Origin: Oceanispirochaeta sp.
GTDB taxonomy: Bacteria > Spirochaetota > Spirochaetia > DSM-2461
Reading direction: 5' to 3'
Length of the DNA stretch: 64,000 bases
Assembly: GCA_963663385.2 (NCBI GenBank)
Contig: CAXXXD010000004.1
Location: 224,001-288,000 of the forward strand
Part shown: positions 1-64,000 of the stretch, piece by piece
Layout of the letters: each line of letters starts with the position of its first letter
How positions within the stretch are numbered: position 1 is the first letter of the stretch
The notes under the pieces: generated by a model
The model's input: only the letters and a program-made list of their open reading frames with translations
Databases searched by the model: none
Told to the model about the DNA's origin: nothing
Made by a program: the position numbers and the translations under genes

Positions 1-1289
1 ATCAGGAACTCAATCTTTTTCCTAATCTTAATGTGGCAGAGAATATTTTCACCAATAGGGAAATTATGAAAAATCGCGGATGGATCGACCATAAAGCCCA
101 AGAGGATAAAGCAAGGGTGCTCCTTCAAAGGCTGGAGCAGGATATCGATCCTAAAGAGATGGTTAAGAATCTTAAGGTTGGTCAACAACAGGTTGTGGAA
201 ATCGCCAAGGCATTTGCCGAAGAAGTGAACATTCTGATTATGGATGAACCAACATCGGCTCTTTCAAAAACAGAAGTAGATGTATTGTTCAAGATTATTG
301 ATGAATTAAAAGCGGCAGGAGTTTCCATCATCTATATTTCTCATCGTCTGGAGGAGCTGATCCAGATAGGAGATTACATTACTGTATTGAGGGATGGAAG
401 TCTTATAACGGAAAAGCCCATGAGTGAAGTTAATCTTCAATGGATTGTCAATTCAATGGTTGGGGGGGACAGCGGTGAAATCTTTCATTCAGGTGACCGT
501 TATATAGGTAATACCATACTGGAAGTAAAAAATCTGGGGCTTCAGGGGCCTACGGAAGAACCCCTTCTTAAAAATGTCAGTTTTAATGTCAAGAAGGGAG
601 AAGTTCTGGGGATATATGGGCTTCTGGGAGCTGGGCGCTCCGAGACTCTAGAATCCATCATGGGCCTTCATGAAGAGGCTTATGGAGAAATCCTGCTGGA
701 TGGCGAAGCTCTTGGATATCCGGATATTCGAAGCAGGATTAGAAAGGGGATAGCACTGGTTCCTGAAGATAGGCAGAGAGAAGGCCTCGTACAGACGATG
801 AGTGTTTCTCATAATTTAACTCTGGCCGGATTGTGGAGAATCGTTAAGAGAAAGATCCACATAGGCAGTGAAAATGAAATGGGCAGTGTTGAAAAAATGT
901 TCAAGGGGATGTCCATAAAAGCAGCTAATCCTCTTGTTTCCATAACATCTCTGAGCGGAGGGAATCAGCAGAAAGTCGTTTTTGGGAAAAGTCTTTTAAC
1001 GAATCCTAAAGTGCTTCTTCTTGATGAACCTACCAGAGGTATCGATGTCGGGGCAAAAGGAGAGATCTTCAATATCATGAATGATCTTGCCAGAGAAGGT
1101 CTGGCAATTATTCTTGTGACTTCGGAGTTAAAAGAAATTATGGCGATCTGTGACAGGGTTATTGTTTTGTCCAAAGGAAATGTTACAGGAGAATTTTCTA
1201 AAGAGGAGATCACAGAAGAGTCTCTAGTTAATGCTTCCGCCGTGGGGCATATGACTACATCTCTGAGAGCGAAAGGAAAGGTATCATGA
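1..1289 (+). CDS. Sugar ABC transporter ATP-binding protein (RbsA/CUT2 type, two ATPase domains), 5' truncated by the window edge
   Basis: Frame is open from base 3 (QELNLFPNLNVAENIF). Contains ILIMDEPT, IYISHRLEE, LSGGNQQK and LLLDEPTRGIDVGAK. Confidence 0.95.
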   Translation, partial: QELNLFPNLNVAENIFTNREIMKNRGWIDHKAQEDKARVLLQRLEQDIDPKEMVKNLKVGQQQVVEIAKAFAEEVNILIMDEPTSALSKTEVDVLFKIIDELKAAGVSIIYISHRLEELIQIGDYITVLRDGSLITEKPMSEVNLQWIVNSMVGGDSGEIFHSGDRYIGNTILEVKNLGLQGPTEEPLLKNVSFNVKKGEVLGIYGLLGAGRSETLESIMGLHEEAYGEILLDGEALGYPDIRSRIRKGIALVPEDRQREGLVQTMSVSHNLTLAGLWRIVKRKIHIGSENEMGSVEKMFKGMSIKAANPLVSITSLSGGNQQKVVFGKSLLTNPKVLLLDEPTRGIDVGAKGEIFNIMNDLAREGLAIILVTSELKEIMAICDRVIVLSKGNVTGEFSKEEITEESLVNASAVGHMTTSLRAKGKVS

Positions 1290-2362
1290 AAAACTTAAAA
1301 AACGGGAATATTTCAATAGGAATGGTTCTCCTGAAGTTAAGAACCATAATTGCATTGGTATTGTTGACAGCTGTATTTACGATTTTGGTTCAATCATATA
1401 GGGGGATTAATTTTCTTCATCCACTGAATCTTATTACCATATCCAAACATGTGGCAATTACGGGAATCATGGCTATCGGTATGACTTTTGTTATCATCAC
1501 CGGAGGAATTGATCTTTCTGTGGGATCAATTGTGGGGTTGTGTGGAATGATTGCCGGTGGCTTGATTCATGAAGGGCTTGTGCTGAATATGTTTGGAATA
1601 ACAATCTATTTCCATGTTTGGGTGATTCTTCTGATAACCCTTGTTTTGGGAATTCTTTTGGGAGGGATCAACGGGCTTCTCATTACCAGACTGAATGTCG
1701 CTCCATTTATTGGAACGCTCGGGATTATGTATATTGCACGAGGATTTGCCAATATTCGTTCCGGGGGAGCTACATTCCCGAATCTTCAAGGTAAGGCAGA
1801 ACTCGGAAATACGGGTTTTACTGTTTTGGGAGCAGGTAAAATCGCAGGAATTCCATTCTCCATCTGGCTTATGATTGTGTTGCTCTTAATAGCTCTTTAT
1901 GTTTCCAAAAAAACGCCTTTGGGCAGACATATATATGCTATCGGGGGAAATGAAAGGGCTGCCGAGCTTTCGGGTGTGCAGGTTAAAACCGTTACGACTC
2001 TTGTTTATATGTTTTCCGGGTTCTGTTCGGCTCTTGTGGGGCTTATTATTTCCAGTCAGTTGGTAGCAGCACATCCGGCTACTGGTGAGAGTTATGAAAT
2101 GAATGCCATCGCAGCTGCTGTCCTGGGAGGGACTTCTCTTTTGGGAGGAATCGGGACTGTAGGAGGAACGATAATTGGTGCATTTGTAATTGGCGTTTTA
2201 AGCGATGGACTTGTTATGCTGGGAGTATCGGAATTCTGGCAGAATGTAATCAAGGGTCTGGTTATCCTTGCGGCAGTAATACTCGATCAGACTCAGCAAA
2301 GCATGAATGCCAGATCCACGGAAGCTAAAGATAAAAAAGCACGAAAGGAGAAGGCCGCATGA
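1286..2362 (+). CDS. Sugar ABC transporter permease (RbsC family, erythritol/apiose-transporter-like)
   Basis: Hydrophobic; GMTFVIITGGIDLSVGS, GRHIYAIGGNERAAELSG, AIAAAVLGGTS. ATGA overlap with the ATPase gene. Confidence 0.93.
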   Translation: MKNLKNGNISIGMVLLKLRTIIALVLLTAVFTILVQSYRGINFLHPLNLITISKHVAITGIMAIGMTFVIITGGIDLSVGSIVGLCGMIAGGLIHEGLVLNMFGITIYFHVWVILLITLVLGILLGGINGLLITRLNVAPFIGTLGIMYIARGFANIRSGGATFPNLQGKAELGNTGFTVLGAGKIAGIPFSIWLMIVLLLIALYVSKKTPLGRHIYAIGGNERAAELSGVQVKTVTTLVYMFSGFCSALVGLIISSQLVAAHPATGESYEMNAIAAAVLGGTSLLGGIGTVGGTIIGAFVIGVLSDGLVMLGVSEFWQNVIKGLVILAAVILDQTQQSMNARSTEAKDKKARKEKAA

Positions 2363-3774
2363 ATAAAAAAAATATAACTTTCGGCGTAATTGTAGGAACC
2401 AGAGGATTCTTCAATCCCCAATTGGCCGCTTCCGGCAGGAAAGAGATTCTGTCGGTTCTAAATAAAAAAGGTTATAAATCTGTAATACTTGATGAGGAAG
2501 CAACGCCCACAGGTGTTGTGGAGGGTTATCAGGATGCCAAACTCTGTGCCAGCCTTTTCCGGAAGAATAGAGATATAATAGATGGGATTCTTGTTATTCT
2601 TCCCAATTTTGGAGATGAAATCGGGGTTGTAAATACCTTGAAGCTGGCTGATATGAATGTTCCTGTTCTGGTGCAGGCTTCCAACGATCAGAATGATAAA
2701 GTCGATGTGCTGCATCGCAGGGATGCTTTCTGTGGGAAGATTTCTGTCTGTAATAATCTTTATCAGTACGGAATTCCATTTACAAATACGACTATGCATA
2801 CCTGTGATATTCTTTCTGAGGAATTTGACTCGGACCTTGATCGGTTTGCTGCGGTTTGCCGTGTTGTCTCGGGAATTAAAAAAGCCCGGATTGGTGCAGT
2901 CGGCGCAAGACCGGCCGCATTTCAGACCGTAAGGTTCAGCGAGAAACTCCTTCAGGACTCTGGCATTACAGTTGTTCCGGTTGATCTTTCAGAGATCATT
3001 TTCGATTCGGAAGCATTGGGTGACGAAGAAGCGATTGTGAAGGAAAAACTCTCTGCTATTCACGATTATGGGAATGTTGAAAGTCATATCCCTGATGAAC
3101 AGGTCGTAAGGCAGGCTAAGCTCTCTGCTGTAATTGATCAATTTGTAGAAGAGCATGAACTGGATGCAACAGCAATCCAGTGTTGGGAGAGTATTCAGAA
3201 TAACTATGGATGTGCCACCTGTCTTTCTATGAGCATGATGGGAGAAGCCGGATACCCTTCCGCCTGTGAAATGGATGTTGCCGGTTCTGTCTCAATGTAC
3301 ATTCTCAGGCTAGCGGCTGAAACTGCGTCGGGGTTTCTGGATTGGAACAATAACTTTGATTACGGGAATAATACATGTGTCTGTACCCATTGCAGCAATT
3401 ACCCGGCAAGCTTTATGGGCAATCCCCTTAAAATCGGACAGTTGGATATTCTGGGAAATACATTAGGGCAGGATAAATGTTTTGGAGCAGTGAAAGGAAA
3501 AGTCGCTCCCGGAAAAATGACCTATTTTCGTGTTTCAACTGATGATCGAAATGGAAAGATTAAAGCCTATGGCGGTGAAGGCGAATTTACAAGTGATACG
3601 TATGATATGGATGGCGGCATAGCTGTTTGCAAAGTTCCGGAACTGGGACGTGTGATGAATCATATCTGTAGGGAAGGATTCGAGCATCACGTCGCTATGG
3701 TTAGGGGAGAAGTCATTGATATTGTTCAGGAGGCTCTTGAACGTTATCTGTGTTGGGAGTTTGTCAGATTCTGA
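2359..3774 (+). CDS. L-fucose/L-arabinose isomerase family protein
   Basis: NFGDE, RRDAFCGKIS, AIQCW, ACEMD, HCSN and GFEHHVA motifs; ATGA overlap with the permease. Confidence 0.85.
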   Translation: MNKKNITFGVIVGTRGFFNPQLAASGRKEILSVLNKKGYKSVILDEEATPTGVVEGYQDAKLCASLFRKNRDIIDGILVILPNFGDEIGVVNTLKLADMNVPVLVQASNDQNDKVDVLHRRDAFCGKISVCNNLYQYGIPFTNTTMHTCDILSEEFDSDLDRFAAVCRVVSGIKKARIGAVGARPAAFQTVRFSEKLLQDSGITVVPVDLSEIIFDSEALGDEEAIVKEKLSAIHDYGNVESHIPDEQVVRQAKLSAVIDQFVEEHELDATAIQCWESIQNNYGCATCLSMSMMGEAGYPSACEMDVAGSVSMYILRLAAETASGFLDWNNNFDYGNNTCVCTHCSNYPASFMGNPLKIGQLDILGNTLGQDKCFGAVKGKVAPGKMTYFRVSTDDRNGKIKAYGGEGEFTSDTYDMDGGIAVCKVPELGRVMNHICREGFEHHVAMVRGEVIDIVQEALERYLCWEFVRF

Positions 3775-3983
3775 TTAAATATATCAGGGGGAGGCATGTA
3801 TTGGGAACGCCAGATATATTGGATGGAACAGAAACGTATCTGTCTCTCCCTGAAAGGAGAGTAGGGAGGTAAAGAGAGCTATTCGGTAGAAATCATATTG
3901 ATAAAGAGGTTTATCACTTTTCATTTTGATTGTTTCTCTTTATCTTGTATGAGAAAATATAAAAAAACAATTGGGAAGAATAA

Positions 3984-4745
3984 ATGCTTGCAAATGAGAG
4001 AAGGATGAAAATCCTTGAGTTAATCCAGGAAGATGGTAGCGCACGTGTAAAGAATCTCAGCGATATGTTTAATGTTACCGAGCCCACAATACGCCAGGAT
4101 CTGGAGAAACTGGAAGCTGAAGGGCATGTCATTCGGGAACATGGCGGTGCTTATTTGAGAACGATGTCACAGCAGGTGAAAACTCTATCTTTGCAGCATA
4201 CGAATAATCTTGAACAGAAAAGGAAAATTGCCGAAAAAGCATTAACCTTCATTGAAGATGGGGATAGTATCATTCTTGATTCAGGTTCAACCGTTACAGA
4301 ATTGGCCAAGTTGTTGGACTCAAAACAGAATTTAACTGTTATTACAAATGCTCTTAATATAGCTTTGGCCTTAGGGACCAATCCTTCATGTCAGTTACTT
4401 GTTACAGGAGGGGAGTTTAAGCCGCCAACCCTTTCTTTGACGGGTGAAAAGGCTGCCGCGTTTTTCAAAGATGCCTATGTGGATAAGCTTTTTCTGGCTA
4501 CAGGGGGCATCTCACCTAATCTGGATTTAACTTACCCCGGGTTTAATGATCTATCTGTTAAGAAATCAATGATTGAATCAGCCGGGCAAACCTTTCTGCT
4601 GGCAGATTCTTCAAAATTTGATAAAGCTTCTTTTGCATCCCTCGGTAAGCTCTCTCTGGTGGATTATCTGATAACTGATCATGAGATAACTGCAGAAATG
4701 AAAAACCGGATAAATGATTTAGGTGTCAAAGTCATAATAAGCTGA
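3984..4745 (+). CDS. DeoR/GlpR family transcriptional regulator
   Basis: N-terminal HTH (VTEPTIRQDLEKLE..HGGA); DeoRC motifs ILDSGSTV, VITNAL, LADSSKF. Confidence 0.95.
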   Translation: MLANERRMKILELIQEDGSARVKNLSDMFNVTEPTIRQDLEKLEAEGHVIREHGGAYLRTMSQQVKTLSLQHTNNLEQKRKIAEKALTFIEDGDSIILDSGSTVTELAKLLDSKQNLTVITNALNIALALGTNPSCQLLVTGGEFKPPTLSLTGEKAAAFFKDAYVDKLFLATGGISPNLDLTYPGFNDLSVKKSMIESAGQTFLLADSSKFDKASFASLGKLSLVDYLITDHEITAEMKNRINDLGVKVIIS

Positions 4746-4850
4746 GAATACTTCCCTTTTTTCTTCACGTTAGATCTTTTCTCATGAATATCCTCCGTAT
4801 GGCAATTTAGCTCTTGTACAAAATATCCTGGTGTTAGAAATTTTCAAAAA

Positions 4851-4915
4851 AAACGAAAATAAAAGAAAACAAAAGAAAATATATATTTGACATATATTTG
4901 GTTTTGGGTTATATT
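4851..4915 (+). promoter_or_regulatory. Sigma70-type promoter of the transketolase operon with three upstream 10-bp direct repeats
   Basis: TTGACA (4887-4892), 17 bp, TATATT (4910-4915). Repeats AAACGAAAAT/AAAAGAAAAC/AAAAGAAAAT at 4851-4880. Confidence 0.6.
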
Positions 4916-5051
4916 TTGTGTATCGGATATGTTTTAATGTTTTCGTAATGATTTCTATTATTTGTGTTTTTTGGTAACAGGCAGATTATATGCTGATCGT
5001 AATCGCGGGAACAATAACAGGAAATTTTATTTCTTTAATAGGGTAGTAAAT

Positions 5052-5885
5052 ATGGATAAAGAAAAATTTTTAACAAAAAAAGCGGCTGAAATAAGACGGG
5101 ACCTGCTGCATGTTATCTACAATGCCAGAGCTGGTCATACGGGGGGATCCCTTTCCAGTGTCGATATATTGACCGTTTTATACTATAACACCCTCAGAAT
5201 TGACCCGGCTAATCCAAAAGAGCCCGACAGAGATCGTTTTGTGTTGAGTAAAGGGCACAGTGTAGAAGGATATTATACCATTCTGGCGGACAAAGGATTC
5301 TTTTCAAAGGAAGAACTGAAAACATTCTCTACGTTCAAGTCCCGCCTGATCGGGCACCCTTCTGTTAAGGTTCCTGGTGTAGAACTGAATACAGGAGCCC
5401 TTGGGCATGGCCTTTCCTGCTCCGTCGGTATGGCATTGGCTGCCAGGATAGACAAGTTGGACACCCGGGTATTCTGTCTGATGGGAGACGGAGAACAGGC
5501 AGAAGGTTCGGTATGGGAAGCTGCTATGGCCGGTCCCAACTACGGGCTTGAAAACCTGACCGCCATTACTGACAGGAATCATCTGCAGATAAGCGGAAAT
5601 ACCGAAAATGTTATGAAGCTGGAAGCTCTGGCAGATAAATGGCGAGCCTTCGGCTGGGATGTCAGGGAAGTGGATGGTCATGATATCAAAGCCCTGATGG
5701 AAGTCTTCGACGGCCCCCGGAAAAAGGATACCCCCATGATGGTTATTGCCGAAACAACCAAAGGGAAAGGTGTCAGCTATATGGAAGATGAGGCAAAATG
5801 GCATCATGGTGTTCCAACAGAAGAACAGTTTAGTCAGGCAATTGGCGAAATAGAAAAGTTTATCAGGGAGATGGAGGCGTCATGA
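5052..5885 (+). CDS. Transketolase, N-terminal (TPP-binding) subunit
   Basis: GHTGGSLS, DRFVLSKGH, GALGHGL, MGDGEQAEGSVWEA, KGKGVSYME..WHH. Start moved to ATG 5052. Confidence 0.95.
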   Translation: MDKEKFLTKKAAEIRRDLLHVIYNARAGHTGGSLSSVDILTVLYYNTLRIDPANPKEPDRDRFVLSKGHSVEGYYTILADKGFFSKEELKTFSTFKSRLIGHPSVKVPGVELNTGALGHGLSCSVGMALAARIDKLDTRVFCLMGDGEQAEGSVWEAAMAGPNYGLENLTAITDRNHLQISGNTENVMKLEALADKWRAFGWDVREVDGHDIKALMEVFDGPRKKDTPMMVIAETTKGKGVSYMEDEAKWHHGVPTEEQFSQAIGEIEKFIREMEAS

Positions 5886-6820
5886 GCAGCAGTATACCGT
5901 GCAGAAAAGCATTTACCGTGAAAATAACAGAGCTGGCTAAAAAAGATCCATCCATTATGGTTGTTACATCCGATGCCAGGGGCTCGGTTACCCTCAATCA
6001 GTATGCTGAGGAGTTGCCGGAGCAGTTTGTGGAAGTCGGGATTGCAGAACAGAATGAAGTGGGAATCGGAGCCGGGATGGCTACATTCGGGAAAAAGGTT
6101 TTTGTTTGTGCCCCCGCCTGTTTCCTATCGGCCAGAAGTCTGGAACAGGTTAAGGTGGATGTGGTTTATACACATACCAATGTGAAGATTATCGGAATCA
6201 GCGGTGGTATCAGTTACGGCGCTCTGGGGTATTCCCATCAATCCCTTCATGATATTGCTGTGATGCGAACCTTCCCCGGTATGGATGTGATTATTCCTTC
6301 CGACCGTTTTCAGGCTGAAGCCATTACTGAATGGCTTGTCGGGAGCGGAGAACCGGCGTATGTCAGGATGGGAAGGGGCGCCGTAAAGGATATTTACTCC
6401 CAAAGCGCTGGCAGTTTCACCTATGGAAAAGCCAATGTTTTAAAAGAAGGTGATGATATTGCCATTATAGCTGTTGGAGAAACTGTCAGCAGAGCCGTTG
6501 ATGCGGCAGAACTCCTGAATAATGAGGGAGTGAGCGCAAGGGTTCTGGATATGGCAACCATTAAACCTATTGATCGGGAAGCCGTACTTAAGGCTATGAA
6601 AGAAACCAGAGGGATTGTAACTGTTGAAGAACACAGTATTTTCGGTGGTTTGGGTTCGGCTGTTGCGGAAATCATTATTCAGGAAGAACCTGTTCCCATG
6701 CGGATTATGGGGATTCCTGATGAGATAACAGTGGAAGGCGAATCTGCAGAGATTTTTGAGTATTACAATATTACTCCGGAAGGGATTAGAGACCAAGCTC
6801 TCAGTATTTTGAAAGGTTAG
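5882..6820 (+). CDS. Transketolase, C-terminal subunit
   Basis: VEVGIAEQN, GYSHQSLHD, YVRMGR, TIKPID, TVEEHSIFGGLGSAVAE. Confidence 0.95.
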   Translation: MSSSIPCRKAFTVKITELAKKDPSIMVVTSDARGSVTLNQYAEELPEQFVEVGIAEQNEVGIGAGMATFGKKVFVCAPACFLSARSLEQVKVDVVYTHTNVKIIGISGGISYGALGYSHQSLHDIAVMRTFPGMDVIIPSDRFQAEAITEWLVGSGEPAYVRMGRGAVKDIYSQSAGSFTYGKANVLKEGDDIAIIAVGETVSRAVDAAELLNNEGVSARVLDMATIKPIDREAVLKAMKETRGIVTVEEHSIFGGLGSAVAEIIIQEEPVPMRIMGIPDEITVEGESAEIFEYYNITPEGIRDQALSILKG

Positions 6821-6823
6821 GAA

Positions 6824-8320
6824 ATGATGGCAGAGAAGAAGTACTTTTTAACAATCGATCAGGGCACTTCCGGGACGAAAGCCTTAATTTTTGGTCGTGA
6901 CGGCAAGATGATCTGCCGTCATGATGAGGGACATAGACAGTTTTATCCCCGGCCGGGGTGGGTCGAGCATGATCCTGAAGAGATTTTTGCCAATACCCTG
7001 AAAGCTGCAAAAGAAGTAATGAATATGGCTGGGACGAGCAGCCGTGAGATAATCTGTATCTCCATTTCCAATCAGAGAGAAACCACCCTTATGTGGGATC
7101 GTGTGTCAGGGAAACCTGTTATGAATGCTGTCGTATGGCAGTGTCAGAGGGGGGAGGGCGTTTGCAAAGAGCTTGAGAAAGAAGGAGCAGCCCCAGACGT
7201 TAAGAAAAAAACCGGAATGGTACTTTCCCCTTATTTTTCAGCGGCAAAAGCTAAATGGATTATGGATAACTGTGTGAATAACAATTCCAGGATTAATAGG
7301 GAGAATGTTGCTTTTGGTACCATGGATAGTTATCTGATATGGAAGCTGACCGACGGAAAGGTTCATGCCACCGATTACTCCAACGCCAGCCGGACCCAAC
7401 TGTTCAATCTTCATACCCTGAAATGGGATGAGGATTTGCTCAATATGTTTGGTTTGGATCCATTCATGATGCCCGAAGTGAGAAGTTCCAATGCCCGGTA
7501 CGGGGAGACTCCCGAGGGAATGTTTGATACGAAGATTCCTGTCGCGGGTGTTCTGGGAGACTCCCATGCGGCCTTCTTTGGGCAGTGCTGTACTGAGAGA
7601 GGCATGACAAAAACAACCTACGGAACAGGATCTTCCGTGATGATGAATATTGGTGATACGCCGATAGATTCTAAAAATGTTGTGACATCCGTTGGGTATT
7701 CTATTGATAATGAAGTTGTGTTTGTTCTGGAAGGGAATATTAACTGCACAGGAGCAACAATAAAGTGGCTGGTCGATGATATTGAACTGTTTGGTTCTTC
7801 CAAAGAGGTTGGAGGCCTGGCCGAATCCGTGGAGGACAACCAGGGGGTATATCTGGTTCCCGCCCTGACCGGTTTAAGCGCTCCTCACTGGAATAGTGAA
7901 GTGCGGGCCGTGATTTCCAATATGTCCAGGGGGACCAAAAAAGCCCATATCGCCAGAGCAGCCGAAGAGTCTATTGTATATCAGATTATGGATGTCATTA
8001 ATGCCATGGGTGAAGAATCTGGGATTCAGGTGGCTGACCTTAGAGTTGATGGCGGCCCTACCAGGGATAACTTTCTTATGCAATTCCAGTCTGATATGCT
8101 GAACGCCCCTGTTGTCAGGAATAAAATAGAAGAGCTTTCAGCTACGGGTGCTATGTATATGGGAGGTCTGGCGATGAAGATCTGGGATACCGTTCGGGAA
8201 ATAGAGAAGCTCCGCGAAATAGAGATAACCTTTAAACCTGTTATGAGCGCTGAGGTAAGACGAAAAAATTATTCCGGATGGAAGAAAGCTGTGAATAACC
8301 TGCTTCAGTCTGAAAATTAG
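6824..8320 (+). CDS. FGGY family carbohydrate kinase (glycerol-kinase-like; possible apulose kinase)
   Basis: IDQGTSGTK, GWVEHDP, SNQRET, TDYSNASRT, GDSHAA, KTTYGTG, LRVDGG. Confidence 0.9.
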   Translation: MMAEKKYFLTIDQGTSGTKALIFGRDGKMICRHDEGHRQFYPRPGWVEHDPEEIFANTLKAAKEVMNMAGTSSREIICISISNQRETTLMWDRVSGKPVMNAVVWQCQRGEGVCKELEKEGAAPDVKKKTGMVLSPYFSAAKAKWIMDNCVNNNSRINRENVAFGTMDSYLIWKLTDGKVHATDYSNASRTQLFNLHTLKWDEDLLNMFGLDPFMMPEVRSSNARYGETPEGMFDTKIPVAGVLGDSHAAFFGQCCTERGMTKTTYGTGSSVMMNIGDTPIDSKNVVTSVGYSIDNEVVFVLEGNINCTGATIKWLVDDIELFGSSKEVGGLAESVEDNQGVYLVPALTGLSAPHWNSEVRAVISNMSRGTKKAHIARAAEESIVYQIMDVINAMGEESGIQVADLRVDGGPTRDNFLMQFQSDMLNAPVVRNKIEELSATGAMYMGGLAMKIWDTVREIEKLREIEITFKPVMSAEVRRKNYSGWKKAVNNLLQSEN

Positions 8321-8347
8321 TGAGCAATCTCTCAAAAGGCTTAAAAT

Positions 8348-8400
8348 TAAAATAAGCTGTTCCTTGCTTCTGTTATGATATTGAGGAACAGCTTATTTTA
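8348..8400. terminator. Bidirectional terminator hairpin between convergent genes
   Basis: 17-bp perfect inverted repeat TAAAATAAGCTGTTCCT / AGGAACAGCTTATTTTA. Confidence 0.75.
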
Positions 8401-8847
8401 TTATTTAACAGCAAAACAGATCTGAGTCTGCAGCTCTTCCGGTTTAACTTCCAGGGGCGAGTTCAGGTAGTACTCATACATCCATTCCTGGACATCAAGC
8501 TGCTTCTCCTTAACAAAGGCCATCAGTTTTTCGTATGTTCCTTCCAGTTTGTCATAGGGACCGGTATGTATGGTTGTGACAATTTCCCCACCGGGGATCT
8601 GACCGGGTTTAATCCGCCCCTCTCCCTTATCGGACTGATTGACGGGGAAACCCATTTCTACATCCAGGGCTTCCATATCCATATTGTAGTACATGGCATA
8701 GGGCGGTCCGGCGAATTCGATACCCTTTCTGCCCATATAACCGGCCAGTTCCTGGTATACCTCCCCCATTACTTCTGAAATTTTACTGACCGGGGTTGTC
8801 AGCCTTATCATCAGAGAATCCTGCTGCTGTACTTTTCTGATCTCCAT
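8401..8847 (-). CDS. GyrI-like small-molecule-binding domain protein
   Basis: GPPYAMYY, DVEMGFPV, TIHTGPYDKL..Y, YEYYLNSP. AAGGAG RBS supports ATG 8847. Confidence 0.88.
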   Translation of the reverse strand: MEIRKVQQQDSLMIRLTTPVSKISEVMGEVYQELAGYMGRKGIEFAGPPYAMYYNMDMEALDVEMGFPVNQSDKGEGRIKPGQIPGGEIVTTIHTGPYDKLEGTYEKLMAFVKEKQLDVQEWMYEYYLNSPLEVKPEELQTQICFAVK

Positions 8848-8891
8848 CTGTGACTCCTTCAATTGTGATGAGTCAAGTATGACACGGGGTA

Positions 8892-8911
8892 TATGACAAC
8901 TGTATGTCGTA
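8892..8911. promoter_or_regulatory. Candidate WYL-regulator binding palindrome
   Basis: TATGACA-N6-TGTCGTA upstream of a minus-strand CATACT -10-like hexamer for the GyrI-like gene. Confidence 0.6.
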
Positions 8912-8927
8912 ATTATTTTACAAATAT

Positions 8928-9863
8928 TCAGATATATTTTTCTTTGATTTCCGATGCCGTTCTCTCAAGCCTTTCTCTGACATGGAGCGGTCCCAGAACT
9001 GTCACCAGGGAACCGTAAGAGAGGATGAATCCGAACATCCAGCCGTCTTCGGGCATACTTGTTTTTACGATAAGACTCCCTCCGGGACCTTCTGAACAGT
9101 TTTCCTCGCTGTGATACTCCTCTACCATGGAACGAATGGATGCATCAAACTGTAGTGTTAACTCAACAGCTTCCGAACCGCTCTGCCTCTCCTGCTGTTG
9201 AATATACTCTTCAAAAGAAATCTCTTTCCGCTTAAAATGGGCGGCCAGTATTTCGGGGTTGCGGATACGGGAAATCCGGAAAAGCCGGAAACCTTCCTTC
9301 ATTCTGCACCAGGCAAAGAGGTACCAGCCCCGCCACTTGAAGGCTATTGTCAGAGGCTCCACTGTCCGTCTGACCGACTCCAGTTTATTATTGGTGTAGG
9401 TAAAGCGGACAAGCCTTTCCGAATCCACCGCCTCCTTTACTGTTCTGAAGGCTTCCTGATGCCGCGGATCTCCTCCCAGCATGGTAAAATCCATACTGAG
9501 CTTCCCGCTTCTGCCAGTCAGAAAATCAGAGTCGTGCGCGGGCAGAAGAGTCTTCATCTTCTCCAGGGTATTGTCTATACTCCTGTCGCTCAGGGTATCC
9601 GAAACACTCTTCAGTGACGTTATGATGTAATACAGATCTTCAATGGATACCAGCTGACTGTCCATTTTAAAGTTTTCCATAATGCCGTACCCCCCATTGG
9701 GGCCCTGGATACTGACAATGGGAATTCCTGCCAGTTCTATGGCTTCCATATCCCGCTGAATGGTTCTTACGGTAACGCTGAAACGCTGGGCCAGTATCCG
9801 GGCGCTTACCAGTTCATGGTTCATCAGATAGACAATGATGGAAAGGAGACGGTCAATCTTCAT
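8928..9863 (-). CDS. YafY-family HTH-WYL-WCX transcriptional regulator
   Basis: DRLLSII..LAQRFSVTVRTIQRDM HTH; RTVEP, GWYLFAWC and FRLFRISRI in the WYL domain. Confidence 0.93.
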   Translation of the reverse strand: MKIDRLLSIIVYLMNHELVSARILAQRFSVTVRTIQRDMEAIELAGIPIVSIQGPNGGYGIMENFKMDSQLVSIEDLYYIITSLKSVSDTLSDRSIDNTLEKMKTLLPAHDSDFLTGRSGKLSMDFTMLGGDPRHQEAFRTVKEAVDSERLVRFTYTNNKLESVRRTVEPLTIAFKWRGWYLFAWCRMKEGFRLFRISRIRNPEILAAHFKRKEISFEEYIQQQERQSGSEAVELTLQFDASIRSMVEEYHSEENCSEGPGGSLIVKTSMPEDGWMFGFILSYGSLVTVLGPLHVRERLERTASEIKEKYI

Positions 9864-10017
9864 GATAACGGGATTATAGCATAAGGGATGGGCTTGCGTT
9901 TCCCTTTTTATTGATCGGGAATATTGTTCTTGCTGGTTTTAAAGAAACTTCCCGGGCAGAAAAAATTCTCTGATTTTCCTGATTTCAGAAGATAATTGCA
10001 AATATATCTGTAAAAAT

Positions 10018-10046
10018 TTGAAAGCATTAGTAATTATTACTATTAT
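10018..10046 (+). promoter_or_regulatory. tpx promoter with a 7-1-7 Fur/PerR-type palindrome in the spacer
   Basis: TTGAAA (10018-10023), 17 bp, TATTAT (10041-10046). TAGTAAT-T-ATTACTA at 10028-10042. Confidence 0.6.
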
Positions 10047-10078
10047 TATATTGAATACTTGAAACAGGAGAATCAATA

Positions 10079-10579
10079 ATGGCAAATGTAACACTGCAGG
10101 GAACACCTGTAACAACAGTAGGAACCCTTCCAGAACCGGGCAGCAAAGCAGAGGATTTCCATCTGGTAAAACCGGATCTTTCGCCAATTACCCTGTCGGA
10201 GTTTGCGGGTCGGAATGTTGTTCTGAATATTTTCCCCAGTCTGGATACGGAGACCTGTGCCATGTCTGTCAGGAGATTTAACAGGGATGCTTCTTCCCTG
10301 GACAATACAGTTGTTATCTGTATTTCGGCGGATCTCCCCTTTGCCGCCGGACGTTTCTGCTCTACCGAAGGACTGGAGGATGTCTATACAGCCTCTGTAT
10401 TCCGTGATGAAGACTTTGGAAAGGATTACGGAGTAGCCTTTGCGGACGGGCCTCTGTTTGGTCTTCTTTCCCGGGCTGTCGTGGTCATCGATCCACAGGG
10501 AATTGTGAGGTATAATCAGCAGGTTCCGGAAATTGCGGATGAACCGGATTATGAATCGGTTTTGTCACTGCTGAGATGA
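10079..10579 (+). CDS. tpx: Thiol peroxidase (atypical 2-Cys peroxiredoxin)
   Basis: FPSLDTETC, ISADLPFA..RFC, LLSRAV, EPDY; AGGAG RBS. Confidence 0.95.
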   Translation: MANVTLQGTPVTTVGTLPEPGSKAEDFHLVKPDLSPITLSEFAGRNVVLNIFPSLDTETCAMSVRRFNRDASSLDNTVVICISADLPFAAGRFCSTEGLEDVYTASVFRDEDFGKDYGVAFADGPLFGLLSRAVVVIDPQGIVRYNQQVPEIADEPDYESVLSLLR

Positions 10580-10707
10580 ATTTGCACACCCCTTTCTGAA
10601 TCCGATTGATATAGCATCCGGATGATATTAAACTTATAGTTTGGTCTCGGCATTTTTATAAAGACGTTTCCGGGATCTCGGAACACAATATGGAATTGGA
10701 TTAAGAA

Positions 10708-12366
10708 GTGGATAAATCAGATTTTTTTATAATTGAAAAGACTCAATTTTCAAAGAACTCCGGCCTGACTGGCAGAGAAGGCTTATTTATATGCGATAAC
10801 AACTATGTCTGTATTGATTGTAACAACGATGCTCTCTCTATGTTCCGGTATAAGAAGGAAGAGGCTTTTCAATTATCCATTCTTTCCCTGTTTGCACCTG
10901 CTGTGATCAGTGATGTGAAAAGGGTGTTCAGTTCTCCCTCTGACATTACCTTTGAGGCTGTAATGCAAAAAAAGGATGGCAGTTCCTTTCATGGACTGAT
11001 TCATAAATCCGTATTTATTTCCGGAAATGACAAAACCTGTATTATAAGCTGTCAGGATGTCAGCCGTATGCGGCTGATCGACCGGGAATTGAGACAGAAT
11101 CGGGACGAGCTTGAAGCAATATTCGATAACGAGTATGTGGGGATTGGTCTGGTCGGAAAGGACCGCCGGATCATCCGGGCTAATAAGAAACTCGCATTCC
11201 TTTGCGGTTATGAAAAAAGTGAAGATATTATTGGTTTGGGGATGAGTGATTTTCACCTTGATAAGGAACAGAACAGTTTCTTTCAGGAACTGTACAGAAC
11301 ATCCCTGGCCGAGCATAAACATGTTCAACTGGATTTTCAGTTCAAACACCGGGATGGCTCGCCGCGGTGGATGAGTGTTTCCGGCATGATGATCGGCAGG
11401 AATCTCCCCCCCGACGAGGAGGAGAGGATCCTCTGGATTCTGGATGATATTACAGAACGGAAATCCATGGAGCGGAAGTTGAATGAAGCGAATCTGGAGC
11501 TGGAGACAATTTTTGATAATACCATGATGGGTATTCTTGTGCTGAAAGGCTATAGAAAGATATATCGCGTAAACAAACAGTTCCTCAGGATGTTCGGTTA
11601 TGAATCAGAAGAGGAATGGATCGGAGAATCAGTCAGGAAGCTGCATCTCTCTGACGGGAATTTCAGGGAGTTCGGAGAGAAGTTCTACGATCTCCTTGTG
11701 AATCATGAAGTTCTTGAGGTTGAATATCAGCTGAAAAAAAAAGACGGAAGTCCCATCTGGATCGCCATATCGGGGAAGGCTATGGATCCGGTAAGTCCCT
11801 GCGATCTGTCCAAGGGGGTTGTGTGGATTATCCAGGATATTAATGAACGGAAAAAAAACGAAGCTGAATTGCAGAGGCTGGCGACGACTGATCCTCTGAC
11901 CGGGATATTGAACAGGAGGTCCTTTACAAACCTGGCGTCCCGGGAATTTGAGATCCGGTGCCGTTACCAGACACCCCTGTCCCTGCTGATGCTTGATATA
12001 GATCATTTTAAGAAAATCAATGATCAATACGGACATAACTGCGGTGATACGGCCCTCCGTCTATTCTCCAGACTCTGTAAACGGGAGATCCGTTCCACCG
12101 ATATTTTCGGTCGTTTTGGTGGAGAGGAGTTTGCTATTCTTCTTCTGGGACTGGATCAGAGGGATGCGCGGCAGGTCGCAGAACGTATACGTCGCAGCAT
12201 TGAAAGGGAAACACCCGATGAGTCGGAGTCTGCTCCAGCTATGACAGTCAGTATCGGATTAGTGACAGTATCGGAAGAGGATACTCTGGAGAGTACCCTT
12301 TCCAAAGCGGATAAACTGATGTACAAAGCCAAACGGAGTGGACGAAACCGGATATGCTCCCAATAG
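10708..12366 (+). CDS. Multi-PAS sensor diguanylate cyclase
   Basis: Three PAS-like repeats (KKDGS, HRDGSPRW, DITERK); DPLTG, DIDHFKKIND, RSTD I-site, GGEEF. Confidence 0.92.
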   Translation: MDKSDFFIIEKTQFSKNSGLTGREGLFICDNNYVCIDCNNDALSMFRYKKEEAFQLSILSLFAPAVISDVKRVFSSPSDITFEAVMQKKDGSSFHGLIHKSVFISGNDKTCIISCQDVSRMRLIDRELRQNRDELEAIFDNEYVGIGLVGKDRRIIRANKKLAFLCGYEKSEDIIGLGMSDFHLDKEQNSFFQELYRTSLAEHKHVQLDFQFKHRDGSPRWMSVSGMMIGRNLPPDEEERILWILDDITERKSMERKLNEANLELETIFDNTMMGILVLKGYRKIYRVNKQFLRMFGYESEEEWIGESVRKLHLSDGNFREFGEKFYDLLVNHEVLEVEYQLKKKDGSPIWIAISGKAMDPVSPCDLSKGVVWIIQDINERKKNEAELQRLATTDPLTGILNRRSFTNLASREFEIRCRYQTPLSLLMLDIDHFKKINDQYGHNCGDTALRLFSRLCKREIRSTDIFGRFGGEEFAILLLGLDQRDARQVAERIRRSIERETPDESESAPAMTVSIGLVTVSEEDTLESTLSKADKLMYKAKRSGRNRICSQ

Positions 12367-12449
12367 AGCGCACCCGAATTTCTCCATAGATTAACTATCT
12401 CTGTCTGAACCAGTCTATCAGGGCTGTTTCTCCAGAATATTCCGATATC

Positions 12450-13421
12450 CTATTTCAGTATCTGGGAAGAAACAGGATCTGTCGGTTCTCCCCCGATAGT
12501 CGCTCTGATTGTGGCGATCCCCTCCGCTTCAAAGGCTGAGGCAACCTTGTCCTGCAGCTCTTTTCCGGGGGTCAGGGCTACCATATATCCTCCCCGGCCT
12601 CCCCCTGTCACCTTGGCGCCAAAGGCGCCCAGGGCATTGGCTCTGTTGCAGAGTTCAATCAGTTTTTCATGTGAGAGTCCCATATCAATAAGTATTTCAT
12701 GGTTTTCATTCATAATGCGGCCGGTCTCCTTCAGATCTCCCGCAGAAAGGGCATGACCCAGCTCTTCAACCTGGCTTTTAATCCGTGTCAGCCTTTTATC
12801 AAAAAGATCGGGATCTTTTTTCTGCTGTTCTTCCAGAAAGCCCTTCAGGGATGCGGTATTGGCTGTTATCCCGCTATTCCCCAACACGATTTCGACCGGT
12901 TCCGACAGAGTGATTCTTTCAAACTGTTTGACATCGTCCTTTATTCTGTATTTAATGACGCCCCCGTAGGTGGATACTGTGTTGTCCAGACCGCTTGGAA
13001 GACCGTGATATCCGAATTCTCCTTCCCAGGCTACATGGTTTATATCCAGAATATCCATTCCCAAATCGAATTCCCGGTTGCAGGCCCGGGTAAAGGAGAC
13101 GCAGATTGCCGCACTGGCTCCCACGCCGCTGCCGGCCAGAAGATCTCCCTCTACAGTTATCTTTATGGGATTCTTTTCCAGATCCAGTCCCATAACTTCC
13201 ACCATCCTGTCAAAGGAAGCCTGGCAATCCTCTTCTTTTGCTTTTTTATAACCGGGGACTTCTATTCTATTGTCTTCCAGTACCCAGCCGGATCCCGATT
13301 CAAGGCGTTCTACATGGCATTCTGTTTCAAAGGGAATAGCCGAAAGAACAGCCGGGACTTCCCATAAAACAAACTGATCGCCGATTAATATTGTTTTTCC
13401 GAATCCTTTTCCTGTGCCCAT
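12450..13421 (-). CDS. Mevalonate-kinase-like GHMP kinase with altered substrate motif
   Basis: GKTILIGDQFV (usually GEH), LAGSGVGASAA, HGLPSGLDN, GAKVTGGGRGG. Confidence 0.85.
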   Translation of the reverse strand: MGTGKGFGKTILIGDQFVLWEVPAVLSAIPFETECHVERLESGSGWVLEDNRIEVPGYKKAKEEDCQASFDRMVEVMGLDLEKNPIKITVEGDLLAGSGVGASAAICVSFTRACNREFDLGMDILDINHVAWEGEFGYHGLPSGLDNTVSTYGGVIKYRIKDDVKQFERITLSEPVEIVLGNSGITANTASLKGFLEEQQKKDPDLFDKRLTRIKSQVEELGHALSAGDLKETGRIMNENHEILIDMGLSHEKLIELCNRANALGAFGAKVTGGGRGGYMVALTPGKELQDKVASAFEAEGIATIRATIGGEPTDPVSSQILK

Positions 13422-14648
13422 TTATTTCATTCTCCTTTTGCTTAATACTATTTCAACTTCATCTATAAGCTGTTGTTCCTGTCCGATCTTCACCGTGGTG
13501 GCTGCTGACAGTCCATGGCAGGCGTCCGCAAAGCCTCCCAGATGCTCTGTCGCTTCGGGGAGGAATGTGTTCAGGCCGGGAATCCTGCCGGCTCTGATCT
13601 GTACAGTCAGTTCTTCCGATACTCTCATGGAAATTTTTGTTGAATCGAATCTGATCTCTCCAAAGCCCGGGACCCTGTCTGGAACATGCTGAAATCCTGC
13701 CAGATACTTTGACCTGTCCAGGAAATCCATGTCCTTTATCATAGTGCAGAACACACCGATCATCTTTACGCCCATGGGCTGAAAGCGGTCTTCCACATCG
13801 AACCACTGCAGGTGCTCCGTTGTATTTATCGTTTCTTTGAGTCTTTCAATTTCGTTCCGGAATATGATGTTCTGCTTACGGATCAATTCATCTGCATATT
13901 CCGCAGTAGCGGAATCAATCCCTGACTGGCAGATCTCTACACCCCGATCCGTCCCGTTGCTGTAATACCCGACACCGCCCATCGTATCCAGGGTACGGCA
14001 GAGTTCTTCAGCTTTATACTCCCGGTCTCCCAGATTCATAAAGTACTGTTCGCCTTCTTCTGTTTTTTCAACACGGAGCAGGGATTTTTCCTCAGCGATT
14101 TTCATCACATCCCTGTTCACGCCTGAGAGACAGCCTTCTACCAGAAACCCGTCTCCTATGGCTCCGAGGGCGCCCAGGTGAGAGTAGGGTTCCGCACTTT
14201 TCCCCATGCTCTGAAGAAGCCGGTTCGCAAACAGATAGCAGGTAGCTGAGGCCGATATGTCGCGGTCACCCTTTAAACCGAACAGTTCCCCGTCCAGGCA
14301 GAAAACCGAATCATCAATTACTCCTTCAGTCGGATGGTGATCCAGAATGATTATAAGATTCCGACCTTTGTTCATATCTGCTATGATAGGAGCAATCTTG
14401 CCGGCAAAATCGGCAAAAAAGATAATCTGATCATCCCCCGGCAGTATTTTCTCCAGAACCTGAGGATACGGTTTTTCCAGTGAGAACCGGGAAACTTTAT
14501 AGCCGGATTGGCTTAGAGCATTCAGAAGAATGGTTCCCGAGCTTAAACCGTCTGTATCATTATGATGCAGAAGCGTAATTTCCCGGGCCGGATTCTTCTG
14601 TAATGCCGCGATGGCTTTATCCATTGCTAAAAGAAGGTTATCAATCAT
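13422..14648 (-). CDS. DHH family phosphoesterase
   Basis: HHNDTDG, FADF, ILDHHP, GAIGD. The C-terminal GGGH motif is degenerate (FADACH). Abuts the kinase gene. Confidence 0.8.
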   Translation of the reverse strand: MIDNLLLAMDKAIAALQKNPAREITLLHHNDTDGLSSGTILLNALSQSGYKVSRFSLEKPYPQVLEKILPGDDQIIFFADFAGKIAPIIADMNKGRNLIIILDHHPTEGVIDDSVFCLDGELFGLKGDRDISASATCYLFANRLLQSMGKSAEPYSHLGALGAIGDGFLVEGCLSGVNRDVMKIAEEKSLLRVEKTEEGEQYFMNLGDREYKAEELCRTLDTMGGVGYYSNGTDRGVEICQSGIDSATAEYADELIRKQNIIFRNEIERLKETINTTEHLQWFDVEDRFQPMGVKMIGVFCTMIKDMDFLDRSKYLAGFQHVPDRVPGFGEIRFDSTKISMRVSEELTVQIRAGRIPGLNTFLPEATEHLGGFADACHGLSAATTVKIGQEQQLIDEVEIVLSKRRMK

Positions 14649-14682
14649 TGTTTCTCCAAATAGGTTTAAAAATCAAAGGTTA

Positions 14683-14698
14683 TGAACGTTTTCGATCA
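14683..14698. promoter_or_regulatory. Candidate DeoR/GlpR-type operator upstream of the DHH-kinase operon
   Basis: TGAACG-TTTT-CGATCA, one mismatch from the perfect site at 15781. Confidence 0.6.
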
Positions 14699-14786
14699 GT
14701 ATAAGCTGTACAATTGATCGTTTGCAACCATTATTTTGTAAAATCTTTGAGTTGATTCCTTTAGATACTCTGAATATAATGGAAAA

Positions 14787-15584
14787 ATGAAGGATAACGA
14801 TCAAACAAAACAGCTGCAGTCCCAGGGGGCAAGGCAGGAGAGAATCATTGAACTGGTGCAGAGAGACGGTCATGTTCGGGTTCTTGATTTAAGTAAACTG
14901 CTGAATGTCTCGGAAATCACCATCCGGCGGGACCTGGCCATGCTTGAAAAGAAAAACCTTCTTGAGCGAACCCATGGCGGAGCCATATCAACGCATCGTA
15001 TCTACAAAGAGGTCAATTACAGCAGCCGGTCCGATCTGGAACTGGAGAGTAAAGACTCCATAGGAAAGCTGGCTGCTGAGATGATTAATGACGGCGATAC
15101 GGTCTTTATTAACGGGGGATCCACTACCTATCATATATTCAGGTATATTAAAAGTGAAAATGTAAAAATCATAACCACAAATCCCGGGAGCATCGGACAA
15201 ATCGAAAGACCGGATATCGAACTGATACTGGCCGGCGGTTTGTATCATCCCCAATCCAATTCCTTCTACGGCGGTATCACCAATGAAATTCTGAACCAGG
15301 TAAATGCCAATAAGGCAATTATCGGGGTTCACGGCATAAGCTGCCTTTACGGTATAACCACTCCTATGCAGTATGCGGCAGAAACAACCAGGCTTATGAT
15401 AAACAGGACAAGGGGAGAAGTTATCGTTGTGGCGGATCATAGCAAAATCGGGCTGGTTTCCGACTATGTTACCTGTCCTACAAACCGGATAAATACCCTG
15501 ATTACCGATCGATTTCCTGATGAAGAGTATAGGAAGGACTTTGAGGAACTGGGGATTAAAGTTATACAAACCGGTTCTAAATAA
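14787..15584 (+). CDS. DeoR/GlpR family transcriptional regulator
   Basis: VSEITIRRDL..RTHGGA, FINGGSTT, VADHSKIG. Preceded by TTGATT-17-TATAAT. Confidence 0.95.
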   Translation: MKDNDQTKQLQSQGARQERIIELVQRDGHVRVLDLSKLLNVSEITIRRDLAMLEKKNLLERTHGGAISTHRIYKEVNYSSRSDLELESKDSIGKLAAEMINDGDTVFINGGSTTYHIFRYIKSENVKIITTNPGSIGQIERPDIELILAGGLYHPQSNSFYGGITNEILNQVNANKAIIGVHGISCLYGITTPMQYAAETTRLMINRTRGEVIVVADHSKIGLVSDYVTCPTNRINTLITDRFPDEEYRKDFEELGIKVIQTGSK

Positions 15585-15743
15585 GTTCTTTTTTCAGTTC
15601 ATTTTTATTCTACTTTTCTCTCCCCTCCGGGTTTTTCCGGACACATAGAGTCTGTACAAATGCATGGATTCAATAGGTGATCGACTTGGTTCACAATGTT
15701 TATTGCGATGTTCGTAAACAATCTTCAAATTGCAAATTATTGT

Positions 15744-15798
15744 TTGACAGACTGAAAGTATCGGGTTAATGTTTCATTAATGATCGAGAACGATCATT
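15744..15798 (+). promoter_or_regulatory. Promoter of the Ugp-like ABC operon with an operator palindrome at the start site
   Basis: TTGACA (15744-15749), 17 bp, TAATGT (15767-15772). AATGATCG-AGAA-CGATCATT at 15779-15798. Confidence 0.7.
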
Positions 15799-15968
15799 CA
15801 GTGAAGCGCTTTTTTATTAGAAGAGATCAGGATGAATTTGATCGTGAAAATAGAATCATACGATCGGTTCCGATCTTTTTTCTTAAATTGTTTCAGTCAC
15901 TTAGGGATCCTTTTCCTCTAATACTTCAGAGGAAAAGGATCGGGAAAATAAAGAATAAGGAGAATTAC

Positions 15969-17306
15969 ATGAAGAAAATCAGAATGGTAGCTATAATCCT
16001 TTTTGTAGCTTTGATTTTTCCAGTTGCTGTGTCGGCGGGAGGCAGTGTTGATGTCGATGAATCGGCGGAAGTCAATATTGAATTCTGGCATGCTATGGGG
16101 GGTGACAGAATTGAGCTGATACAGGGAATTGTCGATCAGTTTATGAAAGAGAATCCCAATATCAAAGTGGATGTACAGTACTCCGGATCTTATAATGATA
16201 CGTTGAACAAAGTAAAATCGGCTTATAAAGCGGGAAATGCCCCAGATATCTTCCATTCTTATGAAATCGGTACTCTTGGATTGATTAACAGCGGGATTAT
16301 TTCTCCTCTTGATGAAATGGCTGCTAAATATGAACGTACAATCCCCTGGGATGATTTCTTTACCCCTGTGCAGAGTTATTACAAGTATAAAGGCGATCAC
16401 TATTCCATGCCGTTCAACTCTTCTACGCCTCTGATTTTCTATAACAAATCCTTTTTCGAGAAAGCCGGTCTGGATCCTGAAAATCCCCCGAAAACATACG
16501 GAGAAATCAGAGAAGCTGCTCTTGCCCTCAGGAAAGCCGGATTTGAGACTCCTATTACCTGGAATCTGCATTCATGGTATTTCGAAGAGATGATCTGTCT
16601 CCAGGATGAACCCTTTGTTAACGATAAAAACGGAAGAAGCGGTGAACTCCCCACAGAAGTTGTTTTCAACGGCAAACAGGGACAGACCGTACTCGACTGG
16701 TGGATCGGTCTGGAGAAAGAAGGACTGTTTCTTGACGTAGGTCCGGGCTGGTCAAACCATAGAGCAGCTTTCGGTTCCGGGGAAGCGGCGATTGTCATGT
16801 CTTCTTCATCAGATGTCAATACACTCACAGCTGCACTTGCGGAAAAAGGCTGGGAAATGGGAACCGGTTACATTCCAAGACCTGAAGGGGCCAAAGGCGG
16901 TGTTGCGATCGGTGGCGGTTCATTATGGATGACCAACAATCATACTCCGGAAGAAGAGCTGGCTGCGCTCAAGCTTATTACTTATATTTCTGAAGATGAG
17001 GCGCAGATGGCCTGGCACAAAGGTACCGGATATTTTCCTGTACGTAAAACAGCCATGGACAAGCTGAAGTCCGAAGGTTGGTTTGAAGAAAATCCCAACT
17101 ACCTGACTGCTTTCAATCAGCTGCTGGACAGTCCTGAATCATTGAATACGGCAGGAAGTCTTCTGGGTGTTTTTCCCGAAGTCAGAGAGCTGGTTCAGTC
17201 CGCTATTCAGGAAATGTATGCAGGCAAGCCTATCAAAGAAGCTCTCGATGAAGCTGCTGCTAAAGCAAATGCTTCAATAGCAGAGTGGAATGAAGTCATC
17301 CAGTAA
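15969..17306 (+). CDS. ABC transporter substrate-binding protein (UgpB/CUT1-like)
   Basis: Signal peptide; IEFWHAMGG, SMPFNSSTPLIFYNK, IGGGSLW, WHKGTGYFPV. AAGGAG RBS supports ATG 15969. Confidence 0.9.
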   Translation: MKKIRMVAIILFVALIFPVAVSAGGSVDVDESAEVNIEFWHAMGGDRIELIQGIVDQFMKENPNIKVDVQYSGSYNDTLNKVKSAYKAGNAPDIFHSYEIGTLGLINSGIISPLDEMAAKYERTIPWDDFFTPVQSYYKYKGDHYSMPFNSSTPLIFYNKSFFEKAGLDPENPPKTYGEIREAALALRKAGFETPITWNLHSWYFEEMICLQDEPFVNDKNGRSGELPTEVVFNGKQGQTVLDWWIGLEKEGLFLDVGPGWSNHRAAFGSGEAAIVMSSSSDVNTLTAALAEKGWEMGTGYIPRPEGAKGGVAIGGGSLWMTNNHTPEEELAALKLITYISEDEAQMAWHKGTGYFPVRKTAMDKLKSEGWFEENPNYLTAFNQLLDSPESLNTAGSLLGVFPEVRELVQSAIQEMYAGKPIKEALDEAAAKANASIAEWNEVIQ

Positions 17307-17330
17307 AAGTTAAAAAAAATGTACATTGGG

Positions 17331-17362
17331 GAGCCGTTCTTCTTTTGAAGAACGGCTCTTTT
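17331..17362 (+). terminator. Intercistronic hairpin or partial terminator after the binding-protein gene
   Basis: GAGCCGTTCTTC-TTTT-GAAGAACGGCTC followed by TTTT. Confidence 0.7.
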
Positions 17363-17377
17363 GACAAGAGGTATTTT

Positions 17378-18247
17378 ATGAATCAATCAACCTTTAATAA
17401 CAGGTGGCTTCCCTATATCTTACTGGTACCGACTTTTCTGGTTCTCTGTATTTTTCTATTTTATCCGGCGATTGAGACTTTCAGACTGAGTTTATACAAA
17501 GTCCATCCCTGGTCAGGAGCCACAAAATTTGCAGGATTATACAATTTCTCCAAAGTTTTTCAGAATCCTGATTACCTGGACAGTTTTATTCTGTCCGCCG
17601 GTTTTGCCCTTGCTGTAATTTTCGGAGGGCTGTTTTTCAGTCTGCTTGTGGCTCTTCTGCTCAATATGAAATTGAAGGGAATACGTTTCTACCGTACCTT
17701 TCTGATCTGGCCGTATGCTTTATCTCCGGCTATAGCCGGTGCCCTGTTTAATTTTCTGTTCAATCCGGCCAATGGGGTTCTCTGTTATTTTACAGGTGCG
17801 CGAACCTGGCTGACCAGCGAAAAAACAGCTATTATTGTTGTGATTGTTGCGGCGGTCTGGAAAAATCTGGGATACAACATAATTTTCTATCTGACAGCGC
17901 TGCGGAATGTGCCTGGTGCGGCATTGGAATCGGCTTCGATCGATGGGGCAGGACCGGTTAAGAGGTTTTTATATATTACTTTCGCCTTTTTATCTCCTAC
18001 GACTTTTTTCCTCTTCGTAATGAACACGATTTACGCTTATTTCTCCTGTTTTGGTTTGATAGATGTATTGACTGAGGGAGGACCGTCCGGATCAACCGGG
18101 GTTCTCATCTACCATCTTTATAAAGATTTCTTCGTCCATTCGAAAATCGGATACGCAGCGGCCGAGAGTCTGGTTCTCTTCACTTTGGTTGTCGGGGTTA
18201 CAATCCTTCAATTCAAAACAACCGGCAAAAAAGTCCACTATCAATAA
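17378..18247 (+). CDS. ABC permease (UgpA-like)
   Basis: YRTFLIWPYALSPA, WKNLGYN, EAA-like LESASIDGA, LTEGGP. Confidence 0.92.
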   Translation: MNQSTFNNRWLPYILLVPTFLVLCIFLFYPAIETFRLSLYKVHPWSGATKFAGLYNFSKVFQNPDYLDSFILSAGFALAVIFGGLFFSLLVALLLNMKLKGIRFYRTFLIWPYALSPAIAGALFNFLFNPANGVLCYFTGARTWLTSEKTAIIVVIVAAVWKNLGYNIIFYLTALRNVPGAALESASIDGAGPVKRFLYITFAFLSPTTFFLFVMNTIYAYFSCFGLIDVLTEGGPSGSTGVLIYHLYKDFFVHSKIGYAAAESLVLFTLVVGVTILQFKTTGKKVHYQ

Positions 18248-18264
18248 AAAAGGAGAGAAACCCT

Positions 18265-19089
18265 GTGAGTTATTCTAAAAAAAAGACCTTTGGCCTGCAC
18301 TTTCTGCTGGTTCTGTGTATTCTTATCATCAGCCTGCCCGTTATTCTGGCCCTGATCATCAGCACTCAGTCAGAAGCCCAGGTTATGTCCTATCCCCCGG
18401 GACTGATTCCCGGGACGAACATGATAAACAATTATACGACCGCATGGAATTCCGTTAATCTGGGACGAATGATATTCAATTCGACCTTCATTTCCTTCGG
18501 CGTTATTGCCGGGAAAGTATCGATGAGCCTTCTCGCCGCCTTTGCCTTCACTCATTTTGAGTTCAAAGGGAAAAACCTTCTTTTCGGTCTGATCCTCGTC
18601 ACACTCCTTCTGCCGGTACCGGTCAGGATTGTCGCCCTCTTCGATGTTATCAGGAGCATGGGGTGGATAAATACCTATGCGGGGCTGATGATACCCTTCT
18701 GGGCAAGCGCTACAAGTATATTTATTCTGATTCAGAGGTTTAGGGTTGTTCCTTCGGAGTTGATCGACGCATCGAAAATGGATGGCTGTCAGCCCATGCA
18801 GTATTTTTTCAAAGTACTGCTTCCTCTGACGAAAAGTACCATCGGAGCTCTTGTGGTAATCAATTTTATTTATATCTGGAATCAGTATCTCTGGCCTCTC
18901 ATGGCAACCAACAGTGATGATATGAGGGTTGTTCAGATTGGTATAAAAATGCTGATGAGCGCTGAATCCACCAATAACTGGGGAGTCATTATGGCCGGAG
19001 TTATTATAACCATGATCCCGCCGCTCCTCATTTTTATTATTATGCAGGAGAGTTTCATGGCAGGATTCGCTCTTGAGAGCGAAAAATAG
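18265..19089 (+). CDS. ABC permease (UgpE-like)
   Basis: AAFAF..FEFKGK, ELIDASKMDG, FIYIWNQYLWPL; GTG start after AGGAG. Confidence 0.92.
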   Translation: MSYSKKKTFGLHFLLVLCILIISLPVILALIISTQSEAQVMSYPPGLIPGTNMINNYTTAWNSVNLGRMIFNSTFISFGVIAGKVSMSLLAAFAFTHFEFKGKNLLFGLILVTLLLPVPVRIVALFDVIRSMGWINTYAGLMIPFWASATSIFILIQRFRVVPSELIDASKMDGCQPMQYFFKVLLPLTKSTIGALVVINFIYIWNQYLWPLMATNSDDMRVVQIGIKMLMSAESTNNWGVIMAGVIITMIPPLLIFIIMQESFMAGFALESEK

Positions 19090-19225
19090 CTGAAGAGGAT
19101 AATTCTTCAGGCTTCTAGATCATGAGCTTCAAAATACTGAGACACGGCTTTTTTTCCTCCGGACAGAATCCAGATTCTTCCTGTGGGGGCTGTTTCCTCG
19201 GAAGAGGAGGGAGGTTGGAATACTT

Positions 19226-19927
19226 ATGCTGATAATCGGCCACAGGGGAGCAATGGACCTGGCTCCTGAAAATACACTTCTTTCGATTCGCACAGCTCTT
19301 GAATCGGGAGTTCATATGGTAGAGATAGATGTCGCATTGTGCCGTTCGGGAGAATTAATGCTGATGCATGATGATGAAGTCGATAGAACGACAGATGGTA
19401 ACGGCTGCATCGCAGATCTGTCTTACCACGAGTTAAGGGCTCTGAATGCTGGAGAGGGGGAAGCTATTCCGTCTCTTCAGGAAGTGATAGATCTGATAGA
19501 CGGAAGGTGTCCGTTGAATATTGAAATTAAAGGTAAAGGGTCTTCTGACGAATTAGCAAGAATCCTTCGACGGGAAATCAATGAAAAGGGGAGAGCGAAG
19601 GAGGATTTTATCGTTTCCTCCTTTGATCATTGCGAACTTAACAGATTTACAAAGCTCTATTCCGGAATAAGAATATCCCCCATCGTCTGCTGTCACCCCC
19701 TGTCTCTGGCAAACTTAGCCGAAGAGATCGGTGCCTGGTCTCTGAATATAAAACGGGAATTTGTCAGCCGTGAGATTGTTGAAGACGCTCATAAACGAGG
19801 GATTAAGGTTCTGGTTTTTACTGTAAATCATCCCTGTGAGTTGGATAAATTAAGAGATATTGGAGTGGATGGTGTCTTTACCAATAACCGGTACCGGCTC
19901 TTGGGTTTATCGCAGCTAACCGCATAA
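19226..19927 (+). CDS. Glycerophosphodiester phosphodiesterase (UgpQ/GDPD family)
   Basis: IIGHRGA, PENT, VEIDV, MHD..VDRTT, LNIEIK, SSF, GVDGVFTN. Confidence 0.93.
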   Translation: MLIIGHRGAMDLAPENTLLSIRTALESGVHMVEIDVALCRSGELMLMHDDEVDRTTDGNGCIADLSYHELRALNAGEGEAIPSLQEVIDLIDGRCPLNIEIKGKGSSDELARILRREINEKGRAKEDFIVSSFDHCELNRFTKLYSGIRISPIVCCHPLSLANLAEEIGAWSLNIKREFVSREIVEDAHKRGIKVLVFTVNHPCELDKLRDIGVDGVFTNNRYRLLGLSQLTA

Positions 19928-19956
19928 GAATCACTCTGAATGGTAAGAAATAAAAG

Positions 19957-19995
19957 TTGACAAAATAATTGGTACAGTGTTAATGTACCAATTAT
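19957..19995 (+). promoter_or_regulatory. Promoter and 12-bp-arm operator palindrome of the glycyl-radical operon
   Basis: TTGACA 19957-19962; extended -10 TGtTAATGT 19978-19986; ATAATTGGTACA-N7-TGTACCAATTAT at 19965-19995. Confidence 0.75.
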
Positions 19996-20866
19996 GAAGG
20001 TAATCCTTTTTCAGACAGGCTGGAACTACTCTCAGGACGGTCCCGGCAACAGGCTCCTCCTCCATTTTCAGGGATGCAACTTCGACTGCCCCTGGTGCAG
20101 CAACCCTGAAGGCCGGTCCCTCAAGGGGGAGCTGTTTGTCCGTCCGGATCTTCTGGATCCGGATGTCTGCCCCCATGGCGCGGTTATGGAGTCCGGTCTG
20201 AACCGCAGCCTCTGCAGGAACTGCCGGGACAGGGAATGCCTGGGGATTTACCGAAACCAGGGTGTGTATGCCTCCGCCAGGGAGTATGAGGTGGAAGAGC
20301 TGGTTGAAATGGCTGTGCAGTCCCGGTCCCTTTTTTTCGACGGGGGGGGCGTTACCATAAGCGGGGGGGAGGCCACCCTTCAGTTTGATGCGCTTAATCG
20401 GCTCCTGCAGAGGCTGAAGGAGGAAGGCATCCATACGGCCCTTGAAACTAACGGAAGTCACCCGGAGCTTTCCGCTCTTTTTCCGTATATTGATCTTCTC
20501 ATTTTTGATCTCAAGCATTATGACTTTCCGGCAGTCCATAAGGTACTGAAAAACCGGGGAGCCCATGTCAGGAAAAATCTGGAGAACATATGCCAATCCG
20601 ATCAGCCGGTTCTGGTCAGAGTTACGGTTATCCCCGGATTCAACAGTTCCTTTGAAGATATGGAAAAGTTTGCCGATCTTTTTTCCTCCCAGAGATGGAA
20701 AGACAATTTCAGACTGGAACTCCTCTATTATCACGATTTCGGAAAGGTGAAATGGGATGCCATCGGTCAGGAGTACAAAGGTCCGGATGAATCTGTTTCG
20801 GAAGAGGATAAGGCGGTATACCGCAGAATATTCAAAGAGAGGAATCTCGATCTGATAGAGACATAG
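19994..20866 (+). CDS. Glycyl-radical enzyme activating enzyme (radical SAM)
   Basis: QDGPGNR, GCNFDCPWCSNPE (CX3CX2C), Cys-rich ferredoxin-like insert, GGVTISGGE, HTALETNG, FDLK. Confidence 0.93.
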   Translation: MKVILFQTGWNYSQDGPGNRLLLHFQGCNFDCPWCSNPEGRSLKGELFVRPDLLDPDVCPHGAVMESGLNRSLCRNCRDRECLGIYRNQGVYASAREYEVEELVEMAVQSRSLFFDGGGVTISGGEATLQFDALNRLLQRLKEEGIHTALETNGSHPELSALFPYIDLLIFDLKHYDFPAVHKVLKNRGAHVRKNLENICQSDQPVLVRVTVIPGFNSSFEDMEKFADLFSSQRWKDNFRLELLYYHDFGKVKWDAIGQEYKGPDESVSEEDKAVYRRIFKERNLDLIET

Positions 20867-20882
20867 AACAGGGAGACGAATC

Positions 20883-23270
20883 ATGAATTGGCAGGATGTC
20901 TATAAAAAGGGAGAAAGGGCGTCGGAGTTGGCGGATGCCTGTTTTCAGGAACAAAAGAGAACCCATATCCTGAACGGGTGGTTCAGGGTTCTGGAAATCC
21001 ATAAAGATGCCGCTCCGCACTTTCCGGAAGGTGCCTCACTGGAGACGCAGGCGGCCCTCAGGCTGAAAGCGGTTGTTGAAAATCTACCTCTGTCCATCAG
21101 TGACAGTGCTGTCTTTGCGGGAACCCAGAATGACGCCTTTTCGAGCAGTTATGCCCTGATTCATCCTTCCTTTAAAGTGGAGGAATTCAAGGGGTATTGT
21201 GATCCCCTGGCGGTCTTCAATGACCTGGGCCCCGAAGAGGGGATGACCTGTGAAAGGATTGATGCGGTTAAAGGGTACTACGCCCGGACGGATTATGTAA
21301 AAGAACTGAATGCTTCCTATGCTAACTGCCGGGAACAGACAGAAGAAGCCCTTTTCTTTGTAGAACAGGTAACCGGTCATCTGATACCCGATTTTTCACA
21401 GCTGATCAAACTGGGAACGGAGGGTGTAAAAAAACGGCTTTTTGAAAAGGAAGCGGAGGAGCTGTCGTCAGCAAAGAAAGACAGTCTTCGGGCTATGATC
21501 AGTTCTCTGGACTCGCTTGATACACTTGCCCGCCGCTACAGGGATATAGCCCGGCTGCATCTGGAAGGAGAGAGTGATCCGCAGAGGCGGAATGAGTGGG
21601 CCCTTATGGTTCAGACACTGGAGGGGGCCCCCCTGACCGGGGCAAAGACCCTCTACGAAGCCATACAGGTATTTATCCTCTGCTGGCAGGTGATGTGTCT
21701 GGAGCAGTGTCCCAATCCCTATGCTTTTTCCGCCGGGAATGTGGACCGCCTTTTCGAACCCTACCGGGCAGCGGATAAAGCGGACAGAGAGTCTTCCGCC
21801 GGGTTGTTCCAGGCTTTGCTGGCGTTTTTCAATGTGGGCGACCGCAGCTGGGCCATCTCCCAGAATCTGCTTCTAAGCGGCCGGGACGTTGCTGGAAAAG
21901 ATCTGACAAATCCTGCAAGCTATGCCATCCTGGATGCCTTTTACAAAGGGCGTTACCCTCAGCCTATTCTATCCATACGACTGCATAAGAACAGTCCGGA
22001 AGGGTTGTATCGTTCTACGGGCCGGTTTTTCTTTACCCCCGGGCAGCTGACGCCCTCCCTTTTTAACGACGATTCCCTGATCCCCCTGCTGGTGGAGCAG
22101 GGGGTCTCTCCCGATGATGTGGAAAACTACGCCATCGCTGGCTGTCAGGAACCCCTTATCGCCGGTAAGGATAACGGAAATACCACCAATAGCTGGCTTA
22201 ATCTGGCAAAGGTTCTTGAGATAACCCTGAATGAGGGACGTTCCTCCATTACAGGCCGGAAGTTAGGGGTGTCGCCCTCTGAACTGCTGGGGCAGGAACT
22301 TTCGGCAAAAGAGCTGCTTCTGAGAATCCGGGAGGTCTACTATAAACAGCTGGATGCCGCATTAGCCCTTATGACCGAGGCGGGAGATAGCTGTTCCCGG
22401 GCGCTTTCCAATCTGAGAGTGCCCTTCCTCTCCTGCTCCATGGGCGGTATGGAATCCGGGGTTGATCTGAGGAACGACAGAGAGCAGGGAACCCGTTACA
22501 ACGGCAGCGGCTGTCTGATACACGGCCTTTCTGTTCTGGCTGATTCCTTTCAGTCCCTCTCTGATTTTGCGGACAGTAAAAGTGAAGAAGAGTGCCGTCA
22601 TCTGCTGCAGGCTCTTAAGAGTGATTACAGGGATGATGAAGTCCTCCGGCAGTATCTTGCGAGCAGTCCCAAATTCGGAAACAATATTTCCTCTGTCGAC
22701 GGAGAGGCGGTAGAGATTGTTGCCCGTGTCTCCGATAGGGTAAGGGAGAAGAAGAACTACCTGGGCAATCCTTTCCGGCCGGACTGGAGCTCCCCCTCCA
22801 CCCATCTGCTCTACGGGTACTGGACCGGAGCCACTCCCGACGGCCGCCGGGCCCGTACCATGCTGGGATACGGGGTTGACCCCCTATACGGTGAGGCGGC
22901 AGCCGGTATGAATTCGCGGCTCCTTTCCCTTAAAAAACTGCCCTATGAAAAGATGAACGGGGGCTGTGCCTGTCACCTCGGAATCAATCCGGCCTGTTTC
23001 CCCGAGGAAACCCTTGAAGATAAAGGCGCGGCTTTCAGGGGGAAGGTTCTGGATCCTCTCTTTAACCTTTCCGGAGACGGCGGAAAGATAGGTCCCTTCT
23101 ATCTCTATGTAAATGTTACGACAGCCGGGACTCTGCGTAAGGTACTGGAGAAGCCGGAAAAATATGCTCCTTCGGGAGTTTATATTATGAGAATCCACGG
23201 GACTTTTGTGAATTTCCTGGATCTCTCCCCCTCTATTCAGGAGGATATTATCCTTCGTCTGGATAACTGA
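20883..23270 (+). CDS. Glycyl-radical enzyme (PFL superfamily) of unknown reaction
   Basis: 795 aa; Cys loop AIAGCQEP, NLAKVLE, PKFGN, GATPDGR; C-terminal LRKVLEKPEKY..MRIHGTFVNF..LS..IQEDII. Adjacent to an activase. Confidence 0.88.
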   Translation: MNWQDVYKKGERASELADACFQEQKRTHILNGWFRVLEIHKDAAPHFPEGASLETQAALRLKAVVENLPLSISDSAVFAGTQNDAFSSSYALIHPSFKVEEFKGYCDPLAVFNDLGPEEGMTCERIDAVKGYYARTDYVKELNASYANCREQTEEALFFVEQVTGHLIPDFSQLIKLGTEGVKKRLFEKEAEELSSAKKDSLRAMISSLDSLDTLARRYRDIARLHLEGESDPQRRNEWALMVQTLEGAPLTGAKTLYEAIQVFILCWQVMCLEQCPNPYAFSAGNVDRLFEPYRAADKADRESSAGLFQALLAFFNVGDRSWAISQNLLLSGRDVAGKDLTNPASYAILDAFYKGRYPQPILSIRLHKNSPEGLYRSTGRFFFTPGQLTPSLFNDDSLIPLLVEQGVSPDDVENYAIAGCQEPLIAGKDNGNTTNSWLNLAKVLEITLNEGRSSITGRKLGVSPSELLGQELSAKELLLRIREVYYKQLDAALALMTEAGDSCSRALSNLRVPFLSCSMGGMESGVDLRNDREQGTRYNGSGCLIHGLSVLADSFQSLSDFADSKSEEECRHLLQALKSDYRDDEVLRQYLASSPKFGNNISSVDGEAVEIVARVSDRVREKKNYLGNPFRPDWSSPSTHLLYGYWTGATPDGRRARTMLGYGVDPLYGEAAAGMNSRLLSLKKLPYEKMNGGCACHLGINPACFPEETLEDKGAAFRGKVLDPLFNLSGDGGKIGPFYLYVNVTTAGTLRKVLEKPEKYAPSGVYIMRIHGTFVNFLDLSPSIQEDIILRLDN

Positions 23271-23273
23271 GAT

Positions 23274-24314
23274 ATGGATAAAAATACGCTCTACCAGACA
23301 ATCCGGCTGGATTTTTTTAAAAAAGTCTACGCCGGAGAAATCCGGCCGCATCAGCCCCTGCCCGCCGAAAGAAAGCAGGCGGAAGAGCTCTCTGTCAGCC
23401 GGGGGACCATCCGTAAGGCCCGTCAGATCCTGGCCGAGGAGGGTTATATTGCCAATACCCAGGGAAGTGCCGCTGTCTATACGCCGCTTGCGAAGGGTCC
23501 ATCGGGAAAGCCGGAGATTGTGGCGGTGGTTGTTCCGGTGCATAACCCTTTTTTCATGTCCTACTACAGGGCATTCGAGAAAGAAGCGGAAGAGGCGGAT
23601 GTCCTGGTGATGATCAAGCAGCTGGACAGCCGAAATGCGGGTCAGCTCAAGAAGGTCCTGTTCTCCTTTTTTATAAAAGGGATACGGGATGTGGTGTTCT
23701 GGCCCTACGATACGGTCCTGGATTATCCGTATATAGAGCGGCTCAGCGGTCTGGGGATGAACTTCATATTCTTTGATAATGTTCATGATTTCCCCTGCTG
23801 CGACTATATCAGTGTGGATAACCGGGATGGGATTTCCCTTCTGTACAAATCCTTACAGGATAAGGGGTGCGGTCGTATAGCCTATATGGGGTGGGATAAT
23901 CCGCATCTCACCAGCAACTCAGAGCGGGAAGCTGCTTTCCGTCAGGAAAAATCCGAAGGGGACCGGGTTATCCGTATACCCTGGAATCAGGAAGATTTAA
24001 GCTTTGATCTGCTGGAAAGCGTTCTGAATCTGCCGGATCTAAGGGGAGAACGGAAAATCGACGGTTTCCTCTGCGGTAACGGACTGATCGGTGTGGTTTT
24101 AAAACGGTATCTGAATAATAACGGCTTTTCCGGTATCCCTTTGGTCTCCATTGATAATTTTGAAGAATCAGAAGATCTAGGATTTACCGTATACGAACAG
24201 CCCTTTGAAATGATGGGACGGAAAACCTTTCATCTTCTGGAAAAACGACACAGGGATGAGAAAGGGAACAGCCCGGAGAAACTTTATATAAAAGGCAGGT
24301 TGATTGAGAGATGA
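23274..24314 (+). CDS. GntR-HTH / LacI-type sugar-binding regulator (AraR-like architecture)
   Basis: LPAER..AEELSVSRGTIRKA HTH; HNPFF, ISVDNRDG, EREAAF, TVYEQP. Confidence 0.9.
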   Translation: MDKNTLYQTIRLDFFKKVYAGEIRPHQPLPAERKQAEELSVSRGTIRKARQILAEEGYIANTQGSAAVYTPLAKGPSGKPEIVAVVVPVHNPFFMSYYRAFEKEAEEADVLVMIKQLDSRNAGQLKKVLFSFFIKGIRDVVFWPYDTVLDYPYIERLSGLGMNFIFFDNVHDFPCCDYISVDNRDGISLLYKSLQDKGCGRIAYMGWDNPHLTSNSEREAAFRQEKSEGDRVIRIPWNQEDLSFDLLESVLNLPDLRGERKIDGFLCGNGLIGVVLKRYLNNNGFSGIPLVSIDNFEESEDLGFTVYEQPFEMMGRKTFHLLEKRHRDEKGNSPEKLYIKGRLIER

Positions 24315-25663
24315 ATTTAATCGGATTGGATATCGGTACTACCACTATAGGCGGCGTCCTGTACTCTCTGAAAGAGAGGAAGACCCTTAAAACTTTGGTG
24401 TGGGACAACCTTTTTACAGACAGCGCCCCGGGGGAATATACTCAGGACCCGCTTGCTGTTCTGGACAGTGTAAAAGCCATTCTGGATGAACTGATAGACG
24501 CCTCTTCCGATACGGTTGGAGGCTGTTCTCTCAGCGCTCAGATGCACGGGATCCTCTATGTAGACGGAACGGGCCAGCCGGTGTCTCCCTTCTATACCTG
24601 GCAGAACCAGAGAGGCCGGAGACTCCACGAGGGGCAGTCCCTTGAATCGTTTCTATCGTATAAACTGGGCTATCCTGTTCATACCGGCTACGGGATTGTA
24701 ACCCACTATTCATTGATGCTGGATAACAGCATCCCCGCTTCAGCCGTTAAATTCTGCAATATCGGCGATTTTGTCTGTATGCGTCTGGCCGGGAAAACGG
24801 AACCAGTAACGGATATTACCCTTGGCGCCAGTCTGGGGATTGCGGATATCAGCACCGGCAGGCTGTCAGAAAGTCTCAGAAACCTGGATTTCGCGGAAGA
24901 TGACAGGATTCCCCGGATTGTTTCGTCAACGGAAAAGCTGGGAGAATACCGGGGGGTTCCCGTTATTCAGCCTCTGGGGGATAATCAGGCCAGCTTTCTG
25001 GGATCCGTAAAGGATAAGGAGAACAGCCTGCTCCTCAACTACGGTACAGCCGGACAGATCTCATTTTTCAGGAATACTTTTGCCTCCTACGCCGGATTCG
25101 AGACCAGACCCCTTGGGAATGAAGGATACCTTTATGCGGCTTTTTCTCTCTGCGGGGGGAAATCCTATATGGTTCTGGCTGATTTCTTTAAAGCCGCGGT
25201 CAGGCTTTTTTCTCCTTCTGAAGAGGGTAACGTTCTTGAGGTTATGGACAGTCTGGAACTGGACTTTTCTGAGGATGCGATTGAGTGTCTGCCTCTTTTT
25301 CTGGGAGAAAGGGGAGGCCGGGATGAGTTTGCTTCTTTCAGTAATATTACCGACAGGAACTTTTCTCCTGAAAATATGGTTAAGGCCCTGGTTCAGGGGA
25401 TGGTGGATGAACTGCGCCGCTACTACTGCGATCTGCCTGATTCTGTCAGAACGGGGCTTGAGACCCTGGTGGGCGCCGGTAACGGAATCAGAAAAAACCT
25501 GCATCTGCAGAAAGCGGCAGAGCAGCGCTACGGAAAACCTGTCAAGATACTGGATTTGAGTGAAGAAAGCTGTCTGGGGGCCGTGATCAATGCCGGAAAG
25601 GGTGTGGGGATATTTCGCAATTACAGGGAAGGAGCTCTGAATATCGTCAGATATCGTTCGTAA
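24311..25663 (+). CDS. FGGY family kinase, sedoheptulokinase-like
   Basis: IGLDIGTTT, QMHG, YTWQ, TGYGIVT, LGDNQASFLG, LNYGTAGQIS, LCGGKSY, GNGIRKN. Confidence 0.85.
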   Translation: MNLIGLDIGTTTIGGVLYSLKERKTLKTLVWDNLFTDSAPGEYTQDPLAVLDSVKAILDELIDASSDTVGGCSLSAQMHGILYVDGTGQPVSPFYTWQNQRGRRLHEGQSLESFLSYKLGYPVHTGYGIVTHYSLMLDNSIPASAVKFCNIGDFVCMRLAGKTEPVTDITLGASLGIADISTGRLSESLRNLDFAEDDRIPRIVSSTEKLGEYRGVPVIQPLGDNQASFLGSVKDKENSLLLNYGTAGQISFFRNTFASYAGFETRPLGNEGYLYAAFSLCGGKSYMVLADFFKAAVRLFSPSEEGNVLEVMDSLELDFSEDAIECLPLFLGERGGRDEFASFSNITDRNFSPENMVKALVQGMVDELRRYYCDLPDSVRTGLETLVGAGNGIRKNLHLQKAAEQRYGKPVKILDLSEESCLGAVINAGKGVGIFRNYREGALNIVRYRS

Positions 25664-25728
25664 AAAGACCCGAGTATCCGGGGTGCGTACCCTTACTTTT
25701 TCTGAATTGATTATGCTAGAGTGGGGGC

Positions 25729-26226
25729 ATGTTAGAAACGAATGGATATGAACCCGATATTGCAAAGGGAGAGCCTTTTGTATTCAGCCTTAAATCAGAA
25801 CAGTATAAAGCCCGGTATGTCTGCGTCCCGGGTTGTGTCTGCGATAATCCCGTCTGTTCCTGCCGGGATATCGGCATGGCCATCTATGACTACCCGGAAC
25901 AGGGACAGGATCTGACAGATACACCGGTTTATGCCTTTGTGCTGGACCTTGGAAACAGAAGCCTCCAGGCTGATTACAACTGCAGCCGGGAAAGCCGCGC
26001 CTTTGGCGCATTCTTTCTGGATCATGTGACCCGGGAACACTGGGCGCTTTATGAAAAGGCATTCGTCTATCTGAAAAACAGGGCCATGCAGCAGAAGAAG
26101 ATTCTGAAGGGAACAGCAGAGAATATTGCCGGACAGATCCTTCCTGTGAGTCCCGGAAATACAGGAAGGAATGAACCCTGCCCCTGCGGCAGCGGAAAAA
26201 AGTATAAAAACTGCTGCGGGAAATAA
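25729..26226 (+). CDS. SEC-C motif-containing protein
   Basis: C-terminal GRNEPCPCGSGKKYKNCCG; N-terminal CDNPVCSC cluster. Confidence 0.85.
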   Translation: MLETNGYEPDIAKGEPFVFSLKSEQYKARYVCVPGCVCDNPVCSCRDIGMAIYDYPEQGQDLTDTPVYAFVLDLGNRSLQADYNCSRESRAFGAFFLDHVTREHWALYEKAFVYLKNRAMQQKKILKGTAENIAGQILPVSPGNTGRNEPCPCGSGKKYKNCCGK

Positions 26227-26252
26227 TCCCCGGTTCCGGGCCCGGCCCGGGT

Positions 26253-26681
26253 TTACAGTTCTTTTTTCAGAGCTTCAGTAAGGGTTTTATATTCCTCTTC
26301 ATCCAGGTATACCTTTTCTTCGGGCATCATATCAAAGATTGCACCCCACTTGGCGCCGTCTTCATATTTAGGAACCAGATGAAAATGGATATGAGGTCCT
26401 TTATCGCCAAAGGAGGCGTAGTTCAGTTTGTCCGGATTGAAAACCTTCTGAATCGCTCCCGATGCAAGGGCCAGATCATCCATCAGATCTGTTCTCTCCT
26501 GTCGGGTCAGTTCAAACAGTTCGCCCTTGTGTCCTTTGTTGAAGGCTACGATACAGCGGCCGGGATGGGTCTGTTCCCTGAAAAAGTAAAAGGTTGAAAC
26601 CTTCAGTTCCGCAATTTCAATCATCAGATCCGATACTCTGCTGTCTCTGGTGCAGTACATACAGTTCTTGTCAATATTCAT
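26253..26681 (-). CDS. HIT family protein
   Basis: CMYC, PDKLNY, histidine triad PHIHFHLVP; AAGGAG RBS. Confidence 0.9.
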   Translation of the reverse strand: MNIDKNCMYCTRDSRVSDLMIEIAELKVSTFYFFREQTHPGRCIVAFNKGHKGELFELTRQERTDLMDDLALASGAIQKVFNPDKLNYASFGDKGPHIHFHLVPKYEDGAKWGAIFDMMPEEKVYLDEEEYKTLTEALKKEL

Positions 26682-26765
26682 ATGGCACTCCTTTAGTTAG
26701 GAAAATCAGATTATCATACAATACATAATAATAGAAGACTTTCTATTTTAAAAAAATGAAATTCT

Positions 26766-26801
26766 AAAAAACCCCGGCAGATAATCCAGCCGGGGTTTTT
26801 T
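26766..26801 (-). terminator. Intrinsic terminator downstream of tRNA-Ser
   Basis: AAAAAACCCCGGC...GCCGGGGTTTTTT inverted repeat. Confidence 0.8.
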
Positions 26802-26803
26802 AT

Positions 26804-26890
26804 CGGAGAAGGAGGGATTCGAACCCTCGGTACTGCAGGCAGTACAACTGATTTCGAGTCAGTCCCGTTCGACCGCTCCGGCACCTCTCC
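26804..26890 (-). tRNA. tRNA-Ser(CGA)
   Basis: Reverse complement GGAGAGGTGCCGGAGCGGTCGAACGGG..ACTGA-CT-CGA-AA-TCAGT, long variable arm, GGTTCGAATCC; no encoded CCA. Confidence 0.97.
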
Positions 26891-27056
26891 ATTTTGCCTT
26901 TGAATTCTACAGGGAAAATCCGGTATTGGCAATCCTTATTTCAATCGGGGACCCTGCCGGATTGATTTGATCAATTGGTCAATTCCCTCAGCCGAATTCT
27001 AGACCAACCCTCTTCTCAATGTTAAGATGCACTCTGTTAATACAGAGGAGAAGCAA

Positions 27057-28439
27057 TTGAGTTTAAATACACAGAGAGAACAGCTGGGGAGCCGGCTGGG
27101 ATTCCTTTTAATATCGGCAGGATGCGCCATCGGTTTGGGTAATGTCTGGCGTTTTCCCTATATGACAGGTCAGTACGGGGGCGCTGCCTTTGTACTGATC
27201 TACCTTGTCTTTCTGGTTATTCTGGGTATGCCCGTAATCGTGATGGAATTTGCAATAGGGCGGAAAGGCAGGCAGAATATAGCCGGCTCTTTAAAGGCTC
27301 TGGAACCGGAAGGGAGCAAGTGGCACCTCTACGGGTATTTTGCCATCCTGGGCAATATCATCCTGATGATGTTCTACACAACTGTTGCCGGCTGGATGCT
27401 GGCCTATCTGTTTCATATAATCAAGGGTGATCTCTCGGGGCTGACTCCTGATCAGGTCGGAGCCTTTTTCGGGGGACAGCTGTCCAGTCCCTCAGGCTTA
27501 ATCGGCTGGATGGCTCTTGCTGTTGTTCTGGGATTCGGAACCTGTTCTCTGGGGCTGCAGAAAGGTGTGGAAAGCGTTACAAAAATCATGATGTCATCCC
27601 TTTTTATCATCCTTCTGGTTCTGGTCGTTAAATCTGTTACCCTGCCGGGAGCCGGGAAAGGGGTGGAGTTCTTTCTTAAACCGGATATGAACAAACTGGT
27701 GGAAACCGGAATCTGGGGCACCGTATATGCCGCTATGGGACAGGCTTTCTTTACCCTGAGTCTGGGAATCGGAAGTATGGCTATTTTCGGCAGCTATATA
27801 GGCAAGGAACGCTCCCTGACAGGAGAGTCCCTCAATATTATCGGATTGGATACGCTGGTTGCCATCCTGTCCGGTCTGATTATCTTTCCGGCCTGTTTTG
27901 CCTTCGGGGTGGATGCAGGTGCCGGACCGGGGCTGATCTTTGTCACCCTCCCGAATATTTTCAACAGTATGGCCGGCGGCCGGGTCTGGGGGGCCCTGTT
28001 CTTCCTCTTTCTGAGCTTTGCCGCCATGTCAACGGTTATTGCCGTCTTTGAAAATATCATGGCCTTTACCATGGATCAGTGGGGATGGAGCCGGAAAAAG
28101 GCCGCCATAGTAAACGGAGTGCTGATCTTTCTCCTTTCCGTACCCTGCGCCCTTGGTTTCAACCTCTGGAGCGCTGTACAGCCTCTGGGAGAGGGGTCGG
28201 GTATTATTGATCTGGAAGATTTTATCGTTGGAAACAACCTGCTTCCCCTGGGATCCCTGCTTTTCGCCCTTTTCTGCAGCTATAAAATCGGCTGGGGCTG
28301 GGAGGGCTTTGTAAAAGAAGCCAACGAAGGGGAGGGACTGCGTTTTCCCGTTCAGATCAGGTTCTATGTCCGCTATATCCTTCCTGTGATTATCCTTGTT
28401 GTATTTATCGGCGGTTATATGGAGAAATTCGGGGGGTGA
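27057..28439 (+). CDS. Sodium-dependent transporter, SNF/NSS (LeuT-like) family
   Basis: AGCAIGLGNVWRFPY, YGGAAF, QAFFTLSLG, GPGLIFVTLP. TTG start after GAGGAG. Confidence 0.95.
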   Translation: MSLNTQREQLGSRLGFLLISAGCAIGLGNVWRFPYMTGQYGGAAFVLIYLVFLVILGMPVIVMEFAIGRKGRQNIAGSLKALEPEGSKWHLYGYFAILGNIILMMFYTTVAGWMLAYLFHIIKGDLSGLTPDQVGAFFGGQLSSPSGLIGWMALAVVLGFGTCSLGLQKGVESVTKIMMSSLFIILLVLVVKSVTLPGAGKGVEFFLKPDMNKLVETGIWGTVYAAMGQAFFTLSLGIGSMAIFGSYIGKERSLTGESLNIIGLDTLVAILSGLIIFPACFAFGVDAGAGPGLIFVTLPNIFNSMAGGRVWGALFFLFLSFAAMSTVIAVFENIMAFTMDQWGWSRKKAAIVNGVLIFLLSVPCALGFNLWSAVQPLGEGSGIIDLEDFIVGNNLLPLGSLLFALFCSYKIGWGWEGFVKEANEGEGLRFPVQIRFYVRYILPVIILVVFIGGYMEKFGG

Positions 28440-28483
28440 TTATCTCCCAGCCATACCTTTCCTCATGAGGGTATGGCATTCTA

Positions 28484-28768
28484 TCACAACAGTTTATCCC
28501 GGGTATGCCCGTAATTCCGTCTCTGGAATCCCTGAGACCGTTTGCGGGCATGCTCCCGGATATCTTCAAATTCTATAAACTCATCTTTATACAGGAATCC
28601 GCCATCCCGGGTACAGCTTTCAAATGAGAGGTAAAGCATCTTCTTTTCTATTGGTTTAAGATCCTTGTCGTAGACCTGTTTGATTCTGCCCTTGTCATCC
28701 CGCTCAATCCACATCTGTTCGTGCGGCCGGGAAATCCCGCTTACCCTTTCCAGTTTCTTTTTATTCAT
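28484..28768 (-). CDS. Hypothetical protein (94 aa, charged)
   Basis: ATG-started ORF filling the gap between two + strand genes; no recognised motif. Confidence 0.55.
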   Translation of the reverse strand: MNKKKLERVSGISRPHEQMWIERDDKGRIKQVYDKDLKPIEKKMLYLSFESCTRDGGFLYKDEFIEFEDIREHARKRSQGFQRRNYGHTRDKLL

Positions 28769-28804
28769 ATCGAATTCAATATGGCATTAAACCGTGTCCC
28801 GCAT

Positions 28805-28833
28805 CAATCGCTATCCGGCAATCGCTATCCGGC
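28805..28833. repeat. 14-bp tandem duplication
   Basis: CAATCGCTATCCGG twice in tandem. Confidence 0.9.
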
Positions 28834-28887
28834 CCGATTTGCTTTCCTCACTTTTTTGTCTATGCTTATAGTGGAGGGATCTTTTTC

Positions 28888-30429
28888 ATGATATTCACTC
28901 AAAACCCTGTTCGATGGGGGCTCCTTATTATCCTTTCAGGAGTTCTGGATATTTACCTCTCTGCCTATGCCCTGCAGAAAAAAGATGTATGCGGGGCAAG
29001 AGCTTTCTCCTTTTTTATGCTCACCATAGCCCTTTACAGTATCGGGTATGCCCTGGAGATTAATGGCGGGACCATTGAACAGATAATGGATATACTGAAA
29101 TTCGAGGTCTTCTGGGCATCCTTTACGGCTCCGGCATTTCTGCTCTTCATTATCCAGTTTATAAAGCAGCGTGACGGGCAGAAATCCCTCTGGATTCTCC
29201 TCTTTCTTGTCCCTCTTTTTATTGGTGCCTTTGCTCTTACCAATGACCGTCATTCTTATATTTATAAAAGTTATGAACTGGCGGAGGGCGTTTACTTTCC
29301 GGTAATCCACTATGAGGCTGGACCGGTTTATGTATTGCAGCTGCTCTATCTGATCGGTATCTCCCTTCTCGGAGAGGTCCTGCTTATTATCCATATGGTT
29401 CGAAAAGGCGGGACCGTGCGAAAACAGGCCGCCCTGATCTGTCTGGCCGGTATCCTGCCGACTGCGAGCGCCATGATTAATCCGGTACGTTCCGCAGGAG
29501 CCAGTATCGATACCCAGCCATTTGTCCTGTTACTGTCCGGCCTGATCCTGCTGGTGGCCCTTCTCCGTTATCAAATGCTGGATTTTGTTCGCGTGGCCAG
29601 AGAGGTAGCCGTAGATAATATTTATAACTATCTTCTGATCCTGGATCGGAATCTTACGGTCAAGGATCTGAATAAAGCCGGCAGAGAATCAGAGCTTCTT
29701 AAACACCTGACTGTCGGTTCTGAATTGACCACGGAGGATTTCTTTTTCTCCTACCTCGATAATCCGGTTTCGGGTAAAGTCCACCAGCTTGAAGTTCAGG
29801 GGAGGTATTACCAGTTCACTATCTCCCGGGTTTTAAACCGCAAGAGTATGACCGACGGCTATGTTATTCTGATTAGCGAGAATACGGAAAGCGTAGCACT
29901 TATGAAAGAACTGGAGCTTCAGGCAATCTATGACGGCTTAATCGGAATCTTCAACAGAAGACACTTTATGAATCTGGCCAACCGGGAAATTGCTATTGCC
30001 CGGAGAAACGGCAGCAGTATTGCCGTAATCATATTTGATCTGGATCATTTTAAAAAGATCAATGATATCTATGGTCATTGTACGGGAGACCGTGTCCTGG
30101 TCGAGATATCAGAGAATATGAAAAACCTTTTAAGGGTATCCGAGATTTTCGGGAGATACGGGGGAGAGGAGTTTTGTATTATCTGCCCCAACACAGACGG
30201 GACTCAGGCACTGATTATTGCCGAGCGCCTCAGGAGGAGCATCGAAAGTCTTTCTTTTGATGAAACCGGACAGGCCATTTCTGCTACAGCCAGTTTTGGA
30301 GTCTACGCGTCGGCAGTGCTGACGGAAGTCCGGATGGAATGGTTCCTGGAGAAAGCCGATGCAGCCCTTTATGAAGCGAAAAGAAAGGGGCGGAACCGTT
30401 CCGTTCTGGTTAATCAAACAGAAATATGA
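28888..30429 (+). CDS. Membrane diguanylate cyclase with HisKA_7TM-type N-terminal domain
   Basis: About 7 TM segments (YSIGYALE, ALTNDRHSYIY); DLDHFKKIND, GRYGGEEF, ADAALYEAK. Confidence 0.9.
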   Translation: MIFTQNPVRWGLLIILSGVLDIYLSAYALQKKDVCGARAFSFFMLTIALYSIGYALEINGGTIEQIMDILKFEVFWASFTAPAFLLFIIQFIKQRDGQKSLWILLFLVPLFIGAFALTNDRHSYIYKSYELAEGVYFPVIHYEAGPVYVLQLLYLIGISLLGEVLLIIHMVRKGGTVRKQAALICLAGILPTASAMINPVRSAGASIDTQPFVLLLSGLILLVALLRYQMLDFVRVAREVAVDNIYNYLLILDRNLTVKDLNKAGRESELLKHLTVGSELTTEDFFFSYLDNPVSGKVHQLEVQGRYYQFTISRVLNRKSMTDGYVILISENTESVALMKELELQAIYDGLIGIFNRRHFMNLANREIAIARRNGSSIAVIIFDLDHFKKINDIYGHCTGDRVLVEISENMKNLLRVSEIFGRYGGEEFCIICPNTDGTQALIIAERLRRSIESLSFDETGQAISATASFGVYASAVLTEVRMEWFLEKADAALYEAKRKGRNRSVLVNQTEI

Positions 30430-30478
30430 ACTATACAAATGTGTACACTTTTCTGCTATAATTCACTCAGAGGTATTC

Positions 30479-31720
30479 ATGAAAAGCGGAACAGCAGATC
30501 TTCCTCTCCACTACGGCAGGGTCCCCCGCTGGCTGGCGGACAGGATGGCCTTACTGGGGCGGGAAATTACCCGTATCATGGTGGAAGAGCGGGGGCCTTC
30601 CGAATTCCTGAGCCGTTTGAGCGATCCTTTCTGGTTTCAGGCTCTGGGCTGTGTTATGGGGATGGACTGGCACTCATCAGGCATTACAACTTCTGTCATG
30701 GGGGCGTTGAAAAAGGGGCTGAATCCCCTCTCCCGCGAACTTGGAATCCATATCTGCGGCGGCCGGGGCCGTTATTCCCGTATGACCCCGGATGAGATAT
30801 ACAATGCCTCCCGGCTGGAGGGACTGGACGGGAAATCCCTGGTAGAAGCTTCCCGGCTCAGCGCCAAAGTGGATAATACCTGCCTGCAGGACGGTTTTCA
30901 GATCTATCTTCACAACTTCATTCTTACCCGGAGCGGTGAGTGGGCTGTGGTGCAGCAGGGGATGAACGATAATGCCGGCATGGCCCGGCGCTATCACTGG
31001 CATTCGCCGGGAGTGAAGTCTTTTGTCAGTGATCCCCATTCGGCCGTCTCGGGGAGAAATCAGGGGCTTCTGGTGAATCTGAGCGACCGGAAGGCCGAGG
31101 GGGCTCATACGGCTATCCTCGACTTCTGTGACAGGTCCCCCGCCGAGCAGACAAGGGAACTCAGACAGCTTTTTCTGCCCTCCCATCATGATGTCAGGAC
31201 GGAAAATGTGGATCCCAAACGTCTGGGTGCTGTACTGGCAACGGCCCGCGGTTTCGGGGCCGGGACGTTTCAGAACCTTCTGCTGATTAAGGGGCTGGGC
31301 CCCCGGACCCTGCAGTCTCTTGCTCTGGTAAGCGAAGTGATTTACGGAGAACCTGTCCGTTTCGAAGACCCCGCCCGGTTCTCCTTTGCCCATGGCGGTA
31401 AAGATGGGCATCCTTTTCCGGTTCCCCTGAAAGTGTATGACGAAACCCTGCAGTATCTCAGCCGGTCAGTCCGGAAATCATCTGTGGAAGCCGAAGCGAA
31501 GAGAGCCGGTCTGAGAAACCTGCACTCTCTACAGAAGCAGATAGAAAATCTGGAGCGGATTGAGGCGGATCCGGAAGCTGTCATAGCAGAAGAGCGCCGG
31601 AACTCCTTTCGATACGGCGGCTGCACTGTCGCCGGTCCGGTCCGGCCTCCCGGACAGAACCGTTCCCGGAAAACCGTAAAAACGCTTCCGGAAAAAGGGC
31701 GGCAGTTAAGTTTATTCTGA
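30479..31720 (+). CDS. DUF763 domain protein
   Basis: ADLPLHYGRVPRWL, LSDPFWFQALGCVMGMDWHSSGITT, FSFAHGGKDGHPFPV. GAGG RBS supports ATG 30479. Confidence 0.9.
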   Translation: MKSGTADLPLHYGRVPRWLADRMALLGREITRIMVEERGPSEFLSRLSDPFWFQALGCVMGMDWHSSGITTSVMGALKKGLNPLSRELGIHICGGRGRYSRMTPDEIYNASRLEGLDGKSLVEASRLSAKVDNTCLQDGFQIYLHNFILTRSGEWAVVQQGMNDNAGMARRYHWHSPGVKSFVSDPHSAVSGRNQGLLVNLSDRKAEGAHTAILDFCDRSPAEQTRELRQLFLPSHHDVRTENVDPKRLGAVLATARGFGAGTFQNLLLIKGLGPRTLQSLALVSEVIYGEPVRFEDPARFSFAHGGKDGHPFPVPLKVYDETLQYLSRSVRKSSVEAEAKRAGLRNLHSLQKQIENLERIEADPEAVIAEERRNSFRYGGCTVAGPVRPPGQNRSRKTVKTLPEKGRQLSLF

Positions 31721-32950
31721 CTGACGGAAAACCACTTCCTCTATGCGGTTCTGATCGACCTTTCCTATGATGTAGGTTCCCTCGGGGAGCTTTAAAGTGG
31801 TTCCTTCTTCAGGGATTTCACCCAGCTTTTCAATAAGATAGCCCCCCATGGTCAGAATCCTTTTATGGTGAATCAGTTTCAGTCCCAGACGGTCCTGTAT
31901 GTGGTAGAAGGAGCAATCCCCCTTGATCAGCCATTCGCCGGGTCCCCGGTGGATAATCTTGTCCGCCTCCTTCTCTTCATTCTCATCGTAGAGTTCCCCG
32001 AAAATCTCTTCTATAACATCTTCCTTGGTTACGATTCCGGTCAGGCCTCCGTACTCATCCAGAACAATGGCAATATTGAAGTTTTCTCTTTTGAAATGGA
32101 GAAACAGGTCATGGACCATCTTGGTTTCCGGTACAAAGAAGGGCTCTATCATTTTCTCTTTAAGCTTGAATCCCTTCTCTCCCTCCGACAGGGCTTTCAG
32201 AATGTCATGCATGAGAACAATCCCCGCTATATGCTCGGGATTTTCCTGATAGACAGGTATTCTGGAGAATCCTGCTTTAAGAATATCCTCAAGAACGTCT
32301 TCCACATAGGACTCCTTATCCAGACAGAAAACATTCGTTCTATAGGTGGTTATCCCTTTAATGGGGGTATCGTTAATCCGAAAGACATTTTTTACCATCT
32401 GCTGTTCATAGGATTCAACAATACCGATTTTTTCTCCCAGGGCAATCATCTGCAGGAGATTCTCAAGGGTAAACCCTTTCTTTTTTGTTCCGGCAACAAG
32501 CCGTGTTATAAGTGAGCTGATACTGGTTATTATCCATATAAAGGGACGGAACAGAATGGAAAGCCAGTGAACCGGGTAAGCCATGTTAAGGCAGATTGAC
32601 TCATTTTTAGCCAGAGCAATCTGTTTGGGGGTCACTTCTCCGAATATTAGAACAAACAGGGTCAGGGCTCCTGTCATCGCAGCTACGGCACTAGAACCGA
32701 AAAGCTGTATGGTCAGTGATGTTACAAGAGCCGTGGCGCCGATATTTACCAGATTATTTCCGATAAGGAGAGTTGTCAGCAGGATATCCGGTTTTTTGGT
32801 GAGGTTATTTACGGTTTTTCCCCGCTTGCCCCCCCTTTCCAGAATATGGTGTATCTGGATTACCGAAAGGGAGGTGAATGCTGTTTCTGTTGATGAAAAT
32901 ACGGCTGATAGAATAAAAAGAAGAATTAAAAAAAGGAACTGCAGGATCAT
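31712..32950 (-). CDS. Hemolysin-family / CNNM (DUF21-CBS-CorC) Mg2+ transport protein
   Basis: SAVFSSTETAF, LLIGNNLVN, IFGEVTPK, GFSRIPVY, VLDEYGG..EDVIEEIFGE. Confidence 0.93.
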   Translation of the reverse strand: MILQFLFLILLFILSAVFSSTETAFTSLSVIQIHHILERGGKRGKTVNNLTKKPDILLTTLLIGNNLVNIGATALVTSLTIQLFGSSAVAAMTGALTLFVLIFGEVTPKQIALAKNESICLNMAYPVHWLSILFRPFIWIITSISSLITRLVAGTKKKGFTLENLLQMIALGEKIGIVESYEQQMVKNVFRINDTPIKGITTYRTNVFCLDKESYVEDVLEDILKAGFSRIPVYQENPEHIAGIVLMHDILKALSEGEKGFKLKEKMIEPFFVPETKMVHDLFLHFKRENFNIAIVLDEYGGLTGIVTKEDVIEEIFGELYDENEEKEADKIIHRGPGEWLIKGDCSFYHIQDRLGLKLIHHKRILTMGGYLIEKLGEIPEEGTTLKLPEGTYIIGKVDQNRIEEVVFRQSE

Positions 32951-33099
32951 AGGGCCTCAATTCCATTTAAGAGATCTGTTAAAATACATAAATAAGGGTC
33001 TGCGTCATCCATGTTGAAAATTATTCCTTAAATATCCGATTATTTCAAGTTTTGTTTTTTATCTTGACAGTAATAGGAGTCCATTAAAGAATTATAACT

Positions 33100-34605
33100 A
33101 TGTTTAAAATCAGACACTATGCTCACAATATCCTTTTTTCATCGCTGTATAAGACCCTGATTTTCCTGTTTGTCATGATCTCGGTTTTTCTGACAGACCT
33201 TGTAAGAGGCTGGCTGAATCCGGGAGCAGACAGGATTCAGGAAGTCCTTATGACCCTCTCCTTCTTTTTTCTCCTATCTGAACTGGTTCTGACAGTACTT
33301 GCCGATAAGTACTGGTGGAAAAGGGCGTATTTCTGGCTCTATACATTTGCAACTCTAACCATGCTGTTTGATTTAAACTGGTTTCTGAATTGGGCTTTTG
33401 TCGACCTGGGGACCATTTTCCCCCTGATACCGGTACGGCTTATGCGTCTTATCCGCCTGGTATCCCGTCTAGGCAGAATGATAAGGATAATACGGATATT
33501 CCTGAATAATCAGCTGTCAGCTCTTAAGGCCCGTCTCAGCGGATCCGATGCCGACCGGGGCGATCTGCTTATGACAAAAAAAATTATAAAGCGTCTGACC
33601 GGTAAAGAGCGGACCCGTTTGTGGGATAAACTGGAAAATGTCATTTCCTACGGCACCATGATCTGTTTTCTCTTCCTCTATCTGATGATTATCGGATTGG
33701 GGATACTCCAGACAAATCCTGTTTCTTCTACTTATATAAAGGGGCAGATCTTTCTGGAAAGCGGTATGCAGAATGGCAGGATTGCCGCCTTTCTGGAAGA
33801 GGCAGAGGATCTTCTCTATCTGGAAAGCGAAGGCACTGTACTGTTGGACAGGAGCGGGGAAAAGGCCGGCCTCCGGATGGACGAAGTTCTGAAACTGGAA
33901 AACGGTTCGCTGCTGATACTGGTTGACAACTCTGCATTAATCAGAAAAGTTCACAGGCAGTCTCTTCTGCTGACCCTGATTTTCTTTATAGCCATGTCCT
34001 TTATGAACCTTTTTATCTCCTGGGTGATTAGAAAGTACGGTGTGGAATTTTCCGGGGTGCTGAAAACCCTGGCCCATGCTCTTGATGAACGGGATCCATA
34101 TACCAGGGAACATTCCCGGCATGTGGCGCAGTACGGGCGGAAGCTGGCAGAAGCCATGGGGATGAGCAGAAAAGAGCAGGAGATCGTTCACCTGGCGGGT
34201 GAGCTGCACGATGTAGGGAAAATAGGGGTTCCCGAAGCTGTCCTGCATAAAGACGGTCCGCTTGATGATGAGGAATACGGCATAATGAAAAAGCACCCGG
34301 TTCAGGGGATTGAAATACTCAACAGTATTGTGAACATGGATCAGGTTATACTGGCAGCGTATTACCATCACGAAAAATATAACGGAAAGGGGTATCCGGA
34401 AGGACTGGAGAAGGACAATATCCCCCGTATTGCAAGAATCCTGTCGGTGTGCGATGTCTGGGATGCTCTGACAACAGACCGACCCTACAGAAAGGCTATG
34501 GAGTTCGAGAAGGCTAAATCCATTCTTATAAAAATGAGAGGGGAAGATCTTCCGCCTCTTGAAGTTGATGCTTTCTTTGAACACGAAGTGTGGAAAGCAC
34601 TTTAA
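33100..34605 (+). CDS. HD-GYP phosphodiesterase with an N-terminal ion-transport/voltage-sensor-like membrane domain
   Basis: DPYTREHS, LHDVGKIG, HHEKYNGKGYP, DVWDALTTDRPYR. N-terminus has about 6 TM segments including RLMRLIRLVSRLGRMIRIIR. Confidence 0.9.
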   Translation: MFKIRHYAHNILFSSLYKTLIFLFVMISVFLTDLVRGWLNPGADRIQEVLMTLSFFFLLSELVLTVLADKYWWKRAYFWLYTFATLTMLFDLNWFLNWAFVDLGTIFPLIPVRLMRLIRLVSRLGRMIRIIRIFLNNQLSALKARLSGSDADRGDLLMTKKIIKRLTGKERTRLWDKLENVISYGTMICFLFLYLMIIGLGILQTNPVSSTYIKGQIFLESGMQNGRIAAFLEEAEDLLYLESEGTVLLDRSGEKAGLRMDEVLKLENGSLLILVDNSALIRKVHRQSLLLTLIFFIAMSFMNLFISWVIRKYGVEFSGVLKTLAHALDERDPYTREHSRHVAQYGRKLAEAMGMSRKEQEIVHLAGELHDVGKIGVPEAVLHKDGPLDDEEYGIMKKHPVQGIEILNSIVNMDQVILAAYYHHEKYNGKGYPEGLEKDNIPRIARILSVCDVWDALTTDRPYRKAMEFEKAKSILIKMRGEDLPPLEVDAFFEHEVWKAL

Positions 34606-34848
34606 CACTTCAGAATAATTATTTGCCCCTGAATAATAATTATCCCTATCTGGCAGATTCCCTTCCCCTGCAGGAATGAAAGTGATTCCTTATTAATAAT
34701 AATACATAATCTTCTATATTTCATGAATTTAGACGAAAACTTATAGAATTTTTAATTCCCCCGGGTTTCCCGTCACTTTTTTATTGTCCCCCGGACTCTT
34801 TCTTATTATTTTAATAAATAATAATAGCGTTATGAAGGAGACTTTCTC

Positions 34849-36723
34849 GTGTCTAATCGTAAATTCAAAACCGAAGTGAACCAGTTGCTGGACCTGCTGA
34901 TTCACTCTCTGTACTCTCATAGTGAGATTTTCTTGAGAGAATTAATATCCAATTCATCAGATGCTCTGGATAAACTGAAATATCTGACCCTGACAGATGA
35001 CAATTTCAAAAATATGGAATGGGATCCCCGGATCGATATCGTTCTGGACAGCAAAGACAAGAAGACAATTATTATCAAGGATAACGGTATCGGTATGAAC
35101 GATGCGGATCTGGCAGATTCCCTTGGAACAATCGCCCGTTCGGGAACCAAAAACTTCCTGAGTCAGCTCTCCGGAGATGCCAGGAAGGATTCCAATCTGA
35201 TCGGACAGTTCGGTGTCGGTTTCTATTCGATTTTTATGGTTGCCGATCATGTGGATGTGGTAACAAAAAAAGCCGGTGAAGATCAGGCCTGGAAATGGAG
35301 CAGCGACGGGCGGGAAGGATACTCCCTGGATAAAGCGGAAAGGGAAGAGGGGGCAGGAACCTCTGTTATCCTTCATCTGAATGATGCCGGTAAAGAATAT
35401 GCCAACAAGTGGGACCTGGAACAGATTATCAAAAAGTATTCCAACCATATAGCTTTCCCCATACATCTGCATTACACCTCCACTTCCTATGAGGGAGAAG
35501 GGGATGACAGAAAAGAGGTCAAAAAGGATAAAGTGGAACAGATCAACACAGCCTCTGCCCTCTGGAAACGTTCTGCCAAAGAGATCAAGGAAGAAGAGTA
35601 TAACGAGTTCTATAAATCCATCTCAAACGATATGGACGATCCTCTTCTGAAAATCCATACAAGAGCAGAAGGAACTCTTGAATATAACACGCTGTTTTTT
35701 GTTCCTAAAAAGGCTCCTTTTGATATGTATCAGGCCGATTATCAGCCTGGTGTCAAGCTGTATGTCCGACGGGTTTTTATTACAGACGATGATAAGGAAC
35801 TTCTCCCCACTTACCTGCGTTTTGTACGGGGTATAATTGATTCGGAAGACCTTCCTCTCAATGTGAGCCGGGAGATCCTGCAGAAGAACAAGGTTCTGTC
35901 CAGCATAAAGAATGCGTCGGTTAAGAAAGTTCTGGGAGAGCTGAAGAAGCTGTCACAGAAAGACGAGGAGTACATCAAGTTTATTGAACAGTACAACCGT
36001 CCCCTGAAGGAGGGTGTGTATTCCGACTACGCCAATAAAGAGGACCTTCTGGAGCTGGTACGGTTCAAGTCTACTTCCGTTGAAGGCTGGACCAGCCTGA
36101 GCGCCTACCTTGACCGCATGCCCGAAGATCAGAAAGGTATCTACTATATTACCGGTGACAACGAACAGACCCTGAGAAACTCACCTCTGCTGGAAGCCTA
36201 CAAGAAAAAGGGTATGGAAGTCCTGATCATGGATGATGAGATTGATGAAATCGTTGCCCCCATGATTGGCCCCTACAAGGAAAAGGAACTTAAAGCTGTT
36301 AACAAGAGCGGCAGTTCGGAAGATCTGAAAACAGAAGAGGACAAGGAGAAGGAAAAATCCGTTGAACCTCTCCTTAAAAAAATCAAGGAAGCCCTGGGCG
36401 AGTCTGTAAAAGATGTTGTTGCTTCCAGCCGTCTTCATGAATCTCCCAGCTGTATTGTGGCCGACGAGAATGATCCCACTGCCCAGATGCAGCAGATGCT
36501 GAAAGCTATGGGCCAGAAGGATCTGCCCGAAATCAAGCCGATTCTGGAAGTAAACCCCGATCATGTCATTGTGAGCCGTCTTCAGGACTCTTCCGATACG
36601 TCTTTGATCGACGATATCAGCTGGCTGCTGCTGGATCAGGCTATTCTGGTGGAAGGGGCTCCTCTCAAGAACCCCCATGAATTCACCCAGCGTCTGAACC
36701 GGGTAATGGAAAAAGCTCTCTAA
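34849..36723 (+). CDS. htpG: Molecular chaperone HtpG (Hsp90)
   Basis: IFLRELISNSSDALDK, DNGIGM, LGTIARSGT, IGQFGVGFYS, DSEDLPLNVSREILQ. Confidence 0.98.
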   Translation: MSNRKFKTEVNQLLDLLIHSLYSHSEIFLRELISNSSDALDKLKYLTLTDDNFKNMEWDPRIDIVLDSKDKKTIIIKDNGIGMNDADLADSLGTIARSGTKNFLSQLSGDARKDSNLIGQFGVGFYSIFMVADHVDVVTKKAGEDQAWKWSSDGREGYSLDKAEREEGAGTSVILHLNDAGKEYANKWDLEQIIKKYSNHIAFPIHLHYTSTSYEGEGDDRKEVKKDKVEQINTASALWKRSAKEIKEEEYNEFYKSISNDMDDPLLKIHTRAEGTLEYNTLFFVPKKAPFDMYQADYQPGVKLYVRRVFITDDDKELLPTYLRFVRGIIDSEDLPLNVSREILQKNKVLSSIKNASVKKVLGELKKLSQKDEEYIKFIEQYNRPLKEGVYSDYANKEDLLELVRFKSTSVEGWTSLSAYLDRMPEDQKGIYYITGDNEQTLRNSPLLEAYKKKGMEVLIMDDEIDEIVAPMIGPYKEKELKAVNKSGSSEDLKTEEDKEKEKSVEPLLKKIKEALGESVKDVVASSRLHESPSCIVADENDPTAQMQQMLKAMGQKDLPEIKPILEVNPDHVIVSRLQDSSDTSLIDDISWLLLDQAILVEGAPLKNPHEFTQRLNRVMEKAL

Positions 36724-36745
36724 GCCTTCTTACCTTGAATTACTT

Positions 36746-36778
36746 AAACTGCTCCGGATCCGGAGCAGTTTTTTTTTT
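36746..36778 (+). terminator. Intrinsic terminator of htpG
   Basis: AAACTGCTCCGGATCCGGAGCAGTTT palindrome followed by a T run. Confidence 0.88.
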
Positions 36779-36854
36779 GATTTATCGCCAATTATGAGAA
36801 ATAATATATATATCAAACCAAAAACGGATAATACGTAATGCTGAAGATAAAAAA

Positions 36855-38150
36855 GTGAAAATTCTTATAGGCCATACCAATATGGATCTGGACTGTTTCG
36901 GATCCCTTGCCCTTGGCAAGTACTTGTATCCCGATGCGGTGGGAGTTAAAAGCCGCCTTGTTCATCCTGTTGCCAAAGCCCTTTACAATCTCTATAAAAG
37001 GCATCTGAATCTTATGTCATCGAAGGATTTGAAAGATCAGCATGTGGATCAGATCATTGTCTTCGACACCCGTTCCAAAAGCAGGATTAGGGAGTATCTG
37101 GAGATGATTACGGGGTTTCATGGGGATGTAACCATTTATGACCATCATATTAATGATACATCGGATATAAAGGATGCCAAAGTCATTTCTGCGTCTTACG
37201 GAGCCAATACAACTCTACTGGCTCTTGAACTGATGGAAAAGGATGTTGTCCTGAATCCGGTGGATGCTACCATTGCCCTGACAGGCATCTTTGCGGATAC
37301 GGGGAATTTTACTCATGAAAATGTTACCCTTCAGGACTTTCAGGCTTCATCCTGGCTGATGTCCCAGGGAGCCAATATGAAGCTGGTCAGTCAGTTTCTG
37401 AAACCCCTGAAGCAGGATTATCAGATTTCCCTGTTCCATCAGGTTTTAAATCGTCTGGTATACAAGAAACTGCATGGGCATACTATCATCCTCAGTTATT
37501 TTGAGATGAAGGAGCAGGTAAGCGGGTTGGCTCCCATTGTAGAAAAAGTGTTTGAAGTTGAAAATGCGGATGCTATATTTATCCTGTTCGGCCTGGAGAA
37601 GGCCAAAAAGACCCTGATAATCGGCAGGAGTCAGAAAGAGACCATAGACGTTTCCCGCATCCTGGCCCCTTTCGGGGGAGGCGGGCATACCAGGGCCGCT
37701 TCAGCCCAGCTTAAGGGGGAGTGGGGTGAAAAAGTTTATGAGAATTTCATTGTCAGCCTCAGGAACTCCCTGGTGCCTGCCGTAACCGCAGAGGGGATCA
37801 TGACAACAGATGTGGATGTTATCCGGAATACCTGGTCTGTGCTGGATGCTTCTCTGTTTCTGGAAAAAGTCGGGCATACAGGTGCTCCCGTATTGAATGA
37901 TGAAGGCGAAATGTGTGGTTTCATGACCTTGAGGGATATCAGTAAGGCCCGCCGGGCCGATCAGATGAAAGCCCCTGTTAAGAGTTATATGACCAGTAAA
38001 GTCCATTCCTGTAACAGGACGGATAGTATAAAGGATCTGGAGAAACTCTTCCTTAAGTACAATGTGGGACATATACCTGTCTTAAAAGACAGGAAACTTC
38101 TGGGTATTGTTACCAGAACGGATTATCTGCATCATATCGAGCTGCGTTGA
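36855..38150 (+). CDS. DHH-DHHA1 phosphoesterase with C-terminal CBS pair
   Basis: GHTNMDLD, YDHH, GIFADTG, GGGGHTRAASA; CBS motifs GIMT, GFMTLRDI, GIVTRTD. Confidence 0.9.
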   Translation: MKILIGHTNMDLDCFGSLALGKYLYPDAVGVKSRLVHPVAKALYNLYKRHLNLMSSKDLKDQHVDQIIVFDTRSKSRIREYLEMITGFHGDVTIYDHHINDTSDIKDAKVISASYGANTTLLALELMEKDVVLNPVDATIALTGIFADTGNFTHENVTLQDFQASSWLMSQGANMKLVSQFLKPLKQDYQISLFHQVLNRLVYKKLHGHTIILSYFEMKEQVSGLAPIVEKVFEVENADAIFILFGLEKAKKTLIIGRSQKETIDVSRILAPFGGGGHTRAASAQLKGEWGEKVYENFIVSLRNSLVPAVTAEGIMTTDVDVIRNTWSVLDASLFLEKVGHTGAPVLNDEGEMCGFMTLRDISKARRADQMKAPVKSYMTSKVHSCNRTDSIKDLEKLFLKYNVGHIPVLKDRKLLGIVTRTDYLHHIELR

Positions 38151-38156
38151 CGGGGG

Positions 38157-39446
38157 CTATGCCTTCAGGGAGTCCAGGAGTTCAAAAAATCCGGGAAATG
38201 TAATATCCACAGCTTCGGCCGTATCGATTCTTGTTTCCCCTTCTGCACCCAGGGCTGCAATGGCCAGAGCCATCACAACGCGATGGTCCCCGTGTCCTTT
38301 TACTTCCGCGCCTCTGAGCCTGGAGGGGCGGATGATCATCCCGTCGGGCAGTTCTTCGATGCGGGCGCCCATTTTTTTCAGTTCTGCTGTCATAACGGCA
38401 ATTCGGTCGGTTTCTTTCATCCTGGCCTGGGGTACATTGATGATTCTGGTTTCGCTTCCGGCAAAACAGGCTGTCGCCGCCAGGGCCGGCAGGGCATCGG
38501 GGGTATCGTTCAGATCCAGTTCGGCTCCCTGCAGGCTGCCACCTGTAAAAATCAGGGTGTCTCCCTCAGTTTCGTAGCGGCATCCCATTTTCTCAAGCAT
38601 GGGGATGACTTCCCTGTCCCCCTGTGAATCATTCATATCCAGACCATCAAAACGGAGGGTGGACCCCGTAATGGCTGCGGCGCAGAAAAAGAAGGTGGCT
38701 GAAGAAAAGTCTGAAGGGATCGCTTTTTCAAATCCCTTATAGCTCTGGTTCCCGGGAATAATGAATTCTTTAAAATTCCTGTTTTCAAGTTTGATGCCCC
38801 GCTCTTCCATCCATCTCAGAGTCATCTCCACATAGGGCTTTTCCATAAGAAGGGGTACTGTTATGCGGCTGGGGGCCCTTCCTTTAAGAAGGGGAAGAGC
38901 CATAAGCAGGGCCGAAAGGTACTGGCTGGTGGGACATTCTATGGATGTGCTGCCCCCTTTAAGAGGGCCCTTTACTGTATAAGGCGCACAGCCTCCGGGT
39001 GAGGATTCGATTTCGGCCCCCAGTTCACTTAAAGCATTCAGCAGGTTGGAGGCTGAGCGTCTGCGGATCTGTTCATCCCCGTCGAACCGCACGGGTCTGT
39101 TCAGTACGGCTGCCAATGCGGTTACCAGGTAAAGGGTTGTTCCCGAATTGCCTGTATCGATCAGAAGGTCGTCCCGGGACTCATCTGTTACTGCAGGAAC
39201 AGGTTTGACGACATCCCATCCCGTTTCACTCTCGTTGATTTCCGCACCAAGAAGGCGGCAGGCCTTGAGACAGGACCGGGTGTCTTCGGAGTAAAGCGGA
39301 TAGAAAATCCGGCTGGGACCATCGGCAAAAGACGCAATCAGAAGGGCCCTTATGGTGTGAGATTTTGAGGCGGGAATCCGTAAAGTCCCCTTAAGCTGTG
39401 TCATTTCTTTTCCCGGGGTAATCCCCTGTCTGCATACCGTACTCAT
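38157..39446 (-). CDS. aroA: 3-phosphoshikimate 1-carboxyvinyltransferase (EPSP synthase)
   Basis: PASKSHTIRAL, GNSGTT, TSQYLSALL, PYVEMT, RMKETDRI, DHRVVM, FPGFF. Confidence 0.97.
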   Translation of the reverse strand: MSTVCRQGITPGKEMTQLKGTLRIPASKSHTIRALLIASFADGPSRIFYPLYSEDTRSCLKACRLLGAEINESETGWDVVKPVPAVTDESRDDLLIDTGNSGTTLYLVTALAAVLNRPVRFDGDEQIRRRSASNLLNALSELGAEIESSPGGCAPYTVKGPLKGGSTSIECPTSQYLSALLMALPLLKGRAPSRITVPLLMEKPYVEMTLRWMEERGIKLENRNFKEFIIPGNQSYKGFEKAIPSDFSSATFFFCAAAITGSTLRFDGLDMNDSQGDREVIPMLEKMGCRYETEGDTLIFTGGSLQGAELDLNDTPDALPALAATACFAGSETRIINVPQARMKETDRIAVMTAELKKMGARIEELPDGMIIRPSRLRGAEVKGHGDHRVVMALAIAALGAEGETRIDTAEAVDITFPGFFELLDSLKA

Positions 39447-39484
39447 GGCAACAGAATAGCAGAGATTACAGGACGCTGTCCATG

Positions 39485-39796
39485 TCAGCCAGAGCAGCCG
39501 TAATGTTTCAGGGATACTTTTCCGGCGGGAGAGAAAACAATCCCCTCCGATTCAAGCAGGGCCTTCTGCAGATCCGCAGACTCTCCCCTCAGGGATATTC
39601 CTCCGGAAGAGTTTATAACCCTGTGCCAGGGCAGACCTTCCTTCCGGCTGTCCCGGTTCAGAACCCAGGAAACCTGCCGGCTCATCCGGGGAAAACCGGC
39701 TTCTCTGGCAATCTGGCCGTAAGAGGCTACCTTCCCCTCCGGTATGCTTCGGATGATCTCAATAACCCGGAGAGTAAATTCAGACCTCTGAGACAT
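39485..39796 (-). CDS. Alkyltransferase-like (ATL) DNA-binding protein, MGMT family
   Basis: IPEGKVASYGQIA and LPWHRVINS (Trp replaces the catalytic Cys of PCHRV). Confidence 0.92.
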   Translation of the reverse strand: MSQRSEFTLRVIEIIRSIPEGKVASYGQIAREAGFPRMSRQVSWVLNRDSRKEGLPWHRVINSSGGISLRGESADLQKALLESEGIVFSPAGKVSLKHYGCSG

Positions 39797-39798
39797 GA

Positions 39799-40266
39799 TC
39801 AGCTCCTTTCCCGGCAGACCGGGCAGCCCAGAACATGAACATGAACCTTGCGTCCCGGTCGCTCGAAAACCCGGGCTACAGCAAAGCTGCCCTCTTTCAG
39901 GGGGGTGCCGCAGGACGGGCAGTTCCTGTCTCTGTGCGGTTCGCGGCTGCCTGCCGGGTGTTCACGGTAGCACCAGGGGCAGCCGTATATATTCATGAGT
40001 CTATCTTCTCCTCTGCTGTAGATTACAGAGTGAACCCTCTCTCCCCGGCGGAGGGGATGACCGCAAAGGGGGCATTCCGTTGTTTTTTCAAATCCCGGAT
40101 CAAGGCTTTCTCTATCCCCTTGTTCATTGTCGGTATAGCGGCTTTTGTTTCGGGCTGTGGTGATTATCAGAAACAAAAGTACTGTCAGAAGCAGGATTAT
40201 TATAACAATTTCGGTAATCAACAGTACACTCCCTGTTCTTTTACTAGGCAAGATGCGCCTATTCAT
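39799..40266 (-). CDS. Hypothetical membrane-anchored protein with four CXXC pairs
   Basis: N-terminal TM helix; CPLC, CPWC, CPSC, CPVC. Confidence 0.75.
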   Translation of the reverse strand: MNRRILPSKRTGSVLLITEIVIIILLLTVLLFLIITTARNKSRYTDNEQGDRESLDPGFEKTTECPLCGHPLRRGERVHSVIYSRGEDRLMNIYGCPWCYREHPAGSREPHRDRNCPSCGTPLKEGSFAVARVFERPGRKVHVHVLGCPVCRERS

Positions 40267-40281
40267 AATACCATCTATTCT

Positions 40282-40962
40282 ATGGCAACATTATATATGG
40301 TGGCAACGCCTATCGGCAATTTGCAGGATATGACTTACAGAGCCGTTGAAGTACTGAAAGAAGTGGACGTTATCGCCTGTGAGGACACAAGGCAGTCAGC
40401 AAAGGTCTTGAATCACTACGGGATCAGGAAACACCTGATCAGCTGTCGGGCCCGGAATGAAAAACAGAGCGCCCCCGGAATCCTCAAGCTTATGGAAGAA
40501 GGGAAAGATATAGCCTATGTTTCAGATGCGGGCACACCGGTTCTCAGTGATCCCGGGAGGCTTCTGGTGAGAACTGTCCGGGACGCAGGTTTTCCGGTTA
40601 TCCCTCTGCCCGGTGTATCCGCTTTCTCTACACTGATCAGTGTGTGTGGATTCCCCGGGAAGACGTACCATTTTGAAGGGTTTCTCCCTCAGAAAGGGGC
40701 AAAGCGGAAAAAAAGGCTGGCTGATCTGCTGGAACGGGAAGAATCTTTCATGGTTTATGAATCTCCCTTCCGTATTCTTAAACTGCTGCAGGAGTTATCA
40801 GAGCTGGACTCTGAAAGAATTTGTCTGCTTGGCCGTGAAATGACAAAAAAATTTGAAGAGTATCCGGAAGGAACTGCCGATATGTTAATTAACCACCTGG
40901 AAACGGAAAATCATGTGAAGGGCGAGTTTGCAATACTTGTTTCCGGAGAGAAAAAAGGTTAA
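40282..40962 (+). CDS. rsmI: 16S rRNA (cytidine1402-2'-O)-methyltransferase
   Basis: LYMVATPIGNLQDMTYRA, IACEDTR, VSDAGTPVLSDPG, FEGFLP, YESPFR, REMTKKFEE. Confidence 0.95.
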   Translation: MATLYMVATPIGNLQDMTYRAVEVLKEVDVIACEDTRQSAKVLNHYGIRKHLISCRARNEKQSAPGILKLMEEGKDIAYVSDAGTPVLSDPGRLLVRTVRDAGFPVIPLPGVSAFSTLISVCGFPGKTYHFEGFLPQKGAKRKKRLADLLEREESFMVYESPFRILKLLQELSELDSERICLLGREMTKKFEEYPEGTADMLINHLETENHVKGEFAILVSGEKKG

Positions 40963-40985
40963 TATTATGGTAGGTATGTCGATAT
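40959..40985 (+). promoter_or_regulatory. Candidate sigma28 (FliA) promoter for flgM
   Basis: TTAA-N15-GTCGATAT, against consensus TAAA-N15-GCCGATAA. Confidence 0.55.
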
Positions 40986-41012
40986 TTATTAATGGAGAGC
41001 AAAGGAGCTGAC

Positions 41013-41297
41013 ATGACAATAGACAGATTAGGTCCGGTTGATCCGTTATCCAGATATAAAAAAACTGAAAAAACGGTTCGGATTGAAAACAAGGAAAAAA
41101 CAGACTCGGTTAATGTTTCACAGGAAGCAAAGAAGAGTGCTGAACTTTTTCAGGCGATGGAAAGTGTAAAAGCGGCTCCCGATGTCCGAGAAGACCGAAT
41201 TGCTGAAGTTAAGGCTAAGCTGCAGGATCCGAACTACATTAACGACACGGTAGTAAATTCAGTGGCTGATAAACTGATGGATCTTTTTGGAATTTAA
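41013..41297 (+). CDS. flgM: Anti-sigma28 factor FlgM
   Basis: DSVNVSQEAK, PDVREDRIAEVKAKL..Y, VADKL; AAGGAG RBS. Confidence 0.88.
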   Translation: MTIDRLGPVDPLSRYKKTEKTVRIENKEKTDSVNVSQEAKKSAELFQAMESVKAAPDVREDRIAEVKAKLQDPNYINDTVVNSVADKLMDLFGI

Positions 41298-41318
41298 TTC
41301 TATTACGGTGTATATTTC

Positions 41319-41351
41319 AGACAGAGTCCTGTAGGGCTCTGTCTTTTTTTT
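41319..41351 (+). terminator. Intrinsic terminator after flgM
   Basis: AGACAGAGTCC..GGGCTCTGTCT followed by a T run. Confidence 0.8.
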
Positions 41352-41364
41352 CGGGAGTTTTTGT

Positions 41365-42492
41365 ATGGCAGAGTTGCATTTTCGAATACCTTCCAAAATC
41401 CTTCAGGGCGTTAACGAGATAAATCGGTCCGGTATTGAGGTCAGCCGCCTGGGAAAGCGGGTTCTGATTATTGCAGATTCCGGTTTGAAAGATCCGCTTT
41501 GGAAGCTGCAGGGACTGTTGGAGTCACACGGGATAAAAACCATCATATTTAACGAAGAGATTAATCACGGGAACACATTTACAATCGACACCTGTGTTAA
41601 ACTGGCTAAGGGAAGTTTTATTGAATCCATCGTAGGATTCGGTGACGGACAGGTTCTTTCTGTAGCCAGAGCCGTTGTTGCAGCTGTTCCCAATAACTGG
41701 CATCCGGACGATCTGTTTGAGTCCGGTCTGATGAATGACCGCTACCTGCCCTATGTGGAAATCCCTACGGCATTCTGGTCTCCCTATCTCCTGCAGGCGT
41801 GCATTCCCCTTACAGAGAGCCGCGGCCTGATGACAAATTATGTAATTGGTGAGAATCATCCTGCCCGGATACTGATACAGGACCCTTCTCTCTCACTGGT
41901 CCTGTCCGAGAAGCAGCGAATCCCCCTCTTTTTCGAATTGATGATGTTCTGCCTGATAGCGGTGCTTCATCCCAGGCGTACGTTTCTTACAGAGGTTCAT
42001 TGCCGGGCCGGTTTTCAGCGGATATGGGAACAGAAAGAGTCCCTTGTCAGGAAATGGGATCTTAATACAGTAGTGAGCTTATCTGAAGCGGGGTCATTGA
42101 TCTCTCTTGCCCAGGATGAAGTCAGTTTTTTCTGGCCGGGATTACTGGTACAGAGTGTTTCCGGTTACTTTCAGGTTTCCCATTCTGTGGTCTCTCTTAT
42201 ACTGCTTCCCTTTATTCTGGATTACCTTTTTGAAACGTCATATAACGAAATGAAGAGTTTCCTCCTCTCTCTTCCGCGGATAGAGGATATTCCTGAAACA
42301 CCGGAAGATCTGCTGGATAGTATCCGGGGGAGTATAGGCTTCTATTCCATGCCCTCCCAGCTGCGTTCCGTTGGTATTGCTATGGATCAGCTGGCCGTTA
42401 CGGCTGAGGCGACAGGTTCTATTATGTCCAGTCTGGAGGTCGGCGGGATTACGGTGGATCAGCTATTTCAGATTTTGAAGAACAGCTGGTAA
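41365..42492 (+). CDS. Iron-containing alcohol dehydrogenase-like protein (degenerate motifs)
   Basis: FRIPSKILQG, GKRVLIIAD, IVGFGDG, EIPT, IQDPSL, MPSQLRSVGI follow the Fe-ADH fold; metal-binding His motifs are not evident. Confidence 0.7.
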   Translation: MAELHFRIPSKILQGVNEINRSGIEVSRLGKRVLIIADSGLKDPLWKLQGLLESHGIKTIIFNEEINHGNTFTIDTCVKLAKGSFIESIVGFGDGQVLSVARAVVAAVPNNWHPDDLFESGLMNDRYLPYVEIPTAFWSPYLLQACIPLTESRGLMTNYVIGENHPARILIQDPSLSLVLSEKQRIPLFFELMMFCLIAVLHPRRTFLTEVHCRAGFQRIWEQKESLVRKWDLNTVVSLSEAGSLISLAQDEVSFFWPGLLVQSVSGYFQVSHSVVSLILLPFILDYLFETSYNEMKSFLLSLPRIEDIPETPEDLLDSIRGSIGFYSMPSQLRSVGIAMDQLAVTAEATGSIMSSLEVGGITVDQLFQILKNSW

Positions 42493-43280
42493 TGATAAGC
42501 GTACGAAAACTCTATACTCTCAGAACCGGAACCCGTCTCAGGAAAATTGTTCGTATTCTGGAGGAATGGGAACGGGAGATTCTTGAAGGTGTCCTGCCCG
42601 ATTCTACTTATCTTCAGGATCTTCTGGGAAACATGAGGAATGACAGTGATCTCAGCGAAAGTGTCAAACTGCGCTCCCGGGAACTTTCTGTCAGGTGGAA
42701 CCCTCTGGATGCGGCTTTTTGCCGGCGGCTTGTCAACTCTCTGCGCCACGCACTGCTGGCTCAGTTGGAGGTAGCCACGGCGGATTGGGATTTTATCCAT
42801 CCCGGTGATCAAACCGGTTTGCAGGAGAGATTCTCCTTTCCCGGGATTGCTGTCTACCTGGATGAGATCCGTTCCCCCTTTAATGTGGGGTCCATCTTCC
42901 GGACGGCAGAGAGTATGGGTGCGGCAGAACTCCTGCTCTCACCCGGTACCGCTGATCCCCTTCATCCGCGTGCCCGGAGAACATCCATGGGGTGTGTCGG
43001 CAGGCTTCCCTGGAAAAGGATGGATTACCAGTCTCTGGAAGATTTGAATTGCGACATCTTTGCCCTGGAACTGGGCGGAGAAAGTGTTAACAGCTTCTCC
43101 TTTCCCCGGAAAGGCATTCTTGTTCTGGGGTCCGAAGAGGTGGGCGTCTCCCCGGAATGTCTTAAACTGGCAGACAATTCCCGTGGAAGAGCCTCCATAC
43201 CTCTGTATGGCTGGAAGGGTTCCCTCAATGTTTCTGTAGCATATGGGATCGTTATGAATTTATGGACCCTGAGCCTTTAA
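42492..43280 (+). CDS. TrmH/SpoU family RNA methyltransferase
   Basis: IRSPFNVGSIFRTA, LVLGSEEVGV, IPLYG..SLNVSVA. Confidence 0.92.
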   Translation: MISVRKLYTLRTGTRLRKIVRILEEWEREILEGVLPDSTYLQDLLGNMRNDSDLSESVKLRSRELSVRWNPLDAAFCRRLVNSLRHALLAQLEVATADWDFIHPGDQTGLQERFSFPGIAVYLDEIRSPFNVGSIFRTAESMGAAELLLSPGTADPLHPRARRTSMGCVGRLPWKRMDYQSLEDLNCDIFALELGGESVNSFSFPRKGILVLGSEEVGVSPECLKLADNSRGRASIPLYGWKGSLNVSVAYGIVMNLWTLSL

Positions 43281-43507
43281 CGTTTGAGAGCCGATTCAAT
43301 AGCTCCCTGATTAAAGCCGACTATAACTTTTCCGTTTACATCGATGACGGGTACACCCATCTGTCCGGATTTTCTTACCATCTCTTCAGCTCTTTTCGGG
43401 TCGGTGGCAACGTTGTATTCGGTAAAGGGAATCCGGTTCTTTCTGAAATAGTCCTTGGCCATATTGCAATATCCGCATGAGGGTGTGGAATACATTGTTA
43501 CAGACAT
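43277..43507 (-). CDS. Glutaredoxin-like protein (YruB/NrdH type)
   Basis: YSTPSCGYC, SGQMGVPVI, VGFN; AAGGAG RBS. Confidence 0.93.
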   Translation of the reverse strand: MSVTMYSTPSCGYCNMAKDYFRKNRIPFTEYNVATDPKRAEEMVRKSGQMGVPVIDVNGKVIVGFNQGAIESALKR

Positions 43508-43584
43508 ATAAAATCTCCTTATATATGAAAAACAATATATAATATAATGAAGATCCTTCCGGGTGTCAACTGTTCCTGTGAAAA

Positions 43585-45063
43585 TTACATCATAAGTTCT
43601 GTTGTAAAGGCTTGAGAAAGTCTGTCACGGATTGTATCAAGCTGATCTTCTGTGGTTATGCGGAAGAACTTCAGAGCATCCCTGTTAATCTGTTCATAAG
43701 TAATCTGTTCCTTTTCAAGATCACATAGCACGTTTGCCAGATAGACGCAGTAAACAACCTTTCTGTACTCGGGCTTTCCGGAATTCGGCTCATGATGATA
43801 GCGGATGGCTTCTACCAGAGATTCTGAAAAATTCCATTTTTCTGCTATTTTTGCCCCGATTTCCGAATGGTTGTACCCGCCGGCCAGGTTTTCAAACAGC
43901 CCTGCGGAAATCTCCTTCTCAGAAGAAAAGGATTTTATTTTTTCCAGCAGCTCAGGATGAATGCTGGAAAAGACAATTTTTCCCATGTCATGAAGGATCC
44001 CTCCCACATAGGCATCGTCTATAAAATCCCTGTTAAGGCGTACATTCCTGGCCAGGTTGAAGGCGTAAAATGCTGTTCTGTGAGCATGATCCCATAGCTC
44101 TTTTTTCTGCGGAAGGTTCAGGATCTTCTCAGACCCATAGGAGTATAGAAGATTTTTCAGTCCCCTCAGTCCCACCATCTTAACGGCATCGGCAATATTA
44201 TCCACCCGGTTAGGCAGCATAAACTGAGCCGAATTCACAACCCTCAGGAGGTCTGCTGTCAGGGAGGGATCAGTACTGATCCTTCTGGCAATCTCATTAA
44301 TATCGGAATCCGGATCGTTGATAAGCTGCTGAATTACCGTAATATTTTCCGGAAACTGGGGAAGAGCGTCTATTTCGCTGACAATACGGGTTGTGAGCAT
44401 ATCCAGTTCTTCCAGTTTTATCTCGGAGATCGGTATTGTCAGGGATGCTGTTGTCTCCCCGTTATCGCCCTCAATCTCAAAGGCTTCTTCATCCAGGCCC
44501 ATCTTTTTCAGCATAAGGATCAGAATGACAATCCCCAGCCCGGCGCCTTCCGAGTCATCCAGCACTTCGGAAAAGGCTTCCTCCATGCTGTCGAATGCAC
44601 GGGAACGGGCAATGCGGTCGTAGATTCTCATCTGTTCCTTACGGTTTATCTCAACGTTATTGCGAATGGAAATCCTAAAGTTTGAACTGAACGTATGAAA
44701 GGATATTTTTATATACAAACCCTTCTGTTTCTGCAGTTCCAGGTAGTGGTCGATCCGGTCCATGGTTTCGGATTTAAAATGTTTCATCCCCTCCGCATAA
44801 TCGTCCTTGTGATTCAGGCTAAGGCCTTTCTCTTCAAAATAAACACGTTTAGTATTGGCTTTTTTCGCATTAACAGCCAGTTCTTTCAGGCAGTAAGCCA
44901 GACGGTCTACCAGAGCGTCCTGACCCAGTTCTTTCAAATATATACCCAGGATTTCTTCGACATAAACCTCTGTTTCGTGATTCAGTTTATAGGTCGTTAT
45001 AGTTACAGGTACCGATTTTTGTATGGCTACCTTTATTTTTTCAGAAATATTGGTTGGAGGCAT
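43585..45063 (-). CDS. HDOD domain protein with HATPase_c-like N-terminal domain
   Basis: KELAVNA and GAGLG boxes; HDOD motifs LPQFP, DPSLTADLLRVVNSA, GILHDMGK, HSEIGAKIAEKWNF, IRYHH. Start at ATG 45063 (AAGGA RBS). Confidence 0.88.
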   Translation of the reverse strand: MPPTNISEKIKVAIQKSVPVTITTYKLNHETEVYVEEILGIYLKELGQDALVDRLAYCLKELAVNAKKANTKRVYFEEKGLSLNHKDDYAEGMKHFKSETMDRIDHYLELQKQKGLYIKISFHTFSSNFRISIRNNVEINRKEQMRIYDRIARSRAFDSMEEAFSEVLDDSEGAGLGIVILILMLKKMGLDEEAFEIEGDNGETTASLTIPISEIKLEELDMLTTRIVSEIDALPQFPENITVIQQLINDPDSDINEIARRISTDPSLTADLLRVVNSAQFMLPNRVDNIADAVKMVGLRGLKNLLYSYGSEKILNLPQKKELWDHAHRTAFYAFNLARNVRLNRDFIDDAYVGGILHDMGKIVFSSIHPELLEKIKSFSSEKEISAGLFENLAGGYNHSEIGAKIAEKWNFSESLVEAIRYHHEPNSGKPEYRKVVYCVYLANVLCDLEKEQITYEQINRDALKFFRITTEDQLDTIRDRLSQAFTTELMM

Positions 45064-45192
45064 GAAGTATCCTTTGGGTTCAAACTTTTTCAATTGGTTA
45101 CTTATAAAAATATATCTCTGATGCCTTTATTGTCAAGCAATCCTTAGGTTTCAACACTCGATTCTTTGGAATAATTAATATACATTTAAGAA

Positions 45193-45954
45193 ATGAATAT
45201 TAAGGAATTTGATGAATGGTGCCGTTCATTTCTGGCAATTGATATGATGAGCGGAAGAGACAGTTCTCTGAACGGACTGCAGATTGGGGATTTCGGCAGA
45301 ACTGTGAAGAAAGTCGCTTTTGCCGTAGATGCCTGTCTTGAGACATTTTCCAGGGCTGTCGATGAGAAGGCGGATCTGCTCTTTGTTCACCATGGCCTTT
45401 TCTGGGGACGTCCCATGGCGGTTACCGGTCCCATGTACAAAAGATTTGAAACCCTTATCAACAACAGGATTGCCCTGTATGCGGTCCATCTGCCGCTTGA
45501 TATGCATGCCGAATTTGGAAACAATGCCATTCTGGCGGATATCCTGGGCCTTGCTGACAGAAAAGAGTTTGGAGAGTACAAAGGTACATTTATTGGTGTG
45601 GAAGGCGTTTTTGAAACTCCCCGGAGCCGTGATGAGGTTGTTCAGAAGCTGTTTGGCGGCTGGGAGGATTCAATCAGGACTCTGCCCTTCGGGCCCGAAA
45701 AGATCAGCAGTGTCGGGATTATTTCGGGCGGTGCTCCCCGTGAAGTGTCAGAGGCTATCGATAAGGGGCTGGATCTGTATATAACCGGAGATGCCTCCCA
45801 CGAAATCTATCATCAGTGTATGGAATCCGGTATCAATGTTATTTTCGGAGGGCATTATCTGACGGAAACCACAGGGGTCCAGGCGGTGCAGAAGAAAGTC
45901 CGGACCGAGCTGGAGCTGGATACTGTTTTTATTGATGTTCCAACAGGACTCTGA
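45193..45954 (+). CDS. Nif3-like dinuclear metal center protein (YbgI family)
   Basis: NGLQIG, AVDA, LFVHHGLFW, HLPLD.H.EFGNN, YITGD, GGHYLTE. Confidence 0.95.
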   Translation: MNIKEFDEWCRSFLAIDMMSGRDSSLNGLQIGDFGRTVKKVAFAVDACLETFSRAVDEKADLLFVHHGLFWGRPMAVTGPMYKRFETLINNRIALYAVHLPLDMHAEFGNNAILADILGLADRKEFGEYKGTFIGVEGVFETPRSRDEVVQKLFGGWEDSIRTLPFGPEKISSVGIISGGAPREVSEAIDKGLDLYITGDASHEIYHQCMESGINVIFGGHYLTETTGVQAVQKKVRTELELDTVFIDVPTGL

Positions 45955-45967
45955 TATTGTGTTGAAT

Positions 45968-46483
45968 ATGTCCGAATTACGTTTAAAGAAAAAAATGCAG
46001 CCTCTGATCCTGTCCGTACTTATTATTGTACTGGATCAATTGACAAAACTGCTGATTGTAAAGATGATCCCCTATCGAACAGTGGGGTTTTCCCTGTGGA
46101 ATGATTTTTTCAGGCTTGTTTATGTAAAGAATACGGGGGTCGCCTTCAGTCTGGGAGATCAGCTTCCCGATCTGCTGCGGATCATCCTTTTTATAGCCAT
46201 TCCCCTTGGTATCCTTGTTTATCTTGCTTTCTATCTGGTCAGATCCGGGGAAGAATCGGGTTTTCAGAAATACTGCCTGGCCGGTATTGTCGGAGGAGGG
46301 CTGGGGAACCTGATAGACAGGACCTTCAGACCTGACGGGGTAGTGGATTTTCTGGATTTCCGTTTTTACGGACTGTTCGGAATGGAACGTTTTCCCACAT
46401 TCAATATGGCGGACTCTTCTATCGTTGTCTGCGGTATTCTGCTGTTCATCTCATTCTGGATAAAGGAGAAAAATAAAAAATGA
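45968..46483 (+). CDS. lspA: Lipoprotein signal peptidase II
   Basis: LDQLTK, NTGVAFS, GGGLGNLIDR, VVDF, PTFNMADS. Exact start uncertain. Confidence 0.95.
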   Translation: MSELRLKKKMQPLILSVLIIVLDQLTKLLIVKMIPYRTVGFSLWNDFFRLVYVKNTGVAFSLGDQLPDLLRIILFIAIPLGILVYLAFYLVRSGEESGFQKYCLAGIVGGGLGNLIDRTFRPDGVVDFLDFRFYGLFGMERFPTFNMADSSIVVCGILLFISFWIKEKNKK

Positions 46484-46752
46484 ATAAAAAAGTGAATACA
46501 ATACTGTTTATGCTGGCCGGTACGGTTCTTAATATAGTTACCATGCTGGGCCTTTTTCTGATACTGCTCTTTGCAGCGAATCTGGTTCTGACACCCGAGA
46601 CAGATTCAACCATCAAGATGGTTGTTTTTCTGCTTGTCATAACCCTTTCCGTTCTGGGGTCATTCTTCCTTTATTCCCGGCTGGTAAAATGGATAAATGA
46701 AAAGTGGGACCTTGACCGGTATATGCATCCCCTTTTCGGGAAAAAGCGCTGA
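46480..46752 (+). CDS. Small two-TM hypothetical membrane protein
   Basis: ATGA overlap with lspA; two hydrophobic helices. Confidence 0.8.
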   Translation: MNKKVNTILFMLAGTVLNIVTMLGLFLILLFAANLVLTPETDSTIKMVVFLLVITLSVLGSFFLYSRLVKWINEKWDLDRYMHPLFGKKR

Positions 46753-46756
46753 CCTG

Positions 46757-48409
46757 TCAGTAGCCGTCCGAAGCAGCGCGGTTCAAATCCTTTTTGTAAA
46801 GTTCGTTATAAACAAAACCCCGGTTCCGCAGTCTGTCTTTCAGCTCCTGCGGGAAAGGAATGTCCCTCCAGAATATCCCGCGGGCTTCTTTATCGAGTTT
46901 CTGAACACCTTCACTCTCTTTTGTTACCCATAAAATATAATCTTCAATAAATTTCAGGCGGACATCCCCGCGCATTTTCCGTTCTGAGAAGAACTGGTAG
47001 TAGTGGCCTGTGAGACCTTCTTCCATCCAGTAGTGCTGAGCCTTCTCCTTGGCCACCTGCCATCTGAGATCCGCTACAGCATGGATCACAGCAATCTTAA
47101 GGTTCTTGGGATACATAGGAATGGCTATGCGTCCCCGGCTGGTGGATCTGTTATACCGTTCAAAGGGTTCCCAGCAGATTCCAAAATCACCATAACAGGG
47201 TATCAGAATAATATGAGGAACAATACGGTTGGTTTTCTGTTTAAATGTCCTGTGAAAAAGGCTTGGATCGATGGATTCAATTTCATGGAGCTGTTTGATA
47301 ACATTTTCCCGTGTGGCCACATCTTCCAGGCGGGGGGTAAAGAACTGTTTCATCAGAATGGGCAGGTGGTTCCCCTGTCTGCCTACACACAGTTTTGCCA
47401 TCTGCCGGATGCTGGAGATCTCTTTTTGAACAACCGAGCGGTCTACCTCCATAATACTGCCCATTTTTCTGGCGGTCTGTTGAAACATTCTGTAGTTCTG
47501 GTCTGCTTCATTCAGTTGTTTATAATGGACGGTCATCTCCCTCTGCAGCTGTGAAAGTTCCCGGGTAAGGTTGATAATATCCATGAGCCCCCGTGTCTGT
47601 CCTTCCGTATAGATGCTTTCCAGTTCAGAAAAAGCAGCGTTGCGGGTATGTTCAGAGATCTCATTGATCCTGTTTTTTATCATATTCTCCCGCTGGCTCC
47701 GCTTCATTTGAAGGTTCTGAAGGGTTGTAAGGTGGGCGTCCCTGCTCCCCTTGGATTTATCAAGCTGCATCCGGACTTTCTGGTCCTGGGTTCTTTTTGC
47801 CGGTTTTGTCTCATCCGAGGCCAGGGGTGCTACATAACCGCCCAGAACCTTAAGAAGCCACTCATCAACATAATGGATAGGTTCTCCGCATGTATTCCTG
47901 TCGATAATACTGCCGAGCATCTTACGCTGGTCCGCAGAGATAATGTTGGGCAAAAGGATGGCAAATCGTAGAAACAGACGTTTCGGTTCCGTTTCCCATT
48001 GGCCTGCTTTGCCGGATATCAACGTATAGAGTTCCCAGAACTGGGTTATCAGCTTTGTCCGGAAAATCTGTTTTTCCTTGGGATCCTTTGTTTTCAGGAA
48101 CTGGGAGAGAATGCTGTGGATTGTATGGGAGACCTCTCCTTCTCCGGCCAGTACGGATTTATAGAAGTTCGCATTGGAAAAGATAGGGTTGGGATCCCGG
48201 GATAGCTCATCAGGGACAAGAAAGGACTCTCTGGTTATATCGTCTTCGGCAGAGGTATCGGTCTGGGAAGTCTCATCCTGAGAAGTTTCATCAAACAGGT
48301 TTTCATAATCAGGCGGCGCATTCAGATCGGCGGTGCCGTTTGTGCCAAGTCCCAGAAGAGAAGCAATTTCCGGATCTATATCGCCTGAAAAGATATCATC
48401 GTTCTCCAT
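46757..48409 (-). CDS. Hypothetical cytoplasmic protein (acidic N-terminus, central coiled coil)
   Basis: 550-aa ORF; no catalytic motif recognised. Confidence 0.8.
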   Translation of the reverse strand: MENDDIFSGDIDPEIASLLGLGTNGTADLNAPPDYENLFDETSQDETSQTDTSAEDDITRESFLVPDELSRDPNPIFSNANFYKSVLAGEGEVSHTIHSILSQFLKTKDPKEKQIFRTKLITQFWELYTLISGKAGQWETEPKRLFLRFAILLPNIISADQRKMLGSIIDRNTCGEPIHYVDEWLLKVLGGYVAPLASDETKPAKRTQDQKVRMQLDKSKGSRDAHLTTLQNLQMKRSQRENMIKNRINEISEHTRNAAFSELESIYTEGQTRGLMDIINLTRELSQLQREMTVHYKQLNEADQNYRMFQQTARKMGSIMEVDRSVVQKEISSIRQMAKLCVGRQGNHLPILMKQFFTPRLEDVATRENVIKQLHEIESIDPSLFHRTFKQKTNRIVPHIILIPCYGDFGICWEPFERYNRSTSRGRIAIPMYPKNLKIAVIHAVADLRWQVAKEKAQHYWMEEGLTGHYYQFFSERKMRGDVRLKFIEDYILWVTKESEGVQKLDKEARGIFWRDIPFPQELKDRLRNRGFVYNELYKKDLNRAASDGY

Positions 48410-48436
48410 TATTGTACCCCGATTTCAATTCTGCAT

Positions 48437-48487
48437 AAAAAAAAGAGCTGAAAACAGCCTTTCGTATAAGGACAATTTTCAGCTCTT
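48437..48487 (-). terminator. Terminator hairpin downstream of tRNA-Ala
   Basis: AAGAGCTGAAAA...TTTTCAGCTCTT with an adjacent A run (U tail on the minus strand). Confidence 0.7.
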
Positions 48488-48489
48488 AA

Positions 48490-48563
48490 TGGAGGTGGTG
48501 GGAATCGAACCCATGACCTCGTGAATGCCATTCACGCGCTCTAGCCAACTGAGCTACACCCCC
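48490..48563 (-). tRNA. tRNA-Ala(GGC)
   Basis: Reverse complement GGGGGTGTAGCTCAGTTGGCTAGAGC..CGTGA-AT-GGC-AT-TCACG..GGTTCGATTCC; G3:U70 pair. Confidence 0.97.
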
Positions 48564-48664
48564 AAAATGTATGGCCATCTTAATGACTTATCTGAAAGCT
48601 GTCAATACATTCTGTGTAAATTTAATCTATTGTATTATGCCTGTTCCGTCAATATAATAGAGGC

Positions 48665-49600
48665 ATGGAAAAAATCCCCGGAAAGGAACTCCCCCATCTC
48701 CTTATCTCAGAAATAAATCGCGTTATAAAGGGACAGGCCCGTTTATTGAAACTTTTTATTACCGGGATACTGGCGGACGGGCACATTCTTCTTGAAGGGC
48801 TGCCCGGTACGGGGAAAACGACTCTGGCTCAGACCCTTTCCGCACTGATTGACCAATCCGATTTCAGAAGGATCCAGTTTACTCCGGACCTTCTTCCTTA
48901 TGATATAACAGGAATCGATGTCTGGAATCAGGAATCCCGCTGTTTTGAATTCAAACCCGGTCCTGTTTTTACTCATATCCTTCTGGCTGATGAAATCAAC
49001 CGGACCACACCCAAGGTTCAATCGGCCCTCCTGGAGGTTATGGCGGAACAGCAGGTTTCAATCGGCAGGGATACTTATGCATTGAAAGATTTTTTCCTTG
49101 TACTGGCAACACAGAATCCACTGGATCATGAGGGGACCTATCCTCTCCCCGAGGCACAAAAGGATCGTTTTCTCATGAAGCTGGTTCCTGACTATCCGGA
49201 TCCGGAATCAGAACTTGCCGTTCTGAAGGGTGATCCGTCTCATGCGGTTCTTCCCCTTCTGAAACCGGTCTGTACGGTGGATGACTTCCTGAACTGCCGG
49301 CGGGAAGCATCCCGGGTTTTCTGTGATGATTCCCTTCTTCAGTGTATTGTCAGGATTGTCCGGAAAACCAGAGAGCATAGGGACTTAACGGCCGGCGTCT
49401 CTCCCCGGGGCGCTCTGATGCTGCTGGCAGCCTGTCGTAGCAGCGCCTTTATTGATAAAAGGGATTATGTGACAGATCAGGATATCCTGGATGTGGCGTC
49501 TGCCGTTCTGGCCCACAGGATAATGCCTTACAGCACAGACCTGGATTGTGCCGGATTTATAGATGAGGTTGTGCGTGGTGAAATCGAAAAACTGCATTAA
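48665..49600 (+). CDS. MoxR family AAA+ ATPase
   Basis: GHILLEGLPGTGKT, RIQFTPDLLP, LADEINR, ATQNP, YPLPEAQKDRF, GVSPRG. Confidence 0.96.
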   Translation: MEKIPGKELPHLLISEINRVIKGQARLLKLFITGILADGHILLEGLPGTGKTTLAQTLSALIDQSDFRRIQFTPDLLPYDITGIDVWNQESRCFEFKPGPVFTHILLADEINRTTPKVQSALLEVMAEQQVSIGRDTYALKDFFLVLATQNPLDHEGTYPLPEAQKDRFLMKLVPDYPDPESELAVLKGDPSHAVLPLLKPVCTVDDFLNCRREASRVFCDDSLLQCIVRIVRKTREHRDLTAGVSPRGALMLLAACRSSAFIDKRDYVTDQDILDVASAVLAHRIMPYSTDLDCAGFIDEVVRGEIEKLH

Positions 49601-49633
49601 CTCCGGTGGAGCCGCTTTTTTTTTCTTTCCCTG

Positions 49634-50668
49634 ATGAGTCTGGCAGCCGGACTGTTCCTGCGCAGTCTCCCGCTCCTGTCTATGGGGATCCTTAATCTCT
49701 TCGTTTTTTTATGCATTGGCGTTCCTTTTCTCCTTCTCTCTTTTCGCATCAGAAAAATTGTGATTTTTCCGGTGCTGCCCCATCGCATGGATGATGCATC
49801 CCTCCTGAAAGAATACTGCAGGGATATTTTCCCCGTATCCCGGGGGCTTCGTTTCTCCTGTCTGCTGGATCTTCAGTGGGAAGAATACAGGTCCCTTCAA
49901 CTGAGCAGTTCTGACAGGGGACCCGGGGAGGGCACGACGGACCGGTTCTGCAGAGGAATTTACACCATCAACTCGTGCAAACTGGTAGTCCGGGACAGGT
50001 TTAATCTGTTCCGGACCGAGTTCTCCCGGGATTACAGGCAGATCCTGACGGTCTATCCAGCCGGGAACGGAACAGGCTCCCAGGCTCTGCTGAAGAGATT
50101 TAGTTCCGAGGCCCGGACCGCCAGCCGGTCCCTTCTGAAGGACAGCAGTTACTACGAGTCCCGGCTCTACTCTCCCGGGGACGATCCCAGGCGGATCAAC
50201 TGGAAACTTCAGGCCCGGTTTGGAAGCCTTTTTGTCAAGGATGGTTATACCGCTTCCCCCTCCGGGAAAAAAATCCTGATGCTGGCAGATGGCAGGGGGG
50301 CACTGCCCTCAGTGGATAATTTATACCGTGAGTGCCGTTCCCTGCTGGAAGCCCTTCTTGAGCATGGGTTCGATATTTATCTCCACGCTACTGGAATGAG
50401 TGCTCCCGTAAAGGTTTCTGTACCTTTCGGTCAGGATGGATATAATACACTCCTGGCATCTGCTCCACCGGTTCCGTTTGATGCGGGGGGGATTGATTTA
50501 TCCGTTTCCTATGGTGCGGTGTTCCTTTTTACTGCCGATACTTCCATACTGGAAAAACTGAAGGGGGATCTGTTTACTTCCGAAAGGGTTCTCAAGTTTT
50601 TGTTTCTACCAGAAAATGAAACTCAGAGACAGATCAGGGGAGGTTGGCATGTCAGTGAAATTCGGTAG
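49634..50668 (+). CDS. DUF58 domain protein; true start probably GTG 49578 across a T9 frameshift
   Basis: RGIY, DRFNLF, VYP, RLYSPGDDPRRINWK..LFVK; lies directly after moxR. Confidence 0.85.
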   Translation: MSLAAGLFLRSLPLLSMGILNLFVFLCIGVPFLLLSFRIRKIVIFPVLPHRMDDASLLKEYCRDIFPVSRGLRFSCLLDLQWEEYRSLQLSSSDRGPGEGTTDRFCRGIYTINSCKLVVRDRFNLFRTEFSRDYRQILTVYPAGNGTGSQALLKRFSSEARTASRSLLKDSSYYESRLYSPGDDPRRINWKLQARFGSLFVKDGYTASPSGKKILMLADGRGALPSVDNLYRECRSLLEALLEHGFDIYLHATGMSAPVKVSVPFGQDGYNTLLASAPPVPFDAGGIDLSVSYGAVFLFTADTSILEKLKGDLFTSERVLKFLFLPENETQRQIRGGWHVSEIR

Positions 50669-52778
50669 CTCCTGTGTCAGGAACTTTATGCATATCCTCT
50701 TATTTCTTCTCTACTGGACTGCCTGTTCGGGAGAACTGTCCCTGTATGGGGGAATCATAATTTTCCTGGTTTTCTATATTCCTTTCCTGCTGCCGGTTTT
50801 CCGGGGGAGCCGGTCCCTATGGACGAGAGCCCTTTTTTATATTCTGTTTATTCTTCTTCTGTTTCCGGCAGTCAGACTGTATCAACTGGTGACGGCGGGA
50901 CTCTCTCCTCCCTGGGATTTAGGGGGAATCCTTTTTCAGTCCCACTATATTCTAATCGTTCCCCCTCTCCTTATTTGTCTGTTTCTGGTGTCTGCCGCCG
51001 AGAAAATCCCCTGGTTTTATACATTTGAAGTTCTACTCTACTCAGCTTTACTCGCGTTCTTTACTGGAAAACCGGACTGGAATCTGCAGGACTATTCGGG
51101 GCGCCTGATTCTTACCTGTCTGGCATTGTCAGCCGGAAGCGGCGGGATTCTCCTTCTCCTTTTATGGGGGAGGGGGAAAACCGTTCAGATTGATGTTTTC
51201 AGGGATATTCCGGTATTCCTGATACTGCTGAGTCTGGTTCTGATACCGGTCAGCCGCCTGTACCGTTCCGAGTCGGTAAAAGAGGGGGGCGGACTGCTGG
51301 AGTCGTCCCTCTTTCATTTCGATTTTACCGATTACCTGACCCTGGAAAGTAAAATCTCCATGAAAGATGAGCTGGTACTGCTTCTGCAGATGGAGGACGC
51401 ACCGGAAAAATCCTATCTGAGGCGGTATATACTGTCCGCCTATGACAGGGACAGAGGATTTTTCCGGGACCCTGAAAATACTCCCGAATCGGAGGATCTG
51501 TTCCTGCCGGAGTACCGGGTTCCTGAAAAGCCGGTAAAATGGGATATTCCGTTTTATTCCCGGCGGGAAAAGCTGGAGCAAACCCTGTATTTCATCAATT
51601 TTGATTCAGCCGCCTTTCTTGGCATAAACCTTCCGGAGGAAATCACCCCCTATTATACCTGGGAGGACTCTTCTTTTTCCCGGATCTATACGGTGGGATC
51701 TTCTGTCAGCCGGGCTAGCGTCTGGGATCTGATTCCGGAGGACCCCCTGCCGGCGGCGTCCCGGGAAAATGCCACTTTTCTGGAATACTATACGGAATGG
51801 GGGAAACAGGATGACGCCCGTCAGAATATTAAAGCACTGGCAGAAGATATTACCGGGGGGATAGAAGGGTATTATCAGAAAGCGGCTGCCATTCAGGAAT
51901 ACCTGCAAAACGAATACCTCTACTCTCTATCCCCCGGAACAGCGGAGGACGGCGATCAGCTCTCTTACTTTCTTTTTGATGCCAAAAAGGGGTACTGCTC
52001 CTATTTCGCCTTTTCCATGACTCTTCTCTGCCGCAGCATCGGGATACCCGCGCGGGTAGCCCTGGGTTTCTGGGTGGATACGGGATCGGAGGTCCTGAAC
52101 TTTTATCCGGTCAACGCCAATCAGGCTCATGCCTGGGTGGAGGTTTACTTTCCCCGGTTCGGATGGATGGAATTTGATCCGACTTCCCAGACCCCGGCTC
52201 CCGGAGAGGATTACGAGTTCGCCAGCTTCAATCCGGAAGAACTGGAGCCGTTTATTACAGAGATCCTGGCTAAGCAGGGATCTTTAACCGTCTCTGATAT
52301 TACAACCGCCGAGCCATCCGCTTCCCCGGGGCGTTTCATCAGGGAGCAGTGGAAGAAAGTGCTGAACCATCCGTTTCTGACTGCTGCCGGTTTTATCCTC
52401 CTTCTGTCCGGACTCTCTTTTCTAAGGCTTTTTATCTCTTTTTCATCCTTCCCCCGGACGGAAAACCGGATCCTCTTCTGGTACAGACTTCACAGAACTG
52501 TATTGATTGGCGGTCTGGGGCTGGATGGGGCTGTTTCGACGCCTCTGGAGCTGGCGGAGGCCTGCCGCGGCAGGGGCTTCGGGGAAGCCGATGCTTTCTG
52601 CAGAAATTATCTTCTGCTGCGCTTCGGGAAGGATCCGGTCAGGCGGAACAAAAATGCCCTTTCCGACTGGTTCGATTCAGCCAGAGAAATGCGAAGGCGT
52701 TTATACAGCAATATAGGGATAGGGAAAAGCATCCGGTTATTTACGGGGATGCTGATCAGACCCGGGAGGCGGTTATGA
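50649..52778 (+). CDS. Membrane protein with transglutaminase-like domain (TgpA-like)
   Basis: N-terminal TM helices; GYCSYFA, IPARVALGF, AHAWVEVYF, GWMEFDPT (Cys-His-Asp triad). Confidence 0.92.
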   Translation: MSVKFGSSCVRNFMHILLFLLYWTACSGELSLYGGIIIFLVFYIPFLLPVFRGSRSLWTRALFYILFILLLFPAVRLYQLVTAGLSPPWDLGGILFQSHYILIVPPLLICLFLVSAAEKIPWFYTFEVLLYSALLAFFTGKPDWNLQDYSGRLILTCLALSAGSGGILLLLLWGRGKTVQIDVFRDIPVFLILLSLVLIPVSRLYRSESVKEGGGLLESSLFHFDFTDYLTLESKISMKDELVLLLQMEDAPEKSYLRRYILSAYDRDRGFFRDPENTPESEDLFLPEYRVPEKPVKWDIPFYSRREKLEQTLYFINFDSAAFLGINLPEEITPYYTWEDSSFSRIYTVGSSVSRASVWDLIPEDPLPAASRENATFLEYYTEWGKQDDARQNIKALAEDITGGIEGYYQKAAAIQEYLQNEYLYSLSPGTAEDGDQLSYFLFDAKKGYCSYFAFSMTLLCRSIGIPARVALGFWVDTGSEVLNFYPVNANQAHAWVEVYFPRFGWMEFDPTSQTPAPGEDYEFASFNPEELEPFITEILAKQGSLTVSDITTAEPSASPGRFIREQWKKVLNHPFLTAAGFILLLSGLSFLRLFISFSSFPRTENRILFWYRLHRTVLIGGLGLDGAVSTPLELAEACRGRGFGEADAFCRNYLLLRFGKDPVRRNKNALSDWFDSAREMRRRLYSNIGIGKSIRLFTGMLIRPGRRL

Positions 52779-54508
52779 TAAAACGATTGATACTCCTGGT
52801 TCTCCTCCTTGTCTGTCCGGTCCTCGGGTCGGCTGAGTCGGCTGAAAATCTGCTGGATGAGATTGACCGGGCTATTACCGGCGAGTTCTATTCCCGTGCC
52901 CTCAGTCTCCTGAAAACGGGTTCCCTCCTTTATCCCGGGGACTTCCGTTTTCCTGTGGCCGAAGGAGATCTGTATAGTACCAGGAAGCTGTATAATCTTG
53001 CTCTGGCTTCCTATGAAAAAGCGGAGACCCTTGATCCTCTGAATCACAGAGTCCGCGAAGATATGGCTTCCACTCTGGCGTTTCTGGATCGGAATGAAGA
53101 GGCCATTGTCTATCTGGAAGGGCTTTTGGAAGAAGGGGATGATTCCAATCTGGCCGACGATCTCGGGTGGCTCTACTTCAAGACCCATCAGCCCGAAAAG
53201 GGGATTTCCTTGCTGGAGAATATCCTGGCAGGGGAATTTCACAAGTCCCTTGCCCTGACTCTCGGAACCCTTTATTCAGAGATTCCCAATCAGGAACTTT
53301 GCCGGAAATACTACCTGCTGGCCATAGACAGCGCTCTGTTGTCGGGAGAAAGCTATTTTGCTTCTGTCGGGTATTACAACCTCTCCCTGGCGGAACAGGC
53401 CTTCTACTCCTACGAGAAGGCCATCGAGTATGCCCGGCTTTCCCTGGAGCAGATGGACCGGGCGGGGGGGCACCTCGCTCTGGGCGACCTTTACCTGATG
53501 AAAGGGGATTATGAGAGTGCAGAAAGGGAGACAATGAAAGCTGTTCCCCTGGATAAAACGCCCCTGTCCACTCTGAATCTTGCATCCATACACAGGATGA
53601 AAGGGGAGCTGGACATTGCGCTGCGTGAAGCGGAATCTCTCCGGTCGGATGCCGATGATTCCTGGATGTACTATTACGGGATCGATTCCCGTCAATTTGA
53701 TATGGATGTCAATGAGCTTCTGCGGGACATCCATAAGGGGCTGTATAACCGGGAACGGCTTTTCCCGTCGAGAGGCATCCGGGGCGGCCTTCTGAAGCTG
53801 TTCAGGGCGGGCCGGAACTATGTTCTGTACCGGTATTATGATACGCAGTTCAGAATCCTGTCTTTCCGGGTGGGGCGGACCCAGTGGGAGAGGAGTTCTC
53901 CTCTGCGGGGTGCTCTGACCCTGGCTGCCGCTTCTGAGGGATTTGAGCCGACCGCAGTCAAATATCTGAGTTTTGCCCGGGATCAGGAGGCGGATGATCC
54001 CCTGTCTTCTCCCTGGTATAGCCTGGAGCTGGGGCGGGAGCGAAAAGACCGTGAATTACTGGGCCGTGCAATCGCCGATTTTCAGGAAGAATGGGAAGGC
54101 CGGCTGGTGGAGGAGTGTTCCAGAGAGATCCTCTACCTGAGCCGCCGGGATAGGAAGAGCCCTTCTTACCGGAAGAGTGCCACAGCGGTCTACTTTCAGA
54201 ATCCCGGAGGACTGGTTCAGTACGGTTTAAAACTCCCTCTTTATCTGAGTGTCAGCGGAGAAGATTCCTCTATTCTGAACCGGCTGCTGAAAAAGCAGAT
54301 GAATCATTCGGGCTTTTACCTTACACCCTCCTATGGGGGGGTAGAGGCGACTCTTCGGGTGCATTCCATCGGGGAACGGAGTTTCACTTACTCCCTTACC
54401 CGGGCGGACGGCAGCTCTGTCCTCTCCGGCCGGATTGATGCAGAACGGGGGAGGAAGGACGGGGTTTATGATCTGGTTTCATCTCTGACAACCTCCCTGT
54501 TTCCCTGA
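52775..54508 (+). CDS. Secreted tetratricopeptide-repeat protein
   Basis: Signal peptide MIKRLILLVLLLVCPVLGSA; repeated TPR-like units (GDLY, LGWLY, LGTLY, LGDLY); ATGA overlap. Confidence 0.85.
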   Translation: MIKRLILLVLLLVCPVLGSAESAENLLDEIDRAITGEFYSRALSLLKTGSLLYPGDFRFPVAEGDLYSTRKLYNLALASYEKAETLDPLNHRVREDMASTLAFLDRNEEAIVYLEGLLEEGDDSNLADDLGWLYFKTHQPEKGISLLENILAGEFHKSLALTLGTLYSEIPNQELCRKYYLLAIDSALLSGESYFASVGYYNLSLAEQAFYSYEKAIEYARLSLEQMDRAGGHLALGDLYLMKGDYESAERETMKAVPLDKTPLSTLNLASIHRMKGELDIALREAESLRSDADDSWMYYYGIDSRQFDMDVNELLRDIHKGLYNRERLFPSRGIRGGLLKLFRAGRNYVLYRYYDTQFRILSFRVGRTQWERSSPLRGALTLAAASEGFEPTAVKYLSFARDQEADDPLSSPWYSLELGRERKDRELLGRAIADFQEEWEGRLVEECSREILYLSRRDRKSPSYRKSATAVYFQNPGGLVQYGLKLPLYLSVSGEDSSILNRLLKKQMNHSGFYLTPSYGGVEATLRVHSIGERSFTYSLTRADGSSVLSGRIDAERGRKDGVYDLVSSLTTSLFP

Positions 54509-56640
54509 AACACCCAGCTGATACAGTCTTCCACTATTACCGTGTAGTCCTTTCCATTCTGTTTCAGTTTATAGGAACCGGTTTTGCCGCAGCTTTTGCA
54601 GGACTCTTTCAGAGAGTGTTTTCTGTAGCAGTTACGGCTGATAAAGAGGGGGAGTCCTGAGGAATCTCCGACAACGGAGAATCGGGCAGGGAGCTCTTCT
54701 GCGGGGGATTCCACCCAGCCGTAACAGCCTTTCAGATTTCCCGGTATTAACTCTTCAATGAGCATCAGTCCTGCCCTGTTGGCTGTGAGCAGACCCGTAT
54801 CAATAATGTAATCCCGGCTTCTGAAGTGCCCCTCTTTCATAAGGCCTATATGGCCCCAGTTGTTCAGTCCGAAAAGGGGTTCCGCCCCCGCGGTCTCGTC
54901 TTCGGCTTTTCGCAATGCGGCCGTATAGGAACCCTCCCCGCCGGGGAACTGAAGAGGCGATAGGGGAATAAAGGCTGTCCCTCTCCATCGGCCGGGTTTC
55001 GGGTGTGCCTGATGAAGGGAAAAATCTGTAAGGTAGGGCAGGGGAGTTCCCCCGGGTGTCCATTCCTTCCGAGGGGGGAGTGCCTTCCATTCCGTTCTTT
55101 TCTCGAAATCAAGCCACTCTCTATCCAGTTCCGAAAGGATAAAGTCTTTTTTCTCTGTCAACTGCCTTCTCTGATGTTCCATGAAAAGCCGGTAGATTTC
55201 CTGTCGGATCTTCTTGATGCGGGACGGGGGAAGGAAAAGCCCGTTCCCCCTCCTGTCCTCTTCCGGAAAACGTATGGGGCCGAATGTAAAATTATACTCT
55301 CCCGATCTGGAGAATTCAGTCCGGATTTTCTTCTCAAGCAGGTCCTGTTTATCTGATGCCTGTGCTTCCAGGGGGATGGAATGACGGAACCCCCATGATG
55401 GTACGGCCAGGTTGATTTCTGTTTCAGAAAGGGTGACTTCCAGGGAAATCGGCTTTTTATAGGGGGAATAGGCTTCCGTCCTTATCTCCTTCCAATGGTG
55501 AGCGTGGGACTGTACTTTGTAAATGGTCGCTCCTGTTACCGGGAGAGGGTCATTAAGCTGAAGCCTGACCCGTCCGGGGGGATAGGAATCTCGTTTTCCG
55601 GGAAACCGGACCGCAAACTGGATCGCCCTGTTCTTTTTATCCAGGTACATTAATCCGTCTCTTGTATTCAGGCTGACGGCGGACTCCAGCGTAATGACTT
55701 TCCCATTGTTTCCGACGACTTCTCCCGCCGGGACACCCATGTGGGAGGGGTAGGCGGTATTGATCATGTCTTCCCCCTTCCGGCTGAAAAGGTGGCCTTT
55801 TACCGGTTTCCTGGCATAGGCTATCCGGGCCTCTTCTTCCAGATACCGGATCTTTTCACTAGCCTCCCCGTCCAGAATGTGGCGGTAGAGCTTTGAGACA
55901 GAAGCCGCATAGGCGGGGGATTTCATTCGTCCTTCGATCTTCAGGGAACAGATGCCCGCATCGGACATTTTCCGGATATCCTCCCCGGCATACAGGTCGT
56001 TGCAGGAGAAGAAATAGCCCTGGTCATCATTCTGTTCAAACCAGGTCCTGCATATCTGTCCGCAGTCCCCCCTGTTCCCCGACCGCCCGAGGAGCAGGCC
56101 CGAGGCCAGGCACATCCCTGAAAATCCATAGCACTGGGCGCCGTGGATAAACGCCTCCAGCTCCAGATCAGGACAGGCTCTATGGAGTATCTCCATTTCG
56201 CTCATACTCAGTTCCCGGGGGAGTACAACCCTTTTAAATCCGATCTCCTGAAGGGTTTTCAGCCCCCATGCATTATGAACAGCCATTTGAGTCGAACCGT
56301 GAAGATCCAGGCCGGGGAAGTGGTCCCGGACAATCTTGACCAGACCCGGATCCTGTACAATCAGGCCGTCCGGATCCATCTCGTCTATAATCTGAAGGGT
56401 GTCGATAACCCGGGGAAGTTCACTCTCTTTCAGGATGGTATTAAGGGTGATATAGACCTTCTTCTCCCGGGATAAGGTCCACTGCCGCAGACGGCTCAGC
56501 TGATCAGGGGTGAGGTTTTTTGCCGCTTTTCTGGCGGAAAAACTCTGCAGGCCGCAATACACCGCATCCGCTCCGTTTTCCAGCGCTGCCATGGCTGATT
56601 CAAAACTGCCCCCCGGGGCAAGAAGTTCGGTTCTGTTCAT
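54466..56640 (-). CDS. Peptidase U32 family protein (RlhA-like Fe-S RNA hydroxylase)
   Basis: ELLAPGG, GADAVYCG, HGSTQM, VLPREL, EAFIHGAQCYGFSGMC..NRGDCGQICR, SLKIEGRMK. Confidence 0.92.
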   Translation of the reverse strand: MNRTELLAPGGSFESAMAALENGADAVYCGLQSFSARKAAKNLTPDQLSRLRQWTLSREKKVYITLNTILKESELPRVIDTLQIIDEMDPDGLIVQDPGLVKIVRDHFPGLDLHGSTQMAVHNAWGLKTLQEIGFKRVVLPRELSMSEMEILHRACPDLELEAFIHGAQCYGFSGMCLASGLLLGRSGNRGDCGQICRTWFEQNDDQGYFFSCNDLYAGEDIRKMSDAGICSLKIEGRMKSPAYAASVSKLYRHILDGEASEKIRYLEEEARIAYARKPVKGHLFSRKGEDMINTAYPSHMGVPAGEVVGNNGKVITLESAVSLNTRDGLMYLDKKNRAIQFAVRFPGKRDSYPPGRVRLQLNDPLPVTGATIYKVQSHAHHWKEIRTEAYSPYKKPISLEVTLSETEINLAVPSWGFRHSIPLEAQASDKQDLLEKKIRTEFSRSGEYNFTFGPIRFPEEDRRGNGLFLPPSRIKKIRQEIYRLFMEHQRRQLTEKKDFILSELDREWLDFEKRTEWKALPPRKEWTPGGTPLPYLTDFSLHQAHPKPGRWRGTAFIPLSPLQFPGGEGSYTAALRKAEDETAGAEPLFGLNNWGHIGLMKEGHFRSRDYIIDTGLLTANRAGLMLIEELIPGNLKGCYGWVESPAEELPARFSVVGDSSGLPLFISRNCYRKHSLKESCKSCGKTGSYKLKQNGKDYTVIVEDCISWVFQGNREVVRDETRS

Positions 56641-56711
56641 GGGGAAAATCTAACATTGTGTTTCTCCTTTGTATAGTTTGGCTTTTCCTTTTTCTGGTAT
56701 AATCTGCGAGT

Positions 56712-57416
56712 ATGAAAAGAATCTCAGCTCCTGAGCTATCCGACCCCGTTTCCTGTCCCTACCTTGAAAACCATTCCTACAGACAGGAGTATTTTCTGGG
56801 AGTAAAAGGGGATTCAGATAGTTTTCAGACTCTTCTTGATGCACGCTGGAGACGATTCGGGGTAGTATTTTTCAGGCCGGTCTGTCCTGATTGCCGCAAA
56901 TGTATCCCCATCAGGGTGGATGTAAAACGCTTTAAACCGTCAAGAAGCCAGAAAAGGGTACTGAGGAAGAACAGGAAGACGGTTGTCCGTTTTTCGAACC
57001 TTGTCTATAAACCGGAAATGTTCAGGATTTATGAAAAACACAGCCGGGTCAAATTTGATCAGTCTGTAACAGAGGAGGAGTTCTTCAGGAGTTTCTTTCA
57101 GCCTGCCGTTCCATCTTTTCAATCGGAGTTCTATGCGGATGATCAAATGATCGGGTTTGGTATCCTGGATATCGCTGCAACGGGTCTCAGTACGGTTTAT
57201 TTCGCCTATGATCCCGCCTTCAGTGTTTTGAGTCCGGGGACATTCAGTATTCTTGCAGAGATTGAGGAAACAGGAAAGCTGGGGCTGGACTACTATTACA
57301 GCGGTTATTATATCAGGGAGTGTTCCCGGATGGCCTATAAAGGGAAATTTCATCCCTATGAAATGCTGATTGATGGAACCTGGATTCCTGAAGAGTCCCC
57401 TGATAATCCTGTTTAG
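56712..57416 (+). CDS. Arginyl-tRNA-protein transferase family (Ate/Bpt-like)
   Basis: CPYL, WRRFG..FRPVCPDCRKC, FKPSRSQKR, STVYFAYDP, SPGTFSIL, GYYI..C.RMAYK. Confidence 0.9.
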   Translation: MKRISAPELSDPVSCPYLENHSYRQEYFLGVKGDSDSFQTLLDARWRRFGVVFFRPVCPDCRKCIPIRVDVKRFKPSRSQKRVLRKNRKTVVRFSNLVYKPEMFRIYEKHSRVKFDQSVTEEEFFRSFFQPAVPSFQSEFYADDQMIGFGILDIAATGLSTVYFAYDPAFSVLSPGTFSILAEIEETGKLGLDYYYSGYYIRECSRMAYKGKFHPYEMLIDGTWIPEESPDNPV

Positions 57417-58351
57417 AATACGGCGTAGGATGTTCCCAGAAAATACAAATAGAACAGGAGCAGAAGAACTCCTTCAAAGCGGTGTACCTTTTTATCCTGC
57501 AGGATAAAAATTCCTACAACCGTGGCGGCCAGAAAGAAGGGGAGAGTCTTCAGGGGAAAGTTCTCTGTTATTCTGAGGGGGCCGAAGAAGGCGCTTATTC
57601 CCATAACCGCAAAGGTATTGAATATATTCGAACCGATCACATTCCCTACAGCCATCTCTCCCTTGCCTTTTCTGGCTGCCTGAACGGATACCATCACTTC
57701 CGGCAGGGATGTTCCCAGAGCCACAGCCGTTAGGGCGATTATATCTGTTCCGATCCCGACAATTTCGGAAATCCTTACAACTGAACGAACCGTAATATCC
57801 GCCCCAAAGGTAATTCCGACAGGGCAGAGTACAAGGATAATCCATGGTTTGATCCCCAGTTTCCCCTTGTCCTCTTCTTCGCTCAGCTGTTCCGAAATCG
57901 AGCCGCTTTTTATGGAACGGTACAGGTAGAGGGCCAATCCCGACAGACAGATAACCGCTTCTGCCGTAGTGAAGTTTCTGTCGTAGGTCATAAGGGACAG
58001 GAGGATGGCCGAACTTACCAGGAAGGGCAGGTCCATTTTGAAAATATCATGTTCAATTGTGTAGGAGCTGGCAAAAAGGGCGCTTACTCCCAGTACCAGA
58101 AAGATGTTTGTAATATTGGAGCCCACCACATTGGATATGACAATCTCCGAATTCCCGGCTATTACGGCAACAACGGATGACGCCAGTTCGGGAAGAGATG
58201 TTCCGAAACCAATGATAACCACGCCGATGATAAATCCCGGGAGATTGAAGTGTACTCCTATTGTTTCCGCCGAATCTATAAACCAGTCCGAGCTGTAACT
58301 CAGCAGCATCAGTCCTGCGGCAAGCGCCAGAAACCATAGTAAAAGTAACAT
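57413..58351 (-). CDS. Calcium/sodium antiporter (CaCA, YrbG-like)
   Basis: Two alpha repeats: GTSLPE..NVVGSNITN and GTSLPE..GNVIGSNIFN. Confidence 0.95.
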   Translation of the reverse strand: MLLLLWFLALAAGLMLLSYSSDWFIDSAETIGVHFNLPGFIIGVVIIGFGTSLPELASSVVAVIAGNSEIVISNVVGSNITNIFLVLGVSALFASSYTIEHDIFKMDLPFLVSSAILLSLMTYDRNFTTAEAVICLSGLALYLYRSIKSGSISEQLSEEEDKGKLGIKPWIILVLCPVGITFGADITVRSVVRISEIVGIGTDIIALTAVALGTSLPEVMVSVQAARKGKGEMAVGNVIGSNIFNTFAVMGISAFFGPLRITENFPLKTLPFFLAATVVGIFILQDKKVHRFEGVLLLLFYLYFLGTSYAVF

Positions 58352-58490
58352 CTTTTCCCTCTCTGAGTAATCTGGAAGAATCATACTCCTTCCCCGGTAA
58401 ATGGGGAATCCGTTCCGGAGGGTTTTTGAAAATATTCTATAAAAGGGGTTGATTTCCCCACGTATTTTGTATATAAATACCTTCGTAATT

Positions 58491-58562
58491 GCGAAAGTAG
58501 CTCAGTGGTAGAGCTCCACCTTGCCAAGGTGGATGTCGCGGGTTCAAGTCCCGTCTTTCGCT
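58491..58562 (+). tRNA. tRNA-Gly(GCC)
   Basis: GCGAAAGTAGCTCAGTGGTAGAGC..CCACC-TT-GCC-AA-GGTGG..GGTTCAAGTCC..CTTTCGCT; no encoded CCA. Confidence 0.97.
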
Positions 58563-58568
58563 TAAAGC

Positions 58569-58601
58569 AAAGGCTGAATCTCTGATTCAGTCTTTTTTTT
58601 T
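58569..58601 (+). terminator. Intrinsic terminator after tRNA-Gly
   Basis: AAAGGCTGAATC..GATTCAGTCTTT followed by a T run. Confidence 0.8.
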
Positions 58602-58773
58602 ATAATCGTGGGACTTGAAACCATTCCTACCGTTAAATAAAGAAAGTTTCCAAAACTCAGGAAATCGATCTCTTTGTTATTAAATAGGAGATGGATGTTT
58701 ACTATATTTTCCTTGCTGACTGCTGTTTTCTCTGGTAAAATGTACTTTTATTTTATTGAGGGTTATCCATAGC

Positions 58774-60627
58774 ATGTCCAGTTCAAAAATTTTACCCAGG
58801 ATTGCCTATTTGCTGATTCTGAGTATCTTCCTTCTTGTCGGGACAATATTCCTCTCCATGCACCTTTCCATAAGAACGCTCCCTCAGGCAAAGCACGGTA
58901 TTCTGGATTTAAGGTCTTTGAGTATGGACTCTGATCCGGTAATTCCTCTCAATGGCGAGTGGCTTTATTATCCCGGCAGACTGGATCAGAATGATGATCG
59001 CCCCCTATCAAGCAGCAAGGGAGAGACTTTTTCTGTCCCGAATTTCTGGAGCTCTCCTTCCCTGCCGAAAGAGAACCGTTTCGGATACGGGGTATTTCGT
59101 CTCCGGATCCTCCTGCCGGATGAGTGTAAAAGTTTTGCCATCAAACTGAAGAATATTACGCCCAACTATGAACTTTGGATAAATGATGAATTTATTACAG
59201 GGGCAGGAGTTGTAAGTCCTGACAGAACGGAATCCAGACCCGGGAATAAAACGTATCTGACTACCGTTCCCTGTCCCGGGTCAGTCGCTAATATCTCTGT
59301 CAATATATCTAACTACCATAATATTTCTGCCGGAATAAACCGTGAAATCCTGATAGGGGAGTTTCAGGCTCTCTCCAGGATACATATACGTTCCATAATT
59401 CTGGAAGCCCTGACTCTGGGCGCAATTGCGGTTATTTCTCTCTATACCCTATCTGTTTTTATGCTGGATTCCAGAAAGATGGATACCCTGTTTTTAAGCA
59501 TTCTCTGTTTCAGCTCTCTTTTGTTTGCAGGACTGAAAAATGAAATGCTTCTGCTCCATTTCTTCCCTTTCCTCGAGGGAGAAGTTCGGTCAAAAATCAT
59601 ATTTCTGATACTGAATAATATGGGCGGTTTGATATTTTTCTACTTTCGGTCGCTCTATCAAAACTGTTTTTCATCGGCAGGAAGCAGATATTTTATTTTT
59701 TATATGAGTTTGAGTTCCCTTATTGTTCTTCTTTTTCCCATGCATATTCACAGCATGCTGGTTTTGCCCATGGAACTCTTTGTAGCCGCTTCCATAGTTA
59801 TAGTCCTGGCAATAGTCATTTTAAAGACCAGAAGGGAACAGATAGAACAGAATATCCTTACTCAGGTTGTCGTTATGCTGGTATTTATAAGCCTGATAGT
59901 CGGTATTCTGGATGATATTTCCTATATCCAGTTCAACTCAATCAGCCTGGTGTTCCTGCTTATACTCCTTGGCATTATCCTGCTGAGAGCCAGAGAATAC
60001 TCCCTTAATATCGGTCAGATGGAGGATCTGGAGGATTCCCGTGAGACACTGGCCAGGATCAATCAGGAACTGCTGGCCATTTCCCAACTGGACAGTCTGA
60101 CCGGAATCGCCAACAGGCGTCGTTTTGATCAGCAGCTTCTGGCTCTCTGGCAGACTGAAAAGTATACCGGAAAATCAGTAGGGCTTATCATGATCGATAT
60201 AGACTACTTTAAAAACTATAACGATTATTACGGGCATCAGAAAGGAGATGCCTGTCTTGTCAGGGTTGTCAACGGTTTAAAGAATGCCCTTCATCGCCAG
60301 AATGACTTCCTGGCCCGGTACGGAGGAGAGGAGTTTGCCGTAGTTCTCTCGGATCTGGATGGAGACGGGGTCTACAGGGTGGCAGAGAATCTGCGGAGGA
60401 ATGTTTATAACCTTGGCATTCAGCACGAAGCCTCCTCCTGTGCCCCGATTGTAACTATCAGTGTAGGGTGTGCCGTTCTGCAGGCCGGGATTGAGAGTAC
60501 ATTGACCGAATTGATATCCCAGGCCGATAAGGCTTTGTATCAGGCAAAGGCGCTCGGTCGCAATCAGGTTTGCATGGATTCGGAAATCTCTGAATTCGCT
60601 TTCCCGGACGAACTTTCCTTCGGTTAA
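58774..60627 (+). CDS. 7TM-DISM-type membrane sensor diguanylate cyclase
   Basis: Extracellular domain (GILDLR, LNGEWLYY, VPNFW, GYGVFRLRI), about 7 TM segments, DSLTG, DIDYFKNYND, RQND I-site, GGEEF. Confidence 0.9.
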   Translation: MSSSKILPRIAYLLILSIFLLVGTIFLSMHLSIRTLPQAKHGILDLRSLSMDSDPVIPLNGEWLYYPGRLDQNDDRPLSSSKGETFSVPNFWSSPSLPKENRFGYGVFRLRILLPDECKSFAIKLKNITPNYELWINDEFITGAGVVSPDRTESRPGNKTYLTTVPCPGSVANISVNISNYHNISAGINREILIGEFQALSRIHIRSIILEALTLGAIAVISLYTLSVFMLDSRKMDTLFLSILCFSSLLFAGLKNEMLLLHFFPFLEGEVRSKIIFLILNNMGGLIFFYFRSLYQNCFSSAGSRYFIFYMSLSSLIVLLFPMHIHSMLVLPMELFVAASIVIVLAIVILKTRREQIEQNILTQVVVMLVFISLIVGILDDISYIQFNSISLVFLLILLGIILLRAREYSLNIGQMEDLEDSRETLARINQELLAISQLDSLTGIANRRRFDQQLLALWQTEKYTGKSVGLIMIDIDYFKNYNDYYGHQKGDACLVRVVNGLKNALHRQNDFLARYGGEEFAVVLSDLDGDGVYRVAENLRRNVYNLGIQHEASSCAPIVTISVGCAVLQAGIESTLTELISQADKALYQAKALGRNQVCMDSEISEFAFPDELSFG

Positions 60628-60727
60628 ACCTCCTGTCTCAGCGGTACCTTAACTTCGATCCTCGAGCGTAGTCGAGAGGGGGAAGGATATTGCTGTTATA
60701 TATAGTCTCTGATATTCTCAAACGCAT

Positions 60728-61621
60728 ATGAATAATATCAGAAAATCAGAGTTAATGCTTGTTTATATAACCGTTATCTGGGGGGGAACCTTTGTCTCAA
60801 TCAAAGCGGCCCTATCCTATACATCGCCTCTTCTGCTTATGGCTGTAAGGTTCTTTACTGCCTTTCTGTTTTTTATCCTTATCAACAGGATTAATATTCT
60901 GAAAATCAGCAGGAAGGGGGTGCTGTATGGTTCTCTTCTGGGGCTTCTGATGTTTCTGGGGTACGGGCTTCAGACGATAGGTCTTAACTTTACATCTGCC
61001 AGCCGTTCCGGATTTATTACCTATTTTTACGCTCTCCTCACCCCGTTTTTTCAGTTTCTCATCCTGAAGAGAAAACCCTTCTGGGGGAATCTTGCCGGTT
61101 TGTCCCTGGCGTTTGCCGGTTTGTACCTGATTACCGGGGGAATGGGAAAAGGGGAGCTTAACCTGGGGGATGGGATTACGCTCCTCAGCGCTGTGGCGTT
61201 CAGTCTCTATATTGTTTGTCTCAATCTGCTGAGCCGGAATGAGAATTCCGAAAATCTGACAACTGTTCAGCTCCTTGTTACGTCCATTCTTGCGGTTCTC
61301 CTGATGCCTGTCTTTGAAGAGCCTTTTATAATCCACTCCTTTGTCCTCTGGGGAAACATCCTTTTTCTCAGCCTTCTGGGAAGTGTCGTAGCCGTCTATG
61401 TTATGACCCGCTATCAGAATGCCGTATCCCCTACCCGGGCTGCCATTCTCTACTCTCTGGAACCGGTTTTCTCGGCATTCCTGGCGGTCTGGATCCTCAA
61501 GGAGGTTTTCGGTTCCTCTCAAATCCTGGGTGCTGTATTAATTCTGGGGGGGGTATTATTTTCAGAGGTTCTGGAAATCAGGCGCAGTACAGGGGAAGCC
61601 GTCCTAAATCCGGTTGACTGA
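60728..61621 (+). CDS. DMT/EamA family transporter
   Basis: IWGGTF, AVRF, QTIGL.FTSASRSGFI, LYSLEPVF; about 10 TM segments. Confidence 0.93.
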   Translation: MNNIRKSELMLVYITVIWGGTFVSIKAALSYTSPLLLMAVRFFTAFLFFILINRINILKISRKGVLYGSLLGLLMFLGYGLQTIGLNFTSASRSGFITYFYALLTPFFQFLILKRKPFWGNLAGLSLAFAGLYLITGGMGKGELNLGDGITLLSAVAFSLYIVCLNLLSRNENSENLTTVQLLVTSILAVLLMPVFEEPFIIHSFVLWGNILFLSLLGSVVAVYVMTRYQNAVSPTRAAILYSLEPVFSAFLAVWILKEVFGSSQILGAVLILGGVLFSEVLEIRRSTGEAVLNPVD

Positions 61622-61639
61622 TTCGCCGATAGTTGAAGT

Positions 61640-63214
61640 GTGGAATCATCATTATTGAGAACATACCATGCGGATCTCTCTCGTCATCCCCTTTTCAGAG
61701 GGCTTTCTTCCGGAGAATTTGAGATACTCCGGCGGTATTATCAGATCATCCGGATTCCCGGGTGTTCGGATTTTATCTATCCCGGTGATGCAATGGATTC
61801 GCTCCATGTTGTACTGAAAGGGCAGGCCCTGTCAGAAAAGAAACGGTATTACCCCGGTGACTTCTGGGGACTGGAGCATCTTCTCAAACCGGAATCCTGC
61901 GTCCACAGTTTTTCAGGCAAAGATGATCTTGTCGTGTTCCGTTTAAAATCGGAAAACTTTCGACGGATGCTGAAATCCCATCCCAAATTATCCAGGCACT
62001 TCCGTCCCCGCAGGGATGATGAGGATCTGCTTGTGGAAGGACTCCCGAGGGATAACTGGAAATCGGTAAAGCGGTTCACCTCCCTGCAGGAACGGAAAGG
62101 AACCCTCATCCACTATAAAAGCCGTACCAGTAAAAAGTCCTTTTCCTTTTCCCTTCTTATTCCGGCAGGGATCCTGCTGGCAGGAATAATCCTATCCGAA
62201 CTGAATGGATGGTTTCTGCTCCTGCTCCCTCTGGGACTGGCGATTCTCGGAGGAGAATGTTTTTTCAGGAATCTGACACTATACAAAGTAAGCGACAGGG
62301 CGGTAATAAAACGCTTTTTTAATTTCAGAACTTTCCGGCAGGATCAGGAGATTATTCCCATTGACCAGATTCAGACTGTGACAATCAGTACGAAGGGACT
62401 GGTTTCCAAGCTGCTCAGAATAGGCGATCTTCATGTCCAGACGGCCGGTAAGGGCATTCAGTTTCTCCGGATAGATTCTCCGGCCAGGCTTCAGATCAAA
62501 CTGATGGAGCTGAAGAAAAGAGCTGTAACAGAGGAGCATGGAAGGGAAAGGGATGCCCTTCGAGAGCTGGTCGGCAGCCGCTTTACCCCCGAAACGGCGA
62601 ATGAGGTCCTGTATTCGGGAGATCTCTCGTCCCCGGAGCAGGAGACTCTCTCGAATAAACAGGTATTCAGAAAAAGTCCGTTTATTCTGATGGGGCAGTT
62701 GTTCCCGCCGCTGGTCCTAACCTCGGTTTTCATCGCAGCATCCTGCCTCCTGGCAGAGGAGCTTGCCTCCTATTGGAGAATAGCCCTGGCGGGAGGGGGG
62801 ATAGCAGGAGTGATAAGAGCTGCCTGGCTGACTGCGGACTGGTGGAATGATATTTATATGATTAATTTCCCCCATATCTGGGATATTGAACGGAAGCCCC
62901 TGGGGAAGGAAGATGTGAGAAAGCAGACGGAACTCGGCCTGATCCTGAATGTTACAGCCAGTCAGAAGGGACTGTTTTCATTGATTTTCAACTATGGAAA
63001 TGTTCTGATTGAAACCGCCGGCAGGGGAGAGCCCCTGGTCTTCTACTCAGTCAGGAATCCATTTTCCGTGCAGAACGAACTGCTTCGGTACAGGGATTAC
63101 TCATTGAGAATACAAGAGACCCGGAGGCGGGCTCAGGCACGGGAAGATTTGATGGAATTCACCGAAATACTGGATCAGGCCCGCAGCAGAAAAGATACAG
63201 GGAGTCGAATATGA
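61640..63214 (+). CDS. Membrane protein with a degenerate cNMP-binding domain and two bacterial PH (bPH_2)-like domains
   Basis: PLFRGLS..YPGD..LHVVLKG..PGDFWG; TM pairs followed by IPIDQIQTV..LRIGDLHVQTAG and ILNV..IFNYGNVLIETAG. Confidence 0.75.
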   Translation: MESSLLRTYHADLSRHPLFRGLSSGEFEILRRYYQIIRIPGCSDFIYPGDAMDSLHVVLKGQALSEKKRYYPGDFWGLEHLLKPESCVHSFSGKDDLVVFRLKSENFRRMLKSHPKLSRHFRPRRDDEDLLVEGLPRDNWKSVKRFTSLQERKGTLIHYKSRTSKKSFSFSLLIPAGILLAGIILSELNGWFLLLLPLGLAILGGECFFRNLTLYKVSDRAVIKRFFNFRTFRQDQEIIPIDQIQTVTISTKGLVSKLLRIGDLHVQTAGKGIQFLRIDSPARLQIKLMELKKRAVTEEHGRERDALRELVGSRFTPETANEVLYSGDLSSPEQETLSNKQVFRKSPFILMGQLFPPLVLTSVFIAASCLLAEELASYWRIALAGGGIAGVIRAAWLTADWWNDIYMINFPHIWDIERKPLGKEDVRKQTELGLILNVTASQKGLFSLIFNYGNVLIETAGRGEPLVFYSVRNPFSVQNELLRYRDYSLRIQETRRRAQAREDLMEFTEILDQARSRKDTGSRI

Positions 63215-64000
63215 GAAGTAATAGTATAAAGATTGGAATCATCCTGGCCGTATGGACGATCGGTTCTATCCACTCCCTCTGGAGTGAGGAGATATCCTAC
63301 TTCCGGAAAATACGGATTGACCAGAGTGAGAGAATTCACGGAGAGTATCCTCTGGCCGAGAAGGATGCGGATAAGGTGAACTCCTATAAGGTTTTTACCA
63401 TGGACGATGGCCGGATCAGCAGGATCGAATATCACCGGAGCGGGACTTCTCTGGCGGATCCTCTTCTGGGCGTGCCGGTGATTAAATTCACCTACAATGG
63501 CTCCTATGTCAGGCGGACTTTTCTGGATTCCCGGGGGAAGGAAGTTCCCGATGATCAGGGCATCTATTCTGTACGGTTGAAAAAGAACAGTTCCGGTGCC
63601 GTCACCGCCTCTTTTCATTACGACCGCTACGGGAACCTGATGGCGGACCGGAACGGAATCGCCTCCATTATGTGGGATGTGGATAAAAACAACAGGAAGG
63701 TTTCCGCCCTCTTTTTCGATCCCAAAGGAAACCGGGTAGCCAACGGAAAAGGGGTTTACGAGTTGAAATACCTCTATGACGACAGGGGTAACCTCTCTAT
63801 GGTTATGGAGCTGGATGAACGGGGCGTTCCCGTTGAGGGACCGGCAGCGGTGCGGCGGGAGTGGGACGAAAAAGGCAACCTTGTCCGCGAGAGCTGGCTG
63901 AACAGCAGGGAAGAGCCTGTTCTGAACCCGGAGGGGGTTTCTTCCATCGCCTATCACTGGGATGATAGCGGGAATAAACTCCTCCGGGTGAATTTTGACG
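63211..64000 (+). CDS. Secreted YD/Rhs-repeat-like protein, 3' truncated by the window edge
   Basis: Hand translation from ATG 63211 is open to the end: signal-like MRSNSIKIGIILAVWTIGSIHSLWS, then YDRYGN, FDPKGN, YDDRGN, WDEKGN, WDDSGN. ATGA overlap with the upstream gene. Confidence 0.85.
   Translation, partial: MRSNSIKIGIILAVWTIGSIHSLWSEEISYFRKIRIDQSERIHGEYPLAEKDADKVNSYKVFTMDDGRISRIEYHRSGTSLADPLLGVPVIKFTYNGSYVRRTFLDSRGKEVPDDQGIYSVRLKKNSSGAVTASFHYDRYGNLMADRNGIASIMWDVDKNNRKVSALFFDPKGNRVANGKGVYELKYLYDDRGNLSMVMELDERGVPVEGPAAVRREWDEKGNLVRESWLNSREEPVLNPEGVSSIAYHWDDSGNKLLRVNFD

Follow-up and report, generated by a model that had tools for sequence, protein, structure and literature searches.

The locus analysed here, from a sediment-type spirochaete, most likely constitutes a DeoR-repressed regulon that imports and catabolizes diesters of glycerol phosphate. 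Its chief substrate would be glycerophosphoglycerol (GPG, diglycerol phosphate), which is what is left over in water-soluble form from phosphatidylglycerol, a lipid among the most common in bacteria, and from related lipids. At the level of the whole pathway, conversion of a glycerophosphodiester to glycerol-3-phosphate (G3P) is considered likely; the order of the two core steps, a GHMP kinase acting before a DHH hydrolase, is put forward tentatively, at slightly less than even confidence. Both enzymes are uncharacterised and most likely repurposed, the kinase deriving from mevalonate kinase and the hydrolase from a DNA-trimming nuclease of archaea. A testable catabolic route is thereby named for GPG, for which the literature searched yielded no dedicated downstream enzymes, though the structure of a binding protein has been solved. 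If the proposal is true, the GHMP family would gain a new activity, and an archaeal RecJ/Cdc45-type fold would be reused in small-molecule metabolism.

Layout and control of the locus

Within the window (the whole stretch of 64,000 nucleotides that was analysed), family scans agree with the ORF positions of the original prediction, which are confirmed, and with the arrangement it described, a DHH-kinase operon divergent from a DeoR gene, followed by an UgpBAE-like transporter and a GDPD (Table 1). The stop codon of the DHH gene abuts the start of the kinase gene. The start of the UgpB-like gene was picked by eye, 3' of a ribosome-binding site, the listed ORF beginning at 15780. The DeoR protein falls under the cut-offs of all named subfamilies, AgaR-type models (AgaR, 174 of 260 bits) outscoring the GlpR model (NF008154, 101 of 331 bits).

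Table 1. Genes and sequence elements of the locus, in window coordinates
Feature	Position	Strand	Details
GHMP kinase, mevalonate-kinase fold	12450..13421	-	323 aa; ORF and family scans
DHH-DHHA1 metallo-phosphoesterase, archaeal RecJ/GAN fold	13422..14648	-	408 aa
Operator-like palindrome	14681..14700	.	1 mismatch, 21.4 bits
Sigma70-like promoter, DHH-kinase	14698..14727	-	TTGCAA-18-TATACT, 9/12
Second operator-like site	14713..14732	.	32 bp from site 14681..14700
Sigma70-like promoter, DeoR gene	14752..14780	+	TTGATT-17-TATAAT, 10/12
Weak operator-like site over DeoR start codon	14786..14805	.	14.4 bits
DeoR-family repressor	14787..15584	+	265 aa; family scan
Weaker operator-like site 5' of transporter promoter	15707..15726	.	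15.3 bits
Perfect 8-4-8 palindromic operator	15779..15798	.	pattern and matrix scans
UgpB-like solute-binding protein	15969..17306	+	445 aa
Perfect hairpin, between binding-protein gene and first permease	17333..17356	+	
UgpA-like permease	17378..18247	+	UgpA model 243 bits, cut-off 335
UgpE-like permease	18265..19089	+	UgpE model 236 bits, cut-off 297
GDPD, UgpQ-like	19226..19927	+	233 aa; PF03009 138 bits, cut-off 23.6

The same palindrome had been predicted in both promoter regions, and six of the nine window matches to TGATCG-N4-CGATCA, allowing up to 2 mismatches, do lie in or at them. Shuffled sequences contain 3.05 +/- 1.73 matches and none of 100 reaches nine, a figure inflated by the derivation of the pattern from the window itself; conservation is a better test of the operator. 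A matrix trained on 28 sites from 13 other genomes gives window sites scores of 22.7, 21.4 and 17.3 bits (ranks 3, 4 and 8 in the genome). Of the 17 spirochaete loci that have DeoR, 16 show a site scoring 14 bits or more close to the start of the DHH, kinase, DeoR or binding-protein gene, versus none of the 20 without DeoR; 13 of these 17 loci had been used for training, and three of the four untrained ones have a site. The original prediction depended on the two operons being co-regulated: the operator travels with the DeoR gene, and from sequence we infer such co-regulation.

Across the 5.3-Mb genome, the site at 15781 is the sole perfect copy of the palindrome, and copies with one mismatch number 15, elsewhere or in the window. 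The perfect copy lies just 3' of a promoter-like site (TTGACA-17-TAATGT, 15744-15772) read by eye and under the scan threshold. On the other side, the operator-like site at 14681..14700 overlaps the -10 end of the DHH-kinase promoter-like site; sigma70-like sites are not above chance across the whole region. The 32-bp operator spacing recurs in nine other loci (L002, L009, L011, L014, L021, L022, L032, L034 and L062), three of which (L011, L034, L062) also carry operator-like sites at the position equivalent to the DeoR start-codon site. Sites in L002 and L021 fit the GlpR-type form TGTTCG-N4-CGAACA exactly, and the regulon operator presumably resembles the E. coli GlpR box; such boxes may be common to DeoR proteins. 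The window GDPD gene has no operator of its own. The host glpK and G3P-dehydrogenase genes have none among the top 40 matrix hits, an observation counted against the reading preferred here.

The conserved pair and its importers

The comparison of neighbourhoods across genomes, called for by the original prediction, places the DHH and kinase genes side by side in 59 of 67 loci, and of 401 genomes sampled the same 10 contain both; the compared loci share descent and are not independent. The conserved unit is an almost obligate DHH-kinase pair with interchangeable importers, its carriers including spirochaetes, Anaerolineae and Desulfobacterales. The GDPD, also claimed for the regulon, did not prove conserved in spirochaetes: it is accessory in spirochaete relatives (one of 37 loci), while 14 of the 30 loci outside spirochaetes hold it together with the pair. 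The window protein shows no signal peptide by eye, falls under the UgpQ equivalog cut-off and has a paralogue of 63% identity at another place in the genome. Among 80 metagenome loci of the DHH family, GDPD is found in 18, HAD IIA in 15 and ugpB in 9; other DHH neighbours include GlpA and GlpB above cut-off (L156), a GlpC-like gene (L124), GlpK above cut-off (L100) and, in five loci of one lineage, a G1P-dehydrogenase-like gene, and a HAD-DHH-GlpD fusion is found in P0312.

Ugp permeases occur in 13 of the 37 spirochaete loci and TRAP systems in 9, while four of nine further loci contain a PotABCD-like system, for which polyamine binders are the best structural matches. Given such variety, counted against the preferred reading, substrates may differ between loci. 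In the window, UgpB, UgpA and UgpE models are the best matches, but under equivalog cut-offs (234 of 411 bits for UgpB); no ugpC ATPase gene is found in the locus, the best candidate being an orphan at G000 C4:348839-349942. Compared with Phaeobacter UgpB (Y64, E88, S143, W188, W191, S266, G303, Y342, R393), the window binding protein keeps eight of nine glycerol-phosphate residues (Y75, E99, S152, W203, S279, G316, Y355, R406). Leu200 replaces the first clamp Trp, W188, and Leu is found here in all 11 spirochaete copies; Leu is likewise present in the UgpB of M. tuberculosis, a protein that binds diesters and not G3P. Pair-linked copies outside spirochaetes keep both Trp in nine of nine cases, which was also counted against the preferred reading.

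In L002, the binding protein of the TRAP system has PDB entry 4N6K as its match (E 1.7e-176; 262 of 308 residues identical by our own count), 4PFB coming next, and the other eight pair-linked TRAP binders share 73-86% identity with it. According to PMC11668362, 4N6K has diglycerol phosphate bound and discriminates against the monoester, and 4PFB has glycerol phosphate bound. Counted against the preferred reading is that the window has an ABC system and no TRAP, its presumed diester ligand being taken over from a homologue that a different genome encodes. Where a TRAP homologue (55-57%) comes without DHH or kinase, GDPD follows it in three of three genomes and HAD IIA flanks it in two; neither was seen in the DNA analysed for the nine DHH-kinase TRAP loci, two of which end early. 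By these comparisons the importers linked to the pair are shown to be probable binders of glycerol phosphates or their diesters. The ligand of the close TRAP homologue and the UgpB pocket both favour the imported phosphodiester originally proposed; its exotic head group fares less well, as the substrate looks like a glycerol-phosphate diester, i.e. GPG.

Proposed route and its alternatives

The diester would be imported by the Ugp-like ABC system, with an ATPase encoded elsewhere, or by TRAP. The kinase would phosphorylate the free CH2OH of the glycerol linked via its sn-1 position, the glycerol-phosphate arm being equal to mevalonate in length, with phosphorus at the place of the carboxylate carbon. 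The product, P-glycerol-P-X, would resemble a 5'-phosphorylated oligonucleotide end, and the RecJ-fold enzyme would cut it, exonuclease-like, into sn-glycerol-3-phosphate and P-X. For bacterial GPG the net reaction would be GPG + ATP + H2O -> 2 sn-G3P + ADP, neither free glycerol nor sn-glycerol-1-phosphate (sn-G1P) remaining. G3P would then enter a host GlpA-like dehydrogenase or lipid synthesis, a phosphorylated intermediate would be the likely inducer, and GDPD, where present, would take ordinary sn-3 diesters.

It is possible, if doubtful, that the pair carries out an ATP-driven stereo-inversion, turning sn-G1P units into sn-G3P via P-glycerol-P-X; candidate substrates, named with the same reserve, would be the sn-1 arm of GPG, archaeal lipid head groups, lipoteichoic-acid fragments and free G1P. 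GlpQ-type enzymes are not known to attack sn-G1P units. If true, stereo-inversion would be the first enzymatic route feeding archaeal-chirality lipid backbones into bacterial metabolism, in anaerobic sediment bacteria, and the sn-1 reading would bear on the recycling of archaeal-chirality glycerol phosphate, posed as an open question in PMC12718374.

The kinase sits in a distinct clade, termed 'D-Q' (100% support), apart from mevalonate kinases. Three features were counted in favour of the kinase acting first: the clade-specific Arg210, invariant in 40 of 40 members versus none of 13 kinases outside; K338/S340/R342 and H378 of the DHH enzyme, kept in 98-100% of 106 sequences and putatively matched by motif to the nucleotide-binding K406/S408/R410 and H440 of P. 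furiosus RecJ; and GlpK, which the host and 36 of 50 carrier genomes already have with a score above the cut-off. On the opposite side were counted the replacement of the mevalonate-carboxylate-binding R169 by I, L or V in the clade and position 193, which is Lys or Arg in spirochaetes, Asp in Chloroflexota and Desulfobacterales; these changes would fit a neutral substrate, e.g. glycerol, equally well.

The main rival, possible though on the unlikely side, is the opposite order, which leaves the net reaction unchanged: DHH would cut the diester, or dephosphorylate sn-G1P, to give free glycerol, and the GHMP protein, as a new, non-FGGY glycerol kinase, would trap it as sn-G3P. The position of DHH ahead of the kinase in almost every locus speaks for it, as do the lost carboxylate-binding Arg and the Asp at position 193 in about half of the clade. 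FGGY kinases adjoin five of nine distant DHH relatives, one being a true GlpK; these partners, likewise counted against the preferred reading, suggest that the hydrolase may be able to release glycerol. However, with GlpK in carriers and host, a GHMP glycerol kinase would be redundant, and so would a plain phosphatase role for DHH, HAD phosphatases being found in 14 of 30 non-spirochaete pair loci.

Considerably less probable is the original suggestion that the pair acts on the other half of the diester, a non-glycerol head group or polyol (phosphate), freed by GDPD or DHH, being the kinase substrate. The GDPD found beside the pair in non-spirochaete and metagenome loci, the use of three unrelated importer families and an MggS-like GT4 glycosyltransferase, accompanying DHH in six spirochaete loci, would agree with it; yet the sole ligand known for any close homologue carries a glycerol at either end, all identified catabolic neighbours act on glycerol or glycerol phosphate, and clustering of 160 loci revealed no conserved gene of a further polyol pathway.

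It is very improbable that the DHH protein is an archaeal-RecJ-like nuclease or oligonucleotide phosphodiesterase for DNA repair or nucleotide scavenging. As in archaeal RecJ/GAN nucleases, a DHH-DHHA1 fold with metal-binding motifs I-IV is present (conserved ligands H29, D31, D33, D80, DHH 103-105 and D166; DHH Pfam score 26 bits, just under the cut-off of 28.1). As for the CMG-interaction domain (CID), the protein gives no DHH_CID Pfam match and is shorter than GAN. In fold it comes closest to archaeal RecJ2 (Z 36.6, rmsd 3.0, 353 aligned), RecJ-Cdc45 (Z 33.4) and PfuRecJ (TM 0.81); of its distant relatives, one is fused to a family-B polymerase (P0274) and another adjoins ssb (L098). However, sequence similarity is confined to residues ~12-195 (18-195 for the RecJ-family models, far under cut-off: NF053576, 130 of 360 bits; NF053575, 61 of 850), and the protein is about 25-70 residues shorter. 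Moreover, DHH contexts are overwhelmingly glycerol-phosphate genes, and the host gene is single-copy, inside a repressor-controlled catabolic operon.

A genuine mevalonate kinase, salvaging mevalonate and linked to the transporter incidentally, is hardly credible either. The protein has GHMP N and C domains and passes TIGR00549 (170 bits, cut-off 163; many clade members score just under it, 152-162), its best structural match is L. major mevalonate kinase (TM 0.92), the GHMP fold, the ATP motif, catalytic K9, E135, S143, D146 and T189 as well as Y167 are kept, human mevalonate kinase tolerates E24D, and three of 24 HMG-CoA-reductase-bearing carriers have no second mevalonate-kinase match. But the pocket is changed (L. 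major residue first: E24>D15, H25>Q16, V28>L19, R169>I160, V202>K193), motif-1 Glu-His and the hydrophobic C3-methyl pocket (His25, Val28, Val202) being absent, and His25 is replaced in 40 of 40 clade kinases and kept in 13 of 13 outside. The original prediction asked which isoprenoid route the host uses, a full mevalonate pathway needing this kinase being what would overturn it: in the host genome, which is 98% complete, the MEP genes dxr, ispE and ispG are present, with no match to HMG-CoA reductase, mevalonate-diphosphate decarboxylase or AcnX. Only two of 20 spirochaete carriers have the reductase, and in 21 of the 24 reductase-bearing carriers a second mevalonate-kinase-like gene is found (249-275 bits in 16 carriers). 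Because of the MEP host, the remodelled pocket and this second gene, the enzyme is probably not a mevalonate kinase, which supports the original view that it does not serve isoprenoid synthesis; the 'mevalonate kinase' label given to the clade in databases can falsely imply a mevalonate pathway in MEP-using bacteria.

Comparison with known systems

The locus shares with the E. coli ugpBAECQ/glp regulon (UgpB 4AQ4, UgpQ/GlpQ, GlpR) an UgpB/A/E-like importer, a cytoplasmic-type GDPD and a DeoR-family repressor. In contrast to it, ugpC is missing from the locus, Leu replaces Trp169 in the binding protein, host glpK and G3P dehydrogenase apparently lie outside the control of this operator, and the core catabolic genes are the DHH enzyme and the GHMP kinase, which are not known from ugp/glp. 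From Leishmania/archaeal mevalonate kinases (2HFS/2HFU; TIGR00549), whose fold, ATP motif, catalytic Lys/Asp and Ser152, Tyr167 and Thr198 positions are kept, the kinase differs in motif 1 (E-H to D-Q/A) and in its remodelled methyl pocket and carboxylate Arg; most spirochaete hosts of the clade lack a mevalonate pathway, a second mevalonate kinase being present where one exists. With archaeal RecJ/GAN/RecJ2 (5X4H, 7YKV, 7BHI), the pAp phosphatase 8A8K, NrnA and GdpP, the DHH protein shares the DHH-DHHA1 fold, the metal ligands and the K-S-R plus late His motif; unlike them, it has ~400 aa, 18-23% identity in structural alignments, GF-DACH in place of GGGH and a bacterial metabolic operon context.

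Desal_0342, the diglycerol-phosphate TRAP binding protein of PDB 4N6K (PMC11668362, citing Vetting et al. 2015), is ~85% identical to the TRAP binder which replaces Ugp beside DeoR-DHH-kinase in nine spirochaete loci; unlike these, the window encodes no such binder, and the passages of PMC11668362 considered describe binding only, not downstream enzymes. Uptake of G1P and G3P by Phaeobacter GpxB/UgpB is similar in its UgpB-type import and involves both glycerol-phosphate chiralities; in contrast, the portion of PMC12718374 considered deals with transport only, a search of its supplementary table giving neither DHH nor phosphatase, with a histidine kinase as sole kinase. CLN6, the GPG epimerase, is a eukaryotic, biosynthetic, Ca2+-dependent single protein, unrelated to an ATP-using two-enzyme catabolic route; according to the abstract of PMC13692256, it alters glycerol stereochemistry at the level of GPG, as the pair would.

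The locus and its control

ORF listing and family scans recovered seven ORFs at the places where the original prediction had put them: the DHH and kinase genes (see the table) and, on the plus strand, a DeoR gene, UgpB-, UgpA- and UgpE-like genes and a GDPD gene, in that order. The same search found no ATPase gene (UgpC) at the window locus.

The palindrome TGATCG-N4-CGATCA, a pattern derived from the window itself, has nine matches there at two mismatches or fewer, against 3.05 +/- 1.73 expected, and a single perfect copy in the genome. With an operator matrix trained on 28 sites from 13 other genomes, the window sites rank third, fourth and eighth genome-wide, both higher-ranked matches lying inside ORFs. 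Matrix sites of at least 14 bits were detected at 16 of 17 DeoR-bearing spirochaete loci and at none of the 20 without DeoR; 13 of these 17 had been used for training, and three of the four untrained loci are positive. The operator sites overlap promoter-like sequences, as expected for a repressor, although the promoter scan gave 12 sites against 11.5 expected by chance; neither promoter nor terminator scans gave counts higher than in shuffles. Because the operator is conserved together with DeoR and overlaps promoter-like sequences, albeit ones scanned at chance level, we infer from the sequence, with good support, that the two window operons are co-regulated.

A genome-wide regulon was rejected, the remaining top matrix matches being inside ORFs or before unrelated genes. 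A 1139-aa gene that resembles, by eye, an Fe-hydrogenase/oxidoreductase fusion has an operator-like palindrome (20.7 bits) 35 bp in front of it; this site is either a chance match or a distant regulon member.

Coordinates of features in the window and elsewhere in the host genome (G000, contigs C2 to C4)
Feature	Position	Strand	Remark
GHMP kinase gene, 323 aa	12450-13421	-	directly 3' of DHH gene
DHH gene, 408 aa	13422-14648	-	abuts directly on kinase gene
Perfect palindrome	15781
Sugar ABC/FGGY cluster	33-8320	+
Glycyl-radical cluster	19994-25663	+	directly after GDPD
Operator-like palindrome	C3:327368
Na/Pi cotransporter and TRAP genes	C4:141612-146430
GDPD paralogue	C2:1795475-1796167		transposase-like ORF adjoining, also present at C3:322532

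Two other regions of the window were inspected. The first contains sugar ABC ATPase and permease genes, an isomerase-like gene, a second DeoR gene, a transketolase split into N and C parts, and an FGGY kinase just over the GlpK cut-off (597/590); we take it to resemble apiose-type catabolic clusters. The second encodes a glycyl-radical enzyme, which scores far below every named cut-off, together with a glycyl-radical activase, a divergent FGGY kinase and a regulator; it would constitute a glycyl-radical catabolic operon matching no named type.

The kinase and the DHH enzyme

The original prediction had set the kinase apart from isoprenoid synthesis, and the protein is indeed unlikely to be a mevalonate kinase. 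Its TIGR00549 score is just above the cut-off (170 against 163 bits), its best match in both sequence and fold being L. major MK (E 9e-51, TM 0.92). Comparison with the mevalonate-bound L. major structure (PMC1851959) shows K18, I20, V27, E144, S152, D155, Y167 and T198 (L. major numbering) to be retained and five positions to differ: E24>D, H25>Q, V28>L, R169>I and V202>K. All 40 members of the clade of "D-Q" kinases to which it belongs have D15 in alignment A2, and all 40 have Q or A at position 16, whereas His is found in 13/13 kinases outside; a branch with 100% support (FastTree, unrooted, 53 rows) separates the two sets. None of the 13 outside loci, mostly archaeal, has a close DHH neighbour, and the genes around them, recognised by eye, are presumably archaeal mevalonate-pathway genes. 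Thr283>Gly was dropped as a diagnostic clade change, being also present in 7 of the 13. Motif 1 reads D-S or D-A, not D-Q, in the kinases of L118, L149, L153, L036, L038, L040, L043 and L045, which suggests sub-specialisation within the clade.

The host genome, 98% complete, contains dxr, ispE and ispG and gave no match for HMG-CoA reductase, MDD_C or AcnX; a mevalonate pathway was searched for and not found. Besides the window kinase, it has four GHMP genes, one for IspE and three, judged by eye, for galactokinase-like proteins. Substitution for IspE was ruled out by the presence of a true IspE, and substitution for a missing GlpK by the occurrence of GlpK in the host and in 36/50 carriers, i.e. 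genomes with a clade kinase. The search for HMG-CoA reductase and a second MVK covered 50 of the 67 carrier genomes: the reductase is above cut-off in 24 (2 of 20 among spirochaetes); a second MVK-like gene was found elsewhere in 21 of these 24 genomes and in three it was not. A plasmid search gave no match to the kinase.

In 59 of 67 clade loci the kinase gene immediately follows the DHH gene. Of the remaining eight, three (L001, L006, L026) have the kinase directly after ugpBAE and DHH at another place in the genome, two contain DHH pieces and three show no DHH match. Among 401 evenly sampled genomes from the host's phylum, both genes occur in the same 10, and they are adjacent in 9/9 loci inspected. 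Eighty metagenome loci, at least one of which duplicates a locus of the first set, were collected with the DHH alignment: 71 carry close DHH relatives, with a kinase in 60, a premature end in 7 and no kinase in 4; none of the nine distant relatives (33-39% identity) has one.

The DHH structure model (pLDDT 97) best matches the fold of archaeal RecJ; sequence similarity is restricted to the N-terminal domain and falls far below RecJ cut-offs. Matched by motif, the enzyme features conserved counterparts of the RecJ metal ligands and of the K-S-R/His residues which, according to PMC5716160, hold the nucleotide phosphate in P. furiosus RecJ. The wider DHH family has no name; it counts 126 representatives at E <= 1e-30, and its Atlas clusters are rich in Bathyarchaeota and Thermodesulfobacteriota. 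Among distant relatives, four fusions were noted: HAD+DHH+GlpD from Magnetococcales (P0312, 1810 aa), HAD+DHH (P0357, 835 aa), P0274, joined to a family-B polymerase, possibly by read-through, and P0358, with an unannotated N-terminal half.

Importers and neighbouring genes

The 37 spirochaete loci include 13 with Ugp-like permeases, 9 with TRAP genes and 17 with a DeoR gene. A PotABCD-like ABC system replaces Ugp/TRAP before DHH-kinase in four of nine further loci (L173, L174, L176, L180); two of these have DeoR, with weaker operator-like sites, and control by GlpP found no support, none of five genomes tested having GlpP.

Between the L002 TRAP binder and Desal_0342 (structure 4N6K), identity is about 85% (262/308, own count); the latter, according to PMC11668362, contains diglycerol phosphate and discriminates against the monoester. 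The window binding protein keeps eight of the nine ligand residues of Phaeobacter UgpB (PMC12718374); the ninth is Leu in 11/11 spirochaete copies. M. tuberculosis UgpB has Leu at the same position and binds diesters, not G3P (bioRxiv 529602). Trp is kept in all nine pair-linked Ugp binders of other lineages. A PhnD-like binder at L100 was not counted as GpxB, its best structures being phosphite binders, with 9LF9 only fourth.

Three spirochaete genomes with a 55-57% TRAP homologue, and without the DHH-kinase pair, served as control: GDPD lies behind TRAP in all three and HAD IIA beside it in two. The pair therefore seems to substitute for GDPD and a phosphatase. A search of 401 genomes from the phylum to which genome G038 belongs gave no TRAP orthologue at E <= 1e-110. 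A Na/Pi cotransporter follows the kinase in three TRAP loci. Elsewhere in the host, a Na/Pi cotransporter precedes a TRAP system; the former shares 72% identity with the cotransporter that follows the kinase in L021, and the TRAP binder shares 40% with the diglycerol-phosphate type. The two probably form an uptake unit of their own for glycerol phosphate.

Near the pair, GDPD was detected in 1/37 spirochaete loci, 14/30 others of the first set and 18/80 of the second, and HAD IIA in 0/37, 14/30 and 15/80, respectively; in Anaerolineae, simple synteny may account for part of the link with GDPD. A GDPD paralogue elsewhere in the host genome is 63% identical to that of the window. Many of 40 scanned DHH-family neighbours are unrelated housekeeping genes; others are GlpA and GlpB, above cut-off (L156), a GlpC-like gene (L124) and GlpK (L100). 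Divergent FGGY kinases precede distant DHH relatives in L094, L095, L097 and L099, the three scanned (L094, L097, L099) scoring 150-196 bits against the GlpK cut-off of 590; they form a second, unrelated kinase partner.

A glycerol-1-phosphate-dehydrogenase-like gene, below cut-off (E ~1e-50 at L119 and L170), occurs in five loci of one lineage (76-89% identical); replacement of the kinase by it was ruled out, the kinase being also present in four of the five. No AraM/EgsA-like gene was found in the host genome, whose GlpA-like three-gene cluster we take, by eye, to be a Firmicute-type G3P dehydrogenase. Recurrent neighbours of DHH in L008, L020, L029 and L081-L083 are a hemerythrin-PAS protein and an MggS-like GT4 glycosyltransferase (206/640 bits), a possible link to compatible-solute metabolism. 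A lipoprotein-like protein of about 360 aa that matches nothing in Pfam or NCBIfam is encoded after ugpE or next to DHH in L007 (2943-4028), L009, L013, L018 and L023, and could be a periplasmic partner enzyme.

Proposed reaction and known systems

The sequences establish which genes are present, how they are linked, which residues have changed and that the operator is conserved; the reaction itself is a proposal. In glycerophosphoglycerol (GPG) derived from phosphatidylglycerol, one arm is sn-3 and the other sn-1. GDPDs of the GlpQ type act specifically on sn-3 diesters (bioRxiv 2020.01.08.899310). The kinase would phosphorylate the sn-1 arm at its free hydroxyl, after which the DHH enzyme would cut P-glycerol-P-X exonuclease-style into sn-G3P and P-X; for GPG, P-X would be G3P, yielding two G3P in total. 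To this kinase-first order we give somewhat less than an even chance. Against it count the loss of the carboxylate Arg, the Asp that non-spirochaete members have at position 193, and the pairing of distant DHH relatives with FGGY kinases. If instead the DHH enzyme acts first and the kinase is a new glycerol kinase, the net reaction would be identical; this order is a doubtful second choice. Less likely than either is action of the pair on other head groups, which seems improbable; a true mevalonate kinase, in spite of the L. major match, is scarcely credible, and so is a nuclease, in spite of the RecJ-like fold.

In the full-text literature, subscription journals and bioRxiv supplements lying outside its scope, nothing relevant was found on a GHMP kinase and DHH with glycerophosphodiesters or GPG, or on G1P catabolism with archaeal lipid degradation. 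We regard the locus as a real and widespread variant of glycerophosphodiester utilisation, apparently not described before, in which two enzyme families are reassigned. The window kinase differs from mevalonate kinases in failing two defining MVK features, and the DHH enzyme from archaeal RecJ in failing the RecJ family models. The ugp/glp system works alike, but the window locus lacks UgpC and GlpR membership, and its core enzymes are different.

What the first reader, a model, noticed from the sequence alone, without database searches (positions are those of the whole stretch)
19994..25663. Uncharacterised glycyl-radical enzyme operon with a sedoheptulokinase-like kinase
Seen: four tightly linked genes (activase, GRE, GntR/LacI-type regulator, FGGY kinase) behind one promoter and operator. 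There are no microcompartment, acyl-CoA or transporter genes in the operon. Established: single-Cys GCxE loops mark non-PFL GREs (dehydratases, lyases, isomerases), and GntR-HTH/LacI-sensor hybrids such as AraR respond to sugars. Inference: the kinase makes a sugar phosphate that the GRE converts by radical chemistry, which would be a new anaerobic sugar pathway.
Basis: partly seen in the sequence, partly recalled or inferred. Interest (0 to 1): 0.76.

Follow-up and report, generated by a model that had tools for sequence, protein, structure and literature searches.

The report
Unstudied radical enzyme with ketose kinase
A four-gene, self-repressed cassette encodes an oxygen-sensitive radical enzyme from a widespread branch for which I found no functional study; it almost always travels with a sugar kinase and often with a remodelled mannose-type isomerase, so it probably marks an unknown anaerobic route into sugar metabolism, but the sugar itself is not identified.

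Summary
Observation confirmed: activase, 795-aa glycyl radical enzyme (GRE), GntR/LacI repressor and FGGY kinase lie behind one conserved promoter. Its palindromic operator tracks the repressor in relatives. The GRE has the expected fold, Cys421-Gln-Glu and Gly773, but only 19-25% identity to solved GREs. It carries RIHGT instead of RVxG[FWY] and lacks 11 residues where the cap helix should be. Its putative active site is near-invariant across five phyla. An FGGY kinase lies within 6 kb in 78 of 80 related loci (sedoheptulokinase-like in 67, xylulokinase-like only in 11). A type I mannose-6-phosphate-isomerase paralogue with a changed pocket accompanies it in 36 of 80, once fused to the kinase. 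The genome has separate YbiW-like and PflD-like enzymes. Boldest reading (0.18): a radical sugar epimerase. The substrate is not established, and 'sedoheptulose' rests on annotation. The scan noted this family before in at least four other genomes.

The parts
19957..19962 (+). -35 box (TTGACA) of the operon promoter
   Evidence: Sequence; a TTGAC-type box lies at a similar distance from the palindrome in most relatives. Not reported by the consensus scan.
19965..19995 (.). Operator, perfect 12+12 inverted repeat; family consensus ATTGGTA-N11-TACCAAT. It covers the likely extended -10 (19978-19986) and the start codon, so the activase mRNA is probably leaderless.
   Evidence: Present upstream of the activase in 20 of 23 loci with the GntR/LacI gene (one locus counted twice), 0 of 13 ROK loci, 1 of 44 others; background 27 of 1600 random windows. 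Spacing.
19994..20866 (+). GRE-activating radical SAM enzyme, 290 aa; CX3CX2C at C28/C32/C35; four further Cys (59, 74, 77, 82), enough for at most one auxiliary cluster
20883..23270 (+). Glycyl radical enzyme of an uncharacterised clade, 795 aa
   Evidence: AF2 model mean pLDDT 93; Foldseek best match glycerol dehydratase 1r8w, TM 0.85, 24% identity
21834..21860 (+). Shortened 'cap' segment of the GRE (residues 318-326): 9 residues where GD, PD and PflD have 20; no helix in the model
22143..22151 (+). Cys loop C421-Q422-E423
   Evidence: Invariant in 96 of 96 aligned family rows
23190..23204 (+). Gly loop R770-I-H-G773-T774 (canonical RVxG[FWY])
   Evidence: Invariant in 96 of 96 aligned family rows; fingerprint from PMC13450708
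23274..24314 (+). Repressor: GntR winged-HTH plus LacI-type sugar-sensing domain, 346 aa
   Evidence: co-occurs with the operator
24311..25663 (+). FGGY carbohydrate kinase of the subfamily annotated as sedoheptulokinase (QMHG and GDNQ motifs), 450 aa

Best explanation
An inducible catabolic cassette. The repressor sits on the palindrome that covers the -10 box and lets go when it binds a sugar (inferred). The activase puts a radical on Gly773, which is relayed to Cys421 (inferred from family knowledge; residues shown). The thiyl radical takes a hydrogen from a carbinol carbon of a neutral polyol, anhydro-alditol or similar compound of the D-manno/D-fructo series. Glu423 deprotonates that hydroxyl and the neighbouring C-O (or C-N) bond breaks, helped by His166, giving a (deoxy)ketose, as in GRE eliminases and ring-opening isomerases (inferred). 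The FGGY kinase then phosphorylates the ketose at its terminal carbon, and housekeeping aldolase or pentose-phosphate enzymes finish the job. Shown: anatomy, fold model, conserved residues, gene linkage, operator. Inferred: reaction type, order of steps, sugar series. The substrate is not identified.
For: CXE is the shared motif of the characterised eliminases and isomerases, and GD His164 protonates the leaving hydroxyl (PMC13450708 sections 5.6, 5.7). C421, E423 and H166 are invariant in 96 of 96 rows. The nearest solved folds are diol dehydratases. Kinase acting on a ketose: the characterised namesake phosphorylates free sedoheptulose at C7 (PMC3370649 passages); substitutes score above the xylulokinase cut-off; GRE-free copies sit in operons with D-psicose 3-epimerases above cut-off (L103, L109); GRE-linked and free copies mix on the tree (9 label changes, at least 4 forced). 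Neutral substrate: the Arg at Cys+12 of the genome's own YbiW-like enzyme is Asn433 here, and the one invariant Arg near the site (R321) falls near an Arg that PflD and the diol dehydratases also carry in that segment. The genome's PflD-like GRE is paired with a ROK kinase and an ABC transporter instead. Ketose-side accessory genes within 6 kb in 93 loci: FSA-type aldolase 6 (Gln/Tyr type), psicose epimerase-like 3, GatZ-like 3, GH32 2, mannitol dehydrogenase-like 2.
Against: A 1-deoxy-ketose cannot be a substrate for an aldose-ketose isomerase (established chemistry), yet the PMI-like gene is the commonest accessory (36 of 80); this reading leaves it acting on a side or upstream sugar. Only 6 of 93 loci carry an aldolase, and the window's genome has no short FSA-type gene, though it has two long TAL-family genes with Gln at the acid-base position. 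Accessory ketose genes are rare, and kin are not independent. The phosphate argument rests on sequence mapping without coordinates; five invariant His could bind phosphate; the YbiW/PflD phosphate ligands could not be read. GD His281/Ser282/Asp447 (roles recalled) are not kept.
Confidence: 0.35

Rival explanations
1. One reading: the kinase (with the PMI-like isomerase where present) makes a sugar or alditol phosphate, and the GRE eliminates water from it or opens its ring, as YbiW/PflD do on 1,5-anhydrohexitol 6-phosphates.
For: Direct precedent. It gives the isomerase an intact aldose/ketose to work on. R321 and five His are invariant. The shortened cap segment could widen the pocket.
Against: A deoxy-diulose or deoxy-ketose phosphate needs dedicated downstream enzymes, which the cassette lacks in most loci. 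Two different FGGY subfamilies would have to make the same product for an invariant active site. The YbiW- and PflD-like roles are already filled in this genome.
Confidence: 0.22
2. Radical epimerase. The GRE inverts a carbinol far from the carbonyl, so a 'wrong' sugar becomes a normal one. Examples: L-glycero-D-manno-heptose of lipopolysaccharide, or its ketose, to the sedoheptulose series; L-sorbose or L-gulose to the fructose series. Isomerase and kinase then deliver sedoheptulose 7-phosphate or fructose 6-phosphate, and no further gene is needed.
For: Explains at once the PMI-like partner (two phyla, one fusion), the lack of aldolase, reductase or CoA genes, and interchangeable ketose kinases. 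The cassette isomerase is a paralogue: canonical ManA is present elsewhere in 5 of 5 genomes tested. It keeps the metal ligands but has lost the conserved Arg of ManA in 35 of 35 copies.
Against: No GRE epimerase is among the classes listed in the 2026 review. Glu423 and His166 are suited to elimination. No second catalytic Cys could be placed: invariant C106 aligns with a buried hydrophobic position of other GREs. The window's genome has neither a type I PMI-like gene nor GmhA above cut-off, so an aldoheptose route would lack an isomerase here. The candidate sugars are my suggestion, not a tool result.
Confidence: 0.18
3. A known activity in a divergent scaffold (glycerol or propanediol dehydratase, or a redundant YbiW/PflD), with the kinase serving a parallel branch.
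For: GD and PD are the best sequence and fold matches.
Against: 24-25% identity; all equivalog scores far below cut-off; no diol oxidoreductase recurs in the neighbourhood clusters; the genome has closer YbiW-like (931 bits) and PflD-like (645 bits) enzymes.
Confidence: 0.07
4. C-C cleavage, for example radical decarboxylation of a sugar acid to a shorter aldose that the isomerase and a xylulokinase-type enzyme bring into the pentose phosphate pathway.
For: Would give an intact sugar and fits the xylulokinase-like substitutes.
Against: No uronate transport or lyase genes recur beside the GRE in the annotated subset; no invariant Arg positioned for a carboxylate was found by mapping.
Confidence: 0.06
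5. The protein no longer forms a radical; the odd glycine loop and short cap mark a degenerate GRE.
For: Pfam Gly_radical is not matched; the aromatic residue after Gly is replaced.
Against: Gly, Cys, Glu and the rest of the fingerprint are invariant; an activase lies within the same locus in 77 of 80 by clustering; the activase has an intact CX3CX2C.
Confidence: 0.03

Closest known systems
E. coli YbiW and PflD ('anhydroglycolysis'; PDB 8id7, 8id0, 8yjo), known to me through PMC13450708 section 5.7
   Same: Single-Cys CXE GRE with its own activase in a carbohydrate setting; FSA-type aldolases occur beside a few relatives.
   Different: 20-22% identity; different Cys-loop, cap and Gly-loop segments; FGGY kinase and PMI-like partner; separate YbiW-like and PflD-like genes exist in the same genome.
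B12-independent glycerol dehydratase (1r8w) and GRE 1,2-propanediol dehydratase (5i2g, 9rco)
   Same: Best fold match (TM 0.84-0.85); Cys, Glu and the His164 equivalent are kept.
   Different: 24-25% identity; the GHSIS segment is replaced by PNP[YF]AFS, Asp447 by Thr, and the 20-residue cap segment by 9 residues; sugar-kinase context.
Mammalian sedoheptulokinase (SHPK/CARKL; PMC3370649)
   Same: FGGY kinase; many bacterial relatives carry this name from their sources; Thr-Thr and Trp-Gln residues like those tested in CARKL are present.
   Different: No direct alignment with the mammalian protein was made; I found no study of a bacterial member; gene contexts include psicose epimerase, GH32 and GH38 operons and many orphans.
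Type I phosphomannose isomerase (B. subtilis 1qwr; ManA) - partner in relatives, not in this window
   Same: Bicupin with Gln/His/Glu/His metal ligands.
   Different: Below the ManA cut-off, with a canonical ManA elsewhere in 5 of 5 genomes; QEP[TS]DF..Q replaces QQN[SC]..TYR, and RLP replaces DLS.
AraR-type GntR/LacI hybrid repressors (recalled)
   Same: Same domain order.
   Different: 25-bp operator ATTGGTA-N11-TACCAAT; no arabinose isomerase or epimerase cluster among the recurrent neighbours.

Membership tests
PFL-like glycyl radical enzymes | 10-stranded beta/alpha barrel | tested here: met
   AF2 model pLDDT 93; Foldseek TM 0.75-0.85 to the listed GREs
PFL-like glycyl radical enzymes | Catalytic Cys on the Cys loop | tested here: met
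   C421, 96 of 96 family rows and 47 of 47 distant rows
PFL-like glycyl radical enzymes | Fingerprint RVxG[FWY]x6-8[FL]x4Qx2[IV]x2R | tested here: inconclusive
   R770, G773, L781, Q786, I789 and R792 fit the spacing; V is I and the aromatic is Thr774 in 96 of 96; no Pfam Gly_radical hit
PFL-like glycyl radical enzymes | Cap helix between beta2 and beta3 | tested here: inconclusive
   Segment is 9 residues in 97 of 97 family rows vs 20 in GD, PD and PflD; no helix in the model. The strand numbering is my assignment, local pLDDT is 79, and 12 of 49 distant uncharacterised rows are also 11 residues or shorter.
PFL-like glycyl radical enzymes | Cognate radical SAM activase with CX3CX2C | tested here: met
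   activase cluster in 77 of 80 loci
PFL-like glycyl radical enzymes | Glycyl radical formed (EPR) | not testable with these tools
   Needs protein
GRE 1,2-eliminases / isomerases | CXE motif | tested here: met
   C421-Q-E423
GRE 1,2-eliminases / isomerases | C-O, C-N or C-S cleavage activity | not testable with these tools
   No assay; no model coordinates for docking
Pyruvate formate-lyase / TdcE | Two adjacent Cys on the Cys loop | tested here: not met
   GCQEP; TIGR01255 73 vs 994 bits
GD, PD, HypD, CutC, IslA, HpsG/HpfG, decarboxylases, YbiW, PflD | Score above the curated cut-off or high identity to the solved enzyme | tested here: not met
   Every NCBIfam model far below cut-off; 18-25% identity
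Sedoheptulokinase (SHPK) | FGGY N- and C-terminal domains | tested here: met
   (C-terminal domain below the gathering score)
Sedoheptulokinase (SHPK) | Orthology to the mammalian enzyme | not tested
   Only source-given names of relatives
Sedoheptulokinase (SHPK) | Phosphorylates sedoheptulose at C7 | not testable with these tools
   Needs assay
Microcompartment-associated GRE loci | Shell and acylating dehydrogenase genes in the locus | tested here: not met
   None in the window operon. In relatives not searched by profile, and ORFs under 100 aa were not called.
AraR | GntR HTH fused to a LacI-type sensor | tested here: met
AraR | Controls arabinose genes through the AraR box | tested here: not met
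   A different palindrome (the AraR box is recalled); no ara cluster among recurrent neighbours

The most novel reading that the evidence does not exclude
This clade is the first glycyl-radical sugar epimerase (or another skeleton-preserving isomerase). It lets anaerobes of gut, digester and sediment salvage a sugar with one 'wrong' remote stereocentre, for example lipopolysaccharide L-glycero-D-manno-heptose, by inverting that carbon. A remodelled mannose-type isomerase and a sedoheptulokinase-like kinase then feed the product straight into central metabolism.
Probability: 0.18. Interest if true: 0.9.

Novelty: new variant of a known kind. Interest (0 to 1): 0.62.

Why it matters
GRE clades are usually single-function, and a 2026 review lists only two sugar-acting isomerases. 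This clade occurs in at least five phyla and in cultured gut species (Blautia schinkii, Faecalicatena contorta) with a near-invariant active site. It departs from two features the review calls conserved (the aromatic residue after the radical glycine, and the cap helix), and over half of its activases lack the auxiliary ferredoxin insert. It comes with three soluble handles for finding the substrate without radical chemistry: a repressor with a defined operator, a kinase and an isomerase paralogue. The likely outcome is a new anaerobic sugar pathway; the less likely but larger one is a new class of radical reaction.

Tried and rejected
Upstream DeoR/ABC/GDPD unit (14787-19927) as the transporter: rejected, not beside the cassette in 7 of 7 relatives. 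Antisense ORFs 19931-20884, 22884-23786 and 25061-25765: taken as shadows of the real genes. Dedicated transporter as a substrate clue: ABC genes recur only in some Lachnospiraceae, and the binding protein's best PDB match (4kqc) came with no ligand name. Second catalytic Cys: C106 is invariant but aligns with a hydrophobic helix position; no coordinates were available to measure it. Ordinary mannose 6-phosphate as the intermediate: weakened, canonical ManA is already present. Lack of a short FSA in this genome as an argument against a deoxy-ketose product: set aside, because the genome's YbiW-like and PflD-like enzymes would need such an aldolase as well. Expression: no RNA holder listed. A full-likelihood tree did not finish; FastTree was used instead. 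Literature searches for the role of the PMI Arg found nothing usable, so its phosphate-binding role is recalled. PMC8576529 passages were not informative. The prevalence searches scored only 2-4 candidates per genome, so they give lower bounds.
Full report
OBSERVATION. The four ORFs are real and tightly packed: activase 19994-20866, GRE 20883-23270, regulator 23274-24314, kinase 24311-25663. The activase passes the TIGR02494 cut-off. The GRE matches Pfam PFL-like (E 1e-93) but not Gly_radical, and no NCBIfam GRE model comes near its cut-off (best 231 vs 678 bits). The regulator joins a GntR HTH to a LacI-type sensor, and the kinase is FGGY. A perfect 12+12 inverted repeat at 19965-19995 overlaps the start codon. 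The consensus promoter scan did not list a promoter here, but relatives keep a TTGAC-type box shortly before the palindrome and a TATAAT-like box inside it. The palindrome (ATTGGTA-N11-TACCAAT) stands upstream of the activase in 20 of 23 loci that carry this regulator (L001 and L090 are one locus), 0 of 13 that carry a ROK regulator, and 1 of 44 others (L044, cut by its contig end), against 27 of 1600 random windows. It is thus very likely the regulator's operator. In the window's genus and in three other loci the start codon follows within a few bases and without a Shine-Dalgarno sequence, which suggests a leaderless mRNA (inference). The organism is a spirochaete of the same genus as the named Oceanispirochaeta record L001.

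THE ENZYME. An AlphaFold model from a 150-row alignment has mean pLDDT 93. It matches the listed solved GREs at TM 0.75-0.85 and 18-25% identity, best glycerol dehydratase. In 96 aligned family rows (93 of the 120 listed hits, two representatives and the window protein), H166, C421, Q422, E423, R770, H772, G773 and T774 are invariant. Against the fingerprint RVxG[FWY]x6-8[FL]x4Qx2[IV]x2R (PMC13450708) the spacing and Gly are kept, but the aromatic residue is Thr. Between N317 and Q327 there are 9 residues in 97 of 97 rows, against 20 in GD, PD and PflD, and the model shows no helix there. By my assignment this is where the cap helix lies, which the review calls conserved in all GREs and part of the substrate channel. 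Cautions: local pLDDT is 79, and 12 of 49 distant uncharacterised GRE rows are also short there. At 33 positions mapped to the active site by alignment, 85 locus sequences from Bacillota, Spirochaetota, Bacteroidota, Chloroflexota and Lentisphaerota differ only at 280 (F/Y), 636 (S/A) and 637 (S/T), which points to one substrate. The clade is compact, with three full-length clusters at 50% identity and then a drop to a small sister group with RVHG loops. Of 74 activases parsed (78 in the cluster), 45 lack the Cys-rich auxiliary insert and 29 have one. The review says most activases carry it, PFL and RNR activases excepted.

DISTRIBUTION. Samples: 7 of 37 genomes of the window's family, 6 of 10 of its genus; 2 of 300 of its phylum; 2 of 400 of the phylum of G038; 0 of 300 of the order of G053 apart from the centre. 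The last three scored few candidates per genome. The cassette lies at different chromosomal places in the relatives, never beside the window's upstream ABC operon.

PARTNERS. In the 80 best loci, which are rich in Acutalibacteraceae and so not independent, the sedoheptulokinase-like kinase lies within 6 kb in 65 at 200 bits or more, plus two truncated or split copies (L012, L074). Eleven have only a xylulokinase-like FGGY gene. Two (L044, L051) have neither nearby but hold the kinase elsewhere. Eight of those 11 genomes show no sedoheptulokinase-like gene at all (most are incomplete MAGs). One same-genus cassette (G009) has no kinase beside it. A bicupin like type I phosphomannose isomerase lies nearby in 36 of 80, is fused to the kinase in L053, and recurs in divergent form (32%) in two spirochaetes of another family. 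It keeps the Gln/His/Glu/His metal ligands. It is a paralogue beside canonical ManA in 5 of 5 genomes tested, and it lacks ManA's conserved Arg in 35 of 35 parsed copies; that this Arg binds phosphate is recalled. The window's genome has no such gene. Rarer neighbours among 93 loci point to ketoses: FSA-type aldolase 6, psicose epimerase-like 3, GatZ-like 3, GH32 2 (one a Bacteroidota locus with three GH32 genes and an MFS permease directly upstream), mannitol dehydrogenase-like 2. No locus has both FSA and the isomerase, though that split follows taxonomy. The kinase also occurs without the GRE (5 vs 2 of the same 400 genomes), often as an orphan or beside true psicose epimerases. On a tree of 35 linked and 21 picked unlinked copies the two kinds mix.

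MECHANISM. CXE plus the His164 equivalent is the kit of GRE eliminases and ring-opening isomerases, so C-O cleavage in a carbohydrate is the default. I place the GRE before the kinase (0.35) rather than after (0.22) for three reasons. These kinases look like terminal ketose-trapping enzymes shared with other operons. No family-specific Arg or Lys maps to the site (Cys+12 is Asn where the genome's YbiW-like enzyme has Arg). The genome's PflD-like GRE is paired with a ROK kinase instead. This is sequence mapping only. The main difficulty is the isomerase: it needs oxygen on both C1 and C2, which a 1-deoxy-ketose lacks. A radical epimerase yielding an intact sugar would explain the isomerase, the swappable kinases and the lack of downstream genes, but it has no precedent among the listed classes, and an aldoheptose route would lack an isomerase in this genome; I give it 0.18. 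The 1,5-anhydrohexitol phosphate reactions are unlikely for this gene because YbiW-like and PflD-like GREs exist elsewhere in the genome.

LITERATURE. PMC13450708 (2026 review): I read the abstract, sections 2, 4.1, 4.3, 5.1, 5.6, 5.7, 5.8 and 7, and passages elsewhere; 'sedoheptulose' occurs 0 times and 'kinase' once. PMC3370649 and PMC8576529: passages only. Ma et al. 2024 (doi 10.1021/jacs.4c07718) is not held and is known to me only through the review. Searches that found no description of this clade: GRE + sedoheptulokinase, 0 papers; glycyl radical + FGGY + gene cluster, 0; a five-term network search, 1 unrelated; GRE + anhydroglucitol, the review only; YbiW search, 2 listings; sedoheptulokinase + bacteria + FGGY, 1 mammalian paper; heptose catabolism, 3 unrelated listings. 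The library lacks most subscription journals, where GRE discoveries often appear, and I saw no supplements. Published similarity networks may already show this cluster, so 'unstudied' means not found in these searches.

VERDICT. A real, regulated cassette around an apparently intact GRE of an uncharacterised clade with unusual structural features, tied to ketose kinases and a specialised isomerase. New variant of a known kind; interest 0.62. Earlier notes of this scan reached a similar reading on other genomes; they are not independent support.

Noticed in passing
window 14787-19927: DeoR regulator, UgpB-like ABC transporter and glycerophosphodiester phosphodiesterase directly upstream; a separate unit, probably glycerophosphodiester uptake, not conserved beside the cassette.
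   Followed up: partly
G000 loci L182, L183, L184, L185: The genome has four other GREs: YbiW-like, PflD-like (with ABC transporter and ROK kinase rather than PTS), and two unassigned. No short FSA-type aldolase was found for their expected product.
   Followed up: partly
L168:1450-2526 and L169:1450-2490: The genome's only two TAL/FSA-family genes are long forms with Gln where transaldolases have the catalytic Glu (role recalled); a canonical transaldolase was not seen.
   Followed up: partly
activases of L001-L080: 45 of 74 parsed activases lack the auxiliary ferredoxin insert although they serve the same GRE family; the window's has four extra Cys rather than eight.
   Followed up: partly
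proteins P0249, P0255, P0256, P0259, P0243: Small sister clades share GCQEP, PNPYAFS and the short cap segment but have RVHG[MY] or RIHGQ loops and, in four, Arg at Cys+12; their gene context could not be fetched.
   Followed up: partly
L103, L109, L189: D-psicose 3-epimerase operons use either a sedoheptulokinase-like or a xylulokinase-like FGGY kinase, the same swap as in the GRE cassette.
   Followed up: partly
L055: Labelled Bacteroidaceae but nearly identical in GRE and gene order to clostridial L040 and L068; probably a mis-binned contig.
   Followed up: no
L050:4563-7828: A second, different GRE with its own activase lies just upstream of the cassette in a Dorea genome.
   Followed up: no
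window 4962-8320: Split transketolase plus an FGGY kinase behind a DeoR-like gene: another sugar operon.
   Followed up: no
window 12450-14648: GHMP-family kinase and a DHH-domain protein on the minus strand, function not examined.
   Followed up: no
L105 and L153 kinases: The kinase ORF carries an N-terminal extension that reads like a MerR-type DNA-binding domain (judged by eye, not by profile).
   Followed up: no
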